From NCBI GenBank assembly GCA_963715985.1, contig CAVQSP010000017.1, positions 128,001-192,000 on the forward strand: 64,000 nucleotides of DNA, written 5' to 3'. The notes under the pieces are model-generated. The model had not been told where the DNA came from. It saw only the letters and a list, made by a program, of their open reading frames with translations, and ran no database searches. Within the stretch, counting starts at the first letter, position 1, and each line of letters opens with the position of its first letter. Source of the DNA: an uncultured Thermoleophilia bacterium (GTDB lineage Bacteria > Actinomycetota > Thermoleophilia > UBA2241). Positions 1 through 64,000 of this stretch are shown here, one piece after another. Position numbers and translations under genes: made by a program.

Positions 1-632
1 TCCTTCTTGTAGCTGATGCAGCTCAGCCAGTCGTAGAGGATGTGCACCTTGACCCCGGCCTTGAGCCGGTCGAGCAGGATCGCGGTGACCTTGGCCGTGA
101 GCTCGTCCTGCTCCCAGATGAGGTACATCAGATGGATGTAGCGCTCGGCCGTGGCCATCTCGGCGAGCAGGGCGGGGAACTTCTCCGCGCCACTCAGGTA
201 CAGGTCCACGGAGTCCGCCGGCAGCGGGGCGACGTGACCCTCGGTGCGGCCGGTCGCCTCGACGCGCCCCCCCGGCGTGCCCGCGAGCTCGGCGACGGTC
301 GACTCCGTGAACGCCGTGTTGGCGGCGGTCACCGGGAAGAGCGACTTCTCCGCGACCGCCTCCATCTGGGCCATGATGCGCTGTCTGCGCTTCGAGTCGC
401 GGCGGAAGTTGCGGCCGATGAAGAAGTAGGCGATGAGGCCGAGCACGGGGAGGAGCAGGACGACGAACAGCCAGGCGAGGACGGTGCTGGGGTCGCGATC
501 GTCCGTGGCGAGGACGATGACCACGCCGGCGATCGCCAGCAGGAGGAGGAGATCGACCAGCCAGAACCCGAAGCTGAAGAAGTTGTTGGTCACGAAGGAC
601 CCGACCAGCAGGCCGCCTGCACCAGCGATCAC
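1..632 (-). CDS. cls: Cardiolipin synthase (PLD family), N-terminal part; runs off window start
   Basis: Manual minus-strand translation from GTG at 632 (GAGGAG upstream): TM segments, PLDc_N-like 'DDRDPSTVLAWLFVVLLLPVLGLIAYFFIGRN', then 'GAEKFPALLAEMATAERYIHLMYLIWEQDE' and 'GVKVHILYDW'. Similar to the paralog at 52726-54178. Confidence 0.85.
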   Translation of the reverse strand, partial: MIAGAGGLLVGSFVTNNFFSFGFWLVDLLLLLAIAGVVIVLATDDRDPSTVLAWLFVVLLLPVLGLIAYFFIGRNFRRDSKRRQRIMAQMEAVAEKSLFPVTAANTAFTESTVAELAGTPGGRVEATGRTEGHVAPLPADSVDLYLSGAEKFPALLAEMATAERYIHLMYLIWEQDELTAKVTAILLDRLKAGVKVHILYDWLSCISYKK

Positions 633-741
633 TCTGTCTCCTCGTCCGATCGAGAGTAGCGGCGCATTCTCTCACACCCGCCAGGAACGAGGCCGGAGGC
701 GCGCGGCCGGCGCGCCGCTTCACCGCTTCGCTGCTTCGCCA

Positions 742-2061
742 TCACCCCTTGAAACGGAAGGACGCCGCCATGCGGTCCGCCTCGCCGAGCCGCGCCGGGG
801 AAGCGGAGGGCAGCGTGAAGTTGAGCGAGTAGGCGCCGGTCGGAGCCATGAACACGTACTGCACCACGTGGATGCGCCGCGGGCCGTGCGCGATCCCCGC
901 CGGCGACTCGGCCACGATGCGGGCCACGGGGCGGCCGTCCAGCGTTCCGCGGGCGACCGACTCCACCACGGCGCCGTGGTCGCCCATCCGCCGTGCCAGG
1001 TCGTCGGTGCGCCACTCCAGGGTGATGCCCTGGTGCTGGGCGTCCAGCTCCTGGCGCAGCAGGATGAAGTAGGCAGCCTCGTCCAGTGAGGCGGCGCTCA
1101 CGTCCACGGCGAAGAGCAGTGCGGCGACCTGACCGCGGCTCGTGGCGTACATGGCGGTCATCGGGGTGAACCACTCACCGGCCCACGCCGCCCAGTCCGG
1201 GCCGCGACCCTGCAGTGCCGCCGCCGCAGCCGGGCCGGCACTCTCGGGCTCGCCGCCCGTCCAGCCGGGTGGCGCGGCGACGGCCGCCCACGGGGCGTCG
1301 AGCTGGACCCAGCCCGCCGGCGGCGAGGCGGGCGGCAGCTCGTCGCCTGCGGCGGGGAGCGCCGTCGGGTCGAGCCACAGCGTGCACAGCTCCGCGCCGG
1401 CGTGGTCGTGCAGCGAGGCGGCGCGGGTACGGCCGTCCGGCAACGCCGCCGCGTCGAAGTCCCAGCATACGCAGCGCACCGCGCGCGCCAGCACGGCCGC
1501 GTCGAGCGCGTCGTCGGCAGCGGCCGCGAGGGCGAGCACGCGCGCGTCGAAGTCCAGGCTCTGTGAGCGCCAGAGGTCCTCGGAAGGCAGCGGGGCGGCG
1601 GGCGCCGGCTCCGCTGCGGCGGCCGGCTCGGCCGCGGCCACGGGCCCGGCCGCCGCCTCAGCCGCCGGTGCCGGCTCCGCGCTGGGCTCCACCTGAGATG
1701 CGGGCGCAATGACCGTTGCCGCCGGACCCGCCGGCGCCGCCTCTGTCGGCACCGCCGTCTGCAGTGGAGCCGTCGCTGCCACTGGCGCCGCCGCATACGC
1801 CGGCGCCGGCGCTCGCGCGGGCGGCGGCGCCGAGGTCACCACTGGTCCGGCAGCCACAGGAGGCGGGGCCGCTGCGGGCGCCAGCGACTGTACCCACTCG
1901 CGCAGGCCGTCGTAGGCCCACACGAGGTAGCCGCGGCGGTCGTACTCGAGCACGGCCGGCGCGTCGATGAGGCCGTGTCCCTCGAGCGTGAACCTGCCGT
2001 CGTAGTAGGTGATCGTCCTGCCGGCCCAGCCGGTGGACGGCTCGAACGTGGCGATCAGCAT
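742..2061 (-). CDS. Hypothetical protein: small aromatic-rich N-terminal domain, long Pro/Ala linker, possible PsbP-like C-terminal domain
   Basis: 439-aa ORF with GGAGG RBS, starting 25 nt after the prk stop; high-GC codon usage. Confidence 0.7.
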   Translation of the reverse strand: MLIATFEPSTGWAGRTITYYDGRFTLEGHGLIDAPAVLEYDRRGYLVWAYDGLREWVQSLAPAAAPPPVAAGPVVTSAPPPARAPAPAYAAAPVAATAPLQTAVPTEAAPAGPAATVIAPASQVEPSAEPAPAAEAAAGPVAAAEPAAAAEPAPAAPLPSEDLWRSQSLDFDARVLALAAAADDALDAAVLARAVRCVCWDFDAAALPDGRTRAASLHDHAGAELCTLWLDPTALPAAGDELPPASPPAGWVQLDAPWAAVAAPPGWTGGEPESAGPAAAAALQGRGPDWAAWAGEWFTPMTAMYATSRGQVAALLFAVDVSAASLDEAAYFILLRQELDAQHQGITLEWRTDDLARRMGDHGAVVESVARGTLDGRPVARIVAESPAGIAHGPRRIHVVQYVFMAPTGAYSLNFTLPSASPARLGEADRMAASFRFKG

Positions 2062-2086
2062 GACTCGGCCCTCCGCATGCTCTGTG

Positions 2087-2980
2087 TCAGTACTGCCGGT
2101 CGGCGCGTACCGCGTTCTTGCGCTGCTCCATGATCGCGTGCAGCAGCGGCGTCACCACGAGCCGGATGGCCAGCTCCATCTTGCCACCCGGCACCACGAT
2201 GCAGTTGGGGCGCGACATGAACGAGTCGTGGATCATGGTCAGCAGGTACGGGAAGTCGATGCCCTTGGGGTCGCGGAAGCGGATGATGACCAGCGACTCG
2301 TCGAGGGTCGGGATGTCGCGCGTGATGAACGGGTTGGACGTGTCCACCACGGGCACGCGCTGGAAGTTGACGTGCGTCTGCGAGAACTGCGGCGTGATGT
2401 AGTGCACGTAGTCGTGCATGCGCCGCAGGATGGTGTCGGTGACCGCCTCGATGGAGTAGCTCCGCGCCCTGGTGTCGCGGTGGATCTTCTGGATCCACTC
2501 CAGGTTGACGATGGGCACCACGCCGATGAGCAGGTCCACGTAGCGGGCCGCGTTGACGGTCCCGGTCTGCACGCCGCCGTGCAGGCCCTCGTAGAACAGC
2601 AGGTCGGTGTCCGCCGGCAGGTCCTCCCAGGGCGTGAACGTGCCCGACTCGTGGCCCAGGGCGCTCGCCTCCTCGTCGTTGTGCACGTAGAAGCGGCGCT
2701 TGCCGGCGCCCGAGTCGCCGTAGGTACGGAACAGGCGCTCGAGCTCCTCGAAGAGGTTGGCCTCGGGGCCGAAGTGGCTGGGCGGGCGCTCGCCCTTCTC
2801 CTCGGCCGCGGCGATGGCCTGCCGCATGCCCTCGCGGTCATACCTGTGGAAGCTGTCGCCCTCCACGACCGCGGGGTGGATGCTCTCGCGGTGGAAGATG
2901 TGCTCGAAGGAGCGTTTGACGGTGGTGGTGCCGGCGCCGCTGGAGCCGGTGACGGCGACCACGGGGTGCATCGCGGACAT
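2087..2980 (-). CDS. prk: Phosphoribulokinase, proteobacterial (CbbP) type
   Basis: 'HPVVAVTGSSGAGTTT' P-loop, 'EGDSFHRYDR', 'LLFYEGLHG', 'NLEWIQKIHRD', 'NFQRVPVVDTSNPF', 'SRPNCIVVPGGKM'; GGAGGAGG RBS. Confidence 0.97.
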   Translation of the reverse strand: MSAMHPVVAVTGSSGAGTTTVKRSFEHIFHRESIHPAVVEGDSFHRYDREGMRQAIAAAEEKGERPPSHFGPEANLFEELERLFRTYGDSGAGKRRFYVHNDEEASALGHESGTFTPWEDLPADTDLLFYEGLHGGVQTGTVNAARYVDLLIGVVPIVNLEWIQKIHRDTRARSYSIEAVTDTILRRMHDYVHYITPQFSQTHVNFQRVPVVDTSNPFITRDIPTLDESLVIIRFRDPKGIDFPYLLTMIHDSFMSRPNCIVVPGGKMELAIRLVVTPLLHAIMEQRKNAVRADRQY

Positions 2981-3000
2981 CTGCTTCCTCCTCCCGCGGC

Positions 3001-4377
3001 TCAGGCGACGCCGAGCGCGTCGCGCCAGCCCGGGTACAGGGTGTCGGCGTCGGCGGGGAACGACTCGAAGGCGCGCGCCAGCTCGCGGTGGTCGCGCGCC
3101 GCGGCGAGCAGGTCCACGCCGGCGGCCCAGGCCTCGACGGACTGGCGCAGGGAGAGGGCGCCGGCCACGGCGCCGTCGAGGTGGCCGAAGGCGCCGCCGC
3201 CCGAGGTCTGCACCACGTTGGCGTGGCCGAGGTTATCGAAGAAGCCGGGCAGGCGCAGGGCGTTCATGCCTCCGGAGATCATCGCGCTCGTGGCCTTCAT
3301 GCCCAGCCACTCCTGGTGGTAGAAGGGGCCGTCGGCCGAGTCGCGCTCGATCATGTAGGCGATAGCGCGGTCGCCGGGGTCGCCCTCCATCTTGCCGAAG
3401 CCCATGGTGCCGGTGTGGATGCCCGAGGCGCCCTGCAGGCGCGCCATCTTGGAGAGCACGAAGGCGGTGTAGCCGCGCCTGGACTGGGGCGACGTGATGG
3501 CGCCGTGCCCGGCGCGGTGGTAGTGGAGGAAGGTGTCGGGGAAGCGGCGCCGGCAGGTGGTGACGGCGGCCGGACCGCCCACGTAGCCGTCCACGAGGAA
3601 GGCCACGTGATCCTCGAGGCCGGCGAACGCTTCGAGCACGGCCTCGCCGCGGGCCACCATCTCCCAAGGGTCGTCGGCGGTGATGTTGGCCGAGAACAGC
3701 TTGGCATCGCCGGTCTCGTCCTGGGCGCGGCGCATGGCGTCGGCCACCAGCGCCATGGTCTCGCGGTAGGGCGCGAACACCTGGTTGCCCTGCGGCTCGT
3801 CGTTCTTCACGAAGTCGCCGCCCAGCCAGAACTCGTGGCAGGCGCCGGCGAACAGCTCGGGGCGCAGGCCCAGCTTGGGCTTGATGATGGTGCCGACCAC
3901 CATGCCGCCGTCCGTCTCCGGCCGGCCGAGCACGCGCCAGAAGTCGGCGATGTTGCGGCGCGGCCCGTCGAACAGCTCCAGGTAGGCGGGGGGGACGTAG
4001 AAGTCGACCATCTTGGCGTTCTCCACGTCGCCCATGCCCTGGTTGTTGCCGATCGTGAGCGTCAGGAAGGAGACGATCATCGCCTTGCCGTCGGTGATGT
4101 TGCGGTCGAACAGCTCCAGTGGGTAGGCGATCTTCATCACCCCTGCGGTCTCGTCGGCCTCGTAGACGAGGGCGTCCACCGAGCGCGTGAAGTCGTCGGT
4201 GGTGGAGACCTCCACGTTCGTGCCGGTGGAGGACTCCGCGGCGAAGTGCGCCGCCGTGGCGAGGTACTCGTACCCTGCCTTGGGCCTGAAGGTGTAGGCG
4301 CACAGGACGTGGCCGCCCTGGGCGATGAGATCGGCCTCGCTGAGGCTGAGGTCGGTGTAGCGGCTTGACTGATCCAC
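3001..4377 (-). CDS. cbbM: Ribulose-1,5-bisphosphate carboxylase/oxygenase, Form II
   Basis: GTG start at 4377 with GGAGG RBS gives 'MDQSSRY'. Form II motifs '[12 protein letters not shown]', 'GNNQGMGD', '[10 protein letters not shown]', '[14 protein letters not shown]', 'LHYHRAGHG', '[14 protein letters not shown]', 'ISGGMNA' are all intact; 458 aa. Confidence 0.97.
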
Positions 4378-4627
4378 GTTGGCCTCCTGGTCATGACGTG
4401 CCCATCCGCTGATGCGTGCCGGCAGCGGTCTCGCTCCGGGGTCCGGCCATGATGCGGCAGGGCCCCGGGCGATGCAAGTGTTCCCCACCGTGCCGAGTGC
4501 CTACGCCATCAGTGTCGGCGACCGGGTGCGGACGCCGTGGTCCCGGATCCGCCTCGCGCGTTTCCCGCGGCAGCGTCCGGGAACCTCTCCGGATGTACGT
4601 TCCCTGCGCAAGGAAGGCCGGCGGCAC

Positions 4628-4888
4628 ATGTCGGCTGTACTGACAGGACGAAGGATCGCGATCCTGCCCTGGACGGGGTCGAGGAGGCCGAGCTCACCGA
4701 GCCGCACCGTGACCTCGTACCCGACGCTGCGTACCGATCTCGAGAACGCCGGGGCGCGCTGGATCGACGCCGAGGTGCACAACGACAACGGACTGGTGAC
4801 CAGCCGGCGCGTGGACGATCTGCCGGCGTTCACCGCCAGGCTCGTCGAGGAGTTCGGCGAGGGCCTGCATCTGCGCCTCGTGCGCTGA
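4628..4888 (+). pseudogene. DJ-1/PfpI-family protease remnant (internally deleted)
   Basis: N-terminus 'MSAVLTGRRIAIL..DGVEEAELTEP' joins directly, across frames, to C-terminus 'VTSYPTLRTDLENAGARWIDAEVHNDNGLVTSRRVDDLPAF'. The central catalytic ICHG region is missing. Confidence 0.8.
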
Positions 4889-5069
4889 TCCCGACGTCTG
4901 TCGCCATGCCGGCCCTCGTGCCCGCCATGTTCGCGGGCCGGCCACGCCGTGTTCCCTCGCGCGTACGTATCGCATAGAGTCGGGGCAGCCTCGGCGACGG
5001 TGCGAGCGGTGCAGGGATGCACGCTCGGCTCAGGGGCGCCGCGCCGTCAACGACGTGTGGAGGTCGCTC

Positions 5070-7139
5070 ATGGGACGGTCCCTGCTCATCCTCGTCTGCG
5101 TTGTGATGCTGTTGTTGCTCGCGCCGGCCGCCGCCCTGGCGCTCACCTTCGATCAGGCGGTCGACCAGCTCTTCGCGGAGGGCTACCCTCAGCGCCTCGA
5201 GACCACCATCAACGGCTTCAAGTCCGTGCCGCTGGGCTTCCGCTGGACCGGCTCGGACGCCGACGATCAGGCGGCGCAGTTCATCGCCGACGAGATGAAG
5301 GCGGCCGGGCTCGTGGACGTCAAGCTGGAGCCCGTGCCCGTCGACGAGTGGACCATCGAGGACGCCAGCGTCACGGTGGGCGGCAAGGTGATGCCGGCCT
5401 CGAGCTACCCGGGCGTGCCGCCCACGGGGTCCGACGGCGTCACCGGCCAGGTGGTGCGCATCCCCGGCGCCGCCTCCAGGGCCGACTTCGACAAGGCCGG
5501 CGACCTCACCGGCAAGATCGCCCTCATCACCTTCGCCTCCGACTACTGGTGGATGAACTTCCCCTGCGCCGAGGCCGGCCTGCGCGGCGCCAAGGCCGTC
5601 ATCCTGATCTTCGACAAGGCCTACCCCGGGTACGCGGGGGCGCCCAACGCGTTCAACTCCAACGATCCCGGCTACACGTACTCGTCGCCGCCGCTGGTGT
5701 GGCTGCCCAGCGGGTCGGCCACCTGGCTCAAGAAGCAGATGGCCAAGGGGCCGGCCACGGCCACCGTCACGCTGCGGTCCAGCCACACATTCGCCGAGGA
5801 CGGCGGGGTGGGCCACAACGTCGTCGGGTCGCTGCCGGGCAGCAGCAACGACGGCACCAAGATCGTGTTCGGCGGGCATCACGACTCGCACTTCACCGGC
5901 GCCCTGGACAACAGCACGTCCTGCGTCGCGCAGCTCGTCATCGCAAAGGCGATGAAGATGTGTGGCTATCAGCCGGCCAGCACCGTGGTCTTCTTCAACA
6001 CGACCGCCGAGGAGTGGGGCTACACGGACTGCAACTACGACTGGCTGGTCGGCTCCACGTACTCCATCCAGCACACCCATCAAGACTGGCCCGGCACGGT
6101 GAAGGCCATGCTCAACCTGGAGCTCATGGGCTACAAGAACGGGTCGCTCTGGTTCACCGCGACCCGAGACATGAAGCCTTGGGTGCAGGCAGAGATCAAG
6201 GCGCACCCCAAGCTCGTGGGGCCGAAGGGTGGCAAGGTGTTCACGCCCGACCAGGGCTACTGGTTCAGCTACAACGACCAGTGGCCACTCACGGCCGAGG
6301 GCATCCCCAGCACCTGCATGTGGACGCCCGACGAGCACTTCTGGGCGAACTACTACCACACGCAGAACGACAACATCACGAGGCTCGACTGGAGCTTCTT
6401 CAAGAAGAACATCAAGTTCCACCTGGAGCTCGCGCGGAGCATCGACGGCGGCCTGCTGCCGTACCGCCTCTCGGGTGAGGCGGCCGCGCTGGCGGCGGTC
6501 TCGAACAAGGCCGGCTTCGCGGGCGCCGGCGTCGACGCCGGCGTGACCTCCGACTATCTGGCGGCCACCCGGTCCTACGCCGCGGCCGCCAAGACGTACG
6601 ACGCGCGACGCGCCCGTGTCGCCGCCGGCGACACCGCCGCGGCCAACGCCGCCCTGCTGGCGATCGAGAAGGCCGTGAACTCGAACCTCACCGCCCTCGA
6701 CGTGTGGGACAGCACGGTCTACCCGTTCCAGCAGCCCATGGTCGACCTCACCGGCATGCAGGCCACAGTCGCGTTGCTGCGAAAGTCGCCGGCGCAGTAC
6801 GGCAAGGCGTTGGCGGCGCTGGAAGGGGTCAACCTCGCCTGGTACGGCACGCACTTCAGCTACGACGTGTACCACACCAACCTGCTGCAGCGCGTACCGG
6901 GGTACGTGCACGCCAACATGGCCGACCTTGGGCAGATGGCGATGACACTGGACGTCATGCCGGACTACGACCGGATCGTCGCGGCTCGCGCGGCCAAGAA
7001 GGCGCCGACGGAGGCGATCGCCGGTCTGCAGGCCAAGATCGCCGCCGAGCAGGCGGACATCACGAGCCGTCTGCAGGCGCTCACGGGCGTGCTGCGCGAC
7101 GTGACGGCGCAGATCGAGGACGTCACGCCGGAGAAGTAG
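5070..7139 (+). CDS. Secreted M28-family metallopeptidase with PA domain
   Basis: Signal peptide, PA insert 'DLTGKIALI', Zn ligands 'GGHHDS', 'GALDNS', 'AEEWG', 'NLEL', 'YYHTQND'. Confidence 0.85.
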   Translation: MGRSLLILVCVVMLLLLAPAAALALTFDQAVDQLFAEGYPQRLETTINGFKSVPLGFRWTGSDADDQAAQFIADEMKAAGLVDVKLEPVPVDEWTIEDASVTVGGKVMPASSYPGVPPTGSDGVTGQVVRIPGAASRADFDKAGDLTGKIALITFASDYWWMNFPCAEAGLRGAKAVILIFDKAYPGYAGAPNAFNSNDPGYTYSSPPLVWLPSGSATWLKKQMAKGPATATVTLRSSHTFAEDGGVGHNVVGSLPGSSNDGTKIVFGGHHDSHFTGALDNSTSCVAQLVIAKAMKMCGYQPASTVVFFNTTAEEWGYTDCNYDWLVGSTYSIQHTHQDWPGTVKAMLNLELMGYKNGSLWFTATRDMKPWVQAEIKAHPKLVGPKGGKVFTPDQGYWFSYNDQWPLTAEGIPSTCMWTPDEHFWANYYHTQNDNITRLDWSFFKKNIKFHLELARSIDGGLLPYRLSGEAAALAAVSNKAGFAGAGVDAGVTSDYLAATRSYAAAAKTYDARRARVAAGDTAAANAALLAIEKAVNSNLTALDVWDSTVYPFQQPMVDLTGMQATVALLRKSPAQYGKALAALEGVNLAWYGTHFSYDVYHTNLLQRVPGYVHANMADLGQMAMTLDVMPDYDRIVAARAAKKAPTEAIAGLQAKIAAEQADITSRLQALTGVLRDVTAQIEDVTPEK

Positions 7140-7166
7140 CCGGCGTCTCCGTGAGAAACGCCCAGG

Positions 7167-7205
7167 GCGGGCGGCGGGCGGCCCTTCAGGCCGCCCGCCG
7201 CCCGC
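7167..7205 (+). terminator. GC-rich stem-loop after the M28 peptidase gene
   Basis: gcgggcggcgggcggcc-cttca-ggccgcccgccgcccgc, followed by ttcgtcgttct. Confidence 0.6.
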
Positions 7206-7321
7206 TTCGTCGTTCTCTCCCGCGCTTTGCGGAAGCTGAGGGCTCAAGCCCCAAGCCTCCGCGTGCCGAAACAAAGGGGCAGGGACTGTCAGGCGGCCGC
7301 GCGGGCGGCGGGGAGGGAATC

Positions 7322-8683
7322 ATGAGCGTGTCGGGCAAGGGTCTGCGTCGGCTTCTCGTCGGCGCGGCGATCGGGGCGCTTGTGGCGCTTTCGGCCGCCG
7401 TGGCAGGATCCGGCTACCCGGCAGGAGCCAGACTCCTGTCTCAGGATCCGTCGTCGACGGCACTGACCCGGCAGCACGTCATCGACCTCGTCGACCTGAC
7501 GCGTGCGGCTCTGTCCAAGGACACTCCCCGCACCCTCACGGCCATCAACGCCGGCCAGAAGCCCTACGTCGATCCCGCCACGCCGCAGCTGTACGCGTTC
7601 GTCTACGACACCGACGTGACTCTGGTGGCCACGCCCGACCCCGACGTGCGCGGCCAGAACATGAGCGGCCGGCCGGACGCGGTGGGCACGTACTTCCGCG
7701 ACGAGATCGTGGCGGGTGCCCTGGAGTACAAGAGCGGCTGGGTGAGCTATGTGTACAAGGAGCCCGGCCAGGCCGGGCTCTTCGAGAAGGAGACGTACTA
7801 CCGGCTGGCGGACGGTACCGACGGCAAGCAGTACGTGGTGTGCGCCGGGCGCTACCTCGGGCCGTACACGGACACCCCGCTCACGGCGCCCCCGACGCAG
7901 GCCGACGTGCAGGTCTTCGTGAAGAAGGCCGTCGCCTACGCCAGGGAGCACGGCCGGGAGGCCGCCCTCGCGACGTTCACAGCACCCGGCGGCGACTTCC
8001 ATCAGGGGGAGTCGTACATCTACGCCTACGACTACGAGGGCACCGTGATCGCCCACGGCGGTGACCCGACCCTCGTCGGCAGGAACCTCATCGGCATGAC
8101 GGATCCCAACGGGGTGCCGGTCATCAAGGACCTGGTGGGCCTCGCCGAGAACGGCGGCGGCTGGCTCTACTACACGTGGCCCAACCCGGCGCACGGCGGG
8201 GTGCAGGAGCCGAAGCTGGGGTACGTCCTTCCGGTCGACGGCACGTGGTTCCTCGGCTCGGGCACCTATGGACCCGCGGCTCAGCAGCCGGCCACCAAGG
8301 CCGACGTCAAGGCCTTCGTGGATCAGGCGCACGCCTACGCCAAGGCCCACGGCCGGAAGGCGGCGCTGGCTCAGTTCTCAAGGAAGGACGGGGCCTTCTA
8401 CCGCGGCGAGCTCTACCTCTTCGCCTACGACCTGAAGGGCAGGTGTCTCTGCCTGCCGAACCAGCCGGAGCTCGTGGGCACGGACCGCTGGGACTATCGC
8501 GACCGCGACGGCAAGTACGTGGTCCGCGCGTTCGCCGCCGTGGCTCGTCACCCGGGTTCGGGGTGGGTGAAGTACGAGTACGCCAACCCGAGCCAGGGGT
8601 TCGCGATCCAGCACAAGAGCAGCTACGTGCGCGGCATCGCGGGGACGTGGCTGATCGGCGCGGGGACGTACCTTCCCAAGTGA
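7322..8683 (+). CDS. Secreted protein with three tandem single Cache (sCache_2-like) domains
   Basis: Signal peptide, then three repeats of 'Y(A/I/L)FxYD..G...GxN/D....D..G.....GWxxY.Y/W.NP....K..Y'. No TM or kinase output domain. Confidence 0.85.
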   Translation: MSVSGKGLRRLLVGAAIGALVALSAAVAGSGYPAGARLLSQDPSSTALTRQHVIDLVDLTRAALSKDTPRTLTAINAGQKPYVDPATPQLYAFVYDTDVTLVATPDPDVRGQNMSGRPDAVGTYFRDEIVAGALEYKSGWVSYVYKEPGQAGLFEKETYYRLADGTDGKQYVVCAGRYLGPYTDTPLTAPPTQADVQVFVKKAVAYAREHGREAALATFTAPGGDFHQGESYIYAYDYEGTVIAHGGDPTLVGRNLIGMTDPNGVPVIKDLVGLAENGGGWLYYTWPNPAHGGVQEPKLGYVLPVDGTWFLGSGTYGPAAQQPATKADVKAFVDQAHAYAKAHGRKAALAQFSRKDGAFYRGELYLFAYDLKGRCLCLPNQPELVGTDRWDYRDRDGKYVVRAFAAVARHPGSGWVKYEYANPSQGFAIQHKSSYVRGIAGTWLIGAGTYLPK

Positions 8684-8773
8684 GGGGCATCCGCTCCCGC
8701 GGCTGACTCGCGACCCCGGGCACAGTGCTCCGGGCCGAGCAGTCCCAGGCAGTCGCAGGAGTCTGCAGCGCCC

Positions 8774-8848
8774 GCCGCCGGGAACAGGGGCCTCAACGTG
8801 CGCCTCTTTCGGGACCGCGACGAGGCTCTGGCCTGGCTCACGGCGTGA
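8774..8848 (+). pseudogene. C-terminal remnant of a STAS/SEC14 (SpoIIAA-like) protein
   Basis: Reads 'AAGNRGLNVRLFRDRDEALAWLTA*', the typical C-terminus of that family, with no upstream body. Confidence 0.45.
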
Positions 8849-9428
8849 CGCGGGGCTGCCTCCCCGTCAGCCCCAGCAGCCTGTCCTGAAGCGGCGCGTC
8901 GGCGGGTACCTCGAGGGCGGGGCCGAAGACGCCCATCTCCCTCCACGCCTCGGCCTGTGGCTCGATCTCGTCCCACAGGCCCTGGACCAGGTCGGCCGGC
9001 ATGGTCGTGTCGGCGCCGATGAGGCGCGCGATGTCGTAGACGCGCAGCCCCCGGAACGACGTGATGTGCTGCAGGTACGCGCGCGCCGGGAAGTCCCCGT
9101 AGGAGAGGTGCACGGTCTTCTCGAGGTCGTCGCAGTGGCGCACAGCCAGCACGGCGGTCTCGACGATGGCCCCGAAGTTGAGCTTGGGGTGGTCGCCCAG
9201 GAGGTCGCCGTCGTACTTGTCGCCGACCTCCGCGATCGTCCTTCCGGCGAGCACATCCGGCACCCAGGCATCGTCGTAGGCGTGGTAGTTGATGATGTCC
9301 TGCAGGGTGGCCGGCGGCCGCCTCGCCATCTCGTCCGGGGCCCTGAGGTCCCACTGGTCCCCTGCGATCTGGTCGACGACGTGCCGGAGCGCCTCGTCGG
9401 CGAGGATGAAGACGTCCCGTTCGTCCAT
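8838..9428 (-). CDS. TIGR03086-like metal-binding protein (DinB/maleylpyruvate isomerase superfamily)
   Basis: ATG at 9428 with AAGGAG RBS; 'DQWD', 'LQDIINYH', 'TVHLSYGDFPA', C-terminal 'FGPALEVPADAPLQDRLLGLTGRQP'. Confidence 0.8.
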   Translation of the reverse strand: MDERDVFILADEALRHVVDQIAGDQWDLRAPDEMARRPPATLQDIINYHAYDDAWVPDVLAGRTIAEVGDKYDGDLLGDHPKLNFGAIVETAVLAVRHCDDLEKTVHLSYGDFPARAYLQHITSFRGLRVYDIARLIGADTTMPADLVQGLWDEIEPQAEAWREMGVFGPALEVPADAPLQDRLLGLTGRQPRVTP

Positions 9429-9532
9429 CGGATACTCCTTGGTCCGGGAGCGTGTGACGTCAGAGGTCTTCCCACACAGAGACGTCAGGACACCGGTCGC
9501 GAGGGCGCCGCCGGTGCCGCGCCGCGTGCCTT

Positions 9533-10054
9533 CTACCAGACGAAGGGGATGAAGCGGTGCCGCACCTCGCCGCGGTACTCCTCGTAGCCCTCGTGCCGGG
9601 CGACGAGCCAGGCCTCTTCCCGGCAACGCTTGAGGTCGAAGAACGGCACGGTGAGGGCGGCGGGGAGGAGCGCCAGCGGGGACGTGACCAGAGCCCACGC
9701 CGTCGCGATGAGCACCACGCCGCCGTAGATGGGGTGCCGCACGAGGCCGTAGGCGCCGTCGCGGCGCAGCTCGCCCTCGGCTACGGGGTGCGGGAACGGC
9801 GTGAGCTGGCGGCCCAGGCGGCGCGAGCCGCCGGCGAAGAGCGCCGCCCCACCGGCGAAGAGCGCCGCGCCCAGAAGCAGGCGCACCAGCCTGGCGCGGC
9901 GGGGCCAGCGAGGCCCGCGCCACGAGCACAGGCCTTCGATCACGAGCAGCACGCCCTGGAGAGCGACCCAGCCCTCGCCATGCGGGCCGAGCGCGGGCAG
10001 CCGGCTGCCGAAGCCGTGCTCTCCGCCGGCCTGTGATTCGCTCGTCGTGGGCAT
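9533..10054 (-). CDS. Isoprenylcysteine carboxylmethyltransferase / PEMT-family membrane protein
   Basis: 'LRRDGAYGLVRHPIYGG', 'REEAWL', 'YEEYRGEVRHRFIPFVW'. Confidence 0.85.
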   Translation of the reverse strand: MPTTSESQAGGEHGFGSRLPALGPHGEGWVALQGVLLVIEGLCSWRGPRWPRRARLVRLLLGAALFAGGAALFAGGSRRLGRQLTPFPHPVAEGELRRDGAYGLVRHPIYGGVVLIATAWALVTSPLALLPAALTVPFFDLKRCREEAWLVARHEGYEEYRGEVRHRFIPFVW

Positions 10055-10135
10055 GGGTCTCGCCTCCGTCGCTGGGTGTCGCGGTGGACCGGCGCCGGAG
10101 CCGCGGCGAGGTGCCGCGACCGGCCTCTGTCCGGG

Positions 10136-10822
10136 TCAGCGCGTGAAGTAGTCGATCAGCGTCTGCTCCTCCGACGCGCTCACGTCGGCGCCGCGCTGCA
10201 CCATGTTGTCGATGAGCGCCTTGGCCTCGTCGGCGTTGGCGGCCCGGAACTGGAGAGCCTGGTCCGGGGAGTGGCAGGTGCTGCAGCGCTCGTTGATGAG
10301 CGCCACGGCGTCACCGCCGGCCGACGTCGGAGACGGCGTGGGTGTGGCCGACCCGGACCCGCCGGTCTGGTCGGCCAGCGAGGCCGAGAAGCCCTTGAGG
10401 AGCGTTTGCTTCTCCTGCTCATTGAGCTTCGCGTTCGGGTGCAGCAGCGTGTACTGCAGGGGCGGCATCTCGCCGTTGATGGCGCGCTGCAGCTCCTCCG
10501 TGGTCAAGCCACCGTTCCACTCCGAGAAGTTGAGACGGCTGCGGCCGCCGCTGATGTCGTGCCACGCCAGCCACGAGAAGGGCGCCACGCTTACCGCCCA
10601 CCACCACTTGGTCTCGTTGCTGTGGCAGTCGTAGCAGGAGGTCTTGGCGATGGCCTCGGCGCCCGGTGCCGACCAGACGAAGGGGTTGGAGGCCGGCGGA
10701 TTCGTGTGGTCACGGCCGTAGGGGACGAACTGGATGAGGATGAACACCACGACCAGAGCGCCCACCACCCACAAGGCGAGCTTCACCCAGGAACGCCTCT
10801 TGCCGCTGCCTCTTCCGCTCAC
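10136..10822 (-). CDS. Membrane-anchored di-heme c-type cytochrome (Haem_bd domain plus C-terminal monoheme domain)
   Basis: TM then 'IQFVPYGRDHTNPP', 'SCYDCHSNET', 'LNFSEW', 'MPPLQY'; Ser/Thr/Pro linker; second 'RCSTCHS'. Confidence 0.85.
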   Translation of the reverse strand: MSGRGSGKRRSWVKLALWVVGALVVVFILIQFVPYGRDHTNPPASNPFVWSAPGAEAIAKTSCYDCHSNETKWWWAVSVAPFSWLAWHDISGGRSRLNFSEWNGGLTTEELQRAINGEMPPLQYTLLHPNAKLNEQEKQTLLKGFSASLADQTGGSGSATPTPSPTSAGGDAVALINERCSTCHSPDQALQFRAANADEAKALIDNMVQRGADVSASEEQTLIDYFTR

Positions 10823-11031
10823 GTTGGCCCCCGCGCTCGATTGACTGGCGCCAGAGTCTAATCCTCCTGGGGGAGAGGCGCCACCGTCCGCCGTATGGTC
10901 CTCGTAAGGTCGAGACCCTAGGCGACTCTTCGACGCGCTTGACGAGGGTCAACAAGACCGACCGCGGCGGTCGGGTATCCTCGGAGGCGGTACACCGACC
11001 TACGCCCGCGCGAGCGGCAAGAGGAGATCCT

Positions 11032-11355
11032 ATGAAGACCATCATCGCTGAGCAGATCGCCGTCGCCGACAACCCGCACGGCGTGGACGTGCGACACCTC
11101 TACTCCACGCCCGACGTGGTCGTGTCGCAGATCACCCTCGAGCCGGGCGAAGTGGTGAAGCCGCACAAGGCGCCCGTGGACGTGTTCTTCTACGTGCTCG
11201 AGGGCGCGCCGCTGGTGGAGATCGAGGGTGAGGCCGCGCTGGGGGAGCCGGGCATGCTGGTCCCCAGTGCCAAGGGACGCGTGCACGCGATCCGCAACGA
11301 GAGCGCCGCCCGCGCCCGCTTCCTCGTGGTCAAGACCCCGAATCCCAAGGCCTGA
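11032..11355 (+). CDS. Cupin-domain protein
   Basis: GAGGAG RBS; 'LEPGEVVKPHKAPVDVFFYVLEG', 'VHAIRNES'. Confidence 0.85.
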   Translation: MKTIIAEQIAVADNPHGVDVRHLYSTPDVVVSQITLEPGEVVKPHKAPVDVFFYVLEGAPLVEIEGEAALGEPGMLVPSAKGRVHAIRNESAARARFLVVKTPNPKA

Positions 11356-11397
11356 GACGCGCCGCGGCGGGTAGCCGCGCCGGTGGGGCCGCCGCGG

Positions 11398-11658
11398 CTA
11401 CAGCTGCACCGCGACCAGCGAGAGCCCCAGCGCTTCTTCCGCGTCGCGGATGCGCACGAGCTGCGCGTCGTCGGGGACGGCCGGCTCAGTCTGGAGCACG
11501 GGGCCGAACTGCTCCATGATGGCGCGCAGCTTCTCTTCGCGCTCGGCGTCCATCTCGCGGCACGAGAACGCCACGATGGTCAGGCCGAGCTCCCGCTCGA
11601 GCTCGGTGACCTTCGCCATCTGCGCCTCGTCGAGGTTCCTCGCGATCTCACAGATCAT
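11398..11658 (-). CDS. Small protein with twin LExxLG repeats (paralog of 23278-23475)
   Basis: GGAGGAGG RBS; 86 aa; clear similarity to the second copy in this window. Confidence 0.75.
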   Translation of the reverse strand: MICEIARNLDEAQMAKVTELERELGLTIVAFSCREMDAEREEKLRAIMEQFGPVLQTEPAVPDDAQLVRIRDAEEALGLSLVAVQL

Positions 11659-11756
11659 CTCTGCTGCCTCCTCCCGGCGGCTCTGAGCGTCACGCCGTCG
11701 TCTGGTGTACTCCGAGGCAGTGTACAGCGACGTGGCTCCTGTCTCCCACCATCCGG

Positions 11757-12627
11757 CTACGCGAACTGTACGGACCGCTTGGAGAGGCCCAGGTAGAAGC
11801 CGCTGACGGGCGTGACCGGCACCGCGCCCGCGTCGGCTGCGCCGAGCGTGACGAACAGCGGCACGAAGTGCTCGGCGCGAGGGTGCGCGTAGCGAGCTGA
11901 GGGGACGTCGCGGAACTCCACGAGGCCTTCCACGTCGGCAGCGGCCAGAGCCGCTGCAGCCCACTCGTCGAAGTCGGCCGACCACACCGGCGGTGGCGCG
12001 TCGCTGCGGAACTCGGCGAGGAACGGCAGGCCGTGCGTGAGGAAGCCGCTGCCCATCACCAGCACGCCCTCGTCGCGCAGCGGGCGCAGGCGTTCGGCGA
12101 GGGCGAGCAGGCGCCGCGGATCGAGCGACGGCAGAGACACCTGCAGCACGGGCACGTCAGCCTGCGGATACATGACGAGCAGCGGCACGTAGGCGCCGTG
12201 ATCGAGGCCGCGGTCGGGGCGCGCGGCGACGGGCTCCTCGGGACCGAGCAGCTCACGTCACGCGCGCGGCCAGGGCCGGCGCCCCCGGCGACGGGTACGT
12301 CGTCCGGTAGTAGCGCTCGGGGAAGCCGTAGAAGTCGTACACGAGCGGCGCGGCGTCCTGGGTGGCGCCCACCGTGACCGGCGCCGCCTCCCAGTGCGCG
12401 GACACCACAAGAATGGCCTTCGGCCGCGGCAGGGCCCCGGCCCACGCCGCCAGCTGGGCGACCCAGAGGGGGTCGTCCACGAGCGGCGGCGCCCCGTGCC
12501 CGAGGTAGACGGCGGGCATGCGGCCGGGGACGACGCCGGCGGCCGCCGTCGCGGCCACGGCCGCGGCGGCCTCGTCGATCTCGGTCTGCGAGGGCGGCGA
12601 AGCCGGCGCCCATGGTGACACGGTCAT
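11757..12627 (-). CDS. DODA/LigB-type extradiol dioxygenase (1-nt frameshift near 12255)
   Basis: 'YLGHGAP', 'VVSAHWE', 'YDFYGFP' in one frame; 'RGLDHG', 'GSGFLTHGL', 'AHPRAEHFVPL' in the next. Confidence 0.85.
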
Positions 12628-12762
12628 CGTGATCCTCTCGTGGGGCCGCGCCGACGGATGGCCGCGCGGCCGATGGGGAGCCTGCGACGGTGCTGCCCGT
12701 GAGCGGCGACGCTCAAACGGCGGCTGCGGTGGTACGCTCGGGTCCCCGAGCGAGGAGCGACC

Positions 12763-13533
12763 GTGAACCCGACCATCGACCTGTTGAACGCGCGCTCCTC
12801 CACACGAGCGTACGACCAGTCGCGGCCGCCCACCGACGAGGAGAAGGCGGCCGTCCTGCACGCGGCCATGCGCGCGCCCACGGCAGGCAACCTCATGCTG
12901 TACTCGATCATCGAGGTCGCCGACCAGGCGCTCAAGGACCGGCTCGCGCAGACGTGCGACGACCAGCCGTTCATCGCCCGCGCCCCGTGGGTGCTGGTGT
13001 TCGTGGCCGACTATCAGAAGTGGATGGACATCTTCCGGGTGTCGGACGTGGAGGCGCTCGACGGCGTGCAGCACCGCACGGCGCCTGGGCCCGGCGACCT
13101 GCTGCTGGCCTGCAGCGACGCGCTCATCGCGGCCCAGAACGCCGTGGTCGCGGCCGAGTCGCTCGGCATCGGGTCGTGCTACATCGGCGACGTGCTGGAG
13201 CAGGCCGAGACCCACGCGGAGCTGCTCGGCCTGCCCGCGCACACGCTGCCGATCGCGATGGTGTGCTTCGGGCGGCCGGCGAGGGCGCGCCGCCCCGTCC
13301 CCCGCTACGAGAAGCACGTCGTCCACACCGACCGGTACCGGCGACTCAGCGATGACGAGCTGCGCGACGCCTCTGCCGAGCTCGCGCAGCTGCACGCCCC
13401 CCGCGGCTTCGCGGACGGGGTGGCCAACATCGGCCAGGACGTCTATCGGCGCAAGTTCTGTGCCGGGTTCACGCACGAGCTGGATCGCTCGGTGCGCTGG
13501 TGGCTGGCGCGCTGGGAGGCGCCCGAGTCCTGA
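12763..13533 (+). CDS. Nitroreductase, NfsA/NfrA-like
   Basis: 'RSSTRAY', 'APTAGNLMLYSII', 'DALIAAQNAVVAAESLGIGSCYIG'. Confidence 0.9.
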   Translation: MNPTIDLLNARSSTRAYDQSRPPTDEEKAAVLHAAMRAPTAGNLMLYSIIEVADQALKDRLAQTCDDQPFIARAPWVLVFVADYQKWMDIFRVSDVEALDGVQHRTAPGPGDLLLACSDALIAAQNAVVAAESLGIGSCYIGDVLEQAETHAELLGLPAHTLPIAMVCFGRPARARRPVPRYEKHVVHTDRYRRLSDDELRDASAELAQLHAPRGFADGVANIGQDVYRRKFCAGFTHELDRSVRWWLARWEAPES

Positions 13534-13559
13534 CGGCGCGGGCTGCTATCATCACCGCC

Positions 13560-14921
13560 GTGGACGCTCGCGCCGGAGTGGATGCGGGACGGGTCGCCGA
13601 TCTGTGGCGGCGCGAGCTCGCGCGCTACGAGCAGGAGCACCCGCGCTGCCTGGCGCTGCGTGAGCGGGCGCGGCTCCACCAGCCGCGCGGCGTGCCGATG
13701 AGCTGGATGGTCACGTACTTCGCGCATCCGCCGGTGTGGGTGGACGAGGGCCACGGCGCCCACTTCACCTGCGCCGACGGTCGCCGCTTCCTGGACACCA
13801 ACATCGGTGACAAGAGCACCTTCTGCGGCATCGACCCCGCCCCGGTGGTCGCCGCCGTCCAGCGGCGCGTGGCGGCCGGCTCGCAGTTCATGCTGCCCAC
13901 GGAGGACGCCATCGCCGTTGCCGAGGAGCTGGCCGGGCGCTGGCCCCTGCCCGGCTGGCAGTTCACGCTGTCGGCGTCGCAGGCCTGCAACGAGGCCCTC
14001 CGCCTCGCCCGCCACGCCACGGGCCGGCGCAAGGTACTCAGCTTCGTCGGCAACTACGGCGGCCACGGCGACGAGCTCCTCGTCGCCTACTCCAGCCGCC
14101 GCGAGATGACGTATCTGGGGCTTGCGCCGTCGGCCGGCCGGGACGTGGACGTGGTCGAGTTCAACGACGCGGACGGCCTTGCGCAGGCCCTGCACGCGGG
14201 CGAGTACGCCTGCGTGCTCACCGAGCCGGCGCTCACCAACTGCGGCGTCGTCCTGCCCGACCCGGGCTTTCACGAGGAGCTGCGACGCCTGACGACGGCG
14301 ACGGGCACCCTGCTGGTGCTCGACGAGACGCACACGCTCATCTGCGGACCCGCGGGACTCACCGGCCGCTGGGACCTGCATCCGGACATCGTCGTGGTGG
14401 GCAAGGGCGTGGGCGGCGGGCTGCCGTTCGGCGCGTACGGCATGACGGCGGAGCTCATGGCCGCGTTCGAGCGCGGTACGAGCGCCGCGGGCGACGCCGG
14501 CGAGCTGGCCACCGGGGGCACGCTGTTCGCCAACGCGCTCAGCATGGCGGCGGCGCGGGCCGCCCTCACGGAGGTGCTCACCCCCGCCGCCTACGAGCGC
14601 GCGGCTGCGCTGGGCGGGCGCCTCGCGGACGGGCTCGAGACGGTCGTCGACGGGGCAGGGCTACCGTGGAGGGTGCAGCGCCTGTACCCGCGCTCGGGTG
14701 TGTCGCTGAGCGGGCGCCTCGCCCGCAACGCGGGCGAGGCCGACGCCGACGAGCAGCCGGAGCTCAACGCGCTGCTGCGTCTGGGCCTCGCCAACCGCGG
14801 CGTGTGGGAGGCCATCAGTACTGCCGGCCCGGCACTGTCGGTGGCCGCTGACGACGACGACGTGACCGCGTACCTGCAGGCGTTCGCCGAGATCACGGCG
14901 GAGCTGGTCGCGCACGACTGA
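13560..14921 (+). CDS. Class III PLP aminotransferase (GSA-aminomutase-like)
   Basis: 'LDETHT', 'VVGKGVGGGLP', 'TGGTLFAN'. Probably leaderless GTG 7 nt after a TATCAT -10 box. Confidence 0.85.
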   Translation: MDARAGVDAGRVADLWRRELARYEQEHPRCLALRERARLHQPRGVPMSWMVTYFAHPPVWVDEGHGAHFTCADGRRFLDTNIGDKSTFCGIDPAPVVAAVQRRVAAGSQFMLPTEDAIAVAEELAGRWPLPGWQFTLSASQACNEALRLARHATGRRKVLSFVGNYGGHGDELLVAYSSRREMTYLGLAPSAGRDVDVVEFNDADGLAQALHAGEYACVLTEPALTNCGVVLPDPGFHEELRRLTTATGTLLVLDETHTLICGPAGLTGRWDLHPDIVVVGKGVGGGLPFGAYGMTAELMAAFERGTSAAGDAGELATGGTLFANALSMAAARAALTEVLTPAAYERAAALGGRLADGLETVVDGAGLPWRVQRLYPRSGVSLSGRLARNAGEADADEQPELNALLRLGLANRGVWEAISTAGPALSVAADDDDVTAYLQAFAEITAELVAHD

Positions 14922-14984
14922 CCGCGGGCAGCGGCCGCCGGCCCGCGCCGCACGCCACCCAGACCCGCGCTGCTCCCGGACCCG

Positions 14985-15776
14985 CTAGCCGATGTCGCGG
15001 CGGCCGAAGGCGGCCAGCGCGATGCCCAGACACACGAGGCTGGTCACGGCGAACACGGCGGCGTGCGACGCCGGGAGGCCGTCCGAGAGCGGCGCCACCC
15101 CGTAGTAGTGGAACAGCGAGAGCGGCTCGAGGCGCCGGAGCGCGCCGGCGTCCGGCGCGAGGATGTTGACGAGGTACATGGCGCCGGCGAGGCCGCCGGC
15201 CACAGCGGCCGCCGTCCCCCGCCGGGCGCCGGCGGCGGCCACCACGAACGCGAGCGAGCCGAAGGCCAGGGCGAGCAGGCCGAGCGACACACAGGCCTCC
15301 AGCAGCCGCTCCGCCCCGATGTGCATGTCGAAGATCGGTGCCGACACCGCCAGTGTGGCCCACAGCGCCGCCGCCAGCAGCGCCACGCCCGTCACGAGGA
15401 CGGCGTACTTCTCGAGTGCCACCTTCGTGCGCGAGACCGGCTGGGCGAGGAGCAGGTCGAGCGTCCCGACTTCTTCCTCGCCGGCCAGGCTGCGCGCGCC
15501 GGCCCCCACCGCGTACACGAGGAACATGATCGGCGCCATGATGGAGAGCAGCTTGGTGTCCAGCCAGCCGGCGGCGGAGGTCATGTCGCTGCCGATGAAG
15601 GCGTCCCGGAACGCCTGCGGGAGCTTGTCGGCGATGTCCTGCATGGCCGCCATGCTCTGTGCCACGGTCGGGTAGAAGGCGGCGATGAGCAGCGCGTACG
15701 CGGCCACCGCCACGAGCCATGCGAGCAGGGCTCGCCACTGGTCGCGCAGGCCTTTGCTGAAGATGCTACCGAGCAT
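14985..15776 (-). CDS. ABC-2 type transporter permease
   Basis: Six TM segments; 'AGEEEVGTLDLLLAQPVSR', 'LSLFHYY'. Confidence 0.85.
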   Translation of the reverse strand: MLGSIFSKGLRDQWRALLAWLVAVAAYALLIAAFYPTVAQSMAAMQDIADKLPQAFRDAFIGSDMTSAAGWLDTKLLSIMAPIMFLVYAVGAGARSLAGEEEVGTLDLLLAQPVSRTKVALEKYAVLVTGVALLAAALWATLAVSAPIFDMHIGAERLLEACVSLGLLALAFGSLAFVVAAAGARRGTAAAVAGGLAGAMYLVNILAPDAGALRRLEPLSLFHYYGVAPLSDGLPASHAAVFAVTSLVCLGIALAAFGRRDIG

Positions 15777-16753
15777 CGGCGCCCTCTCCCTGCTGCTCCT
15801 CGCCGTAGTACGACATGAAGAGGTCGTCGAGGTCCGGCTCCGTGCTGCGCAGGGCCGTGACGTCGTAGCAGAGCCAGCAGCTTGACGACGGGGTCCATGA
15901 CGCCGGCCGCGCGGCAGCGCACCGTGCCGCCTTCGACCGACACGTGCGAGACGCCGGGGAGGGCGGCGAGCGCCTCGGCGACCGCGCCGCTCTCCCCGCG
16001 GCCCACCACCACCTCGACCTCGTGCACCGCGCGTGTTCCCAGCGCGCTCATGTCCTCGACCGCGATCAGCCGTCCGCCGCGCACGAAGGCTGCCCGCCCG
16101 CACACCTCCTGCACCTCGGGCAGCAGATGCGACGAGAGGAGCGCGGTCTGGCCGGCTTCGCGGGCCTCGCGCAGGAGGGCGTAGAAGGCGTGCTGCATGA
16201 GCGGGTCGAGGCCGGCCGTGGGTTCGTCGAGGATGAGCAGCGGAGGGCGGTGCATGAACGCCTGGATGAGGGCGACCTTGCGCTTGTTGCCCGTGGAGAG
16301 GCCGCTCACGCGGCGTGAGAGGTCGGCGTCGAAGCGCCGCGCCAGCTCGTGCACCCAGGCCCAGTCGACGCCTCCGCGCAGGGCGGCGAAGAACCGCAGG
16401 TTCTCCTCGCCGGTGAGCCTCGCATACAGCGCCAGCTCGCCCGGCACGTAGCCGATCTGCCGCCGCAGCTCGCGGCCGTCCCTGCGGGTGTCGAGCCCGA
16501 GGACCCGGGCGCCGCCGCGTGTGGGCCGCAGCAGGTCCAGCAGCAGGCGGAGCGTGGTGGTCTTGCCGGCGCCATTGGGCCCGAGGAAGCCGAAGATCTC
16601 ACCGCTGCCGACCTCGAGGTCGAGGTCGACGATGCCTGCCACCTTGCCGTAGAACTTGGTGAGGCCGGCGGTCCGGATCGCGGCGGCCGTGGCTCCGGCA
16701 TCCACCGACCGGTGTGCCCCGCTGCGCCCCTGCTCGTCCTGCTCGGCCGGCAC
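15766..16753 (-). CDS. ABC transporter ATP-binding protein (frameshift near 15875; start uncertain)
   Basis: Walker A 'GPNGAGKTT', 'LSTGNKRKV', 'ILDEPTAGLDP'; C-terminal 'EPDLDDLFMSYY' in the shifted frame. Confidence 0.85.
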
Positions 16754-16880
16754 CAGACCCTCCCACGGATCGGCCGCTGCATCGCGACCGCTCGTCAGGA
16801 TAGCGCTCGCCCGGCGCCGTGGCGAGTGTCGTGCCGTCGGCCGGTGACGCCGTGGGAGGCATCCGCTTCGCGCCGCGAAT

Positions 16881-16914
16881 ATCGTTTGCTAGCTAATGAT
16901 TGTCATGCTAAGGT
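16881..16914 (+). promoter_or_regulatory. Promoter (TTGCTA-N17-TAAGGT) overlapped by a 20-bp imperfect palindrome, probable MarR operator
   Basis: atcgtttgctagctaatgat (16881-16900) matches its reverse complement at 16 of 20 positions; AT-rich patch just upstream of marR. Confidence 0.6.
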
Positions 16915-16923
16915 CTCGCCTCG

Positions 16924-17496
16924 ATGCACTCCTTGACGCCTCACGGACCCACGGACGACCCGCACGCTCGTATCGCGATGCTCCCGGACGAGCTGGAAGG
17001 GACGGACGACCTCTCCGCGGACGCGTTTCGCGCCTTTCACCGCGCCCTGCGGCTGCACAGGCGCGTCCTGATGCAGGCGCTCGCGGAGCACGGCATCCAC
17101 CACGGACAGGCCATGTGCCTGCGCCTGCTGGCGAGCGAGGGCGAGCTCACGCAGCGCGACCTCGCCGGCGAGCTGCACGTCTCGTCGCCCACGGTCACCA
17201 GGATGGTGGCGTCGATGGAGCGGGCGGGACTCGTGCGACGGCGCCCGGACGCCGGTGATGCGCGCCTCGTGCGCGTGGAGCTCACCGACGCCGGCCGCTG
17301 CCAGGAGCGGGAGATGCGAGCGGCCGCGGCGGTCTACACAGAGCGCACTTTTGCGCGGCTCCCGGCGGGTGAGCGCCGGGAGCTCGCCCGCCTGCTCGAC
17401 AAGCTCAGCGACAGCATCGCCGAGGTCGCCGCGGACCGCAGGGCGGCCTCGAGCAGCCGGTCGACCGGCCCGGCCGGCCCGGAGGACCCCTCGTGA
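16924..17496 (+). CDS. MarR-family transcriptional regulator
   Basis: 'LTQRDLAGELHVSSPTVTRMVASMERAGLVRR..D.R...VELT..G'. Confidence 0.9.
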   Translation: MHSLTPHGPTDDPHARIAMLPDELEGTDDLSADAFRAFHRALRLHRRVLMQALAEHGIHHGQAMCLRLLASEGELTQRDLAGELHVSSPTVTRMVASMERAGLVRRRPDAGDARLVRVELTDAGRCQEREMRAAAAVYTERTFARLPAGERRELARLLDKLSDSIAEVAADRRAASSSRSTGPAGPEDPS

Positions 17497-19226
17497 TCCG
17501 GCTCCTGCGCAGCGGCCTGCGGCCCTACTGGAAGCAGATCACCGTCGTCCTCGTCCTGCTGCTCGTGCAGGCCATCGCCAACCTCTACCTGCCCACGCTC
17601 AACGCCGACATCATCAACAACGGCGTGGTGACCGGCGACACGGCCTACATCATCAAGACCGGGGCGCTGATGCTCGGCGTCACGCTGGTGTACGTGATCG
17701 CGTCCATCATCGCCGTGTACTGGGGCTCCAAGGTCTCCATGGGCTTCGGGCGCGACGTGCGCGGCGCTCTGTTCCGCCGCGTGCAGAGCTTCTCCCAGGC
17801 CGAGGTGAACCGCTTCGGCACCCCGTCGCTCATCACGCGCACCACCAACGACGTGCAACAGGTGCAGATGGTGGTGCTGATGATGCTCAACGTGATCATC
17901 TCGGCGCCGATGATGGCCATCGGCGGCATCATCATGGCGCTGCGCCTCAACGTGCCGCTCAGCGCCGTCATCCTCGTGGCCATCCCCGTCATGGGCGTCT
18001 TCATCGGTCTCGTCATGATGCGCGCCATCCCGCTGTTCATGTCGATGCAGAAGAAGATCGACCGCATCAACCAGGTCACGCGCGAGATGCTCAGCGGCGT
18101 GCGCGTCATCCGCGCCTTCGACCGTACCGCCTACGAGGAGCAGCGCTTCGACGTGGCCAACAGCGACCTCACGCTGACGACGCTCAAGGTCGGCCGCCTG
18201 TTCGCGCTCATGATGCCGACCCTGATCGTGATCCTGAACCTCTCTACCGTGGCCATCATGTGGTTCGGCGGCATCCAGGTCGCCGACCACGGCATGCCCA
18301 TCGGCGACCTCACCGCCTTCCTCACCTACATCGTCCAGATCCTGCTGGCGGTGCTCATGGCGACCATCATGTTCGTGATGGTGCCGCGCGCCGCCGTCTC
18401 CGCCAAGCGCATCCAGGAGGTGCTGGAGACGCAGCCCACCATCGTGGATCCGGAACAGCCGGCGGCCGCCCGGGCGGAGGTCGGGTTGGTGGAGTTCCGC
18501 GACGTGGAGTTCCGCTACCCCGGCGCCGAGGAGCCTGTGCTCAGCGGTATCACCTTCACGGCCCGGCCGGGCGAGACCACCGCCATCGTGGGCAGCACCG
18601 GCAGCGGCAAGACGACGCTCATCAGCCTGATCCCCCGGTTCTACGACGTCACCGGCGGCAGCGTGCTCATCGACGGCGTGGACGTGCGGGAGATGGCGCA
18701 GCAGGACGTGTGGCGCCGTATCGGCCTCGTGCCGCAGAAGTCGTTCCTCTTCAGCGGCACGGTGGCGGACAACCTGCGCCACGGCGACGAGCAGGCGGCG
18801 GACGAGCGCCTCTGGCACTACCTCGAGGTCGCCCAGGGCCGCGAGTTCGTGGAGGAGATGCCCGACCAGCTCGAGGAGCACGTCGCCCAGGGCGGCGCCA
18901 ACGTCTCCGGCGGGCAGCGCCAGCGCCTCGCCATCGCCCGCGCGCTGGCCAAGCAGGCTCCCATCCAGATCTACGACGACAGCTTCTCGGCTCTGGACGT
19001 CACCACCGACGCGCGCCTGCGCGCGGCGCTGCACAAGCACACGGCCGACGCCAACGTGATCATCGTCGCGCAGCGCGTGGGCACCATCATGCACGCCGAC
19101 CAGATCATCGTGCTCGACGACGACGGCACCATCGCCGGCGTCGGCACCCACGACGAGCTGCTCAAGACGAGCGGGACGTACCGCGAGATCGTCGCCTCCC
19201 AGCTCGGCGAGGAGAGCGTCGCGTGA
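17493..19226 (+). CDS. Heterodimeric ABC exporter subunit A (TMD+NBD, degenerate site)
   Basis: 'GSTGSGKTT', 'VSGGQRQR', degenerate Walker B 'YDDSFSALD' and 'AQR' switch. Confidence 0.92.
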   Translation: MIRLLRSGLRPYWKQITVVLVLLLVQAIANLYLPTLNADIINNGVVTGDTAYIIKTGALMLGVTLVYVIASIIAVYWGSKVSMGFGRDVRGALFRRVQSFSQAEVNRFGTPSLITRTTNDVQQVQMVVLMMLNVIISAPMMAIGGIIMALRLNVPLSAVILVAIPVMGVFIGLVMMRAIPLFMSMQKKIDRINQVTREMLSGVRVIRAFDRTAYEEQRFDVANSDLTLTTLKVGRLFALMMPTLIVILNLSTVAIMWFGGIQVADHGMPIGDLTAFLTYIVQILLAVLMATIMFVMVPRAAVSAKRIQEVLETQPTIVDPEQPAAARAEVGLVEFRDVEFRYPGAEEPVLSGITFTARPGETTAIVGSTGSGKTTLISLIPRFYDVTGGSVLIDGVDVREMAQQDVWRRIGLVPQKSFLFSGTVADNLRHGDEQAADERLWHYLEVAQGREFVEEMPDQLEEHVAQGGANVSGGQRQRLAIARALAKQAPIQIYDDSFSALDVTTDARLRAALHKHTADANVIIVAQRVGTIMHADQIIVLDDDGTIAGVGTHDELLKTSGTYREIVASQLGEESVA

Positions 19227-21274
19227 ACAGCCACCGCAGGCCGGCTGACGAGGGGGGCGCCGGAGGGGCACCGCACCGCGCGGCGGCGGGCAGCGGCGGC
19301 ACCAGCGCGGGCGCCCGCCCCGCGGGCCCGCCCCGCGGCCCGGGCGGTCCCGGTCCGGGTGGGCCCGGCGGACACGCGCTGGTCATGCCGACGGCCAAGG
19401 CCAAGGACTTCAAGGGCACCATGCGCCGGCTCGGCGGCCGGCTGCGGGCCGAACGCCTGCGCATCGCTCTCGTCGTCGTGCTCGCCGTGATCAGCGTGAC
19501 CTTCGCGGTGATCGGGCCGAAGATCCTCGGCACGGCCACCAACATCCTCTTCGAGGGCGTCGTCAGCAAGCAGATCCCGGCCGGCGTGACCCAGGCGCAG
19601 GCCGTCGCCGGATTGCGCGCCAAAGGGCAGGACCGCATCGCCGAGATGCTCTCGTCGATGACGCTGAACCCGGGACAGGGCGTCGACTTCGCCGCCCTCG
19701 GGCGCACGCTGTTGCTGCTCGTCGCCATCTACCTTGTGAGCGCCCTCTTCGCCTGGCTGCAGGGCTACATCATGGCCGGTGTGACGCAGCGCACCATGTA
19801 CAGGCTGCGGCAGGACGCTGACGAGAAGCTCGCCCGCCTGCCGCTCAGGTACTTCGACGACCACCCTCGCGGCGACGTGCTCAGCCGCATGACCAACGAC
19901 ATCGACAACATCTCGCAGTCGCTGCAGCAGACCCTCACGCAGATCATCACCGCGGCGCTGACGATCGTCGGCGTGCTCATCATGATGCTCTCCATCAGCT
20001 GGCTGCTGGCCCTCATCTCGGTGCTCGTGGTACCCATCTCGGTGGTCGTCACGATCCTCATCGCCAAGCGTTCGCAGAAGCAGTTCGCGGCGCAGTGGGA
20101 GCACACCGGCGATCTCAACGGGCACGTGGAGGAGATGTTCACCGGCCACAACGTGGTCAAGGTGTTCGGCCATCAGCAGAAGGCCATCGAGAAGTTCGAC
20201 GAGCAGAACGAGAAGCTGTACGAGGCCAGCTTCAAGGCCCAGTTCATCTCGGGGATCATCATGCCGGTGATGAACTTCGTGACCAACCTCAACTATGTGG
20301 CCATCGCCGTGGTCGGTGGCCTGATGGTGGCCACCGGCCGCATCTCGCTCGGCGACGTGACGGCCTTCATCCAGTACTCCCGCCAGTTCACGATGCCCAT
20401 CGCCCAGGTGGCGGGCATCATGAACGTGCTGCAGAGTACGGCGGCGTCTGCCGAGCGCGTCTTCGAGCTCCTGGACGAGAGCGAAGAAGAGCCCGACGCC
20501 AGAGAGTGCGTCGTGTTCGAGCACACCCGCGGCCACATCTCGCTGGAGGACGTCTCCTTCCGCTACCTGCCGGACGCGCCGCTCATCGAGGACCTCACCC
20601 TCGACGTGCGGCAGGGCGAGACGGTGGCCATCGTCGGGCCGACAGGCGCCGGCAAGACGACGCTCGTCAACCTGCTGCTGCGCTTCTACGAGATCGACAA
20701 CGGCCGCATCATGGTGGACGGCGTGGACACACAGCACATCACGCGCAGCGACCTGCGTCGTCTCTTCGGCATGGTGCTCCAAGATACGTGGCTCTTCAGC
20801 GGCTCCATTCGCGACAACATCGCCTACGGCCGCGAAGGCGCGAGCGAGGACGACATCCGCGCCGCCGCACGCGCCGCGCGTGTGGACCACTTCGTGCGCG
20901 CTCTGCCCGAGGGCTACGACACGGTGCTGGACGACGACGCCACCAACGTCTCGGCGGGCGAGAAGCAGCTGCTCACGATCGCCCGCGCCTTCCTCGCCGA
21001 CCCTGACGTGCTGATCCTCGACGAGGCCACCAGCTCCGTGGACACGCGCACCGAGGTGCTCATCCAGCAAGCCATGGCCGAGCTCATGAAGGACCGCACG
21101 AGCTTCGTGATCGCCCACCGGCTCTCGACGATCCGCGGCGCCGACACCATCCTCGTGATGGACAAGGGCGCCATCATCGAGCAGGGCAGCCACCAGGAGC
21201 TCATGACGGCGCGCGGTTTCTACTACGACCTCTACGCGAGCCAGTTCGAGGAGGCGCTCGAAGAGGCGATCTGA
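19223..21274 (+). CDS. Heterodimeric ABC exporter subunit B (TMD+NBD)
   Basis: GTGA overlap with the upstream gene; 'GPTGAGKTT', 'SAGEKQL', 'ILDEATSSVD', 'IAHRLST'. Confidence 0.92.
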   Translation: MNSHRRPADEGGAGGAPHRAAAGSGGTSAGARPAGPPRGPGGPGPGGPGGHALVMPTAKAKDFKGTMRRLGGRLRAERLRIALVVVLAVISVTFAVIGPKILGTATNILFEGVVSKQIPAGVTQAQAVAGLRAKGQDRIAEMLSSMTLNPGQGVDFAALGRTLLLLVAIYLVSALFAWLQGYIMAGVTQRTMYRLRQDADEKLARLPLRYFDDHPRGDVLSRMTNDIDNISQSLQQTLTQIITAALTIVGVLIMMLSISWLLALISVLVVPISVVVTILIAKRSQKQFAAQWEHTGDLNGHVEEMFTGHNVVKVFGHQQKAIEKFDEQNEKLYEASFKAQFISGIIMPVMNFVTNLNYVAIAVVGGLMVATGRISLGDVTAFIQYSRQFTMPIAQVAGIMNVLQSTAASAERVFELLDESEEEPDARECVVFEHTRGHISLEDVSFRYLPDAPLIEDLTLDVRQGETVAIVGPTGAGKTTLVNLLLRFYEIDNGRIMVDGVDTQHITRSDLRRLFGMVLQDTWLFSGSIRDNIAYGREGASEDDIRAAARAARVDHFVRALPEGYDTVLDDDATNVSAGEKQLLTIARAFLADPDVLILDEATSSVDTRTEVLIQQAMAELMKDRTSFVIAHRLSTIRGADTILVMDKGAIIEQGSHQELMTARGFYYDLYASQFEEALEEAI

Positions 21275-21354
21275 CGGCCGCCGGCCGGCGCCCAAGGGCC
21301 GGCGGGGCCGTGGCCGGCGCCGAAGGGCGCGCGCGGCTGTGACCCTGCGTACGC

Positions 21355-21396
21355 GAGACGGGCGGGGGAGGTCCTGCGACCTCCCCCGCCCGTCTC
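21355..21396. terminator. Perfect 19-bp stem-loop between convergent genes
   Basis: gagacgggcgggggaggtc-ctgc-gacctcccccgcccgtctc. Confidence 0.65.
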
Positions 21397-21447
21397 TGGT
21401 TCGCGCGCGGCCGCCCCAGGGGGGTGGAGGGCTGCCGCGCCGCACCC

Positions 21448-22047
21448 TTACGCGCGCTCGAGCTCCGCGGTGCGCCCCGCGGCGGCGAAGTAGGCGACCG
21501 CCACCAGGACGACCAGGAACGGGGTGGCGAGCAGCGTCACGACGCCGTTGGCCAGCGAGCTGATGACGACGAGGATCAGCACCAGCGCGACGTGCTCCCA
21601 GAAGCCCGCCTCCTTGACCATGCGGTAGCTCTCGCTCATGGCCTCGCCGATGCCCAGGCCGCGGTCGACCATGAGGGGGAAGACGTACAGCCAGATGGCG
21701 GCGAGCAGGATGCCGCCGACGATGGTGAGCGACGCCAGCCCGATGAGGATGCCCAGCACCAGGGCCGCGCCGAAGAAGGACCAGAAGCGGCCGAACTGGT
21801 CGAACACGTCGCCGACGTGCGGCGTCCTGCCGTCGCGCACGCGGCCGACGACCATGCCGTAGAGGCCGGCGGCCAGCGGCCCGGCGAGGATGCCGATGGT
21901 GATGACGCTCAGGGCCACCGCGACGATCGTGGCGATGATGAGGGCGCCCAGGTCCTTGACGAACAGGCGCCACGACTGCTTGAAGACGAGGCCGAAGTCC
22001 AGGCCCCGGCTCTGGATCTGTGGTGTGGTGGTGACGACGGTACTCAT
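21448..22047 (-). CDS. Integral membrane protein (DUF975/DUF2189-like)
   Basis: AGGAGGAG RBS; 'ILAGPLAAGLY', 'YVFPLMVDRGLGIGEAMSESY'. Confidence 0.75.
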   Translation of the reverse strand: MSTVVTTTPQIQSRGLDFGLVFKQSWRLFVKDLGALIIATIVAVALSVITIGILAGPLAAGLYGMVVGRVRDGRTPHVGDVFDQFGRFWSFFGAALVLGILIGLASLTIVGGILLAAIWLYVFPLMVDRGLGIGEAMSESYRMVKEAGFWEHVALVLILVVISSLANGVVTLLATPFLVVLVAVAYFAAAGRTAELERA

Positions 22048-22230
22048 GATCTCCTCCTGGTTTGCAGAATCGTCCATGCCTGCAGCCTAGAGGAGCGGCA
22101 CCTCGGCGTCGTCACTCCGGCGGAGGAACCTGGGGTCGGCCGCGGGAGGCATCTTGCGCCGGCCCCGGGACCCCCGCAGAGGTACCTGCGTCCCCTGCGG
22201 GGGAAGGGCCGGCCCGCTTCGGCCCGCGGA

Positions 22231-22960
22231 TCAGAACGCCATCGGGTACGTGTTGGGCCACTGGCCGGGGCCCATGCCCTTGCTCAGGGCGAGCGCCGTG
22301 GCGCGGATCTGTGCCCAGCCGTCGTAGATGCTCTCGTGACGCCACGGGTTCCAGTGGCGCGCCCACTCGCTGTGCGTGTACTGGAAGAGGCCGTTGTAGA
22401 TGCCGCCGACGACGGCGGGGTTCCCGCCGGACTCGAGCACCATCATCCGGTACAGGCCTCCGGGGTCCACGCCGTACTTGCGGCCGGCGATGTCGACGAG
22501 GGGCCGCCAGGTGTGCGCTCGCGCCCAGCGCTCGATCTGGCGACGGCGGTGGAGCCGGGTGCTCAGGTGCTCGACCTTGAGCGCCAGGCGCCTCACGATG
22601 CGGCGGCGCTGCTCGGCGCGTTGCCTGAGCGCCGCGATCTCGTCGTCGCTGACCGCCCCGTCGCCGAGCAGGCGCGCGGCGAGCGCCTGGTCCATGCCGG
22701 GCGGGGGAGTGATGAGCGGCGCCGGCAGCACGCCGGGGGCGCCGTGGACGTCGGTCTGGAGGGCGAGGGCGGCGGCCAGGTCGGCGGCGGCCTGTGCGGA
22801 GCGGTCCCGAGCCTGGGCGAGCGACCTGCCGGGCGTGAGCGCGCTGCTCGACGAGCTGCGCCGTGGATGGGCTGGTGGCTCCGGCCACGGGGACCAGGGC
22901 GACGGCCATCAGGACGACGGCCGCAAGGGCGATGAGGGCGGTAGTGGTCCTGCGATACAC
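22231..22960 (-). CDS. Secreted SLT/transglycosylase-like (Rpf-like) protein with frameshift(s) in the N-terminal half
   Basis: Signal peptide 'MYRRTTTALIALAAVVLMAVALVPVAGA'; C-terminal 'MMVLESGGNP..YNGLFQY...W' lysozyme-like motif. Confidence 0.7.
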
Positions 22961-23277
22961 GATGTCCCTTCGACGGGGTGTCCCGGCGGGCAGCGGCACT
23001 GCCTGTGCCCGGCGGGCGGGTGGCGGCGCAGGCGTACCTCCGCCCGTACGGCGTGACCGTCACACACAAGGAGAGGGAGACGAATCTGCTGGGGGAGGGA
23101 CGCGCAAGGCGCCGCGGGCTCTGAGATTCGCCTTCCAGTGAAGCGCACACGGCGCCCACACGCAACCCGTGAGCCTTCTGGTGAGAACACCTCTCATCAT
23201 GGCCGGCAACGCTTTGAGGGGTCCGGACAGCGGGTACCGAGGGTGTGACGAGCCACGACGTGAAGGGAGCGTGCGGC

Positions 23278-23475
23278 ATGCTGTGCAGCATCTCGACAAA
23301 GCTCGGTGACGGGGACCTCAAGGAGATCGGCGCGCTCGAAGAGCAGCTCGGCGTGACTCTGCTGGCCTTCAACTGCCACCCGCTCGATCCGGCGGCCATC
23401 GACGATGGTCAGCTGTCGAAGATCAACGAGCTCGAGGAGAAGCTGGGCGTCTCGCTTGTCGCGGTGGGGTCCTAG
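23278..23475 (+). CDS. Small protein with twin LEExLG repeats, upstream of rubrerythrin
   Basis: GGGAG RBS; 65 aa; paralog of 11398-11658. Confidence 0.75.
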   Translation: MLCSISTKLGDGDLKEIGALEEQLGVTLLAFNCHPLDPAAIDDGQLSKINELEEKLGVSLVAVGS

Positions 23476-23524
23476 CCCACGGTAGACTTGCCCCAGCCAT
23501 CGATCACCCTCGAAGGGAGCAGCC

Positions 23525-24100
23525 ATGCCGGGCGTCAAGGGCACGCAGACCGAGAAGAACCTCCTCAAGGCGTTCGCCGGCGAGAGCCAAGCCCGCAACC
23601 GGTACACGTTCTTCGCGAAGCAGGCCTCCAAGGACGGGTACGAGCAGATCGGCGCCCTCTTCCTGGAGACGGCGGACAACGAGGGCCAGCACGCCAAGAC
23701 CTTCTTCCGGCACCTCGAGGGCGGCCTCGTCGAGATCACGGCCACCTACCCGGCCGGCGTGATCGGCACCACGGCGGAGAACCTGGCCGCCGCCGCCGAC
23801 GGCGAGAACGAGGAGTGGACCGACCTGTACCCGGCGTTCGCCGATGTGGCGGAGTCCGAGGGGCTCAAGGCGGTCGCCACCTCCTTCCGCCAGATCGCCA
23901 AGGTGGAGGCGAAGCACGAGGCGCGCTACCGCAAGCTGCTCGAGAACATCGAGACCGGCCAGGTCTTCGAGAAGCCCGAGCCGGTCAGCTGGATCTGCCG
24001 CAAGTGCGGGTACGTGCACCAGGGCGCCACGGCGCCCAAGGTCTGCCCGGCCTGCCAGCACCCGCAGGCGTACTTCGAGATCTACCCCGAGAACTACTGA
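23525..24100 (+). CDS. rbr: Rubrerythrin
   Basis: '[19 protein letters not shown]', ExxH motifs, C-terminal rubredoxin-like '[10 protein letters not shown]...[11 protein letters not shown]'. Confidence 0.95.
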
Positions 24101-24111
24101 CGCAGACAGAA

Positions 24112-24149
24112 GTGGCGGGCCCCGGGGAGGTCCGCCCAAGGCCCGCCAT
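24112..24149. terminator. Stem-loop between convergent rbr and iscU
   Basis: gtggcgggcc ... ggcccgccat inverted repeat. Confidence 0.5.
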
Positions 24150-24191
24150 CTGTGCGGCCGGCACCGCCTCGCGGCGTGCCGGCCGTGTCTT

Positions 24192-24998
24192 CTACTCGAG
24201 CACGACGAGCGCGTCCGCCGTCAGCTCGTACTCCTCGTCCTCGTTGAGGTCGTGGACGCGGATGCGCTCAAGTTCGCCCTCGCCGAGCAGCTCGAGCGGC
24301 TGCGCCTCGGTGAGCAGCTTGACGTCCGACAGTCGCAGCGCCGAACGCACGGCGCTGCTCACGCTGGGTTCCTTGCCGGTCGTCATGAGGACGACGCGCC
24401 CCGTGTGGTCGGTGAGGTCGATGGCCGTCTGCGCTGCGCGGTCGCCGGTGTCGAGGACGACGACGCGCTGGCCGGCCAGGGCGGAGAGGTCGTCGAGCGC
24501 CTTGTACACGCCCGCACCCTCGTAGTCGGCGAGGTTGCCGATCTCGACCTCCACCACTTCGGCCGGGCGCGGGTGGCAGCTCTTCTCGACCGGCGTCGTG
24601 GTGGCGTCCTCCGGCTTCACGCCCTCGCGCCAGTTCTTGATGGCCTCGTGCAGGGCGTCGGCCGCCAGGTTGCTGCAGTGCATCTTGATGGGCGGCAGGC
24701 CGTCGAGCGCGTCGGCCACGTCGCCGCGGCTCACCTTGAGGGCCTCGTCGAGCTTCATGCCGATCACGAGCTCCGTGACCATGCTCGAGGTGGCCACCGC
24801 CGACCCGCAGCCGAAGGTCTGGAACTTGATGTCCTCGATGCGGTCGTCGTCGGTGACCTTGATGTAGATGTCCATCATGTCGCCGCACACGGGGTTGCCG
24901 ACGCGGCCGACCGCGACGTTGGGGCCCTCCAGGGTGCCGACGTTGCGCGGGTTGCGGAAGTGCTCGAGGGTCTTCTCGCTGTACTGGGTCGATTTCAT
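24192..24998 (-). CDS. iscU: Fe-S scaffold IscU/NifU-N fused to a degenerate thioredoxin-reductase-like NAD(P)-binding domain
   Basis: 'YSEKTLEHFRNPRNVG', 'GNPVCGD', 'TFGCGSA', 'LPPIKMHCSNLA'; about 110-aa C-terminal Rossmann-like extension. Confidence 0.9.
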   Translation of the reverse strand: MKSTQYSEKTLEHFRNPRNVGTLEGPNVAVGRVGNPVCGDMMDIYIKVTDDDRIEDIKFQTFGCGSAVATSSMVTELVIGMKLDEALKVSRGDVADALDGLPPIKMHCSNLAADALHEAIKNWREGVKPEDATTTPVEKSCHPRPAEVVEVEIGNLADYEGAGVYKALDDLSALAGQRVVVLDTGDRAAQTAIDLTDHTGRVVLMTTGKEPSVSSAVRSALRLSDVKLLTEAQPLELLGEGELERIRVHDLNEDEEYELTADALVVLE

Positions 24999-25041
24999 GA
25001 CTGGTGCCTCTCGCTGGTGATGGTCCGTGCGTCGCGCCTGG

Positions 25042-26229
25042 TCAGGCCGGCGTCTTCGCCTTGTAGAGCGGGCTGAGCGTGCGCAGCCGCGTGATGACGC
25101 CGGGCAGGGCGGCCATGATGCGGTCCACGTCCTCCGCCTCGCTGAAGCGCCCGAACGTGAACTCCAGGGAGCCGTGCGCCTCCTCGTGGAGCAGCCCGCA
25201 GGAGATGAGCGTGTGCGAGGGCTCCAGCGTCTTGGAGCTGCAGGCCGAGCCCGTGGCCGCGGCGACGCCCTCGTCGCGCAGCGAGAGGATCATGGCCTCG
25301 CCCTCCACGCCGTCGAAGCGGAAGTGGGCGTTGTTGGGCAGGCGTCCGCCGGGGCGGTCGAGCGGGGCGCCGTTGAGGTGCGAGTCGGGGATCTCGGCGA
25401 GCACGCGCGCCACGAGGTCGTCGCGGATGCCGCGGATGCGCTCCACTTCGGCCGGCATCTCCGCCCTCATGATGTCGGCGGCGGCGGCCATGCCGGCGAT
25501 GGCCGCGAGGTCCTCGGTGCCCGAGCGCAGGCCGCGCTCCTGCCCGCCGCCCAGCAGCACCGGCGCCACCTGGACGCCCGCACGCACGTAGAGAGCGCCG
25601 ACCCCGCGCGGCCCGTAGATCTCGTTGGACGAGAGGCTCATCAGACTCACCGGGACGCTCTTCGTGTCGATCGGCAGCAGGCCCTCGGCGGCCACGGCGT
25701 CCGTGTGCAGAGCCACGCCGGTGCCGGCGAGCATCTCGGCGATCTCGGCGATGGGCTGCACGGTGCCGATCTCGTTGCTCGCCCAGCCCACGCTCACCAG
25801 GATCGTCTCGTCGGTGATGCGGGCGCGCAGCTTCTTGAGCGACACGCGCCCGTACAGGTCGATGGGCGCGCGCGTCACCTTGAACCCGTTCTTCTCCAGG
25901 TACTTGGCGATGTTGAGCACCGAGATGTGCTCGGCCTCGGTGATGACGACGTGATTGCCCTTGCGGCGGTTGCGCTGCGCGTAGCCGATGAGCGCGATGT
26001 TGCTGGCCTCCGTGGCGCCGGAGGTGAAGACGATCTCGCGCGGCTCGGCGCCGAAGAGCGCGGCGACCCGGCCGCGCATCTCCTCGAGCGCCGCCGTCGC
26101 CTCGTCGCCCACGGCGTGCAGCGAGGCGGCATTGCCGAAGGCGGTGCCGCCGAAGTACGGCAGCATGGCCTCGACGACGCGAGGGTCGACCGGCCGGGAG
26201 GACTGGTAGTCGGCGTAGACGACGGCCAT
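25042..26229 (-). CDS. iscS: IscS/NifS-like protein lacking the PLP Schiff-base lysine (A. fulgidus IscS type)
   Basis: 'FTSGATE', 'SNEIGTVQP', 'GGGQERGLRSGT' and 'TGSACSS' are present, but SxHK is replaced by 'SSNEIYGP' and DAxQ by 'DAVA'. Confidence 0.9.
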   Translation of the reverse strand: MAVVYADYQSSRPVDPRVVEAMLPYFGGTAFGNAASLHAVGDEATAALEEMRGRVAALFGAEPREIVFTSGATEASNIALIGYAQRNRRKGNHVVITEAEHISVLNIAKYLEKNGFKVTRAPIDLYGRVSLKKLRARITDETILVSVGWASNEIGTVQPIAEIAEMLAGTGVALHTDAVAAEGLLPIDTKSVPVSLMSLSSNEIYGPRGVGALYVRAGVQVAPVLLGGGQERGLRSGTEDLAAIAGMAAAADIMRAEMPAEVERIRGIRDDLVARVLAEIPDSHLNGAPLDRPGGRLPNNAHFRFDGVEGEAMILSLRDEGVAAATGSACSSKTLEPSHTLISCGLLHEEAHGSLEFTFGRFSEAEDVDRIMAALPGVITRLRTLSPLYKAKTPA

Positions 26230-26591
26230 CAGAAGTACATCGTGGCGCCTGCGTCGAGCGCGAGGTCGTTGAGCGTGGCGGCGCCCACGATCTTCACCCC
26301 GTCGATGAGCTCCACGGACTCCCAGCCGAGCATCTGCTTGGAGGCCTCGCACACGTACACGGTGATGCCCATGTCCAGGGTCTTCTGGAGCATCTCGGCG
26401 ACGCTGGGGAAGCTGCCGAGCTGCATCTTCTCCGCCTCGCCGGGCTTGAGCACGGTGAGTCCCATGCCCAGGTAGTACACGGCCGCGTCGAGACCCATGG
26501 CCTTGGCGCTCTGCGCGAGCACGAGCGGAGAGTACTGGCGCTCGGGCGCGTTGCTGGTCTGCACGTACAGGATGGAGTTCTCGTTCTTCAT
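26229..26591 (-). CDS. DsrE/DsrF-like sulfur relay protein
   Basis: 120 aa; 'GITVYVCEAS' conserved Cys, 'IVGAATL'; TGATG coupling to iscS. Confidence 0.8.
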   Translation of the reverse strand: MKNENSILYVQTSNAPERQYSPLVLAQSAKAMGLDAAVYYLGMGLTVLKPGEAEKMQLGSFPSVAEMLQKTLDMGITVYVCEASKQMLGWESVELIDGVKIVGAATLNDLALDAGATMYF

Positions 26592-26607
26592 GATCGTCGG
26601 CTCCTCG

Positions 26608-26850
26608 TCACTTGAGTCTGCGGATGCGGATGCGCAGCTGGTCGCCGTCATGGTCTACGTCCACCACTTCGTGGCCGGCGCGCTTGGCGAAGCGCGTGAG
26701 GTCCTCCTCCGCCGCCGGGTCGTCGGCGAACACCTCGAGCACCTCACCGATCTCGATGGCGTCGATGGCCTCCCGCGTCTGGAACAGCGGCTCGGGGCAG
26801 TACAGCCCGATGCAATCGAGTGTGGATGCTGGGGTCGTCTGGTCGCTCAT
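26608..26850 (-). CDS. tusA: TusA-family sulfur carrier protein
   Basis: 'LDCIGLYCPEP', 'GEVLEVFADDPAAEEDL'; GGAGGAG RBS. Confidence 0.9.
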   Translation of the reverse strand: MSDQTTPASTLDCIGLYCPEPLFQTREAIDAIEIGEVLEVFADDPAAEEDLTRFAKRAGHEVVDVDHDGDQLRIRIRRLK

Positions 26851-26984
26851 GCGTGCTCCTCCGGGGACGGTCATACCCAACCACTGCGGTCGGTATTCCC
26901 GCCCGAGGCTGAGTCGATGCATGGGCACGGGCGGACGGGCCCGCCGAGGGCGGGCCCTGCGTCACGCCGAGGGCGGGCCCGCGG

Positions 26985-27155
26985 TCACAGCGGCGGCAGA
27001 AGACCGGCGACGAAGGCGCCGGCGCTCTCCGGCGCCGCGACCACAAGGAGGACGGCAAGCGCCAGCAGGACGATGATGGCCAAGGCGATCGTCAACCAGT
27101 GGTGCTCCGTCTCCTTCGCGGTTCCGCCGTGCGATGTGGTGAGATGTGCGCGCAT
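26985..27155 (-). CDS. Small single-TM hypothetical protein
   Basis: GGAGTGAGG RBS; one hydrophobic helix 'WLTIALAIIVLLALAVLLVV'. Confidence 0.45.
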   Translation of the reverse strand: MRAHLTTSHGGTAKETEHHWLTIALAIIVLLALAVLLVVAAPESAGAFVAGLLPPL

Positions 27156-27365
27156 GGTCGCCTCACTCCGGTCGGCACTCCCTCTACTTGTGCTGTGCCC
27201 GCGCCGGCGGGCCGGCACACCGTTGGCCGCCGGCGCCCCGCCGGCGGCCGCTGTGGCAGGGTTCGCCCAACGCGGCGCGAAGCCGTAGACGGCCCGCCAG
27301 GGGCGGGCGCGGCCGCGCGTCCGCATTCATGCGCGTCGCCGGCCCGTCGATACACCTTCACGGGG

Positions 27366-28443
27366 ATGAACGTGCGCACGCACAGCAAGACGACGTTCGC
27401 GTCGGTGGTCGCCGCCGCCTTGATGGCGGCGGTCGCCGGAGCCTGCCTGCTCGCGGGCACTCCGGCGCCGGCCGGGGCGGCCCTGCGGGCCGCCGGCGCC
27501 GGCGTAGCGCCGGCCCACGTGGACGGCGTGGCGTCGTTGCAGGACCTGCAGAGCGAGGCGCGGCGCACCCGTGCCCAGATGCAGCAGCTCGACGCAGAGC
27601 AGGAGGTCATCACCGCAGAAGTGGGAGGAGGCGCGCCAGTACCTCGACAAGGTGAACGCGGACCTCGTGGCGGCGCGGCTCAGCCTCTCGCGGGCGCGCA
27701 ACGAGCTGGAGCGGCAGCGCACGCTCGTGGCCGGTCGCATGAAGACGATGTACAAGGCCGGTGACTACACGTGGCTGGACATCGTGACCTCGGCGACCAG
27801 CCTCGCCGAGGCCGAGACGGTGCTCGACTTCCTGCGCAGGATCTCGCTGCAGGACCGCCATGAGGAGACCGACCTCCAGGAGCTCACCGGCAAGGCGCGC
27901 AAGCTCGAGCACGACGTGGAGGCCGAGCGCAAGAAGGCGGTGACGGCACAGGTGGAGCTCGACGACCAGCGCGCCGCCCTGGACGCCAAGGTCGCCCAGC
28001 GCGCCGAGGTGCTCAAGACCCTGGTCACCCGCATCAAGAAGATCCTGTCCGCGCCGCTGCTGCTGATGAAGTCCGGCGGCAAGGTCACCCAGATCACCTG
28101 GGCCCAGGCCCTGCTGAAGAGCCTGGGCATGCCCATGACGGCCGACAACGTGGCCGCCGTGGTGGCCTGGGAGATGGCGGAAGGCGGGCACTGGTACAAC
28201 ACCGCCTACTACAACCCGCTGAACACCACACAATCCATGCCGGGTGCCACGGTGTTCAACTCGGTGGGCGTGAAGGCGTACACGAGCTGGGCCCAGGGCC
28301 TCAAGGCCACGGTCATCACCATGCACAACGGCTACTACGGCGGCATCCTCGAGGCGCTCAGCGGCGGCAACGACGCGCAGGCGGTGGCGGACGCCGTGGC
28401 CGCCTCGCCCTGGGGCACCGGCTCCTTCTCGCCGCGGCAGTGA
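27366..28443 (+). CDS. Secreted PcsB/CwlO-like coiled-coil protein with a C-terminal lysozyme-like domain (frameshift near 27615)
   Basis: Signal peptide; coiled coil with 'RMKTMYKAGDYTWLDIVTSATS'; C-terminal 'AWEMAEGG..YNPLNTT..GVKAYTSW..SPWGT'. Confidence 0.75.
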
Positions 28444-28519
28444 GCGGTACGCCTTCGGTAGCTCTCCCGATGACTCCCAGGCGCCGTGCGCCCGGCGGAG
28501 GACCTCCGGTGTCCCGCCG

Positions 28520-29428
28520 GTGACGCCACCGCGGGCGTCATCGACCGGCTCTGCGCAGGAGGGGTCGCGCGGCACGGCCGGCCGCGCCGCGCTCATCGTC
28601 GTCGTCATCGCCGTCTCGTTTCAGACCGGGTCGGCGCTGGCCGTCAAGGTCATCGACTCGGTGGGGATCGTGGAGGCGCTGTGGATGCGCACGGCCATCG
28701 CCGCGCTGATCCTCGCCTGCATCCGGCCGCACCGCCTGCGGCTGCCGCCCAAGGGCAGGCGCCTGCGCCTGGCGCTGCTCGCCCTGGCGCTGCTCGGCAT
28801 GAACGGCAGCTTCTACGCCGCCATCAGCCAGGCCCCGGTGGGCCTCGTGGTGGCGGTGGAGTTCGTCGGGCCGCTGGCCGTGGCGGTGCTGGGCAGCCGG
28901 CGCCTGCTGGACTATCTCTGGATCGTGCTGGCCGGCGCCGGCGTCGCGCTGCTCGGCGGCCCGACAAGCTCGGTGAGCGGACTCGGTCTCGGCCTGGCGT
29001 TGCTGGCCGCCTTCTTCTGGGGCGCGTACCTGGTGCTGGCCAAGCGAGCGGTGAGCGACATGGACCCGCTCTCCGTGACCACGCTCATGCTCATCGGCTC
29101 GGCCGCTCTGCTCACCCCCGTCATGCTCGCCGTGGGGCCCAAGGTGAGCGGCCACGGCGGCGCCCTCGCGCTCGCGGTGCTGGTGGCCGTCCTTTCGTCG
29201 GCGTTCCCCTACGTGCTCGAGCTCGTCGGGCTGCGCCTGGTCAAGGCCGCCACCTGGGGCGTGCTGCTGAGCATCGAGCCGGCGGTCGCAGGCCTCACCG
29301 GCTACCTCATCCTGGGGCAGAGCCTCACCTGGCTGGAGATCGCGGCCATGGTGGCGGTGATGGTGGCGGCGGCCGGAGCCAGCTGGACGAGCGGCGCCGG
29401 GGAGGAGCTCGAGGTGCCGACCGTCTGA
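28520..29428 (+). CDS. EamA/RhtA-like DMT transporter
   Basis: Ten TM segments; 'SFQTGSALA', 'VEFVGPL', 'LLSIEPA'. Confidence 0.88.
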   Translation: MTPPRASSTGSAQEGSRGTAGRAALIVVVIAVSFQTGSALAVKVIDSVGIVEALWMRTAIAALILACIRPHRLRLPPKGRRLRLALLALALLGMNGSFYAAISQAPVGLVVAVEFVGPLAVAVLGSRRLLDYLWIVLAGAGVALLGGPTSSVSGLGLGLALLAAFFWGAYLVLAKRAVSDMDPLSVTTLMLIGSAALLTPVMLAVGPKVSGHGGALALAVLVAVLSSAFPYVLELVGLRLVKAATWGVLLSIEPAVAGLTGYLILGQSLTWLEIAAMVAVMVAAAGASWTSGAGEELEVPTV

Positions 29429-29586
29429 GACGGCCCCACGGCGCCCGACAACGCTGCGCCCATTACTGTCATTCTCGTAGACGACGGCTCCATGCTAGAC
29501 TTGGACCTTTCCCCAGTTCTGTGGGTGGCAACGCTCATAACGTGCCTTGGCGTCGCCACCCCTGCTCCTACCCAGGCGAGGTTGAG

Positions 29587-31077
29587 ATGAGCGAGAGCCA
29601 GACAAGACTCCCGGCTGCACCCGGCCCCGACAGCGCGTGCGCCATGCAGCGCATGGACGACGGCAGCCCGTCGCTGCGCGAGCTCCTGGGCAAGCAGGAG
29701 GGTGAGGGTCTCTTCGACCTCGCGCGGACCCGAGAGGGGAGCTGCGCCTGCACGCTCTGCGGCGTCTGCGCCAAGCGCTGCCCGGTCAACGCCATCCACG
29801 TGGAGCGCCACGGCAAGGTCCGCGCGGGCGTCGGCGCGACCCTCAGCATCGGCTCCATCAAGGTGGACGAGGCGCGCTGCATCGGCTGCGACCACTGCGT
29901 GGAGTCGTGCAAGTTCGACGCCCTGGTGCCCAACCCCGCCTACGAGCGGCGGCGCGCCTTCTTCCAGACGCTGGCGACCAAGGAGCAAGGCCTCGCCTCC
30001 GGGCACGGCCTGTGCAGCGGCTGCGGCGCCTCCGTGGTCGTGAACATGGTGCTCTCCGCGGTCGAGGGTCCCTACGTGGCGTCGGCCTCCACCGGCTGCC
30101 TCGAGGTCTCCACCACCCGCTACCCCTACACCGCCTGGAAGGGCAGCTTCATCCACACCCTGTTCGAGAACGCGGCCGCCACGCTCTCCGGCGTGGAGAC
30201 GGCGTTCCGCGCCTTCAAGAAGAAGGGCCTCATCGACGAGGACGTCAAGTTCATCGCCTTCGGCGGCGACGGCGGCACCTACGACATCGGCCTGCAGGCG
30301 CTCTCCGGCGCCATGGAGCGCGGCCACGACATGCTCTACGTGTGCTACGACAACGGCGCCTACATGAACACCGGCTTCCAGCGCTCCAGCGCCACGCCCA
30401 TCGGCGCCTGGACCTCCACGAGCCCCGTGGGCAAGGAGGGCATGGGCAAGCTGCAGCACAGCAAGAACCTCACGGAGATCATGGTGGCCCACCGCCTGCC
30501 GTACGTGGCCCAGGCCTCACCGCACGACCCCATGGACCTGCTGCGCAAAGCGCGCAAGGCCATCCACACCCCCGGTCCCACCTTCCTCAACGTCCTCTCG
30601 CCCTGCCCGCGCGGCTGGCGCACCGAGAACGACGAGACCATCGAGATGGCCCGCGAGGCCACGGAGACGTGTTTCTGGCCGCTCTTCGAGGTGGAGAACG
30701 GCCACTACCACCTCACCTACCGGCCCAAGCGGAAGGAGCCCCTCACCAAGTGGCTCGAGAAGCAGGGCCGCTTCGACCACCTGGCTCGCGTGGAGGAGCA
30801 CGAACTGCTCATCGCCATGCAGCAGTGGGTGGACGACGAGTGGGACCTGCTGCTGCGCAAGTCGGGCGAGGTCTCGGAGTGCGACTGGGGAGTGTGCAAG
30901 ATCGCGCCGGAGGATCTGGAGATGCACCCGGTGCACATGCACGTGGAGTCGCTGGGCGAGCCGCTGACCGCCTCCATGACCGAGACGGCCCTCGAGGTCA
31001 CCTCCCACCTGGAGCACGAGCGCTGGCCGGCGCTCTCCTCGGCGATGAGCTGGGGCGGCTTCGACGAAGACGAGTGA
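29587..31077 (+). CDS. porB: 2[4Fe-4S] ferredoxin fused to pyruvate/2-oxoacid:ferredoxin oxidoreductase beta (TPP-binding) subunit
   Basis: 'CTLCGVCAKRCP', 'CIGCDHCVESC'; then 'GHGLCSGCG', 'TGCLEV', 'GGDGGTYDIG..YDNGAYMNTG', 'SPCPRGW'. Confidence 0.88.
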   Translation: MSESQTRLPAAPGPDSACAMQRMDDGSPSLRELLGKQEGEGLFDLARTREGSCACTLCGVCAKRCPVNAIHVERHGKVRAGVGATLSIGSIKVDEARCIGCDHCVESCKFDALVPNPAYERRRAFFQTLATKEQGLASGHGLCSGCGASVVVNMVLSAVEGPYVASASTGCLEVSTTRYPYTAWKGSFIHTLFENAAATLSGVETAFRAFKKKGLIDEDVKFIAFGGDGGTYDIGLQALSGAMERGHDMLYVCYDNGAYMNTGFQRSSATPIGAWTSTSPVGKEGMGKLQHSKNLTEIMVAHRLPYVAQASPHDPMDLLRKARKAIHTPGPTFLNVLSPCPRGWRTENDETIEMAREATETCFWPLFEVENGHYHLTYRPKRKEPLTKWLEKQGRFDHLARVEEHELLIAMQQWVDDEWDLLLRKSGEVSECDWGVCKIAPEDLEMHPVHMHVESLGEPLTASMTETALEVTSHLEHERWPALSSAMSWGGFDEDE

Positions 31078-31108
31078 CCGGGGCGCCGAACGCGCCACTC
31101 AGTGACGA

Positions 31109-31578
31109 TCAGAGGGCGGCTGCGCGCGCGGCCTGGATGGCGGCGAGCAGGGCCTCCGGCTCGTCGGTGCCGATGGTGAAGCGCTTGCCGGAGGAGAAGC
31201 TCACCCGCACGGCGCCGCTCCCCCAGGCGTTGTAGAGCCAGCCGGACGGCGTGAGCCGGATGCCCCAGCCGGCGAACCACGGCGTCGAGACGATGCTCGC
31301 CTTCTCGATGGTGCGCAGGTCGATGCGGCGGCGCGCCAGGCCGGCGCCGAAGCCGACGGAGAGGCTCGTGCCCTCCACCGTGACTGTGAGCCGCGAGAAG
31401 GCCAGCATGAGCGCCGCGAACGTGAGGATGCCGGGGACGTGCATCCACAGGCGCGGCTTGCCGGCGCGCGCGTCCCGCAGCAGCGCGCGCGACTGGGTGA
31501 AGAGCCCGAGCCCGAGCCCGGCCAGGACCGGGTAGCCTGTCTGGGTGTGGCGATAGTGGTGATGCCCGGAGTGCTCAC
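31109..31578 (-). CDS. Hypothetical membrane protein with PH-like C-terminus (frameshift near start)
   Basis: 'YRHTQTG', two TM segments, '[22 protein letters not shown]'. Confidence 0.65.
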
Positions 31579-31985
31579 GGCTTCGCCTCGTCGCTCGCGG
31601 GCCGTTCGTTGATGAGCGCCTCGAGCGTCGGCTCCACGTCGTTGGGGTCGTCCTCGGCAAGCAGGATGTCCGGGTACTCCGTCGTCACGATCCGATCCCC
31701 TTTCTGCACGGGAGCGAGAAGTAGAGGGTCGCTCCCTCGGCGGACGCTCCCTCGGCCCACACGCGGCCCCCGAGCCGCGAGACGATGCGGTGCACGTTGG
31801 CCAACCCGATGCCCGTGCCCCGAACTCGGCGCTGCTGTGGAGCCGCTGGAAGACGCGGAAGAGCTTGTGCGCATACTGCATGTCGAAGCCTACACCGTTG
31901 TCGCGCGCGAAGAAGACGTCGGCGGGCGCCTGGGGCTCGTCGCCGCTCTCCACGCGCCCGTCGAGGTCGTTGCGGCGCGGCCTGC
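31575..31985 (-). pseudogene. Remnant of a histidine kinase HATPase C-terminus plus a truncated response regulator (Cph1/Rcp1-like pair)
   Basis: '[23 protein letters not shown]' / '[33 protein letters not shown]', then a 37-codon '[12 protein letters not shown]' stub. Confidence 0.75.
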
Positions 31986-32130
31986 AGCCGTGTCCGCAGG
32001 CCGCGCCGCTCGTCAGGCAACGGCGCCGCGGCAGGGTAGCTCGCGGCCCGGGTATACACGGTAGTGTGAGACGAGCCGCGGGGCGGGGCGGACCACCGCC
32101 GCGCCACGCGGCCGCCGGGGGGCAGCGGTC

Positions 32131-32964
32131 GTGTACACCATCGCCGACCGGCAGCAGCTGACCAAGAAGGGCGACACCGTGGGCCTCACCATCGAGGCCC
32201 CGCAGATCGCGCGCAAGATCCTGCCCGGCCAGTTCGTCGTGGTGCGCGTCAACGAGACGGGTGAGCGCGTCCCGCTCACGGTGGCCCAGAAGGACGCGGC
32301 CACCGGCACCATCACCATCATCATCCAGGTGGTCGGCAAGAGCACCGCGCTCCTCGCGTCCCTGCGCGCCGGCGATGCGGTCAAGGACCTGTGCGGGCCC
32401 CTCGGCGTGCCGGCTCCCATGCAGAAGGTCGGCACCGTGGTCGGCATCGGGGGCGGCTCCGGCATCGCCGTACTGCACCACCTCCTCGGCGGGCACCGCG
32501 AGGTGGGCAACCGCATCATCAGCATCATCGGGGCGCGCGAGAAGGACCTCCTGATCATGGAGGAGGAGATGAAGGCCCTCTGCGACGAGGTCCTCGTCAC
32601 CACCGACGACGGCAGCTACGGCATGCACGGCAAGGTCACCGACGCGCTCAAGACGCTGGTGGAGCGCCAGCAGCGCATCGACCGCGTGATCGCCGTGGGC
32701 CCGCTGGTGATGATGCGCGCGGTCACGGACATGACGCGCGTCTACGGGCTGCCCACCGAGGTCAGCCTGAACCCGATCATGGTGGACGGCACCGGCATGT
32801 GCGGCGGCTGCCGCTGCAGCGTCGGTGGCAAGACCCGCTTCGCCTGCGTGGACGGCCCGCACTTCGACGCGTTCGAGGTGGACTTCGACGAGCTCATCCA
32901 GCGCGGCCGCATGTACGAGCGCGACGAGCGCACCGCGCTGCTCACCTCGGTGAAGGCGCGGTAG
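32131..32964 (+). CDS. nfnA: NfnA/SudB-like FAD/NAD-binding [2Fe-2S] subunit
   Basis: '[15 protein letters not shown]', 'GGGSG', '[17 protein letters not shown]', 'FACVDGP'. Confidence 0.9.
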
Positions 32965-32973
32965 GAGGCGGCG

Positions 32974-34791
32974 ATGTCGGCGGCCGATGCTGAACTGACA
33001 GTGCTGGAGCACGAGGGCGACCTCGCCAGCTTCTGCCCGCACTGCCACGCCGGCCTCGACGTGTACGACGGGCGCTCGCGGCGCGTGTGGATATGCCTCG
33101 CCGCGGTGGCCGGGGGGCAGGAGTGCGAGCTCCTCATGAACCCGCGCCTCGAGGTCTTCGAGCACACCTGCTCGGGGTCGATCCAGGACGGGGACGTCCT
33201 GGACGCGGTCGCCTGCCCGCACTGCCACCAGTCGCTCTTCGAGGCGGACCAGGCCTGCGCCGTCTGCGGGGCGCCGGCCTTCTGCCTGGACGTCTCCGTG
33301 CGCTCGCGCGTGGCGCCGCTGTGGCTGTGCGCGCGCGCCGGCTGCCACTGGCACGACGTGTCCACGCAGGCCGCGGCCAAGATCAGGTCGGTGGCGCCGC
33401 GGCAGAAGCGGCCCGAACAGGACCCGGTGCTCCGTGTGCGCACCTTCACCGAGGTCAGCTACGGGTTCGACGGCGAGCGCGCCGTGGCCGAGGCCGAGCG
33501 CTGCCGCCAGTGCAAGAAGCCGGCCTGCGTCGACGGCTGCCCGGTGCACGTGGACATCCCGGGCTTTGTGGCGCTCATCGCCAAGGGGGAGTTCGCGCCG
33601 GCCGCGCGGCTCATCCGCCGGCGCAACGCCTTGCCGGCGGTGTGCGGCCGCGTCTGCCCGCAGGACGACCAGTGCGAGAAGGAGTGCCTGCTCGGCAAGA
33701 CCGGCGAGCCGCTGGCCATCGGCGCCCTCGAGCGCTTCGCCGCCGACTTCGAGCGCGAGACCGACCAGGTGCGCCTGCCGCGCCGCGCACCGCGCACCGG
33801 CAGGCGCATCGCCGTGGTGGGGAGCGGGCCGGCGGGCCTCACCCTGGCCGCCGATCTGGTGGTGCTGGGCCACAGCGTCACCGTGTTCGAGTCGCTGCAC
33901 AAGCCCGGCGGGGTGCTGGTCTACGGCATCCCCGAGTTCCGCCTGCCCAAGGCCATCGTGGACGCCGAGACCGGCAACCTGCGGCGGCTCGGCGTCAAGT
34001 TCGAGCTCAACAGCATCGTCGGCAAGCTCTACAGCCTCGACGACCTCTTCGGGCTCGGGTTCGACGCCGTGTACGTGGGCACCGGCGCCGGTCTGCCCGG
34101 CTTCATGGGCATCCCCGGCGAGAACCTCTGCAACGTGGTCTCGGCCAACGAGTACCTCACGCGCGTGAACCTGATGAAGGCGTACCTCTTCCCGGAGTAC
34201 GACACGCCGGCGCCCAAGGGCTCGCGGGTGGCCGTGGTGGGCGGCGGCAACGTGGCCATGGACTGTGCTCGCACGGCCCTGCGCATGGGCGCCCTGGAGG
34301 CCACCATCGTGTACCGCCGCACGCGCGCCGAGATGCCGGCCCGCGAGGAGGAGATCGCGCACGCCGAGCAGGAGGGCGTGCGCTTCCACTACCTCGCGAG
34401 CCCCGTGCGCTACATCGGCGACCAGCAGCGCTGGGTGCGGCAGATGCAGTGCGTGCGCATGAAGATGGGCGAGCCCGACGAGTCGGGGCGGCGCAGCCCG
34501 ATCCCGATGCTGGACTCCACCTTCCTCCTGGACATCGACATGGCGGTGGTGGCCGTGGGCGCCGGCCCCAACCGGGCGCTGTTCGAGGGTGCCGCGGGGC
34601 TGGAGCGCAACGAGCGCGGCTACATCCGCGCGTTCACGGAAGCGGGACGCACGAGCGTGCCCAAGGTGTGGGCCGGCGGCGACATCGTCACCGGCTCGGC
34701 GACGGTGATCCTCGCGATGGGCGCGGCGCGCAAGGCCGCCGACGACATGCACGCGTATCTGGGCGATGGGGACGGCGGCGCCTGGCTGTGA
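32974..34791 (+). CDS. nfnB: NfnB/SudA (GltD-like) flavoprotein with an extra N-terminal Cys-rich domain
   Basis: '[19 protein letters not shown]', '[13 protein letters not shown]', 'GSGPAG', 'YGIPEFRLP', 'GGGNVAMD', '[16 protein letters not shown]'; follows nfnA. Confidence 0.9.
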
Positions 34792-34863
34792 GGCGGGAGC
34801 ATGCCGCGCGTCCCGGGTGAGGCGGCCGTCCGCCGTGGCGGCCGCCTCACGTCGCAGCGGGCG

Positions 34864-35454
34864 CTATCTCTCGCCGACGGGCCCGGCGGACGTGGCGGGT
34901 GCCGGCTTCTCGGCCAGCAGGATGCGGTGCGCCAGCTCCTCCCAGTAGGCCTGCACTCCCTCCTCGACCTCGTCGTAGTGCACGGACTCGAACTCCTCCG
35001 TGAGCCGCTCGCGGTCGTCCTTGGTGAGGTAGTGCTGGGCGAGGTCGAAGAACTGCGACTCCTCGACCTCGATGTGGCAGCGCACCACGTCGACGTACTC
35101 CCGCAGTTCGGCGGCGAAGGTCAGGGCCGCGGGGCGGTCGTCCTCGGGCAGCTCGTGCAGCTCCCGCTGCAGCGCGTCGAGGCGTCCCGCGCACCACTCG
35201 TGTTCGCCGAGCATCTGCTCGAGCGGCTCGTCTTCCTCCGTCATCCCCCGTTTGTGGCAGCGCGAGAACAGCAGGCCGTCCTCCTTGGGGTCGTGCAGGC
35301 CGTCGCAGAAGAAGCGGAAGAACCCCAGGATGTCGCCGACGAGGTCGCGGCGCACGGCGCCCGTCTGCTCCACGTGCGCGCACTCCGCGTCGGCTGCGTC
35401 CGCCACCTCCAGCATCAGCCGGTGCTCCGCTTCGAGGATCCTCCTCCAGCCCAT
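34864..35454 (-). CDS. Hemerythrin-like domain protein
   Basis: 'LEAEHR', 'HDPKEDGLLF', 'MLGEHE', 'HIEVEE'. Confidence 0.85.
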   Translation of the reverse strand: MGWRRILEAEHRLMLEVADAADAECAHVEQTGAVRRDLVGDILGFFRFFCDGLHDPKEDGLLFSRCHKRGMTEEDEPLEQMLGEHEWCAGRLDALQRELHELPEDDRPAALTFAAELREYVDVVRCHIEVEESQFFDLAQHYLTKDDRERLTEEFESVHYDEVEEGVQAYWEELAHRILLAEKPAPATSAGPVGER

Positions 35455-35686
35455 GGCTTCTCCTTCCCGCGGGCTCCTGACGCGCTTGGTGCGTCCCTCG
35501 CTCTCAACGTACCCATGGCGCGGTACTCATTAGGCCGTTGGGCGGATCGGGCCGGCAAGGCCGCCGCCGCAGCGCCATCCGGCAGTCGCGGCCGTCCGAC
35601 CGCCCCGAGCCCCGCGGGGCGGGGCGCTATGATGGGGCACCGGCCGTCCAGACCACGGCCGCGGCACCTGAGGGAGGGAGGGCGTC

Positions 35687-37198
35687 ATGACCAGTGTGGA
35701 CGACAGCCGGGTGATCCTGGCGCTCGATCAGGGGACCACGAGCTCGCGTGCCATCGCCTTCGCGCCGGACGGCGCGGTGCGAGGCGTCTCGCAGAAGGAG
35801 CTGGGCCTCAGCTTCCCCCAGCCCGGCTGGGTCGAGATGGACCCGCGGGAGATCTGGGCGGCGCAGCGCGAGACGGCTGTGGAGGCGCTGCGCCTGGCGG
35901 GAGCGGCGGCCGCGGACGTGGCCGCCGTCGGCATCACCAACCAGCGCGAGACCACGATCATCTGGGACCGCGCCACCTCGGAGCCGATCGCGCCGGCCAT
36001 CGTGTGGCAGGACCGGCGCACCGCCGAGCACTGCGAGGAGCTGCGCCGCGCCGGCCACGAGGAGCGCGTGCGGCGCGTCACGGGCCTCCTGCTGGACCCG
36101 TACTTCTCGGCCACCAAGATCGCCTGGCTGCTGGACTCGGTGCCCGGGGCGAGGGAGCGCGCGGAGCGCGGCGAGCTCGCCTTCGGCACGGTGGACAGCT
36201 GGCTGGCCTGGCAGCTGAGCGGCGGCCGCCTGCACGTCACCGACGCCACCAACGCGTCCCGCACCCTGCTGTACGACCTGCGCACGGGGGAGTGGGACGC
36301 CGGGCTGCTGGACCTCTTCGGCGTCCCGGCCGCCGTGCTGCCCGAGGTGCGCGACACCAGCGGCGTGGTCGGCGAGACCGACGCGGCGGTGCTCGGCGCG
36401 CCGGTGCCGCTGGCGAGCATGGTGGGCGACCAGCAGGCCGCGCTCTTCGGCCAGGCCTGCACGTCCCTCGGCATGACCAAGGTCACGTACGGCACCGGCT
36501 GCTTCCTGCTCATGCACACCGGCACGGAGCCGGTGACCTCATCGTCCGGCCTGCTGACCACCGTCGCCGCGCAGCGGCGCGGCGTGCGCACGTACGCGCT
36601 CGAGGGCAGCGTGTTCATCGGCGGGGCGGCCGTGCAGTGGCTGCGCGACGGCCTCGGCATCATCAGCGAGGCGTCCGAGTCGGACAGGCTGGCGCGGGAG
36701 GTCGCGGCGAGCGACGGCGTGTACTTCGTGCCGGCGCTGGCGGGACTGGGCGCGCCCTGGTGGGAGCCGCGCGCCCGCGGCGCCATCCTCGGGCTCACGC
36801 GCGGCTCCACGGCGGCGCACATCGCGCGCGCCACGCTCGAGGGCATCGCCTACCAGGTGTCCGACCTCCTCGGCGCGGTGACCGGCGACGCCGGCCGCGC
36901 CCCCGCGGAGATCCGCGTGGACGGGGGCGCGGCCCGCAGCGACCTGCTGCTGCAGTTCCAGGCCGACATCCTGGCGACGCCGGTGACGAGGGCCGCGCAG
37001 ACGGAGTCGACGGCGCTCGGAGCCGCGCTGCTCGCCGGCCTGGCCATCGGCGTGTGGAAGGACGACGAGGAGGCCGCCGCCGTGTGGCGCGCGGCGCGTA
37101 CCTTCACGCCGGACCCCGCCGTCGACCGCGAGGCTCTGCTCCACGGCTGGGAGGCCGCCGTGGCCTGCGTACGCGATCTGGCGAGCCGCGGCGCTTAG
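35687..37198 (+). CDS. glpK: Glycerol kinase
   Basis: '[12 protein letters not shown]', 'ITNQRETT', 'DPYFSATK', '[10 protein letters not shown]', 'TYGTGCF', 'YALEGS'. Confidence 0.95.
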
Positions 37199-37237
37199 AG
37201 GGGCGCACCGACCGCGGCCCGCCGGGACCGGAGGTCA

Positions 37238-37693
37238 TCAGTGCCGGTGAGGGACCACCAGGACCGGCACGTCGCTCCGGTGGAGGAGCTGGTAGCACGT
37301 GCAGTGATGCAGGACGCCGGCCAGGGGCCCCTCGCCGTGCGACCCCACGACGATGCAGTGTGAGCCGCGCTCCTCGGCGATCCGCGGCAGCGCCCTGGCC
37401 GGCTCGTCCCAGATCATCAGTACCTCGCTGCCCACGCCCGCCGCGCGGATACGGTCGGCGGCGGCGTCCAGCATGGGCTTCACCTCCTCCTCGATCCCGC
37501 GCTCGTAGTCGCGCAGCTCCTTGGCGGCGGCGCACGTGGGGTCGAGCTGGCAGCTGAGGCCGGGGGGAGGTTCGTGACAGTACACGACGACGATCTCCCC
37601 TCGCCGTCGCCCGCGCGCCAGCTCGACCGCTTCATCAAGGGCGGCGGTGGCGCATGTCGTACCGTCGTAGCCGAGAACGATCGGGTGAGACAT
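37238..37693 (-). CDS. Universal stress protein
   Basis: 'IVLGYDGT', 'IVVGSHGEG', 'VPVLVVP'. Confidence 0.85.
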   Translation of the reverse strand: MSHPIVLGYDGTTCATAALDEAVELARGRRRGEIVVVYCHEPPPGLSCQLDPTCAAAKELRDYERGIEEEVKPMLDAAADRIRAAGVGSEVLMIWDEPARALPRIAEERGSHCIVVGSHGEGPLAGVLHHCTCYQLLHRSDVPVLVVPHRH

Positions 37694-37797
37694 CCCGGCT
37701 CCTTCCCCCGTACTCACTACGTTCCCTCGGCCGCGGCTGCGGTCACCGTTTATGGGGCGGCCTTCGCGGGTGGCCGGCCGCGCCGGCCGCGTCGCAC

Positions 37798-37897
37798 GCC
37801 GCGCCCGGCGGGTCGCCGCGCCCGCGTCTCCGACGGCCCGCCGCGCCGGCGGGTCGCCGGCCCGCGTCTCCGACGCCCGCCGCGCCGGCGGCTCGCC
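37798..37897. repeat. Imperfect ~40-bp tandem repeat (about 2.5 copies)
   Basis: Unit ccggcgggtcgccg(c)gcccgcgtctccgacg(g)cccgccgcg, intergenic. Confidence 0.65.
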
Positions 37898-37906
37898 TCG
37901 CTGGCG

Positions 37907-38835
37907 TCAGCCCTCGATGAGGACGCGCAGGTTGCGGGCGATGAGGCGCGGGGCGTAGTCGAGGCCGCTGCGTCGCAGCTTGGCGACGGTCTCCTCGCCG
38001 AGCTCGGCCTGCGGCCGCGCGGCGAGGACGGCCGCGGACTCCTCCTCGTCGAGCACCTCGGCGGGCGAGACGACCAGGTCCACCGTGGCGTTCTCCGGGC
38101 ACACCTGCTGGCAGCGCAGGCAGCCGACGGCGCACGTGTGCCAGGCGGGGTCCACCCAGTCGGGGAAGGGCGCGCGGGCCTCGTTGACCCAGGTGAGGCA
38201 GCGGTCGGTCTGCAGCAGAAAGCGGTCGGCGCGGATGGCGCCGGTGGGGCAGGCGCGCAGGCAGAGGCTGCAGCGCTCGCAGCGGTCCAACTGCTGCGGC
38301 TCGCCCCAGGCTGCGTCCGCGGGCGCTTCGAGGTCGGTGAGACAGGCGGCCAGCTGCAGGTAGCTGCCGAGGCCGGGGACGTAGGTGATGTTGTTGCGGC
38401 CGTAGCGGGCCAGTCCGGCGCCGGCCGCCAGCGTCTTGAGCGGCGGCTCGACGCGCACGGCGTGGCGCCCGGAGGGCGCGAGCGCCGTGCTCACGGCCGC
38501 TGTGAGGCCGTCGGGCGTCGTCTCGTAACCGGCGTAGTGAGGCGGCACCGGCACGGTGTGCTCCGTGCCGCCGATCGTGAGGGTGGCGAGTGTGAGCGGC
38601 CGCGGTACGGCGCCGACCACGACGCTGCGCGACCCTTCCAGCCTGTCGCGCCAGTCGATCACGGCTTCCTCGCCCAGCGCTCGTGACATCGTCGTCGCGT
38701 GAACCCGCTCGCGGCGAGGACGCCGGTCACGCGCGCCCCCACGGCGTCCAGGCGGGCCACGTCCACGACGCGCACGACCCAGCCCGCCTCGGCGGCGGCG
38801 GTCGTCACAGCGGCCCACAGGTCGTCGGTGCTCAC
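37907..38835 (-). CDS. Epoxyqueuosine reductase (QueG)-like 2[4Fe-4S] protein (frameshift near 38695)
   Basis: 'AGLARYGRNN..GLGS', 'CERCSLCLRACPTGAI', 'CLT', 'GCLRCQQVCPEN'. Confidence 0.75.
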
Positions 38836-39048
38836 TCGGGCTCCCTTCGTGCTCCGTGTCGAGTCTGCCCGCGCCCGCCGCGCCTGGCAACCGGGCCGCG
38901 GACCGCGGGAGTCGCGCGACAGGCCGTCGCCGGCGGCCATCCCCGCCCGCCGGCCGGGCCGGCACCGCTTGCCTCCCGTCGCGCCGCGGAGCAGACTCTG
39001 CCGGCGCGGTCACCCACCGCGCCCGACGCCGTCCGTGAGGAGTGCCCG

Positions 39049-39223
39049 GTGCGATCCAACGTGCTCGTCATCTTCATGCTCTTCGGCGGCGTCTTCTTCA
39101 CGGTCGTCTCGGTGGCGGCGTGGAGGACCGGCAGGCGCACGGGGGCGATGTTCCTCGGCGGTGCTGGCCGGCCTCGACTTCGCCCTCGCCATCCAGTTCC
39201 TGCTGCGCTACTTCAAGACCTGA
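39049..39223 (+). CDS. Small two-TM membrane protein (frameshift near 39158)
   Basis: GAGGAG RBS; 'MRSNVLVIFMLFGGVFFTVVSV..AVLAGLDFALAIQFLLRYFKT'. Confidence 0.5.
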
Positions 39224-39308
39224 GGGCCGCTGCGGAGGGGAGAGCGGGCCGAGGCGGACAGGGCGCAGGGCCGGCGCGGACCTGAGGTCCCCGCCGGCCC
39301 CGAGTGGG

Positions 39309-39774
39309 TCACGCGGCGGTGCGGATGGGCTCGGCGGCCGCGGACGTCTCGTCCGTGTCGGCCGTCTTGTGGCGCACCCTCTCGGCGATTGACGTCACGT
39401 TGCGGCGCGCGTCGCCTACCGTCTGGGTGATGCGCCGGCGCGAGGCCGGATACAGCAGGGCGGCCGCGACCGCGGCCACCGCCGCGACGCCGGCGAGGAG
39501 CCCGGAGACGATGAGGCCCCAGCGCGCGAGCCTGCGCATGCGCCGCCGCGTCCGGGCCCGCCGGGCCTCTGCCCGCGTGGCGCGGCTGAACAGCGCGGTC
39601 GCGCAGGCGCTCGTCGGAGGCCATCTCGTCGGCGATCCTGGCCAGGGCGTGACGGGCGCCGCGGAGACTCTCCCGCAGCTCATGGTCGGTCGCCGCCTCG
39701 CGCAGGTACGGCATCGCCGCGGTCGCGGTGCCGGCGTAGCGGAGGGCTTCCTTACCTCTCGTGAGGACTGCCAT
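39309..39774 (-). CDS. Hypothetical membrane protein, YtxH-like C-terminus (frameshift near 39600)
   Basis: AAGGAGGTG RBS; TM 'WGLIVSGLLAGVAAVAAVAAALLYP'. Confidence 0.6.
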
Positions 39775-39889
39775 TGTGCTCACCTCCTTCACTTGGCAGG
39801 TGCCCGCCCGGCGCGAGCGCCAATCGTTGACCGGGGCGGCTCGACGGCCCCACGATGTCGTGCTGGCGGCGCAGCTGAGCGCTCGCGGG

Positions 39890-41017
39890 TCACACGGTGT
39901 CGATGGTCACCTGGCTGGCACCGCCCGAGAGGCGGACCTCGTAGCGGTCCGCGGCCGCGCCGAAGCCCGGCGTGGACAGGACGTTGTTGCCGCCCAGCGC
40001 GCCCAGACGCTGGTCGTCGAAGACGATCTGGCTGGCGCCGCCCGCCGACCACGGCGCGCAGCGCGGCCGTCGCGGGGCGGTGCAGGGCGACTCTGCTTGC
40101 CCCGCCGGAGATGCGCACCTGCACGACGCCGGAGGGCTCGCGGCAGCCACACCTCGACGTCGCTGGCGCCGCCGCCCACGTCGAGCGCTCCGATCCGCAG
40201 CGGCCGCAGATCGGCCGTGAGCTTCCACATGCCGCCGCGCAGCGACACCTCCCAGGGGATGGTCGGCGTTCAGCGACACCTCGCTGGACTGGCCGCGCCA
40301 GTCGAAGGGCCGGAAGCGGCGGCGCTGCTGGAAGGTGACCGTGCCGCCGTGCACGGTGACGTCGGGGGCGGGGCCTTCGAAGCGGGCCCGGTACAGCTCG
40401 CCGGGGGCGGCGTCGCCGCGGATGTCCAGTCGCGCTGCGCCCTTGGTGAAGCGCAGTTGACCGGCGGTCACCGTCCCCAGGGGGGCCCAGACCTCCGGCT
40501 CGTTCAGCGCCGCCGCCGCCGGTGACGCTCCTGCCGCGCCGCCGCCGGCCTCCGCGGCGATGTGAGCCGCCTGGTCCTCGTACACCTCGCGCAGCCGGCG
40601 CAGGTAGTCGCGGATGACTCCGAGCTCGGCCAGGCTGTGGCCCTCGAGCTCGGTGCTGCCCGCGATCTCGACCTCGCCGTACACGCGGGCGCCCACCTCG
40701 CGAGTGGCGGCGGTGGAGACCACCAGCACGCGGCGGCGGTCGCCCGGGTCGGCGACCCGGTTGGCGTAGCCGCCGCGCTCCATGCGGTCCAGCACGGTGG
40801 TGATGGCGCCGGGCGTGAGGCCGCTCTCCTCGGCCAGCTCGCCGGCCGTCACGCGCCCGCGGCGGTAGATGATGCCGAGGCAGCGCAGGTCCGTGCGGTT
40901 CAGGCCGAACTGCGCGGACACCGCCTCGTCCAGCCGGTCGGCGGACTGCCGCAGCTCGCCGAACTCCTCGCTCACTTCATCGATGAGCGCCGCCTTGGCG
41001 GGATCGTCGCTGACCAT
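39890..41017 (-). CDS. MarR regulator fused to a beta-solenoid (toast-rack/DUF4097-like) domain; internal compensating frameshifts
   Basis: 'GLNRTDLRCL..TAGELAEESGLTPGAITTVLDRME..DRRRV'; C-terminal repeats 'GGA(S/M)xVxI'. Confidence 0.75.
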   Translation of the reverse strand: MVSDDPAKAALIDEVSEEFGELRQSADRLDEAVSAQFGLNRTDLRCLGIIYRRGRVTAGELAEESGLTPGAITTVLDRMERGGYANRVADPGDRRRVLVVSTAATREVGARVYGEVEIAGSTELEGHSLAELGVIRDYLRRLREVYEDQAAHIAAEAGGGAAGASPAAAALNEPEVWAPLGTVTAGQLRFTKGAARLDIRGDAAPGELYRARFEGPAPDVTVHGGTVTFQQRRRFRPFDWRGQSSEVSLNADHPLGGVAARRHVEAHGRSAAAADRSARRGRRRQRRRGVAAASPPASCRCASPAGQAESPCTAPRRPRCAPWSAGGASQIVFDDQRLGALGGNNVLSTPGFGAAADRYEVRLSGGASQVTIDTV

Positions 41018-41050
41018 CGCTCCTCCCTCACGTGGGGACGGACTCTCAGA

Positions 41051-41117
41051 ATCGTTCGTTGTCCATATACTACCACAGACAAATCATTTGACAATCGAAC
41101 AATAAGCGTCGTAGAGT
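41051..41117. promoter_or_regulatory. Divergent promoter region: TTGACA-N18-TAGAGT with an imperfect inverted repeat (probable MarR operator)
   Basis: TTGACA at 41088-41093, TAGAGT at 41112-41117; atcgttcgttgtc ... gacaatcgaacaat inverted pair. Confidence 0.6.
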
Positions 41118-41224
41118 GTGTGGGGGTCTGGGCGCCGTGCTCCGCCCGGCCGGACCCGGGGTGCGCGAGCGGCCCCGCGGGGAACGCTTGAACCACTGCT
41201 GCACGTATGCAGGAAGGAAGAGAG

Positions 41225-42196
41225 ATGGACATCTCGATCGAAGCGAACGGTCTGGTGAAGACCTACCGCGGCGACGTGCGCGCCCTCGACGGGGTGAGCC
41301 TCGTCGCCGAGACCGGCACCGTGTTCGGCCTCCTGGGCCCCAACGGTGCCGGCAAATCCACAGCTGTGAAGATCCTGACCACGCTGTCGCTCCCGGATTC
41401 GGGCGAGGCGCACGTGGCCGGGTACGACGTCGTGCGCCAGGCGGCCAAGGTGCGGCTCGCCATCGGCTGCGTGGCGCAGAAGTCCGGGCTCGACCTGGCG
41501 GCCACCGGCCGCGAGAACCTGATCCTCCAGGGTCGTGTGTACGGGATGCGCGGCCGCGAGCTCAAGAGCCGCGCTCAGGAGCTGCTCGACCGTTTCGGTC
41601 TTGCCGAGTCGGCCGACCGCACGGTGCGCACGTACTCCGGCGGCATGCAGCGCAAGCTGGACGTCGCCGTCGGCCTGATGCACCGCCCGCAGGTGCTCTT
41701 CCTCGACGAGCCGACCACCGGCCTCGACCCGGAGGCGCGCGTGGACATGTGGTCCGAGATCGCGCGCCTGGCCGGCGGTGAGGGTCTCACGATCCTCATG
41801 ACGACCCACTACCTGGAGGAGGCCGACAGCCTCGCCCGGCGACTCGCCATCGTCGACCACGGCAAGGTCGTGGCCGAGGGCACGCCGGACGAGCTCAAGG
41901 GCGAGTTGCGCGGTGACGCCATCGTCGTGGAGCTCGACCAGGCGCCCCAGGACGGCGAGGTCGCGCGCGCCCTCGCGGGCGTGGCCGACCTGCGCGACGT
42001 GAGCGTGGAGGCCCGCACGCTGCGCGCGCGGGCCGACAGCGGCGCCCGCATGGTGCCCAGTGTCCTCGCCGCGCTCGAGAGTGCCGGCGTGGGCGTGGCC
42101 GCCGTCACCGTGGCGCGGCCGTCTCTCGACGATGTGTACCTTCGTCACGCCGGCAAGGCGTTCTGCGAAGACGACGGGGAGGTGAAGAAGCCATGA
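41225..42196 (+). CDS. DrrA-family ABC ATP-binding protein
   Basis: 'GPNGAGKST', 'YSGGMQRKLD', 'FLDEPTTGLDP', 'TTHYLEEAD', 'RPSLDDVYL'. Confidence 0.9.
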   Translation: MDISIEANGLVKTYRGDVRALDGVSLVAETGTVFGLLGPNGAGKSTAVKILTTLSLPDSGEAHVAGYDVVRQAAKVRLAIGCVAQKSGLDLAATGRENLILQGRVYGMRGRELKSRAQELLDRFGLAESADRTVRTYSGGMQRKLDVAVGLMHRPQVLFLDEPTTGLDPEARVDMWSEIARLAGGEGLTILMTTHYLEEADSLARRLAIVDHGKVVAEGTPDELKGELRGDAIVVELDQAPQDGEVARALAGVADLRDVSVEARTLRARADSGARMVPSVLAALESAGVGVAAVTVARPSLDDVYLRHAGKAFCEDDGEVKKP

Positions 42197-42972
42197 CCCA
42201 CGTGCTCGCCGATACCTACTTCATGACCCAGCGGCACTTCCGCAACCTGCTGAGGCAGCCGGCCTGGATCTTCATCTCGCTGGTGCAGCCCGTCGTCTGG
42301 CTGCTCCTCTACGGCGCTCTGTTCCGCAAGATCGTCGAGATCCCCGGCTTCGGCGCCGGGAGCTACATCGACTTCCTCACGCCGGGCATCGTCGTGATGA
42401 CCTGTCTCTTCAGCGCGGGTTGGAGCGGCATGGACCTCATCGAGGACATCGACCGCGGCGTGATCGACCGCTTCCTCGTGAGCCCGGCCAGCCGCAGCTC
42501 ACTCATCGCCGGGCAGGCTCGTCCAGGGCGCCCTGGTCGGGGATCATCCAGTCGGTCATCATCGTCGTGCTCGGCCTGATCGTGGGCGCCGAGTATCCCG
42601 GTGGGCGTCGCCGGCATCGCCGCGCTCACCATCTGCGCGGTGCTCCTCGGCACGGGCGTCGGCGCCCTGAGCAACGCCATCGGCGTGCTGTCGCGACGCG
42701 TCGAGACCATGGTGGCGGTCAGCAACTTCGTGCTGCTGCCGCTCACGTTCCTGAGCTCGGTGTTCATGGCCCGGGCGCTCATGCCGGGCTGGATGCAGAG
42801 CGTCGCGACCTACAACCCCGTGGAGTGGGCGGTCAACGCGGGCCGCGAGGGCCTCGCCTCGAGCCCAGACTGGAGCGTCGTGCTGAGCCGGATGGGCTAC
42901 CTGGCGCTCTTCACGGTCGTGTGCACGTGGCTCGCAACGCGCGCCTTCCGCGTGTACCAGCGTTCGATCTGA
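42193..42972 (+). CDS. DrrB-family ABC-2 permease (frameshifts at about 42515-42600)
   Basis: 'LVQPVVWLLLYG', 'YIDFLTPGI', 'MPGWMQSVATYNPV'. Confidence 0.85.
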
Positions 42973-43052
42973 TCGCGAGGGCGGGCGGCAGTCGGGCGGG
43001 CGGGCGGCAGTCGGGCGGGCGACCGCTGGGGAAGCCGCCCCTTCGCGCGTTC

Positions 43053-43439
43053 TCAGCGGAAGTACTCCCGGTACGCCGTGAGGGCGTAGAGGATCAGGAA
43101 GTACAGCACGAACATGATGATGCCCCACCACGGCAGCGCCAGGAAGCCGACGAACCAGATGATGAGGCCGGCGATGCCGAACGCCAGTCCCCAGGCGCGG
43201 GCCGTGCGCGAGCGGCGCAAGACGAAGATGCCGATGATGACCTGGGCCACGGCCAGCACGAACCAGATGTAGGCCCACACCGTGAGGTGCTGGAGCAGCG
43301 TCTGCTCGGCGCGGAAGATCTCGTCGCGGCTCAGCGCGGCGATGCCGGCGATGAGGTTGAAGGCACCGGCGATGATGAAGAAGATGCCTGCGAACTCGAC
43401 CCAGCCCTTGCCCTCGCCGTGTTCGTGTGCGCGCGACAT
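43053..43439 (-). CDS. Four-TM actinobacterial membrane protein (DUF7144-like)
   Basis: AAGGAG RBS; 'GWVEFAGIFF', 'PWWGII..ILYALT'. Confidence 0.75.
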   Translation of the reverse strand: MSRAHEHGEGKGWVEFAGIFFIIAGAFNLIAGIAALSRDEIFRAEQTLLQHLTVWAYIWFVLAVAQVIIGIFVLRRSRTARAWGLAFGIAGLIIWFVGFLALPWWGIIMFVLYFLILYALTAYREYFR

Positions 43440-43516
43440 ACAAGCTCCTTCTGGTCAGGTCCCGGGTCGGGCGGGATCGTACCGCATCGAGTGCGGCCCA
43501 GGACTGCGCTCAGGCT

Positions 43517-45314
43517 TCACTCCACCCCACGCCGGTGGGCGCCGGGCAGCCACCAGGCCGGCTCGTTGACCTCCGTCTCGGGCACGTCGCCGAGGTCGTC
43601 GCTGGGCGGCCCCGAGACACCGGTCTCTTCCTTGTACGCCTTGATGACGTCGTCCGTGTCTCCGAAGATGTGCTCCGGCCCGATCAGCCTGACGAGACCG
43701 TCGCGTTCCAGCTCGAGGCGCACCGGTGCCTGCACATCACAGGCCACGAACGTGATGCCGCGTTCCTGCATCGCCTTGATGACGCGCTCCAGGACCTCGA
43801 GTGGCGGTGAAGTCGATGTCGTTGACCGCCTCCATGGCGAGGCAGAACCAGCGGATGGGGTCGGGGGCGCCGCGCGCCAGGTCCTGGACCTCCTCCACGA
43901 AGCGGGCCGCATTTGCGTAGTACAGGCTGGCGCCGAAGCGGTAGATGACGAGGCCCGTGCGCGCCTGCGCAGCGCTGTCCAGGGGCAGGCTCTTCCACAC
44001 CTTGCCCTCGAAGCGCACGAGCAGGCGGTCCCACGGCCGGTAGCTGTGACGCAGATGAGCGATGATCGACAGGGCGATGGCGAGCAGGATGCCCTGCTGC
44101 ACGCCCGCCAGCACGACCGTCAACATGGTGCCGACCGCCACCCAGAACTCCACAGGCCGCTGTCGCCAGACCAGGCGCATCCCCTTGATGTCGATGAGCT
44201 TGACGCCGATCAGGAAGACCACGGCGGCGAGCACGGCCTCAGGCATGAAGCTCAGTGCCTTCGTGGCGAACAGCAACACGATGAGGGCGATGGCGGCGGT
44301 GGTCAGCTGCGAGAGCTGGCTGCGGCCCCCGGCGTCGTCCACCATGGCCGTCTTGGTCGGGCTGCCGTTGACCACGTAGGTACCGGTGAGGCCGGCGCCG
44401 AGGTTGGCGATGCCCAGGCCCACCAGGTCCACGTTCTCGTCGAAGGAGTCGCCGAACTTGGCGGCGTATGCGCGCGACGTGGCGGCGCTCTGCGCGAGGA
44501 TGACGATGAAGACGGAGACGGCAGCTCCGAGGAGCTTGGGGAGGTCGGCGGCGGGGACGCTCGGCCACGCCACGCCCGGCAGGCCGCTGGGGATCGGCCC
44601 CAGGGTGAGCACGCCGTGTGCGGAGAGCGAGAACACGGCGCTGACGACCGTCGCCCCGACCACGGCGATGAGCGCCCACGGCGCCTTGCGGACCAGGCGG
44701 TCGCCGAGCAGCACGACCAGCAGCACGACGACGGAGATGAGCACCGCCGCGGGGCTGGTGTGGCCGAGGTCCCTGGCCCAGCTGTAGACGCGCTCGGCAG
44801 TGTCGTTGCCGGTCCTCTGGTAGCCGAACATCCCGGCCAGCTGGCCGACGGCCACCTGGATGCCGACGCCGGTGAGGAAGCCGATGAGCACGGTGCGCGA
44901 GAGGAAGTTGGCGAGAAAGCCGAGGCGCAGGACGCGCGCCAGAAGCAGCATCGCCGCGGCCATGAGGGCGAGCATGCCGGCGAGCGCCACGTACTCGGGA
45001 GAAGCGGTGGCGGCCAGGGGCGTGAGCGCGGCGAACGTGATGGCCGCCGTCGCCGAGTCGGCGCCCACGACGAGGTGGCGCGACGAGCCCAGGACGGCGA
45101 AGGCCACGGCGGGGATGAGGAGCGTGTAGATGCCGGTGATCACCGGCATACCGGCGATCCTCGAGTAGCCGAGGACCTCGGGGATCGCCAGGGCGGCGAG
45201 CGTGGCGCCGGCGATCATGTCGGGCGCCACGCGGCCCTTGCCGATGGGCAGCAGGCCCTCGAAAAGGGGGATCGGGAAGTGGGGCCGCCCCTTCTCGACG
45301 GGAGTCGCGGCCAT
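43517..45314 (-). CDS. SulP-family anion transporter with STAS domain (frameshift near 43803)
   Basis: 'DMIAGATLAALAIPEVLGY', 'GSSRHLVVGADS', 'VNGSPTKT', 'YRFGASLYYANA'. Confidence 0.88.
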
Positions 45315-45318
45315 CAGC

Positions 45319-45990
45319 TCACAGCCCTCCGATGCCCTTTCCCAGAAGGACCACTCCAAAGACCATGAAGAGCACCATCATCACCGTCGCGTTGTTGTCG
45401 GCCAGCCACGTCTTCCACCCCGTGAGCACGCGATCGGCGGTGTCGTGCATGGTGAGGTAGACGACGACCGGCGCGGCGACCCCGATGCTGCCCACGAGCA
45501 CGAGCACCATGAGCACGACGGCCTGCTGAGCGCCGGCGAGCGCGGACTGCGCGATGCCCGCCGCCGCCGACACGTTGAGGACGAGGTTCTTGGGGTTCAC
45601 CCCCGAGAGGAGGGCGCCCACGGCCAGCGCCCGTTGTGGCGTGAACTTGTCCAGGGAGCGCATCCAGCCCGGCACGGCGGGGTGCTCGCCCACCTGCGGC
45701 CGCTTCTTCCACTGGCGCCACGCGGCTCCGAGCAGCACGATGCCGAGCACCAGCTTGATGACGCTGACCGTCGTCGATGCCCCGTCCGAGGTCGAGACGC
45801 CGGCCACGTTGGCGACGATGAGGACGATCGTGCCCACGACGGCGAGACCCAGGATCCAGCCGCCGAGAAAGGCCAAGCCGTTGCGGCGTGCGTCGGGCGT
45901 GAGCAGCATGAGGATGATGGCGATGATCGGGATGGGGCTGATCGCGATGCCGATCGCGAACGGCAGCACCTCGCCGATAGCCTGTCCCAC
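45319..45990 (-). CDS. GAP (Sap/Gap) family membrane protein
   Basis: 'GIAISPIPIIAIILML', 'NPKNL', 'WLADNN'. Confidence 0.85.
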   Translation of the reverse strand: MGQAIGEVLPFAIGIAISPIPIIAIILMLLTPDARRNGLAFLGGWILGLAVVGTIVLIVANVAGVSTSDGASTTVSVIKLVLGIVLLGAAWRQWKKRPQVGEHPAVPGWMRSLDKFTPQRALAVGALLSGVNPKNLVLNVSAAAGIAQSALAGAQQAVVLMVLVLVGSIGVAAPVVVYLTMHDTADRVLTGWKTWLADNNATVMMVLFMVFGVVLLGKGIGGL

Positions 45991-46225
45991 GTCTCCTCCC
46001 CCGAGGTCGCCGACGTCGGTAAGTGTACTCTCGGCCGCCTCGCGTCTGGTAGAGTGACCGCGCGGTCACCCCGGCGGCCCGCCGGTCGTCACCCTCCCCA
46101 CGGTCTCAGACGACAGGTCCCGTGATTCGTCGTCCCGCCTGGTGGGCATCACGCTCAAAGGAAGACGCGGGGCAGCCGCACCGGGACCCGCGCGGTCCGG
46201 AACGCAAACAAGAGAGGGAGTGCAG

Positions 46226-46738
46226 ATGAGTGAACTGATGATCCTCGGCTTCGAGAACGAGACGGAGGCGGACCGCTTCGGCCTCAAGCTCGCGGAGCTG
46301 CAGAAAGAGATGATCGTGCAGCTGCAGGACGCTGCCGAAGTGGTCCGCGACCCCGACGGCAAGCCGCACGTCAAGCACGACACCCACCTCGTGGGCGCGG
46401 GCGCCCTGGGCGGCGCCTTCTGGGGCATGCTGTTCGGCCTGCTCTTCTTCATGCCGTTCCTGGGTCTGGCCATCGGCGCCGGCATGGGCGCCCTCTTCGG
46501 CAAGCTCGGCAAGACCGGCATCGACCAGCAGGTGCTCCAGCAGATGGGCGATGCGGTGCCGCCGGGCAAGGCCGGCTGGTACCTGCTCATCGGCCAGATG
46601 ACCGAGGACAAGTTCCTCGAGGAGGTCAAGGGGACCGGCGCGACGCTCGTGCGTTCCAACCTCACGGCCGAGCAGGAGGAGCAGCTCAAGCACGCCTTCG
46701 GCGCCAAGAAGCACCAGAAGGAAGCTCCGGCTGCCTGA
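46226..46738 (+). CDS. DUF1269-domain membrane protein
   Basis: 'LQDAAEVVRDPDGK', glycine zipper 'GALGGAFWGMLFG', 'RSNLTAEQEEQL'. Confidence 0.85.
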   Translation: MSELMILGFENETEADRFGLKLAELQKEMIVQLQDAAEVVRDPDGKPHVKHDTHLVGAGALGGAFWGMLFGLLFFMPFLGLAIGAGMGALFGKLGKTGIDQQVLQQMGDAVPPGKAGWYLLIGQMTEDKFLEEVKGTGATLVRSNLTAEQEEQLKHAFGAKKHQKEAPAA

Positions 46739-46775
46739 GTACACCTGAGGGAAGCTCAAGCTTCCTGACCAGCGT

Positions 46776-46809
46776 CGCGACGGGGCGGCCCTTGGGCCGC
46801 CCCGTCGCG
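46776..46809. terminator. Perfect 15-bp stem-loop between convergent genes
   Basis: cgcgacggggcggcc-cttg-ggccgccccgtcgcg. Confidence 0.65.
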
Positions 46810-46828
46810 TTCTCCGTTCACGACCGGC

Positions 46829-48247
46829 TCAGCTGCCCTCGCACCCGGTGCCGCGCTCACGCTTGAACGTGGCGTGCGCCTCGCAGTTCATGCGCACGTT
46901 GTTACGGTAGGCGAGATTGCTGACCAGGCTTCTGAGGGGCTGGCGGCGGTGCCAGAAGTCGCCCCCGACCCGCTGCGCGATCCGGGGCCACGAGTAGAAG
47001 CTCCGGGCACAGGTGTCCATCTCGTCGATGATCTCGGCCGTCGACAGGCGCGCGTAGCGGGCGACCGGGAACCCCAGGGTGTAATGACTCCAGTCCTCTG
47101 GGAAGCGATCCAGGAGGATGCGGTCCGCCGCCTCCATCTGGTCCCACAGGCGGGTACCGGGGAGGGGGGTGAGGAAGAGCGCGTTGAGGTTGTCCACTCC
47201 GTACCCGCGGGCGGCCTCGGCGACACGCGTGCCGATGCCCGGGCCGTCGATGTCCAGACCAAGGACGAACGAGCCGACCACGAGGATCTTGTGCCGCTGG
47301 ATGCGCCGCACGGAGGCGCGGAAGTCGCGGTCGCCGCGAAGGTTGAACTTCTTGCCGACCTCCCCGAGCCCTTCCGGCGCGGAGGACTCGAAGCCGATGA
47401 AGACACCCCGGCAGCCGGCCCGCCAGGCCAGCGTCATGAGCTCCTCGTCGTCGGCGAAGTTGATGGTGACCTGGGCGATCCATTGCTTGCGCAGATCCGC
47501 CGCCGCCATGGCGCGGAACAGGTCTTTGGCGCGCGCCACGTGCTCGGGCCGCGTGCCGATCAGATTGTCGTCCACCACGAGAAGGCGCTTCTCGCGGATC
47601 AGGCCGAGCTCCCTTACCACGTCCGCGATCGGTCGCTGCCGGTACTGCGCACCGTTGACCGCCGTCACGCTGCAGAAGCTGCAGCTGAGAGGGCAGCCAC
47701 GAGTAGTCTGGATGGCGCCGAGGAGGTAGCCGTTCGGCAGGAGATCGTGACGTGCAAGTGGGACGCGGTCCAGGTCGCAGCGCCCCCCGTCATAGCGATG
47801 CTCCAGCGCGCCCCGTCGCGCGTCGTCGAGCACCCGCGGCCAGATGCCCTCGGCCTCCCCCGTCACGACCGCGTCCACGCGCTCCATGACCTCCTCCGGG
47901 CGCGTGGAGGCGTGGATGCCGCCCATCACGACGGGGACACCGAGGCGGCGGAAGTGGGCGGCCACCTCGTAGGCACGGTTGGCCTGTGAGGCGAACGCGG
48001 TGATGCCCACAAGGTCCGGCCGCGAGAGGGCCGCGTAGTCGGGTCTGCCGAGGTTCTCGTCCACGATCGAGACGGCCCACTCCGGCGAGGTCGCGCCCGC
48101 GATCGTCATCAGCCCCAGGGGCTTCCACACCCGGTACCGGTTCCAGCGGTTGTCCTTGATGCGGACGGTGCTGACCAGCGGGTTGCAGGGATTGATCAGA
48201 CACAGTCGCAGGGCGGCCCCCCTGCGCTCGTCGCTGGAATCGTGCAC
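46829..48247 (-). CDS. B12-binding radical SAM protein
   Basis: 'DLVGIT', 'VVMGGIHAS', 'VTGEAE', 'TTRGCPLSCSFC', 'DDNL', 'LTPLPGT'. Confidence 0.88.
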   Translation of the reverse strand: MHDSSDERRGAALRLCLINPCNPLVSTVRIKDNRWNRYRVWKPLGLMTIAGATSPEWAVSIVDENLGRPDYAALSRPDLVGITAFASQANRAYEVAAHFRRLGVPVVMGGIHASTRPEEVMERVDAVVTGEAEGIWPRVLDDARRGALEHRYDGGRCDLDRVPLARHDLLPNGYLLGAIQTTRGCPLSCSFCSVTAVNGAQYRQRPIADVVRELGLIREKRLLVVDDNLIGTRPEHVARAKDLFRAMAAADLRKQWIAQVTINFADDEELMTLAWRAGCRGVFIGFESSAPEGLGEVGKKFNLRGDRDFRASVRRIQRHKILVVGSFVLGLDIDGPGIGTRVAEAARGYGVDNLNALFLTPLPGTRLWDQMEAADRILLDRFPEDWSHYTLGFPVARYARLSTAEIIDEMDTCARSFYSWPRIAQRVGGDFWHRRQPLRSLVSNLAYRNNVRMNCEAHATFKRERGTGCEGS

Positions 48248-48369
48248 GCTGCCCTCTCTGACACGGTGTGAGCGCTGCCTTCTCGGCGGCGAGACCTTCC
48301 CGCCCGGGCGCACACGTGGAATCGTACCAGAGCTCGACGGGGCGAGCAGCGCTTCGCGCGCGAGCCGGG

Positions 48370-49614
48370 TCACGCGCCGAGTGCGCCCTCGCCGCCTCCC
48401 GGCGGGCCGGCTCCGGCGGCGTGCGGATGTGCGCTCGCGGCGAGGCCGGTCCTTTGTGCGCCGCCCTCTGCGGCGCCGCGCGAGAACAGCCCGGCCGCCT
48501 TCATCTTGAGGCGCGCGTCAAGGAAGATCTTGAGGAACGGCGCCGCGAACACGCCGCCCACGGCCCCGAACAGCATGCTGCCCGCCGTGGTCGCGAAGAG
48601 GACGGCGAGGGGGTGCAGCTTGAGCGCCGACCCGAGGGCGAACTGCGAGACCACGGTCTGCAGGTAGCCGTTCGAGATGATGACGATGATCAGCATCGGG
48701 ACGGCCATGGAGGGCCCGCCCGCGCCCCACGCGATGAGGACGGCGAACGCCCCGCTGATGATCGCCCCGAAGAACGGGATGTAGTTGGTGAACCAGCCGA
48801 CGATGCCGATGGTCGCGGCCAGCGGCACGCCGATGATGAGCGCCCCGACGAACATGACGCCGCCGTTGAACAGACCGACGAGCGTGCTCCCGTAGATGTA
48901 GCCGCGGAAGAAGCGCGCGCTGCTCGCGAGGATGTCGTAGGCCACCGGTGGCGGGACGGGACCCATCCTCTTGGACGCCCACCTGCCCAGCTGCCGCCCC
49001 TGGATGAGGACCCACACGAGGATGTTGAGGCTGATGAAGACGCCGAAGATGAGGCCCGCGACGTTGCCGACTACGTTCGTGAGCGTGCCGGCCAGACCGC
49101 CGGCTGCGCTCTTGGCCAGCGACTGGACGCTGGATTTGACCGCGTCGATCTGCGACTGCGACATGCTCGTGCTCTTGAGCCAGGACTGGATGTCGGCCCA
49201 GGCTGCGTCGAGCTTGGTCTCGATGGTCGGCACCTGCTTGACGACGCTGTAGACGATGATGAGGCCGAGGCCTATCGCGAGCAGCACGAGGAAGATGGCG
49301 ACGAGCATCGCCGCCAGGCCGCGCTTCACGTGGTGCCTGGAGAGCCAATCCACGACCGGCAGGAACGTGCCGCCGAACAGCACCGCGAACAACGCCGCGA
49401 GGACCAGCACCTTGGTCGCGGCGACTACGAAGAAGAGCAGGACGATGACGACGGCGCAGAGCACGATGACACCGCTCCAGCGGCCGATGTCGCTCGCCCA
49501 GAGTGGGACGGCGAAGGCGCGGGCCCCGTCGCCATCGCTCGGTGAGCGCGGTGCGGGTGCGGTCACGGCCGGCCCGGCCGCGGGCTCTTCAGTGGTCAAG
49601 CGCTCCCCCTTCAT
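48370..49614 (-). CDS. AI-2E family transporter
   Basis: 'YIPFFGA', 'ALKLHPLAVL', 'GGVFAAP'. Confidence 0.88.
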   Translation of the reverse strand: MKGERLTTEEPAAGPAVTAPAPRSPSDGDGARAFAVPLWASDIGRWSGVIVLCAVVIVLLFFVVAATKVLVLAALFAVLFGGTFLPVVDWLSRHHVKRGLAAMLVAIFLVLLAIGLGLIIVYSVVKQVPTIETKLDAAWADIQSWLKSTSMSQSQIDAVKSSVQSLAKSAAGGLAGTLTNVVGNVAGLIFGVFISLNILVWVLIQGRQLGRWASKRMGPVPPPVAYDILASSARFFRGYIYGSTLVGLFNGGVMFVGALIIGVPLAATIGIVGWFTNYIPFFGAIISGAFAVLIAWGAGGPSMAVPMLIIVIISNGYLQTVVSQFALGSALKLHPLAVLFATTAGSMLFGAVGGVFAAPFLKIFLDARLKMKAAGLFSRGAAEGGAQRTGLAASAHPHAAGAGPPGGGEGALGA

Positions 49615-49684
49615 CGGCTGCGCCCCTTCGAGCAGTGCGGGTCATGGTAGTCCTCCGGGGGCCGAGAAGCGACGGGCGGCGTGC

Positions 49685-51460
49685 TCACGCGCGTGTCGCA
49701 CCGCCCGTCGCCGGCAGAGGCCCGAGCTCCCGCACCGCCGTGACCGCGGCCTTGAGCGTGGGGTAGAAGTGGTCGCGGTCGAGGGTCTCGTAGAGCCCGT
49801 AGCGCAGCACACGGTCCTGGAGCCGGCTCCGCAGCTCGGCGAATGCAACGTGGGTCCCGGCGGCGTTGAGCTCGTTGTCCAGCTGCTCGAGCATCTCGGC
49901 CGCCGTCACGTCGATGTCGGTGACGGCCTCGCACTGGAGCACGACCCAGGCCGGCTTGCGTTCTCCCGCGCGAGGCGCCGGACCTGCTGGCGGAACATGC
50001 CGGCGTTGGCGAAGAAGAGGGGCGCCTCCCAGCGGTACACGACGATCTCGGGCAGCTGGCGGGCGTCCGGGTACGTGTCCAGGCTGTGCCAGCCCGGCAC
50101 GTCCTCGACCTCGCCGAGCACGGCGCCGTGGGGCCACCAGCTGCGGCGGAAGAACAGGAAGATGGCGAGGATGACGGCGATGGCGATCCCCCACAACACG
50201 CCGAACAGCACGACCCCGGCAGTGGCCACCAGCGAGAGCGCGAACGCGCTCTTGCGCACGCGCCAGTAGCGGCGCAGGATGCCGAAGTCCATCAGCGAGA
50301 GGGCGGCGACGATGACCACGGCGGCCAGCGTGGTCTGCGGGAGGTCGGCCAGCAGCCCGTTGAGGAACAGCAGGAGCAGCCCGACCAGGCCGGCGCCCAC
50401 GAGGCCGGTGACCTGGCTCTTGGCGCCCGACTGCTCGGCCACCGCGGTGCGCGAGCCGCTCGTCGACACGGCGAAGCCCTGGAAGAACCCGGCGGCGATG
50501 TTGGCGGCGCCCATGCCGATCATCTCCTGGTCGGGGTCGACCTCGTCGCCGCGCCGTGCGGCGAAGCTCGTCGACGTGGCGATGGTGTCGGTGAGGGACA
50601 CGAGCGTGATGCCCACGGCGGCGATGAGCAGCGGCCCTACGTCGCTGAGGCTCGTCCAGGGGAAGGACGGCGTGGGCACGCCCTGGGGCAGCGCGCCCAC
50701 ACGTCTTGACGCCCATCTCGGCGAGCCCGACCACGGCCGACACGATGGTGGCCCCGACGACGGCCACCAGCACCGCGGGCACGCGGCGCGTGAGCCGCGG
50801 CAGTGCGAGCAGCACGGCGAGGCAGGCGACGCCGACGGCCAGCGTCGTCGCGTCGGTCTTGTCGAGGCCCTCGACGAAAGCTCGCACTTCTTCGATGAAG
50901 GTGTCGGCGTCGGTCGAGAAGCCGAACAGCTTCGGCAGCTGGCCGACGATGATGGTGATGCCGAGGCCGTTCATGTAGCCGACCTGGACCTCCTTGGAGA
51001 GCAGGTCGGCGACGAACCCGAGCTTGCCGAGCCCCATGCCGATCTCGATGAGGCCGACGAACAGGGCCAGCATCCCGGCGAGGGCGATGGCGCTCGCCGG
51101 GTCGTCCGCCACCAGCAGCGGCACGATGGCCGCGAAGATCAGCGGCGAGACCGACGAGTCGGGCCCAAGGACGAGCACGCGTGACGGGCCGAAGATGGCG
51201 TAAGCCACCAGACAGGCGATGGTCGTGTAGAGGCCGGTGACCGCAGGCAGACCGGCCAGCTCGGCGTACGCCATCCCCTGCGGGACGAGGATGGCGGCCA
51301 GCACGACGCCGGCCACGAGGTCGGCGCGCAGCCAGCGGCGCTCGTAGGTGCGCACCACGCGCACCCCGGGCACCCAGCGCTCAAGATGCCTGGCCTTGGC
51401 CGGGGTCATCTCACCGTCCGGGGAGGCCGGGACGCTCGCGTCGCCGGCGTCGTGCGTCAC
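49685..51460 (-). CDS. Second SulP-family transporter with STAS domain (frameshifts near 50700 and 49960)
   Basis: 'DLVAGVVLAAILVPQGMAYA', 'GPSRVLVLGPDS', 'STSGSRT', 'EAPLFFANA', 'DIDVTA'. Confidence 0.88.
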   Translation of the reverse strand: MTHDAGDASVPASPDGEMTPAKARHLERWVPGVRVVRTYERRWLRADLVAGVVLAAILVPQGMAYAELAGLPAVTGLYTTIACLVAYAIFGPSRVLVLGPDSSVSPLIFAAIVPLLVADDPASAIALAGMLALFVGLIEIGMGLGKLGFVADLLSKEVQVGYMNGLGITIIVGQLPKLFGFSTDADTFIEEVRAFVEGLDKTDATTLAVGVACLAVLLALPRLTRRVPAVLVAVVGATIVSAVVGLAEMGVKTCGRAAPGRAHAVLPLDEPQRRRAAAHRRRGHHARVPHRHHRHVDELRRTARRRGRPRPGDDRHGRRQHRRRVLPGLRRVDERLAHRGGRAVGRQEPGHRPRGRRPGRAAPAVPQRAAGRPPADHAGRRGHRRRPLADGLRHPAPLLARAQERVRALAGGHCRGRAVRRVVGDRHRRHPRHLPVLPPQLVAPRRRARRGRGRAGLAQPGHVPGRPPAARDRRVPLGGAPLLRQRRHVPPAGPAPRAGERKPAWVVLQCEAVTDIDVTAAEMLEQLDNELNAAGTHVAFAELRSRLQDRVLRYGLYETLDRDHFYPTLKAAVTAVRELGPLPATGGATRA

Positions 51461-51948
51461 GGCGCCGGCTTCTGCCCTGTCAGCGCCTCGAGCTGCGCCT
51501 CCATCGTCGCTGTGCGCTCCAACAGCTGCTGCAGCATCGCCTGCGTCTCCGCCTCGCGTGCGGCCCGCGCCGCCGTGGCCTCGGCGGTGCGCTCATCCTG
51601 GTCGGCGGACACGAACATGGAGGTCACAGTCGCCGTGAAGAAGGAGAGAAAGGTCACGCCGACCACGATGACCACGGAGCCCACCACGCGGCCCCACGCG
51701 GTGTGCGGCACGATGTCGCCGTAGCCCACGGTGGCCAGCGTGACGATCGCCCACCAGATGCCGTCGCCCACCGTTTGGAAGTCCTGGTGGTCGATGATCG
51801 TCACGAGGACCCCGGCGCTGACGCCGATGATCAGTGTCGCGCCGGCGAGATAGCCGAACACGCGCCGGCTGGCGACGGCCTTACCCGACCGGCGCCGGAT
51901 ACGGCCTTCCACACCTTCTTTGCGTCTGCCTCGCCGCTCGTCGCTCAT
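51457..51948 (-). CDS. Two-TM potassium channel (KcsA-like)
   Basis: 'WWAIVTLATVGYGDIVP' selectivity filter. Confidence 0.88.
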   Translation of the reverse strand: MSDERRGRRKEGVEGRIRRRSGKAVASRRVFGYLAGATLIIGVSAGVLVTIIDHQDFQTVGDGIWWAIVTLATVGYGDIVPHTAWGRVVGSVVIVVGVTFLSFFTATVTSMFVSADQDERTAEATAARAAREAETQAMLQQLLERTATMEAQLEALTGQKPAP

Positions 51949-52000
51949 CTGGTCGTCCTTTGTCCGCGGTCAAGAGGGGTGTCGGGGGCGCGCCGCCGTT

Positions 52001-52678
52001 CTACGTGAACACGTTGACGGCGCGCGCGACCACGAGCCCCAGGAGGGCGAGCGAGATCGACGACTGGGCCATCATGGCGAGCTTGTTCCAGGCACGCAGC
52101 GGCATCGCGTCCGTGGGGCTGAAGGCGGTGGCGCTGGTGAAGCCGAGATAGAGGTAGTCGATGAATCGCGGCCGCCAATCCGCGGGCGCGAGCTCCGGGT
52201 TGAGCTGTTGAGGAAAGGCGAAGTCGGGGTGGGCCGGCAGCCCATGGGCGCGCATCGCCGCGCCGCCGCAGTCGAGCTCCCAGTAGAGCAGACCGAACGA
52301 CAGGCAGTTGGAGATCCAGACGATGCCACCGGCGGCCAGCAGCGTCGCCGCCGAATCGGTGGCCTGCCCCCCGACGATCAGCTGCGCGATCAGCACGCCC
52401 GTGCACCACAGCGTCGTGGCGACGAGCAGCGCGATGAGGGTGATGGAGAGCGCGCGCACCGGGCGCGAGCGCCGGTCGATCTTGCCCGGGTCTCCGATGA
52501 TGACGGCCACGAGCAGGAGAGCCTCGACGATCGGCACTCCCCAGCGCGGCCGCACGACGAGGCTGTTGGGCAGCAGGATCGTCAGCGCGATGATGGCCAC
52601 GACGGCCACGGCCATGGGCCAGCGCGCCTCGCCGACCACGCGCTGCTCGTGTGACTGTGACGGTATCGCCCCGGCCAT
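52001..52678 (-). CDS. DUF1345-like membrane protein
   Basis: 'GEARWP', 'DFAFPQ', 'WRPRFIDYLY..ATAFSPTD'. Confidence 0.8.
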   Translation of the reverse strand: MAGAIPSQSHEQRVVGEARWPMAVAVVAIIALTILLPNSLVVRPRWGVPIVEALLLVAVIIGDPGKIDRRSRPVRALSITLIALLVATTLWCTGVLIAQLIVGGQATDSAATLLAAGGIVWISNCLSFGLLYWELDCGGAAMRAHGLPAHPDFAFPQQLNPELAPADWRPRFIDYLYLGFTSATAFSPTDAMPLRAWNKLAMMAQSSISLALLGLVVARAVNVFT

Positions 52679-52725
52679 GGTCCGCCCCCGCTGCCTCTTG
52701 CCCGTCGCGCCGTCCTGTCAGTATC

Positions 52726-54178
52726 TCAGATGAAGTACGACAACAGCCGCATGAACGAGTTCCGGAAGCGCACGGTCAAGCTCTGCGCGTCGATGTCCAT
52801 GAGCGTGACCTCGCGCGAGACGGCGATGTCCTCCTCGTACAGCCGCTCCTGCCGGTGCGCGACGTCCTCGTCGTACATCCACAGCATGAGCTCCTTGTGC
52901 AGGCGCAGGCTGCGCGTGTCCATGTTCATGGTGCCGATGGCCGTGGCGCGCGAGTCGATGGTGATGGTCTTGGCGTGCAGGAAGCCGGCCTCGTACAGGT
53001 AGATCTTGACGCCGGCCTTGAGCAGCGGCCGGAAGTACGTCCAGGCCGCCCAGAACGGCACCTTCTTGTCGGGCACACCGGTCATCATGAAGCGCACGTC
53101 CACGCCGCTCAGGGCCGCGTTGATCATGGTGTCGTAGAGCCCGACCTCGGGGACGAAGTACGGCGACTGGATCCACACGTGGTGGTCGGCGTTGCCGATG
53201 GCCAGCATGTGGGCGCGGCGCGACGACTGCCAGGGGTCCTCCACGGACTGAGCGATGACCTGGCAGAGCACCCCGCTCTCGCCGCCGTCGGGGGCCGGCG
53301 CCGGGAGGTACTCGTCCGTGAGGACGTCCTCCTTGGTCTGGTCGAACCAGCGCGTCGCGAACAGCGCCTCGAGCTCGCCGACGATCTGGCCGGTGACGCG
53401 CACGTGCGTGTCGCGCCAGCGCTCGAAGCGCTTGCCGCCGTCCACGTACTCCTGGCCCACGTTGAAGCCGCCGGTGTAGCCGATCTCGCCGTCGATGACG
53501 ACGATCTTGCGGTGGTCGCGGTAGTTGAGCCGGGAGATAGAGGACACGTCCTTGGCGACCTTGCCGCCCAGCGGGACGAGCCCCTCGATCTTGGTCTTGT
53601 CCCAGGGCTTGCTGCCCAGGTAGTCGTACAGGAAGCGCACCTGCACGCCGGCCTTGGCGCGCTCGAGGAGAATGTCCGTGAGCGCGTTGGTGAGCTCGTC
53701 GTCCTCCCAGATGAAGTACTGCACGTGGATGAAGCGCTGCGCCGCTGCCATGTCCTGCTTGAGGCGGCTGAACTTCTCCTCGCCGGTGGGGAAGATCTCG
53801 GCGCTGTCGGCCGTCACGACGCCGAGCCCGTCCTCGCGGGCCATGGTGTCGGCGAGACGCTCGATGAACGTGCCGCCGTTGATCTGCCGGAAGCGCCGGT
53901 CCGCGGCCGCGTTGCGCGCCCAGAACGGCCGCAGCGTCGCGTACACCTTCGCCAGGTAGTCCTGCATCCACTTCTTCTTCTCGGTGATGGTGGCCCAGTC
54001 ACGGCCGGCGATGAAGTAGAAGATCATGCCGAGCACCGGCACAAGGAGGAGGGCGAACGCCCAGGCGAGCGTGTCGCCCGGGCTCGCGGTTCTCCATGAT
54101 GAGCGTGACCATGACGTACGCCCACAGCACGAGGTACGGGACCCAGATCCACCACGGGAGCAGCCCGAGGAACTGCAT
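52726..54178 (-). CDS. cls: Cardiolipin synthase (frameshift near 54085)
   Basis: Two HKD motifs, 'RDHRKIVVID' and 'LHAKTITID'; 'QSPYFVP'; N-terminal TM/PLDc_N region. Confidence 0.9.
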
Positions 54179-54281
54179 GCTGACCTCACTCTCTCGCGGC
54201 CTGCGTCGATCCCTCGCGCATGGCCTGATGTCGGATGTTCAGTGACCGAACGGTCACGGAAGGATACAGCACCCGGCAGAG

Positions 54282-54965
54282 TCAGTCCGAGCCGCGCGAC
54301 CTCTGCCGGCGCGTGGCACTGCCCTTTGAGGGATCTTGCGTGCGGCGATCGCGGATCCCGTCCCAGATGAGGCCGTCCACCTCCAGCGCCGCCTGCTCGC
54401 TGGTGAGCCCGCTGGCCCTGAGGATGCGCTCGTCGCGGATCAAGCGCGCGATCTGCCGGAGGATCTCCGCCAGAAAGCGCGTGTTCATCGGCCTGATCTC
54501 GCCGGCCGCGACGGCGTCGTCGAGCAGTTCCACGAACCGCTTCACGAAGCGGTCGGCGATGGCCTCGTACGCCACCCGCGTCGACTCGAAGCGATCGACG
54601 TCGCCGCGAAACGCCAGGGACATGGGTCGCAGGGCTTCCGCGGCGCCCAGGAAGTACTGGCGCGCCCGCTCCGAGGGGGTCTTGCCCCCGCGGGCGCGCT
54701 CCTCCAGCATCTCCAGCGTGACCTCGCCCCAGCGGCCGATGGCGAGCACCATCAGGCTGTCCTTGCTGGACGCGATCTTGTAGAGCGACGACTCCGAGCA
54801 GTGCAGTTCGCGCGCCATCTCGGCGGTCTTCACGTCCGAGAAGCCGCGCGCCGAGATGATCTCCATGACGCCGTCGAGCAACTCCTCGCGCCGTCCGTTG
54901 TCGAGTCGTCGTCGCACGTTGAGGCCCCCGCGAGTCGTCTCCGCTGAGTCACGGTCTCCGTGCAT
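54282..54965 (-). CDS. TetR-family regulator (true start possibly GTG 54917)
   Basis: HTH 'GFSDVKTAEMARELHCSESSLYKIASSKDSL'. Confidence 0.85.
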   Translation of the reverse strand: MHGDRDSAETTRGGLNVRRRLDNGRREELLDGVMEIISARGFSDVKTAEMARELHCSESSLYKIASSKDSLMVLAIGRWGEVTLEMLEERARGGKTPSERARQYFLGAAEALRPMSLAFRGDVDRFESTRVAYEAIADRFVKRFVELLDDAVAAGEIRPMNTRFLAEILRQIARLIRDERILRASGLTSEQAALEVDGLIWDGIRDRRTQDPSKGSATRRQRSRGSD

Positions 54966-55012
54966 TCTAGGGCTTGCGGGACCGCCGTTGTGCGTCTACT
55001 GTACGTAGCATG

Positions 55013-55045
55013 AAGAGTAGTGAACTACCGTATTGTACTACTCTT
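55013..55045. promoter_or_regulatory. Inverted repeat, probable TetR operator
   Basis: aagagtagt-N15-actactctt in an AT-rich divergent intergenic region. Confidence 0.65.
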
Positions 55046-55084
55046 AGTGCAGTGTTCAAGGGAATGCGTGACACGGAGGATGCC

Positions 55085-55473
55085 ATGTCGAAGTCAGTCG
55101 CCGAGCTCATCGCCGAGGCCAATGCGCAGGTCGAGAGCGTCTCGCCGAACGAAGCTGCCGACGAGGCGGCTGCGGGCAAGGCCGTGCTCCTCGACGTCCG
55201 CGAGCCGGTGGAGTGGGAGCACCACATCGCCGGCGCCGTCCAGGTCCCCAGGGGCCTGCTCGAGTTCGCCGCCGACCCCGCCAGCCCCCGTACAAGGAGG
55301 AGCTGGACCCTGCCGGCCGGGTGATCGTGTACTGCCGGTCCGGCGCGCGAGCCGCCCTCGCCTGCGCCACGCTCAAGACGCTGGGCTACCAGAACGTGGC
55401 CAACATGGCGGGCGGCATCGGCGCCTGGAAAGAGGCCGGCCTGCCGGTCGACGAGCACCACGACGGGTTCTGA
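55085..55473 (+). CDS. Single-domain rhodanese sulfurtransferase (frameshift near 55288)
   Basis: 'LLDVREPVEW..HIAGA', active-site loop 'YCRSGAR', 'GGIGAW'. Confidence 0.85.
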
Positions 55474-55502
55474 GCATACCGCACGTCTGAAAGGACTCCG
55501 CA

Positions 55503-56675
55503 ATGGCCCCAGAAGAGAAGAAGGTCGACCTCAGCACCGTGCCGCTCGCGTGGGACGAGGTCTACTACACCAACTGCCCGCTCGTCTCCGCCAGCAACGT
55601 CGATCAGGAGCTGGGCTGGACCCGCGAGGAGTACAAGAAGATCGGCGTCAAGTACGCCTTCCTGCGCTCCGTCCGTGAGAACAACTGGTACCCGCATTAC
55701 ATCCATAACCTCGACAACCTCTTCCGCTTCGGCGGCCTGTTCCCGCCCGTCGCGGTGCACGCGGACCGTCGCAGGACCAGGCTCCTCGGGGCGACGCATG
55801 CGCCTCACGAGGGTGGCTGCCTGCTGGTACGCGCCAGGGACGACATCTACCGGGTGTCGGAGCTGAAGGGCAAGAAGATCGGCCTCACGAAGAGCCTGAA
55901 CACCATCAAGAACGACTGGTGGCGGATCCAGGAGCACCAGGGCATCGAGCTCATGCTCAGGGTCAACGGTATGACGATGAACGACGTCGAGATCGTGGAG
56001 TTCCCGTATCCCGACGACTGGTACGACAATCCGGCGATGCTTGAGCCGATGGAGAACCCGTCCGAGCTGTGGCTCAAGCGCGACCACAAGCACGACCTCG
56101 CCTTCCGTCCGCTGGAGACGGGGCTGGAGAAGGGCGTCGTCGACGCGATCTACACGCAGAGCAAGCCCTTCCAGCATCTGCAGGAGGCGACCGGCAAGTT
56201 CAAGGCCATCGAGGATCTGTCCCGGTATCCCGACTGGACCCTGCAGGTCGCCAACATCCCCGCCGTCATCACCTGCACCGACGTGATGGCCGAGGAGCAC
56301 CCCGAGCTCGTGGTCACGTTCATGAAGGGCATGATCAAAGTGGGGCGCTGGGCCAACGAGCACAAGCACGCAGCCGCGGCGATCCTCGACAAGCAGACCT
56401 TCTACCTGGACGTCGAGGACACCTACCAGGGCATCAAGCACATCGACATGGTGCCCAACCTCTCGCCGCAGAACCTGGCCTCCATCGAGATCGGCAAGGA
56501 CTTCATGGTGAGCCACGGGTACATCAAGAACGACTTCGACGTGCACGAATGGGCGGCGCCGGAGTTCTTCGAGCAGGCGGCGGAAGAGCTTCTGAAGGAA
56601 GAGTGGGCGAAGCGGAGCTCGGCCAAGCTTCCGGAGGCGACAGAGCTGCAGGTGTCCACGACGCGGCTCGGGTAG
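55503..56675 (+). CDS. DszB (aryl-sulfinate desulfinase)-like protein, periplasmic-binding-protein fold, no signal peptide
   Basis: 'YTNCP', 'PHY', 'RFGGLFPP', 'RTRLLG' parallel DszB 'YSNCP/VHF/RFGGEIPP/RTRLLG' (recalled sequence). Confidence 0.75.
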   Translation: MAPEEKKVDLSTVPLAWDEVYYTNCPLVSASNVDQELGWTREEYKKIGVKYAFLRSVRENNWYPHYIHNLDNLFRFGGLFPPVAVHADRRRTRLLGATHAPHEGGCLLVRARDDIYRVSELKGKKIGLTKSLNTIKNDWWRIQEHQGIELMLRVNGMTMNDVEIVEFPYPDDWYDNPAMLEPMENPSELWLKRDHKHDLAFRPLETGLEKGVVDAIYTQSKPFQHLQEATGKFKAIEDLSRYPDWTLQVANIPAVITCTDVMAEEHPELVVTFMKGMIKVGRWANEHKHAAAAILDKQTFYLDVEDTYQGIKHIDMVPNLSPQNLASIEIGKDFMVSHGYIKNDFDVHEWAAPEFFEQAAEELLKEEWAKRSSAKLPEATELQVSTTRLG

Positions 56676-56806
56676 AAGCGAGCCCGCTCTCCCGTTGCAT
56701 GCCGTCGTGACCAGCTGGTAACGTCCCCGTACCGTCTCGGGCTGAGACGCGGGCGACGGGGCCGGTCGGCCGACATTCAGCCGCATACCTCCAGAACGGA
56801 GAGACC

Positions 56807-57097
56807 ATGTGTTGTTTCGTCACCGTGTTCGTCCTGCTGGGTCCACGTGCCGGCGTCGTCGTGTGGTGGATCCTCGACCCCGTCCGGTGGGACCTGGCGT
56901 TCAGCAGCTGGCTCTGGCCGGTCATCGGCTTCTTCATCGCGCCGTGGACCACGATGGCCTGGGTGGCCGTGGCACCGGGCGGCGTGACGGGGATCGACTG
57001 GCTCTGGATAGGGCTGGCCGTCTTCCTCGACGTCGCCTTCTGGGGCGGCGGCGCCTACGGCAACCGCGGCCGCGTGTCGGGCTCGCAGGCCGCGTGA
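56807..57097 (+). CDS. Small Trp-rich membrane protein
   Basis: GGAGAG RBS; 'MCCF..LLGPR..WW', 'PWTT', three TM segments. Confidence 0.75.
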   Translation: MCCFVTVFVLLGPRAGVVVWWILDPVRWDLAFSSWLWPVIGFFIAPWTTMAWVAVAPGGVTGIDWLWIGLAVFLDVAFWGGGAYGNRGRVSGSQAA

Positions 57098-57140
57098 GAA
57101 GCGCCGTAGACAGGCGATGTTCAGCGAGGAGAAGGCACTG

Positions 57141-57607
57141 ATGAAGCTAGGCAGTGTTGATGAGCTGGGGCCGATCGACTACCTGGTCGTGGAGTTCCCC
57201 AGGGAGCGCGCGAACTTCTCGGGAGAGGTGAAGGAAGAGCTGGCGGCGCTCATCGAGTCCGGCCAGATCGGGTTCTCGACCTGCTCTTCATGAAGAAGCA
57301 CGCGGACGGCTCCTTTGAGGGCTTCGAGAAGCACGAGTTCGAGGACGGCCAGGCCGACGCCCTGCGCGAGTTGGCCGGCGAGGTCTCGGAGCTGCTCAGC
57401 GAGGAGGACGTCGCCAACATCGCGGAGGCGCTCGAGCCTGAGACCATCGCCGCCGTGCTGGTGTGGGAGAACACCTGGGCGGCGCCGTTCGCCGGTGCGC
57501 TCCGCCGCGCCGGAGGCCAGCTGGTGGCGAGCGGCCGCATCCCCATCCAGAGCATCCTCGCCGCGCTCGACCCGGACGCGGACGCAGCGCAGACGGAAGG
57601 AGCCTGA
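57141..57607 (+). CDS. DUF6325-family protein (frameshift near 57270)
   Basis: 'LGPIDYLVVEFP', 'LVWENTWAAPF', 'GGQLVASGRIP'. Confidence 0.8.
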
Positions 57608-57608
57608 C

Positions 57609-57806
57609 ATGCCACTGGGCAGAGGACGTGTGGGGCGGCCGGCCGTGATCGGACATCCGGTCGCGCGCACGGCCGCCGTGGTCGCCGTGGCCACGCCCGG
57701 CCGCGGTGCGCCCGGGCCGGGCGTGAGGCCGGGCCGGGGCGTAGGCGCGCCGGGGATAGGCGTCAGGCCGGGCCCGGGACCGGGAGGACTCGGCCCCGGC
57801 CGGTGA
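57609..57806 (+). CDS. Small Gly/Pro-rich protein with 'VARTAAV' N-terminal motif
   Basis: AAGGAG RBS directly after DUF6325; repeats 'PG(P/I)GVRPG'. Confidence 0.55.
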   Translation: MPLGRGRVGRPAVIGHPVARTAAVVAVATPGRGAPGPGVRPGRGVGAPGIGVRPGPGPGGLGPGR

Positions 57807-57855
57807 GGCCGTCGCAGGGCGGCTCCGGCCGCCCGGAAGGCGTGGACCTGGATAT

Positions 57856-57891
57856 CGCGGGGGTGAGGGTCATGTGGCCCTCACCCCCGTG
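57856..57891 (+). terminator. Stem-loop
   Basis: cgcgggggtgagggtc-atgt-ggccctcacccccgtg. Confidence 0.5.
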
Positions 57892-57980
57892 GCGTTCGTC
57901 CCTTCATGCCTGTGTGCCGGCAGGGGAGTCGCTGCCGGGGGTGAAGTACCTCGCGAGACTGGCCTGACCTGAGGAGAACG

Positions 57981-58802
57981 ATGGCGACACCCAAAGCGTC
58001 GGCGAACCCCAGGTTGAGCAACTCCTACGAGCTGTTCATCCTGCTGCTCACCATCCTGTCGCTACTGGACATGGTGGCGCTGCTGTGGCCGCGGCTGGCG
58101 CCCGCGACCGTCCAGCTGCTCGAGATCTACGACCTGGTGATGTGCCTCGTGTTCCTGTTCGACTTCGGACTGCGCCTCAAGCGTGCCTCCTCGGCCCGCG
58201 CCTACTTCCTCCGCGGACGCGGTTGGCTCGACCTGTTGGGCTCCATTCCGAGTTTCGGCGTGCTGCGGATCACGACCCTGCTGCGGCTCGCCCGCCTCAG
58301 CCGCCTCTTCCGCGTCGTCAGCCTGTTCAGGAGCCAGGGCGGGGGCGGGCTGGCCAAAGACGTGCTCGCCAACCGCGGCCAGTACGCCGCCTTCATCACC
58401 CTGATCATGGCGATGACCGTGCTGACTGTGACGAGCGTGCTGATGGTGCAGACGGAGAGCAGGGTGGCCGACGCCAACATCACCACCGGCGGCGACGCGC
58501 TCTGGTGGGCGATCGTGACCATCACGACCGTGGGCTACGGCGACCAGTACCCGGTCACGGCCTTCGGTCGGGTGCTCGGGGCCTTCGTGATGTTCGCCGG
58601 CGTGGGGATCATCGGCGCGCTGGCCAGCATCCTTGCCAGCGTCCTCATCCCCGCGCCCAAGCAGCAGGCCGATCCCGCAGCGGAGATCGGCGCGCTCAAG
58701 GCCGAACTGGCCGCCATGCACGGCGAGCTCACCGCGATCCACGAGCTCCTGGCCCGCGGCTCGGAGACCGGAGAGGCTCAGCCTCGGGCCTCCGGTGTAT
58801 GA
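57981..58802 (+). CDS. Six-TM voltage-gated-type potassium channel
   Basis: S4 'LRITTLLRLARLSRLFRV'; pore 'WWAIVTITTVGYGD'. Confidence 0.9.
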   Translation: MATPKASANPRLSNSYELFILLLTILSLLDMVALLWPRLAPATVQLLEIYDLVMCLVFLFDFGLRLKRASSARAYFLRGRGWLDLLGSIPSFGVLRITTLLRLARLSRLFRVVSLFRSQGGGGLAKDVLANRGQYAAFITLIMAMTVLTVTSVLMVQTESRVADANITTGGDALWWAIVTITTVGYGDQYPVTAFGRVLGAFVMFAGVGIIGALASILASVLIPAPKQQADPAAEIGALKAELAAMHGELTAIHELLARGSETGEAQPRASGV

Positions 58803-58829
58803 TCCTGTGGAGCTGACTGCGAGGGACCG

Positions 58830-60133
58830 ATGGTAGCGCTGGCCGTCATCCTCGTGATCATCATCGCGTGGAGCACGTTCTCGCGACCGCTCGACCGGCG
58901 CGGCATCACCTCGGCCATGGTGTTTGTGGTGGCGGGCTTCATCGTCGGCACGTCGGCGCTCGGCTGGCTCGACGTGTCTCTGGAGAGCGAGACGGCCCAG
59001 CGGATCACGGAGGTGGCGCTCGTCCTCCTGCTCTTCAGCGACGCTTCCCGGCTGGACCTGCGGGCACTGCGTCGCGAGCTCACCTTGCCGACCCGCCTCC
59101 TGCTGATCGGACTGCCCCTCACGTTGCTCGCCGGGACCGGTGTCGGCGTGCTCGTCTTCCCCGGCATGGCCCTCGCCTCAGTGTTCCTGCTCTCGACGAT
59201 GCTGTGCTCGACCGACGCGGCCCTCGGCCAGAAGGTCGTGACCGACACCGGGTGCCCGCACGCGTGCGGCAGGCGCTCGACGTGGAGAGTGGGCTCAACG
59301 ACGGCCTCGCCGTGCCGTTCTTCCTCGTGGCGCTCGACCTCGCCAACGCCGAGCTCACGACGGGGATCACGGGGGCGGTGATCAGCAACGCGGCCGCCCA
59401 GATCGGCTGGGGTCTGGCGGCGGGCGTCGTCGCGGGCCTGCTGGGGGCGCTCGCCTTCCGCCTCGCGGACAAGCGCGGCTGGATCGGCAGCGAATGGCGG
59501 CAGATCGTGCCGCTGGCCGCCGCGCTGCTCGCCTACGCTCTCGCGCTGACGCTCGGCGGCAGCGGCTTCATCGCCGCCTTCGTCGGCGGCATGGTCTTCG
59601 CGGCGGTCTCAGGCCAGCCGGGAACGGCCGTGACGCTGCTCACGGAGGAGACGGGAGGCGTGCTCGCCGCCGTCACCTGGATCGGCTTCGGCGCCCTCAC
59701 GCTCGGCCTCGTCCTTCCGCACGTCACGTGGCAGATCGTCCTCTATGCGGTGCTCAGTCTGACGCTGGTGCGCATGGTCCCCGTGGCGATCGCCCTGCTG
59801 CGCAGCGGAGTCCGCCGGCCCACCGTGGCCTTCATCGGCTGGTTCGGGCCACGCGGCCTCGCCTCGGTCGTCTTCGCGCTCATCGTCCTCGAGAGAGGCG
59901 TGCCCGAGATGCAGACGTTGCTCACCGCCGTCGCCGTCACCGTGGCCTTGAGCGTCGTGCTCCACGGTCTCAGCTCGGTGCCCTTGGTGCGCGTCTATCA
60001 TCGCTGGTACGAGGCGCACACCGACGTGCACCCGGCGGCGGCCGAGGCGGCGCCGGCGACCATGCCGCGCCAGCGGCGCCACCTGCCGGCCGCCGACCTC
60101 CTGCGGCCCGGAGAGCGCGAGGGCGCCGGATGA
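58830..60133 (+). CDS. CPA1 cation:proton antiporter (frameshift near 59252)
   Basis: 'LLFSDA', 'STDAALG', 'VESGLNDG', 'GWFGPRGLAS'. Confidence 0.88.
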
Positions 60134-60190
60134 GACAGCGTGACAAGACATGCAGACGGCTGAGACTCGGAGAGTGAGCAGGGAGGCACC

Positions 60191-60898
60191 ATGGCCGTGA
60201 GAGGAAGTCAGTCGGGGGATCCCCCGGCGTTCAAAAGCGTCGCCGAGCGCGGCCTGACCACGCCACGCGCCGCCGGGGTGGCGGGCATAGTCTTCGCCGC
60301 TCTCTTCGTGGTCGCGATCGTTCTTCTGCGGCAAGCCGTGGGCGTAGCGCTCGACACACAGACCGTGATGGAACGCCTGACGGGGCCGGAGTCGACTCAG
60401 GCGCTGGTCGGCCTTTACGCGATCCCGTTCACGGGCATCGCCTTCCTCTGGTTCATCGGCGTGGTCCGCGACCGGATCGGCGACCGCGAGGACAGGTTCT
60501 TCGCCACCGTCTTTCTCGGCAGTGGGCTGCTCTTCGTCGCCATGCTGTTCGCATCCGCTGCGGTCCTCGGTGGCCTCATCGCTGGCAACCGTTTCGGCAT
60601 CGCGGTACCCACCAACCTCGCGACCGTCGGCTTCGCGCGCTCGGTCGGCTACGCGTTCTTGTTCGTGTACGCCGCCAAGGCGGCGGGCGTCTTCATGCTG
60701 GCGGCGTCGACGATCGTCCGGCGCTCGCGCTGGCCGCGCTGGACGTCCCTCAGCGGTGTCGTGATCGCGGCGGTGCTCATCCTGAGCGTGAGCTTCTTCG
60801 AGCCGATCGTGCTGCTCTTCCCGCTCTGGGTGGCGGCGATCAGCGTGTACATCCTGGTCACGGGCGGCCGGAGAGCGTCGGCGCGCACGGGGCTCTGA
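60191..60898 (+). CDS. Hypothetical multi-pass membrane protein
   Basis: GGGAGG RBS; 'TPRAAGVAG', 'FLWFIGVVRDRIGDREDRFFATVFLGSG'. Confidence 0.75.
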   Translation: MAVRGSQSGDPPAFKSVAERGLTTPRAAGVAGIVFAALFVVAIVLLRQAVGVALDTQTVMERLTGPESTQALVGLYAIPFTGIAFLWFIGVVRDRIGDREDRFFATVFLGSGLLFVAMLFASAAVLGGLIAGNRFGIAVPTNLATVGFARSVGYAFLFVYAAKAAGVFMLAASTIVRRSRWPRWTSLSGVVIAAVLILSVSFFEPIVLLFPLWVAAISVYILVTGGRRASARTGL

Positions 60899-60994
60899 CG
60901 CCGCCGCATCGCACGCGCGCGGCAGCTTTGTCATGCCACGCCGCAGATCCCGGACGGGACGGACCTGATTCGGCCGCACTGGACAGGGCTTCGT

Positions 60995-61672
60995 CTACTT
61001 CGCGCGCCGCCGCTGCCGATGCCGGCGCAGACCGAGCAGCGGGATGATCAGCAGCACCGTGCTCACGACGAGATAGAGGGCGACGGCGACCCGGGGAGCG
61101 ACAAGGGCTACGGCGATCGCCACGACGTTCAATCCGATCGAGGTCCAGCGTTGCCGGGTGATGCGCTTGAGCGTGCCCTCGGCGATGTTGTCCACGAGCA
61201 GGGCCGGCTCGTCTGCGAGGTAGAGGATGAGCAGGCTGAGCACGAGGGAGGCGAGCAGCAGGTCCAGGCCGTAGAGCACGGTGGCGAGCCCGGCGTCTGG
61301 CCCGGTCAGGTGCGTGACCATGAGGGAGGTCGCGAAGGGCAGCAGTCCGACGAGGAGCAGCAGCACGAGGTTCAGCGTGTACACGACGCTGTCCCCGAGC
61401 CTCATGAACTTGGTCACGCCCGAGTGCGTGATCCAGATCCCGCCGATGAAGGCGAAGCTGATGTAGTAGCCGAGGAACTCGGGCCACTGCTCGCGCAGCG
61501 CCGGCCCCAGAGGGATGCCCCCGCGAGGCACGGTGATCTCAAGGACCAGGAGCGTGATCGCGATCGCGAAGACGCCGTCGGAGAAGGCGTTGAAACGGTC
61601 GAGCGGCAGGGAGCGCCTGTCTTGCTCCGCGGCGCTGGCGTCGTCGGACGCTTGCGGTGGCTCATCGCTCAT
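60995..61672 (-). CDS. TMEM175-family (DUF1211) potassium channel
   Basis: Signature 'RFNAFSDGVFAIAITLLVL', 'ISFAFIGGIWITH', 'LPFAT'. Confidence 0.88.
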   Translation of the reverse strand: MSDEPPQASDDASAAEQDRRSLPLDRFNAFSDGVFAIAITLLVLEITVPRGGIPLGPALREQWPEFLGYYISFAFIGGIWITHSGVTKFMRLGDSVVYTLNLVLLLLVGLLPFATSLMVTHLTGPDAGLATVLYGLDLLLASLVLSLLILYLADEPALLVDNIAEGTLKRITRQRWTSIGLNVVAIAVALVAPRVAVALYLVVSTVLLIIPLLGLRRHRQRRRAK

Positions 61673-61764
61673 GGCGGCCTCTCTTCTTCTGATGCTGTTC
61701 CCAGCCTGGGTCGCCGTGATGAGCATGCAACTCGTGGCGACGGGAGGTCGGCGCGCCGCCCGGC

Positions 61765-62676
61765 TCAGCCGAAGCGGTCGATCAGCACGCCGTGGCGCAG
61801 GCCCCGGTCGCTGACGGTCAGAGCGTCGAACCCGAGCTTGTCCATCACGGTGAGCACCACGCAGGCGCCGGCCAGGATCACGTCCGCGCGCTTGGGCTGC
61901 AGCCCCACGATCTCGCGGCGCGCCTCCACGTCGCGCGTGCGCAGGAGCTCGATCTGGCGGTCGACCTCGGCGCGGCTCAGCATTGACCCCTGCACCGCAT
62001 CGGGGTCGTAGACGGCCAGGCCGAGCATCACGGCGGTCATGTTGGTCATCGCGCCGCCCATGCCCACGAGCGCGTCCGCCTGCGGGCGGCCGTCGAGGCA
62101 GCCGAACTCGGCGGCGATGGCCGCCAGCGCCTCGTCAAGCTGGTCCCTCGTGAGCGGGCCGCCGAGCCCTTGTTCGTCCGTGAGGCGCACGGCGCCGACG
62201 TTCACGCTGAACTGTTCGTCCACGGTGACGCCGCGGCCGAAGGTGAACTGCGTACTGCCGCCGCCGGTGTCGAAGACGACCAGGCGGCCGTCCGCGAGGC
62301 CCAGTCCCTCCTTCACGGCGAGGTAGGCGAGCCGGCCTTCCTCCGCACCGGGGACCACCTCGACGGTGAGCCCGCAGCGCTCGCGCACGGCGGCGATGAA
62401 GGCGTCGCCGTTCTTCGCGCTGCGCATGCCCATGGTGCCGACCGCGACCACGTCCGCCGCCTCGTGCCGCCGGGCCTCGGCGGCCATGCCGGCGATGGCC
62501 TCCACGGTGCGCGCGATCGCCGCCGGTGCGATGTCACCGGTCTCGGCGATGCCCTCGCCCAGGCGCGTGACCTCGGCGCGATCCACCAGGGTGCGCCAGG
62601 AGCCGTCGGCGAGCCGCTCCCCGATGTGGAACTTGACCGAGTTGGTGCCGACGTCGATGACCGCGTAGACCGGCAT
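61765..62676 (-). CDS. ppx: Ppx/GppA exopolyphosphatase
   Basis: 'IDVGTNSVK', 'TRLGEG', 'EEGRL', 'DTGGGST', 'RADVILAG', 'GLRHG'. Confidence 0.88.
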   Translation of the reverse strand: MPVYAVIDVGTNSVKFHIGERLADGSWRTLVDRAEVTRLGEGIAETGDIAPAAIARTVEAIAGMAAEARRHEAADVVAVGTMGMRSAKNGDAFIAAVRERCGLTVEVVPGAEEGRLAYLAVKEGLGLADGRLVVFDTGGGSTQFTFGRGVTVDEQFSVNVGAVRLTDEQGLGGPLTRDQLDEALAAIAAEFGCLDGRPQADALVGMGGAMTNMTAVMLGLAVYDPDAVQGSMLSRAEVDRQIELLRTRDVEARREIVGLQPKRADVILAGACVVLTVMDKLGFDALTVSDRGLRHGVLIDRFG

Positions 62677-62686
62677 GGCGACCCTC

Positions 62687-63274
62687 TCAGGCTTCCATGC
62701 CGGCGACGGCCTTGAGCCGGCGCGGGTAGCTGGTGTTGCGCCGTTCGGAGAGGCCCAGCTCAGCCACCGTGGTGACCACGCGCTCAGGCTGCGGCGACTC
62801 GATGGCAAGCGTCTTCATCCTTTGCCCGTCCGCGACCACCTCCGTCACCTCCACCATGCACTCGTTCATCGTGTAGTGACGGCGGAGCTTGTGGACCGCC
62901 ACCGCGCGCACTCCGCGCTCGGGGGCGGCGAGCAGCGCCAGGAACTCGTCGAGCCCGAAGGCGTCGGTCTCCGGCGGCGGACCGGTGACGCCCAGCGCAG
63001 CGCAGACCTTGACGGCCTCACCGTGGGGCAGCGGGAAGGTCTCCTTCATGGCCGGCCGCCACTGCTCGAGGCCGGCCTCACTGACCTGCTCGAGCAGTTT
63101 GATGTCCATCAGCCCGGCGCGGATCTTGACCGCGGCGTCCGCGCCCGGCGTAAGGAGGTAGGTCTCGTCGCTCTCCTGGACGAGCTCGGGCTCGAGGGCG
63201 GCGAAGACTGCGTCGGCCGCCCCGAACTCACTGCCGAAGGTGCGCCACTCCCAGCGTGGGACGATGACGTCCAC
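62687..63274 (-). CDS. CYTH-like hypothetical protein
   Basis: 'RWEWRTF', 'ETYLL..VKIR...DIK', 'VHKLRRHY', 'AIES', 'NTSY'. Confidence 0.6.
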   Translation of the reverse strand: MDVIVPRWEWRTFGSEFGAADAVFAALEPELVQESDETYLLTPGADAAVKIRAGLMDIKLLEQVSEAGLEQWRPAMKETFPLPHGEAVKVCAALGVTGPPPETDAFGLDEFLALLAAPERGVRAVAVHKLRRHYTMNECMVEVTEVVADGQRMKTLAIESPQPERVVTTVAELGLSERRNTSYPRRLKAVAGMEA

Positions 63275-63275
63275 G

Positions 63276-64000
63276 TCAGTCGTCCCCCTTCTTCGCGGCA
63301 GCCTTGACGAAGTACTCGAGGGCGGTCTTGGTCTTGGTCTGCTGCTCGCCGTGGCGGTCGATGCCGCGCTCGATCAGGTAGCCGCGCACGTTGGAGAGCA
63401 CATCGGCGAGGTCGGGCGGGGCGCACTTGGTGGAGAGCTCGAGGATGCGGCTGCCGTCCGGGTAGAGCCACATCTCGATGACGAGCTTGTGGGCCAGCTC
63501 CTCCGGAGTGAACGGGAGCTTGAGCACGAAGATCGGCCCCAGGACAGAGAGGTCGTCCAGGGCGAGGCCTTTCGGGGCGTGGGCCTCGTAGAAGGCGCGC
63601 TGCTCCTTGCTGAAGACCCTGCGGATCGGGGCCTGCCCGAACATGACCAGCTTCGCCTTGTCCGGGTCGGACAGCGCCCTTGAACGAGCCGGAGCACACG
63701 TACCCGCCCGGCATGGCGTCCACCTCGATGCCGAACGTCTCGAGTGCGCGCAGGTTGGGCGGGATGTCGTCGGGCACCACGGGGCGCAGCTTCACCACCG
63801 AGTCGGCGCCCTTGCCCTGGATGCGGCGAGAGCGTATGACGACGCCGGCCTTGTTGAGGGCGAGGTCCGGCGTGTCGAAGAAGGTGACCAGCCGGACCTG
63901 AGCCTCGAGGGGATCGATGCGGAGAGCTTCGAGCGACGCCCGGTGGCTCTCAGCCGGGATGGTCAGTTTGAGCTCCACGCTCTTGGCACCCTTGAGGAGC
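63276..64000 (-). CDS. CYTH-like protein (frameshift near 63670; 5' end outside window)
   Basis: 'SVELKLT' ExK motif, 'FFDTPDLAL', 'SVVKLRP', 'ELSTK', 'QQTKT'. Confidence 0.7.

Follow-up and report, generated by a model that had tools for sequence, protein, structure and literature searches.

Form II RuBisCO is usually taken as a marker of Proteobacteria (and dinoflagellates), and cbbM amplicon studies assign taxa accordingly. What, then, is a Form II gene doing directly ahead of a phosphoribulokinase (PRK) gene in what is probably the genome of an uncultured actinobacterium of the class Thermoleophilia, and where did the two genes come from? The locus lies in a 64-kb stretch of DNA (64,000 nucleotides, hereafter the window), in which the cbbM-PRK pair occupies the minus strand at 2087-4377, exactly where the initial annotation had placed it (Table 1). 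We read the pair as a two-gene module, acquired long ago from Proteobacteria, that would allow an anaerobe to use CO2 as an electron sink or to re-assimilate it. Taken together, this explanation of identity, origin, and role is given a probability of roughly 60%, which is a compromise figure; the identity and intactness of the pair and its old proteobacterial origin are, by themselves, close to certain.

Table 1. Features of the cbbM-PRK locus, in window coordinates.
Feature	Coordinates	Strand	Basis
Promoter-like element, TTGCAT (4477-4472), 17-nt spacer, CATCAT (4454-4449)	4449..4477	-	Alignment of 12 loci
Presumed 5' leader ending in AGGAGG ahead of GTG	4378..4448	-	AGGAGG invariant in 12/12 loci
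cbbM (458 aa, GTG start), large subunit of Form II RuBisCO	3001..4377	-	Pfam, NCBIfam, R. rubrum match, catalytic residues
cbbM/PRK spacer, 20 nt, with ribosome-binding site GGAGGAGG	2981..3000	-	Read off the sequence
cbbP/prk, proteobacterial-type (class I) phosphoribulokinase, 297 aa	2087..2980	-	Pfam, NCBIfam, 1a7j match, P-loop and catalytic residues
Downstream ORF, 439 aa, Ala/Pro-rich middle, co-directional, begins 25 nt past PRK stop	742..2061	-	No Pfam or NCBIfam family; no terminator-like site between it and PRK

The cbbM product is a canonical Form II protein, belonging neither to Form III nor to Form IV. It matches the Pfam domains RuBisCO_large (402 bits) and RuBisCO_large_N (123 bits), and reaches 832.8 bits against the NCBIfam Form II equivalog NF010002 (cut-off 489), versus 232 bits for the Form III model TIGR03326 (cut-off 497) and at most 52 bits for the RuBisCO-like protein (RLP) models. 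Its alignment with the Form II RuBisCO of Rhodospirillum rubrum (7vwx/9rub) is ungapped over residues 1-457 (801 bits), and R. rubrum residue numbers were carried over through this alignment. The positions that we take to be catalytic (E48, T53, N54, N111, K166, K168, K191, D193, E194, H287, R288, H321, K329, S368, G369-370, and G393-394) are all present in the window enzyme and invariant in 12 of 12 members of the clade described below; the annotated claim of an intact enzyme with all catalytic motifs is thus borne out by the equivalog score and by every catalytic position checked. The GTG start codon, with AGGAGG 8 nt upstream, is aligned in all 12 loci. Like R. rubrum CbbM (PDB 7vwx, 9rub, 5rub), with which all catalytic residues checked are identical, the enzyme comes with no small subunit, as Pfam detected no RbcS domain in the 68 window ORFs or in 106 ORFs flanking the pair in 11 relatives. 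Unlike the R. rubrum gene, window cbbM has PRK directly next to it and no divergent cbbR, and its host would be a Gram-positive, apparently non-phototrophic anaerobe.

The second gene had been described as a proteobacterial-type PRK lying 20 nt from RuBisCO, and both parts of that description hold: the gap at 2981-3000 is exactly 20 nt, and the protein passes the NCBIfam equivalog NF011997 (494 bits, cut-off 362). It also matches PF00485 (224 bits) and the Rhodobacter sphaeroides PRK 1a7j (386 bits, residues 1-288), versus 59 bits for the cyanobacterial-type model NF005655 (cut-off 236) and 46 bits for a cyanobacterial PRK. The P-loop and the further positions that presumably serve catalysis and Ru5P binding (D42, H45, R49, E131, K165, R168, D169, and R173) are present in the window and invariant in 12/12 clade members. 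Among the residues that we take to form the NADH allosteric site (R31, R234, and R257), the latter two are invariant in the clade, while residue 31 is R in the window and A, R, or S across the clade.

A pair without other linked cycle genes might be kept for a role without net carbon fixation, such as pentose or nucleoside salvage via RuBP, resembling the archaeal pentose-bisphosphate pathway, or a RuBisCO-like-protein reaction, and Form II/III and Form III RuBisCOs do have a salvage role in anaerobes. We consider such a use very unlikely here. The protein scores as canonical Form II (833 bits in round figures, against 232 for Form III with its cut-off of 497, and at most 52 for RLP), all carboxylation residues are invariant, and its partner is PRK, which converts Ru5P to RuBP, instead of an AMP phosphorylase or R15P isomerase, domains of which occur in none of the 68 window ORFs or 106 flanking ORFs.

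The CO2-fixing pair is a lineage-wide trait and no peculiarity of a single genome. Eighty loci were kept from 163 confirmed RuBisCO relatives, and 11 of these are actinobacterial MAGs with RbcL 85-90% and PRK 81-85% identical to the window proteins; together with the window they make up the 12-locus set. By their depositors' labels, from which the taxon of each relative is taken, these species-level GTDB representatives comprise eight Thermoleophilia, two Actinomycetes, and one Actinomycetota. In all 11, cbbM is followed by PRK after a gap of 3-41 nt. The same order within 300 nt is seen in only 4 of the other 69 loci (68 Pseudomonadota and one Myxococcota), whose RbcL identity is 71-78%. Some 46 protein clusters have 81-91% identity to the window RuBisCO. 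Conserved synteny around the pair was considered and rejected: neighboring genes differ in almost all 11 relatives, flanks are shared only between two of them (L007 and L010), and what the window has in common with a third (L013) is limited to the N-terminal domain of the ORF that follows PRK.

Because a dozen related genomes carry the pair, we regard it as real and as only moderately new. The initial annotation had placed it in a lineage not known for such genes. For Thermoleophilia this appears to stand, as a search of openly accessible papers for Form II or cbbM genes from Thermoleophilia, Actinobacteriota, and Gaiellales turned up no description of the pair. For Actinomycetota at large it does not, and novelty is lowered because a 2026 survey already records Form II RbcL for three cultured members of the phylum, with Pseudomonadota named as the source of the transfer (PMC12999727). 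In the survey, Propionicicella superfundia and Propionicimonas paludicola share a supplementary-table column with Profundibacter, which is Form II according to the text, and autotrophy is given as ND for the Form II Actinomycetota (PMC12999727). The Form II species that it lists belong to the class Actinomycetes (Propionibacteriales), unlike the mostly Thermoleophilia-labelled clade described here. By name, they have no match among the best 120 RuBisCO relatives (all full length and at least 76% identical) or among the 80 loci, and we therefore place them outside the 81-91% clade.

Where the pair came from is indicated by the trees of both proteins, which place the actinobacterial clades among proteobacterial sequences and so agree with the annotated horizontal acquisition. 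Transfer of RuBisCO is in itself a common event. Support for the actinobacterial clade is 100/100 in the careful RbcL tree and 99 in a quick RbcL tree of 81 rows, where it falls within a starred set together with 17 Pseudomonadota. In the PRK tree the clade has support of 100, its sister is a Rhodocyclales MAG (L018; support 96), and a gammaproteobacterial locus (L060; 93) comes next. L018 is 76% identical to the window in PRK and 78% in RbcL. The donor is only loosely defined, because the sister in the RbcL tree is a Magnetospirillum MAG (94/83, not starred) and not L018; a clade of the actinobacterial sequences with L018 is not rejected by the RbcL data (p-AU 0.27). Both proteobacterial loci have cbbM followed by cbbP, in the same order as the window pair. 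However, the L018 operon continues with transketolase and, further on, PGK and pyruvate kinase, and that of L060 with an aldolase, whereas the actinobacterial unit ends at the PRK stop codon. We propose that an ancestor of the lineage acquired the two leading genes of a cbbM-cbbP-tkt… operon from Proteobacteria, and that the nearest known operon of this kind is that of the Rhodocyclales MAG.

The pair has since come to look like its surroundings. When 48 window genes are ordered by fit to local codon usage, those of the pair come 42nd and 46th, and their GC3 is host-like at 0.97 and 0.98, unlike that of L018 (0.88), as expected from the codon amelioration suggested at the outset. The median dN/dS of cbbM is 0.14 and that of PRK 0.17 (66 pairs each). 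Host-like codon usage and a dN/dS of about 0.15 indicate that the transfer is old and that the genes are kept under selection. The pair would thus have gained host codon usage and stayed under purifying selection while its neighborhood was reshuffled, although the differing flanks could instead reflect repeated transfer within the lineage. A recent genomic island or mobile element was rejected: Pfam found no integrase or transposase domain among the window ORFs, the window has no tRNAs, flanking repeats are only GC-rich ones at chance level, GC is flat along the window, and the codon usage of the pair is typical.

Since the closest non-actinobacterial relatives are all Proteobacteria, a pair of this kind could also arise from proteobacterial DNA misjoined or misbinned with actinobacterial sequence, and the assembly does have errors, because several other window genes are split or frameshifted. 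The initial annotation had raised the same concern. Chimerism or contamination is nevertheless extremely improbable. Twelve independent assemblies, submitted by different depositors, contain the pair, in some of them on contigs that measure 185 kb, 454 kb, 947 kb, and 1.25 Mb and extend past it on both sides, and the window RuBisCO and its neighbor lie on one contig of 309,345 bp. The 12 sequences group in a separate clade that differs by 10-25% from every proteobacterial sequence, and the GC3 and codon usage of the cassette fit the surrounding genes and not L018 or L060. Additionally, window genes outside the cassette match only the flanks of the actinobacterial relatives (TMEM175, 68%; a Haem_bd protein, 59%).

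These flank matches, together with the labels of the nearest relatives (Thermoleophilia, Actinomycetes, or Actinomycetota), agree with the annotated actinobacterial context; it is by the depositors' labels that we call the host a probable member of Thermoleophilia. Among the best 120 relatives of the glycerol kinase in the window, the sole organism name given is Thermoleophilia (n = 1). The close homologues (60-85% identity) of an M28 peptidase neighboring the pair add nothing on taxonomy. Pseudomonadota is the commonest known phylum of the glycerol-kinase atlas clusters, a result that was discarded since the atlas is unsuited to taxonomy. The host appears to be anaerobic, with a ferredoxin-based metabolism. 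The anaerobe markers mentioned in the initial annotation are found in the window by Pfam and NCBIfam as rubrerythrin, an NfnAB-like pair, a PorB-like subunit of 2-oxoacid:ferredoxin oxidoreductase, and clostridial-type NifS/NifU. The flanks of the relatives encode PFOR, aldehyde:ferredoxin oxidoreductase, Fe-ADH, HdrD-like/ETF proteins, MtmB, and B12-radical SAM proteins.

What such a host would do with two enzymes depends on what accompanies them. The annotated absence of cbbR, cbbQ/O, fbp, tkt, fba, and small-subunit genes was confirmed, as Pfam found no LysR/CbbR, CbbQ/O, RbcS, FBPase, transketolase, or aldolase domain in any of the 68 window ORFs (58 + 10). No FBPase/SBPase, transketolase, aldolase, GAPDH, PGK, CbbQ/O, or CbbX gene is linked to the pair in the 64-kb window, and none of the 106 ORFs flanking the 11 related loci (within 10 kb to the left and right, or as far as the contig reaches) is a cbb gene. 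The LysR domain is equally missing from the 68 window ORFs and the 106 flanking ORFs, and the regulators that the window does encode are of the MarR type and lie more than 12 kb from the pair. We hypothesize a two-step activity in which PRK would phosphorylate ribulose-5-phosphate, supplied by the host pentose-phosphate pathway, to RuBP, which RuBisCO would carboxylate to give two 3-phosphoglycerate molecules. No dedicated regulator, activase, or cycle enzyme is linked to the pair, and it would run on housekeeping pentose-phosphate enzymes. Judged from its sequence, the pair is predicted to function as a CO2-fixing module of two genes and has a promoter-like element of its own.

As to its role, we give an even chance to a facultative CO2 electron sink or mixotrophic re-assimilation in anoxic, CO2-rich soil or sediment. 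The broader proposal, that widespread uncultured anaerobic fermentative Thermoleophilia of anoxic soils and lake sediments use a regulator-free PRK and Form II pair as a CO2-reducing electron sink, is more tentative, and we put it at less than even odds. Because the data cover a 64-kb window of the genome, a complete autotrophic cycle is as compatible with them as a shunt. The pair could in that case complete a full Calvin-Benson-Bassham cycle and sustain true chemolithoautotrophy, for example on H2, formate, or CO, with the other enzymes being housekeeping ones of glycolysis and the pentose-phosphate pathway encoded elsewhere. The two diagnostic enzymes are intact and evolve under purifying selection, their codon usage resembles that of the best-adapted window genes, which fits high expression, and the nickel regulator NikR and transporter CbiMQO near the pair in L010 would suit a Ni hydrogenase or CODH, a weak hint. 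For other Thermoleophilia, a cycle based on Form I enzymes has been predicted (PMC6741124). However, the pair has no linked cycle gene, regulator, or gene for energy harvesting in any of the 12 genomes, the nearest proteobacterial operons do have linked cycle genes, and the visible flanking genes point to a fermentative, ferredoxin-based metabolism. We therefore regard full chemolithoautotrophy as somewhat unlikely, and rank an electron sink or mixotrophy as more likely than obligate autotrophy.

The pair can be compared with two further known systems. First, PRK and Form II RuBisCO alone, working on host pentose-phosphate enzymes, have been engineered into fermenting yeast and E. coli, where, according to the reports, CO2 serves as electron acceptor (PMC3766054, PMC7895386). 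Those pairs are synthetic, whereas the window pair is natural and conserved across a lineage; by analogy, it may play in nature the same physiological part as the engineered pair does in fermenting yeast. Second, RuBisCO is already on record in the same class as the probable host. Gaiella occulta and Solirubrobacter soli are listed with type I RuBisCO and a predicted Calvin cycle, fixation being unproven (PMC6741124), and Gaiellales are reported to have Form IF RuBisCO (bioRxiv 10.64898/2026.03.18.712719). The Calvin cycle of these Thermoleophilia is likewise only predicted, but their Form I enzymes are of the L8S8 type and belong to aerobes, while the window enzyme is a Form II protein without small subunit in an anaerobe-like genome.

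Neither enzyme is unusual in itself, and the advance concerns ecology and evolution, not mechanism. With the conserved pair in at least 12 actinobacterial species-level genomes and about 46 related protein clusters, part of the environmental cbbM pool belongs to Gram-positive bacteria that appear to be anaerobes. If the broader electron-sink proposal holds, non-phototrophic Gram-positive heterotrophs would add RuBisCO-based dark CO2 fixation to anoxic habitats, and cbbM surveys in which every Form II read is attributed to Proteobacteria would misassign some of their signal. The pair also serves as a natural experiment on how small a gene set can add RuBisCO-based CO2 fixation to heterotrophic metabolism, a question that metabolic engineers pursue with the same two genes.

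Homology among the 12 loci extends from the promoter-like block, about 130 nt upstream of cbbM, to the PRK stop codon. Beyond it, the downstream ORF is possibly co-transcribed with the pair, with no terminator-like site between it and PRK. This ORF has no Pfam or NCBIfam family, an atlas search with it gave sub-0.9 leads only, and just its first 60-70 or so residues match a pair-adjacent gene in a single one of the 11 related loci, L013, where that gene lies on the opposite strand; the ORF accordingly does not belong to the conserved module. On the upstream side, a hidden regulator in the ORFs at 4412-5022 was rejected, as these contain only a C-terminal DJ-1/PfpI remnant. An RNA element ahead of cbbM was likewise rejected, with no Rfam match in the whole window at gathering thresholds or in 4300-5100 at E ≤ 1, and no consensus structure from RNAalifold on the 12 leaders. 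Upstream of cbbM, the 12-locus alignment shows no conserved block other than the promoter-like one, and the pair is presumably transcribed from it; a strict sigma-70 consensus scan of 600-5200 gave no promoter and did not call this element. A short hairpin just 3' of the -10-like box can be seen by eye in most loci.

Both genes of the pair encode canonical members of their families. The RuBisCO contains both large-chain Pfam domains (402 and 123 bits), scores 832.8 bits against a cut-off of 489 with NF010002, the NCBI Form II equivalog, stays far under the NCBIfam cut-offs for Form III and RuBisCO-like proteins, and aligns gap-free with the Rhodospirillum rubrum enzyme over residues 1-457 (801 bits). 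The phosphoribulokinase (PRK), preceded by a spacer that contains the ribosome-binding site GGAGGAGG, matches PF00485 (224 bits) and NF011997 (494 bits; cut-off 362), and matches the class I enzyme of Rhodobacter sphaeroides along its whole length (1a7j, 386 bits), compared with only 46 bits for a cyanobacterial PRK. All active-site residues of the two enzymes are present, and none varies within the 12-member clade formed by the window and 11 related actinobacterial MAGs, with the sole exception of PRK position 31. The cassette of the initial annotation, spanning 2087-4377, is exact in description and coordinates.

Features of the window and of related actinobacterial loci (L008 to L015); locations without a locus name are in the window
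Feature	Location	Strand	Remarks
cbbM, Form II RuBisCO	3001-4377	-	458 aa; Pfam, NCBIfam, R. rubrum alignment
cbbP, PRK	2087-2980	-	297 aa; 20 nt downstream of cbbM
Promoter-like block	TTGCAT 4477-4472, 17 nt, CATCAT 4454-4449	-	start of upstream homology, 12-locus alignment
Rubrerythrin	window		equivalog, 299 bits; anaerobe-type
NfnAB-like pair	window		anaerobe-type
PorB-like 2-oxoacid:ferredoxin oxidoreductase beta subunit	29431-31077	+	348 bits, under cut-off 405; anaerobe-type
NifS/NifU, clostridial-type	window		anaerobe-type
B12-radical SAM enzyme	window		anaerobe-type
Large single-chain PFOR	L008 1-3009		
MtmB (monomethylamine methyltransferase) fragment	L009 5046-5705	-	
Aldehyde:ferredoxin oxidoreductase with Fe-ADH	L010 1-3857		
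FAD-oxidase/CCG/ETF/HdrD-like set	L015 1771-8698		
TusA, DsrE-like, NifS-type cysteine desulfurase and NifU-type scaffold genes	24192-26928	-	clustered
SulP-family permease	L011 7683-9461	-	upstream of cbbM; only a small YGGT-family gene intervenes
SulP-family permease	L012 15119-16360	+	
SulP-family permease	43737-45359	-	
SulP-family permease	49906-50700	-	N-terminal half lacking
ABC-2 permease	42193-42972	+	garbled middle, in-frame stop
Na+/H+ exchanger	58830-60133	+	split over two frames
ABC ATPase and permease pair	14985-16753	-	~500-nt overlap
PfpI-family (DJ-1/PfpI) remnant	4628-4888	+	inside ORF 4412-4888; profile positions 114-165 of 165, E 3.9e-11
ORF just after PRK	742-2061	-	439 aa, Ala/Pro-rich linker, no known family
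Pair-adjoining gene	L013 3647-4183	-	membrane-like C-terminus

A single scan of a species-representative genome collection with the window RuBisCO gave 163 confirmed relatives, 80 of which were kept. Eleven of these are actinobacterial MAGs with 85-90% RuBisCO identity, labelled Thermoleophilia (8), Actinomycetes (2) or Actinomycetota (1), and it is on such depositors' labels that the class assignment rests; the other 69 (68 Pseudomonadota and one Myxococcota) share 71-78% identity. No identical RuBisCO occurs among the species representatives, and the window's own genome is therefore not one of them. PRK directly follows cbbM in 11/11 actinobacterial loci (gap 3-41 nt, PRK identity 81-85%), an arrangement found within 300 nt at only 4 of the 69 others. 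In the protein database the window RuBisCO is located on a 309,345-bp contig, and the 120 best matches include about 46 further clusters that are 81-91% identical, three of them carrying organism names ('Thermoleophilia bacterium' twice, 'Actinobacteria bacterium' once); named matches below 80% among these 120 are Proteobacteria. One of the clusters (P0005, 89% identity) and a glycerol-kinase cluster (P0319, 68% identity) each have a longest contig of 213,835 bp, from one source, and may thus share a contig of a related genome. Long multi-copy RuBisCOs of the dinoflagellates Effrenium, Prorocentrum and Polarella (P0002, P0003, P0048, P0059) are also among the top matches at 60-69% identity; a Form II polyprotein is known in dinoflagellates and is irrelevant to the window.

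Trees of both proteins recover the actinobacterial sequences as one clade, with a support of 99 (SH-aLRT) in an 81-row RbcL tree, where it lies within a well-supported group also containing 17 Pseudomonadota, 100/100 in a careful RbcL tree of 37 rows, and 100 in a 65-row PRK tree. Its sister in the PRK tree is a Rhodocyclales MAG (L018; 96), followed by a gammaproteobacterial MAG (L060; 93), whereas RbcL favours a Magnetospirillum MAG (94/83) and does not reject a grouping with L018 (p-AU 0.27). Both trees place the clade among proteobacterial branches, in agreement with the horizontal origin first proposed, although, because the roots are midpoints, nesting in Proteobacteria here means one well-supported actinobacterial tip group among many proteobacterial branches. 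The operons of L018 and L060 have the same cbbM-cbbP order but extend past cbbP, the former with transketolase, PGK and pyruvate kinase and the latter with a class II aldolase, genes that the actinobacterial pair lacks. The most parsimonious reading is a joint transfer of the two leading genes of such an operon into an ancestor of the actinobacterial group.

Flanking genes vary between genomes, with only L007 and L010 sharing theirs. Alignment of the 12 upstream regions reveals homology from ~130 nt before the start codon, closing with an invariant AGGAGG, and on the downstream side it extends no further than the PRK stop codon; thus, the lasting unit consists of the promoter-like element, leader, cbbM and cbbP. 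A strict sigma-70 scan makes no call at the promoter-like block, and the leader has no RNA family match or consensus fold; the function of the promoter-like block is inferred from conservation. Most of the 12 loci have an apparent short GC hairpin of the CCCG…CGGG type after the -10-like box (window 4378-4448 (-), alignment columns ~225-245); the window, L014 and L016 lack it or have it in modified form.

As the initial annotation held, the pair is codon-ameliorated. Within a window of ~70% G+C throughout, cbbM and PRK rank 42nd and 46th of 48 genes in fit to its synonymous codon usage, at the well-adapted end beside rubrerythrin and an Nfn-like subunit, and their GC3 is 0.97 and 0.98, versus 0.88 for the two genes in L018 and 0.87-0.88 in L060. 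Within the clade, dN/dS has a median of 0.14 (cbbM) and 0.17 (PRK), with maxima of 0.19 and 0.27 over 66 pairs each. The window contains neither integrase nor transposase genes, no tRNA, and no flanking repeats above chance level. Codon fit, GC3, low dN/dS and the absence of mobile-element traces argue that the transfer is old and that the genes are in use. Overall, the finding holds and the earlier interpretation is supported: the pair is a minimal Form II RuBisCO/PRK module, acquired long ago and carried lineage-wide.

Known Thermoleophilia RuBisCOs are of Form I (Gaiella occulta and Solirubrobacter soli, PMC6741124; Form IF in Gaiellales, bioRxiv 10.64898/2026.03.18.712719), unlike the Form II enzyme of the window, and actinobacterial RuBisCO is mainly Form IE according to surveys (PMC13454268, PMC12999727). 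Form II RbcL has been described in three cultured Actinomycetota and ascribed to transfer from Pseudomonadota (PMC12999727); in the supplementary table of that study, Propionicicella superfundia and Propionicimonas paludicola, both untested for autotrophy, stand in the column that denotes Form II. The Form II species of that study are absent by name from the 120 best RuBisCO relatives and the 80 kept loci, and therefore lie outside the 12-member clade. The view that this is a lineage not known for the system stands for Thermoleophilia, where no paper on Form II or cbbM was found in the openly accessible literature, but not for Actinomycetota as a whole. What is new is the host lineage; the system itself is of a known kind.

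The remaining window proteins have homologues only in actinobacterial flanks, despite sevenfold more proteobacterial DNA being compared; a TMEM175-like channel (68%) and a Haem_bd protein (59%) both match the flank of L010. The only organism-named match among the 120 best relatives of the glycerol kinase is a Thermoleophilia MAG (69%), and the window carries the Pfam families SfLAP and DUF7144, which are typical of Actinomycetota. The anaerobe markers noted earlier were recovered (see table). The PorB-like subunit has a fused N-terminal 2x[4Fe-4S] domain and an unusually low GC3 (0.78), with no PorA or PorG recognised adjoining it. Flanks of the relatives encode PFOR, aldehyde:ferredoxin oxidoreductase, Fe-alcohol dehydrogenase, HdrD-like/ETF proteins, monomethylamine methyltransferase and NapC/NirT; those of L008, L009, L010 and L015 point to an anaerobic, ferredoxin-dependent lineage, and no terminal oxidase was seen in the small sample of window and flanks. 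The clustered TusA, DsrE-like, NifS and NifU genes appear to form a unit for sulfur relay and Fe-S assembly, the NifU-type protein having an extra C-terminal thioredoxin-reductase-like stretch.

Consistent with the minimal cassette first described, no CbbR/LysR, CbbQ/O, small-subunit, FBPase, transketolase or aldolase domain occurs in the 68 window ORFs (58 + 10, Pfam), nor does any other Calvin-cycle enzyme, CbbR or activase in these or in 106 flanking ORFs of the 11 related loci, 12 genomes in all. Since such genes are missing from both sets, the module would have to obtain its ribulose-5-phosphate from the pentose-phosphate enzymes of housekeeping metabolism, and its 3-phosphoglycerate would go back into central metabolism. 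In heterotrophs, a pair of genes suffices for such a function, as PMC7895386 and a yeast study (PMC3766054) indicate. Because of the low specificity of the Form II enzyme, the ferredoxin-based anaerobic background and the lack of linked lithotrophy genes, we favour, with a probability of about 0.5, a role in mixotrophy or as a facultative electron sink using CO2; full autotrophy is less likely. SulP-family permeases recur near the pair, and some members of this family transport bicarbonate.

The broken-looking ABC-2, Na+/H+ exchanger, SulP and ABC genes of the window are either assembly indel errors or pseudogenes, unlike cbbM and prk, which are intact. Within the 677-nt gap between cbbM and a divergent M28 peptidase lies the DJ-1/PfpI remnant; a PfpI-like N-terminus appears to be followed by a large internal loss there, which suggests decay or rearrangement local to the pair. 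On the other side, the first ~60-70 residues of the ORF after PRK share 57-65% identity with the N-terminal end of the L013 gene product, which differs from it in its C-terminus and lies on the opposite strand; the shared N-terminus may be a small uncharacterised domain recurring beside the module.

Follow-up and report, generated by a model that had tools for sequence, protein, structure and literature searches.

Genes for the sulfur carrier TusA adjoin almost every IscS gene whose product lacks the cofactor-binding lysine: TusA is a near-universal partner of Lys-less IscS, and a DsrE3-like protein is a frequent but optional one. The window (the whole 64,000-nucleotide stretch of DNA analysed here) contains such a locus, tusA-dsrE-iscS*-iscU, in which IscS* denotes the Lys-less IscS. 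We propose, as a tentative reading that may well fail, that tusA-(dsrE3-like)-iscS*-iscU constitutes a separate iron-sulfur system, ancient and widespread, which would use carrier-delivered sulfane sulfur instead of cysteine and whose IscS* pocket would hold PMP or PLP. The module ranges over Asgard archaea, Bathyarchaeia, Thermoplasmatota, methanogen relatives, Archaeoglobi and several anaerobic bacterial lineages. While the Archaeoglobus fulgidus class of inactive IscS was already known, the conserved linkage to tusA and dsrE appears to be new; no description of it was found in the literature searched, though a 2019 review on TusA diversity may already touch on it.

Organization of the locus

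Read base for base, the sequence confirms the tight coupling of four minus-strand genes (Table 1) given in the original prediction: tusA and dsrE are separated by 16 nt, dsrE overlaps iscS* in TGATG, and iscU follows iscS* after 43 nt. A profile search of the window's open reading frames placed all four proteins above their Pfam cut-offs. The terminator-like hairpin is located 44 nt past the iscU stop codon, between iscU and a convergent rubrerythrin gene, and is weak evidence taken alone (one site versus 0.7 expected in shuffled sequences). On balance, we are inclined to regard tusA-dsrE-iscS*-iscU as a single operon, coding for a module of iron-sulfur cluster assembly whose sulfur would be mobilised by a persulfide relay.

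Table 1. Features of the tusA-dsrE-iscS*-iscU locus, in positions of the window
Feature	Position	Strand	Characteristics
tusA	26608-26850	minus	80 aa; Pfam TusA (PF01206) 83.8 bits, cut-off 28.6
dsrE-like (DsrE3-like)	26229-26591	minus	120 aa; Pfam DsrE 53.4 bits, DrsE_2 54.1 bits
iscS*	25042-26229	minus	395 aa; Pfam Aminotran_5 214 bits
iscU	24192-24998	minus	268 aa; Pfam NifU_N 156.7 bits
iscU N-terminal scaffold domain, residues 1-125	24624-24998	minus	Pfam NifU_N
iscU C-terminal extension, residues ~150-268	24195-24551	minus	predicted NADPH-binding-domain fold of thioredoxin-reductase-type flavoenzymes
Terminator-like GC-rich hairpin	24113-24148	minus	14 pairs, 11 of them G-C

Rfam gave no match at 22500-28000, and a scan for sigma-70-like promoters, which is uninformative for a high-GC actinobacterium, gave none at 23900-27400. 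Contigs assembled from three DNA runs and one RNA run cover the locus in short fragments only; among them, a 128-nt contig of the RNA library is identical to iscU at 24870-24997, a match that does not demonstrate transcription. A rubrerythrin gene adjoins the module in the window and in 4 of the 80 Lys-less loci described below.

IscS* belongs to the Lys-less class of A. fulgidus

As judged from its sequence, IscS* is a member of the A. fulgidus class of inactive, Lys-less IscS with the type-I IscS/NifS fold. Its best solved matches are the A. fulgidus IscS structures (pdb-codes: 4EB5, 4EB7, 4HVK; E 8.1e-127), 4EB5 being aligned end to end. Residue 203 is Glu (codon GAG at 25621-25623) and corresponds to Lys206 of E. 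coli IscS (pdb-code: 1P3W) and to Asp199 of A. fulgidus IscS; in the alignment to the E. coli enzyme, N202 is placed opposite His205 and A180 opposite Gln183. The resulting motifs, SSNE and DAVA, have SSND and DATA as their A. fulgidus counterparts, and Cys330 (codon 25240-25242) is still present in its ATGSACSS loop. Alignment to 1P3W and 4EB5 confirmed both altered motifs and the intact cysteine loop as they had been read before. Canonical cysteine desulfurases carry PLP on a conserved lysine, whose site is occupied by Glu in IscS*, and the NCBIfam equivalog scores stay under their cut-offs (NifS 427.8 versus 530.75; IscS 357.9 versus 643.2).

According to the accessible part of the literature on A. 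fulgidus IscS (PMC8918507), this protein has Asp199, binds PMP non-covalently, its D199K variant likewise holding PMP, and is devoid of desulfurase activity, its sulfur source being open. The background given in the original prediction, an acidic residue and no desulfurase activity, is correct to the extent that this source covers it. By analogy with its A. fulgidus relative, IscS* is probably without cysteine desulfurase activity as well.

The glutamate is not a sequencing error, since Lys is absent at this site from the 120 closest homologues and a contig of run X1, possibly the window's own source sample, spans the Glu203 codon without a difference there. These homologues, 81-100% identical and derived from other assemblies, have Glu in 24 and Asp in 94 cases; their motifs read SAND (61), SSND (32), SSNE (16), SANE (8) and SGND (1), two being unmatched by the pattern. 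Because the closest homologues are likewise devoid of the lysine, the Lys-less motif is conserved as a trait of the family, well outside what chance would give. A sequencing error or a decaying pseudogene, in favour of which nothing was found, is practically dismissed: Asp or Glu is found in all of 20 orthologues from the genus and 80 loci across phyla, the frame is intact and the mean column identity amounts to 64% across both domains. In a FastTree phylogeny of IscS, with the root set on a control tip, IscS* falls into a Lys-less clade of 77-79 tips with zero Lys and an SH-like support of 0.75-0.93.

Among 46 sequences from both domains, 58 columns of IscS* are invariant, including C330, H101, D177, S200 and N202; of the cofactor pocket, T73, H101, D177, S200 and N202 are invariant and D203 is nearly so. 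This pattern of conservation suggests that the cofactor, and perhaps some chemistry too, has been retained around the SSND motif, H101 and D177, which a picture of IscS* as a mere platform leaves unexplained. The label "pseudo-enzyme" may thus be too strong. One could even imagine that IscS* is alive, its SSN(D/E) pocket holding PMP or PLP non-covalently for a different reaction, such as one on sulfur bound to TusA or DsrE or on a non-cysteine substrate, with the carriers as substrates or products. The near-invariant pocket indeed looks like selection rather than decay, and some PMP-using enzymes of fold type I, such as ColD and the E1 dehydratases, also do without the lysine. The presence of PMP in the crystals of A. 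fulgidus IscS and of its D199K variant points in the same direction; however, no activity is reported for that protein in the accessible part of the source (PMC8918507), and the variants SA, NS, GP, SD and HT found at the two positions elsewhere in the Lys-less clade speak against a strict need for Asn-Asp. We therefore regard a different IscS* reaction as improbable.

Linkage of Lys-less IscS to tusA and dsrE

Lys-less loci were collected by scanning genome contigs for the degenerate DNA motif N-[DE]-x-Y-G-P-[KR]-G-x-G, which yielded 80 loci (56 archaeal, 24 bacterial), all 80 of them IscS-like. The control consisted of 80 loci obtained by the same pattern with H-K, derived from metagenome contigs as opposed to the genome contigs of the test set. 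Upstream regions of at least 900 nt were available for 69 Lys-less and 51 control loci. A tusA gene is present in 64 of these 69 Lys-less loci, 63 times upstream on the same strand, and a dsrE-like gene in 44, being absent from 25; both are located upstream on the same strand in 38 loci and neither is found in 4, whereas the lysine-bearing controls contain no tusA (0/51) and no dsrE (0/51). The Fisher p values of 1.5e-28 for tusA and 4.5e-15 for dsrE are overstated, since related loci are not independent. Where at least 500 nt downstream were available, iscU was found in 61 of 73 Lys-less loci. The linkage is seen in every taxon group sampled (among others Asgard archaea 14/14, Bathyarchaeia 15/17, Thermoplasmatota 6/6, Actinomycetota 5/5 and Deltaproteobacteria 5/5).

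At closer range, 20 of the 24 genomes searched in the window's genus contain an orthologue with at least 80% identity, all 20 with Asp at the site. The order tusA-dsrE-iscS*-iscU is preserved in 19 of them, the contig of the 20th ending within iscS, and the same four-gene cluster recurs outside the family, in genome G027 (66% identity). An "internal TGA" in the G027 orthologue, considered as a selenocysteine codon, turned out to be merely the stop codon of that gene, across which the aligner had continued, and an apparent DsrE-IscS fusion at locus L043 is a frameshifted assembly instead.

The linkage of TusA is not exclusive to Lys-less IscS. In three relatives tusA, detected with the same TusA model, precedes a lysine-bearing NifS, and TusA-IscS fusions with the lysine exist (P0204, P0205); TusA beside or fused to such lysine-bearing proteins is presumably an acceptor. 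Among the genes within 2 kb of the 80 Lys-less loci there is no recurrent rhodanese, YeeE-type transporter or other loader, nor any further recurrent gene family, the commonest occurring in 5, 4 and 4 loci; rubrerythrin is one of the two families found in four.

Sulfur genes elsewhere in module-bearing genomes

On contig C20, the genome of the window encodes a canonical IscS (DAVQ/SGHK/GSAC) with its own IscU; at a genome completeness of 88.8%, SufB/D was not found. Four of five other module-bearing genomes contain a Lys-bearing IscS-like or SufS-like gene, and none was found in that of Geoglobus, whose completeness is uncertain. The original prediction is supported in part: the linkage of tusA and dsrE to Lys-less IscS, singled out beforehand as the point at which it could break, was clearly borne out by the survey. 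A sulfur flow from TusA/DsrE into IscS*/IscU and a source other than cysteine are hypothetical, and an organism independent of desulfurases is doubtful in view of the canonical IscS-IscU pair. With this pair present, iron-sulfur synthesis in these cells can be explained without the module.

Since canonical IscS-IscU or Lys-bearing genes occur in module-bearing genomes, cysteine is possibly still the ultimate sulfur source. The canonical desulfurase encoded on C20 would load TusA, and TusA and DsrE would shuttle the sulfur to IscS*-IscU as a second, buffered line. Such a scheme could draw on the IscS-to-TusA transfer established in E. coli, as stated in the accessible part of PMC13066941, and is in keeping with the existence of TusA fused to lysine-bearing IscS. 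However, the route appears roundabout because the canonical IscS already adjoins its own IscU; moreover, the lysine-bearing IscS genes of the window's genome, of G044 and of G045 have neither tusA nor dsrE as a neighbour, and the negative search in Geoglobus also speaks against it, subject to the completeness of that genome. A cysteine-fed module is thus rather unlikely. The window's genome contains four copies of TusA, another of which adjoins tRNA-thiolation genes; this arrangement suggests that each copy has a role of its own.

The carriers TusA and DsrE

TusA bears its active-site Cys18 in a CPEP motif (codon 26797-26799). C18, P19 and P21 are invariant among 46 cognate TusA sequences, and CPxP is present in 67 of 67 TusA open reading frames adjoining Lys-less IscS. 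The DsrE-like protein has an invariant Cys81 (codon 26349-26351) and a T106-L-N-D109 motif. Its closest solved relative in the profile search is 3MC3 (E 5.9e-22), with C81 aligned to a Cys of that structure, which is named a DsrE3A trimer in the accessible text of PMC11094781. The NCBIfam DsrE2 equivalog score lies far under its cut-off (35.6 versus 210), so the protein is not DsrE2. The protein, probably a trimer, was modelled as three copies, a number set as input, with a pLDDT of 91-92.

The modelled complex of the DsrE trimer with TusA obtained a median score of 0.76, compared to 0.01 for the best of three controls, and reaches a calibration mark attained for 116 of 157 solved complexes and for 2 of 215 mismatched pairs. 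The model runs have at least 91% of their contacts in common, with a partner pLDDT of at least 84. The predicted interface includes residues 81-83 and 100-106 of DsrE and residues 17-19 and 44-46 of TusA, so that both conserved cysteines, Cys81 and Cys18, are located inside it. As no solved entry containing relatives of both TusA and DsrE was found, this result is unlikely to reproduce a memorized structure.

IscU and its C-terminal domain

The ligand residues C38, D40, C64, H107 and C108 are present in IscU and invariant in 23 long IscU sequences. The best solved match of the scaffold domain is 7C8M (E 6e-51), and chain C of 4EB5 is matched with E 1.8e-44. For the C-terminal extension, the NCBIfam profile TRX_reduct matches residues 154-265 (E 1.8e-8), and a sequence search leads to residues 128-244 of the FNR 3LZW. 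Its model (pLDDT ~90) superimposes in Foldseek onto 3LZW (rmsd 1.8, 118 columns), 6GAS and 3F8P, with rmsd values of 1.5-1.8 over ~118 columns. Thioredoxin reductases and FNRs of the thioredoxin-reductase type are characterized by a FAD domain, a GxGxxG nucleotide motif and a redox CxxC. In the extension, the Pfam and NCBIfam profiles detect no FAD domain, the domain has zero conserved Cys, and a conserved pattern "D.Gd.s" occupies what we take to be the GxGxxG position. According to the model, the extension is an NADPH-domain fold without the full features of either flavoenzyme.

The intact ligand set also bears on the idea that the module traffics or buffers sulfane sulfur, for tRNA or cofactor thiolation, detoxification or sensing, with IscU and IscS* as mere carriers or as a cluster-based sensor. 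The TusA and DsrE families do take part in the thiolation of tRNA, the synthesis of the molybdenum cofactor and dissimilatory sulfur relays, as described in the accessible part of PMC11094781, and the adjoining rubrerythrin genes mentioned above can be counted in its favour. Against it stand the retention of all cluster ligands in IscU and the [2Fe-2S] cluster bound by the A. fulgidus IscS-IscU complex, as given in the accessible text of PMC13066941. In addition, the 2-kb surroundings of the module contain no recurrent thiolation enzyme, and the tRNA-thiolation genes of this genome have a separate TusA as their neighbour. We consider such a trafficking role to be hardly probable.

A scenario for carrier-fed cluster assembly

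Owing to the replacement of Lys206 by Glu here, and by Asp in most relatives, IscS* cannot form the PLP internal aldimine. In the preferred scenario of a carrier-fed iron-sulfur system, a persulfide relay would replace the sulfur-mobilising chemistry of IscS in the module. TusA and DsrE would carry sulfane sulfur as persulfides of Cys18 and Cys81, swap it between each other and hand it over to Cys330 of IscS* or straight to IscU. With its dimeric fold, cofactor pocket and mobile Cys330 loop, IscS* might act as a platform passing sulfur to the adjacent IscU and might help to ligate the nascent [2Fe-2S] cluster. The sampled module-bearing lineages are mostly known as anaerobes; for this reason, environmental or metabolic sulfane sulfur, in the form of polysulfide, thiosulfate or sulfide-derived persulfide, is judged the most likely source.

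The route of [2Fe-2S] assembly on an A. fulgidus-type IscS-IscU without desulfurase activity is treated as an open question in the accessible part of the review literature (PMC8918507). A near-obligatory tusA neighbour, often joined by dsrE, provides a definite candidate, open to testing, for the sulfur donor that is missing; if true, carrier-fed sulfur would explain how these pairs obtain their sulfur. The linkage also suggests possible identities for two of the four extra genes in Methanosarcina. Because the module occurs in lineages central to the debates on early metabolism and the origin of eukaryotes (Asgard archaea, Bathyarchaeia), the proposal also bears on iron-sulfur biogenesis in sulfide-rich, anoxic settings.

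Comparison with known systems

The closest known system is the A. fulgidus IscS-IscU pair (4EB5, 4EB7, 4HVK; D199K variant 4R5F), which shares with the window the acidic residue for Lys, Ala for Gln, the cysteine loop and an adjoining iscU. The window differs by Glu instead of Asp, a bacterial host, an added C-terminal domain of 120 residues in IscU and a dsrE-like gene. The latter is lacking in Geoglobus, a member of the Archaeoglobaceae and thus of the same family as A. fulgidus; the Geoglobus locus reads tusA-iscS*-iscU. The accessible text of PMC8918507 regards the A. fulgidus pair as consisting of two proteins, takes free sulfide as a guess for the source and does not mention TusA.

MIS (MisS-MisU) resembles the module in consisting of an IscS-like and an IscU-like protein without chaperones or A-type carriers. 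Called the least studied iron-sulfur system in reviews, it is described in the accessible parts of PMC13066941 and PMC12192291 from archaea and anaerobes, with a cysteine desulfurase that is functional and "no additional components". In contrast, the module has a desulfurase homologue without the lysine and two added sulfur carriers, and hence falls outside the definition of MIS; if the proposal is true, a carrier-fed branch would be added to the MIS/ISC/NIF family.

The E. coli IscS-TusA relay (3LVJ, 3LVK) is built from the same TusA family (profile E 2.2e-19) and a type-I IscS. There, following the accessible account in PMC13066941, the persulfide is generated by active IscS and taken over by TusA, which serves the thiolation of tRNA. 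Since IscS* probably cannot make a persulfide, the module would require the reversed flow, from TusA towards IscS*. A pairing of TusA with a DsrE3-type carrier is shared with the TusA-DsrE2/DsrE3 relays of the sHdr and rDsr pathways, 3MC3 again being the nearest solved relative; as far as PMC11094781 was accessible, these relays pass sulfane sulfur or thiosulfonate between cysteines, with DsrE3 proteins as trimers. They feed sulfur-oxidising enzymes, whereas the module adjoins IscS* and IscU, and no shdr or dsr genes were found beside it in the 2-kb neighbourhood. The SufS-SufE/SufU-SufBCD systems, finally, share the basic strategy of an intermediate sulfurtransferase between source and scaffold, but are composed of unrelated carrier families, an active desulfurase and a different scaffold.

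The tusA-dsrE-iscS*-iscU operon

Four closely spaced genes on the minus strand of the window encode TusA, a DsrE-like protein, an IscS devoid of the Schiff-base lysine (IscS*) and IscU. A gap of 16 nt separates tusA from the dsrE-like gene, which overlaps iscS* by TGATG, and 43 nt lie between iscS* and iscU; re-reading of coordinates and gaps returned a layout identical to that of the original prediction. A terminator-like hairpin is found 3' of iscU.

Features of the operon, its surroundings and the further TusA loci of the same genome
Feature	Position	Strand	Remark
tusA	26608-26850	minus	above Pfam curated cut-off
dsrE-like	26229-26591	minus	above Pfam curated cut-off
iscS*	25042-26229	minus	above Pfam curated cut-off
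E203 codon of iscS*	25621-25623	minus	GAG
iscU	24192-24998	minus	above Pfam curated cut-off
IscU C-terminal domain	24195-24551	minus	residues ~150-268
rubrerythrin gene	23525-24100	plus	convergent with iscU
76-aa ORF	23245-23475	plus	upstream of rubrerythrin
second TusA (L279)	G000:C20:41878-45084		contig C20 of the window's genome, G000
third TusA domain (L280)	G000:C10:132220-135429		contig C10 of the window's genome, G000

The C-terminal part of IscU folds like the NADPH domain found in thioredoxin-reductase-type enzymes, with 'D.Gd.s' in place of GxGxxG; the FAD domain and a conserved Cys are absent. Among the matches listed in the genome scan described below, a long IscU (at least 240 aa) occurs at 26 of the 67 Lys-less loci whose downstream DNA extends to 900 nt or more, mostly in Asgard, Actinomycetota, Deltaproteobacteria and Aminicenantes. 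At 4 of the 80 loci among these matches, L095 being one of them, a rubrerythrin-like ORF is likewise present no more than 2 kb from the module. The 76-aa ORF contains the internal repeat L-x-E-I/L-x-x-L-E-E-x-L-G-V-x-L, and a Pfam match to it was not found.

IscS* and the lysine-less class

Alignment to the structures of E. coli IscS (1P3W) and A. fulgidus IscS (4EB5) places E203 of IscS* at the site of Lys206 and Asp199, respectively, as originally predicted. N202 corresponds to E. coli His205, A180 to Gln183, H101 to His104 and D177 to Asp180, and C330 sits in the retained GSACSS loop. The protein falls short of the NCBIfam equivalog cut-offs for NifS and IscS by ~100 and ~285 bits. The glutamate is genuine, in agreement with the earlier claim: the best 120 database homologues (81-100% identity, from other assemblies) carry Glu in 24 cases (16 SSNE, 8 SANE), Asp in 94 and Lys in none, the remaining 2 being outside the residue pattern used, and within the genus an orthologue of at least 80% identity was detected in 20 of 24 other genomes searched, with Asp in 20/20. 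These homologues and orthologues exclude a sequencing error or pseudogene. A contig from a wetland run also spans the E203 codon without change; this run may, however, be the source sample.

The closest solved relative of IscS* is A. fulgidus IscS (E 8.1e-127). Its primary studies are reportedly Marinoni 2012, Yamanaka 2013 and Pagnier 2015. Excerpts of a review describe it as a PMP-bound protein with Asp199 and no desulfurase activity (PMC8918507). It has been proposed to ligate the [2Fe-2S] cluster of IscU through a Cys of its own. Excerpts of two papers treat assembly without a desulfurase as an open question, free sulfide being a guess (PMC8918507; PMC7585200).

Among the best 150 cluster representatives at 50% identity, the lysine is present in 131 and absent from 19, nearly all of which also lack the Gln. 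In FastTree phylogenies of 257-264 sequences, the window's protein falls in a Lys-less clade of 77-79 tips with Lys in none (support 0.75-0.93). Outside this clade lie a second, smaller Lys-less group and two ND-type representatives. This second clade (P0173, P0200, P0211, P0224, P0229; motifs QG, HT, QQ, NT, GR; support 0.99) is separate from the main one. Natural fusions of lysine-bearing relatives were also observed, namely TusA-IscS, IscS-TusA, IscS-IscU, Rrf2-IscS, Se/S-carrier-IscS and molybdopterin oxidoreductase-IscS (P0204, P0205, P0134, P0220, P0145, P0152, P0222, P0216, P0225).

An alignment of 46 Lys-less sequences, drawn from both Archaea and Bacteria, has 58 invariant columns, among them T73, H101, D177, S200, N202 and C330, with D203 nearly so. 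Judged from these columns, IscS* is conserved and not decaying. The Lys-less class thus retains the residues with which E. coli IscS binds the ring and phosphate of its cofactor, in line with the PMP in the A. fulgidus crystal described in the excerpted review (PMC8918507). Both the invariance of T73, H101, D177, S200 and N202 and the presence of PMP are points in favour of a possible retained role of the pocket, e.g. in cofactor-based chemistry.

Linkage of the carriers to Lys-less IscS

One genome per prokaryotic species was scanned for DNA encoding N-[DE]-x-Y-G-P-[KR]-G-x-G, a motif set without reference to neighbour genes. At least 119 stretches matched, and 80 loci, the first found and not a random draw, were taken with 2 kb on each side; each of these 80 listed matches has an IscS-like product bearing S[SAC]N[DE]xYGP, and 56 are archaeal and 24 bacterial by record titles. 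Neighbours were identified by searching all ORFs with profiles seeded by the four proteins of the operon.

The predicted co-occurrence was recovered. Among the matches listed, tusA adjoins Lys-less IscS at 64 of the 69 loci for which 900 nt or more of upstream sequence were available (63 upstream on the same strand) and a dsrE-like gene at 44 (39 upstream on the same strand); both carriers lie upstream on the same strand at 38 and neither is present at 4. For iscU the count is 61 of 73 loci with at least 500 nt downstream, 55 directly downstream, and carrier linkage was seen in each taxon group, again among the matches listed. In contrast, neither tusA nor dsrE was found beside lysine-bearing IscS at any of 51 control loci with at least 900 nt upstream, drawn from 80 metagenome loci matching the pattern with H-K and hence from a collection different from the species genomes. 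The Fisher p values of 1.5e-28 and 4.5e-15 are overstated, since kinship between genomes violates independence. The TusA profile does recognise other TusA proteins: it detects tusA ahead of lysine-bearing NifS in three relatives (E 1e-18 to 1e-23). No carrier genes were found beside the lysine-bearing paralogues of the window's genome and of two other module genomes (G044, G045). At L033, L034 and L036, from another family of the same class, tusA precedes a lysine-bearing NifS-IscU pair, and so its linkage is not confined to the Lys-less class. Apparent frameshifts in dsrE and iscU of L043 and in iscU of L015 are probably assembly errors.

The CPxP cysteine is present in 67/67 TusA ORFs beside Lys-less IscS among the matches listed, with C18, P19 and P21 invariant. 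The DsrE-like proteins constitute a tight subfamily (69% mean column identity; C81 and T106-L-N-D109 invariant) whose closest solved relative is 3MC3 (E 5.9e-22), a DsrE3A trimer according to an excerpt of Tanabe et al. (PMC11094781). A four-chain model of three DsrE and one TusA, based on our own alignments and therefore only roughly calibrated, scored 0.76 in the median (0.80, 0.51 and 0.76 in the single runs), against 0.01 for the highest-scoring of three controls; the calibration mark is attained by 116/157 solved complexes and 2/215 mismatched pairs. At least 91% of contacts recur between runs, and the partner pLDDT is 84 or higher. The modelled interface comprises residues 81-83 and 100-106/109 of one DsrE subunit, 24-33 of its neighbour, and 17-19 and 44-46 of TusA; the active cysteines of the two proteins and the two invariant motifs all fall within it. 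The model supports the idea that TusA and DsrE may bind each other and pass sulfur from Cys to Cys. A solved entry with relatives of both families was not found.

Sulfur source and mechanistic implications

In the window's genome (88.8% complete), no match to SufB/D (PF01458) was obtained, and the Fe-S assembly genes of the families searched (PF00266, PF01458, PF01592) are two IscS-IscU pairs only, the second consisting of a canonical IscS (DAVQ, SGHK, GSAC) and a 143-aa IscU on contig C20. Of five other module genomes, two carry a SufS-like gene and two a canonical IscS; neither was found in the fifth, a Geoglobus MAG of completeness not established. Given these lysine-bearing genes, the module is usually an addition to the cysteine-based route and not a replacement. 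They would also fit a scenario in which cysteine is still the source, a canonical desulfurase loading TusA and the carriers shuttling sulfur to IscS*-IscU; however, the Geoglobus MAG argues against it, and we regard it as rather improbable.

Two further TusA loci were noted. At L279 the gene adjoins an NFACT-R_2 RNA-binding domain protein and a PP-loop ThiI/tRNA_Me_trans-like protein, likely an RNA-thiolation set. At L280 the domain ends a 234-aa ORF adjoining a Fer4_20/NAD-binding flavoprotein, which could be a sulfur-reducing or sulfur-loading partner.

We lean slightly towards a scenario in which TusA, often with a DsrE3-like trimer, would carry sulfane sulfur, not derived from cysteine, to a non-catalytic IscS*, whose Cys330 loop would take it up for transfer to IscU. 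Our analysis establishes what the module consists of, which of its residues are conserved and that its linkage is specific, as well as the carrier pair as modelled; from these we infer flow and source. Lys-less IscS, TusA and DsrE are each familiar from earlier work, and no literature linking the first with the others was found in a search that did not cover a 2019 TusA review. For SMS, complementation has been carried out in E. coli devoid of ISC and SUF and sustained by the mevalonate bypass (PMC12192291). The minimal ISC system (MisS-MisU) is described in excerpts of two reviews with 'no additional components' (PMC13066941, PMC12192291), in contrast to the module with its TusA and DsrE-like carriers.
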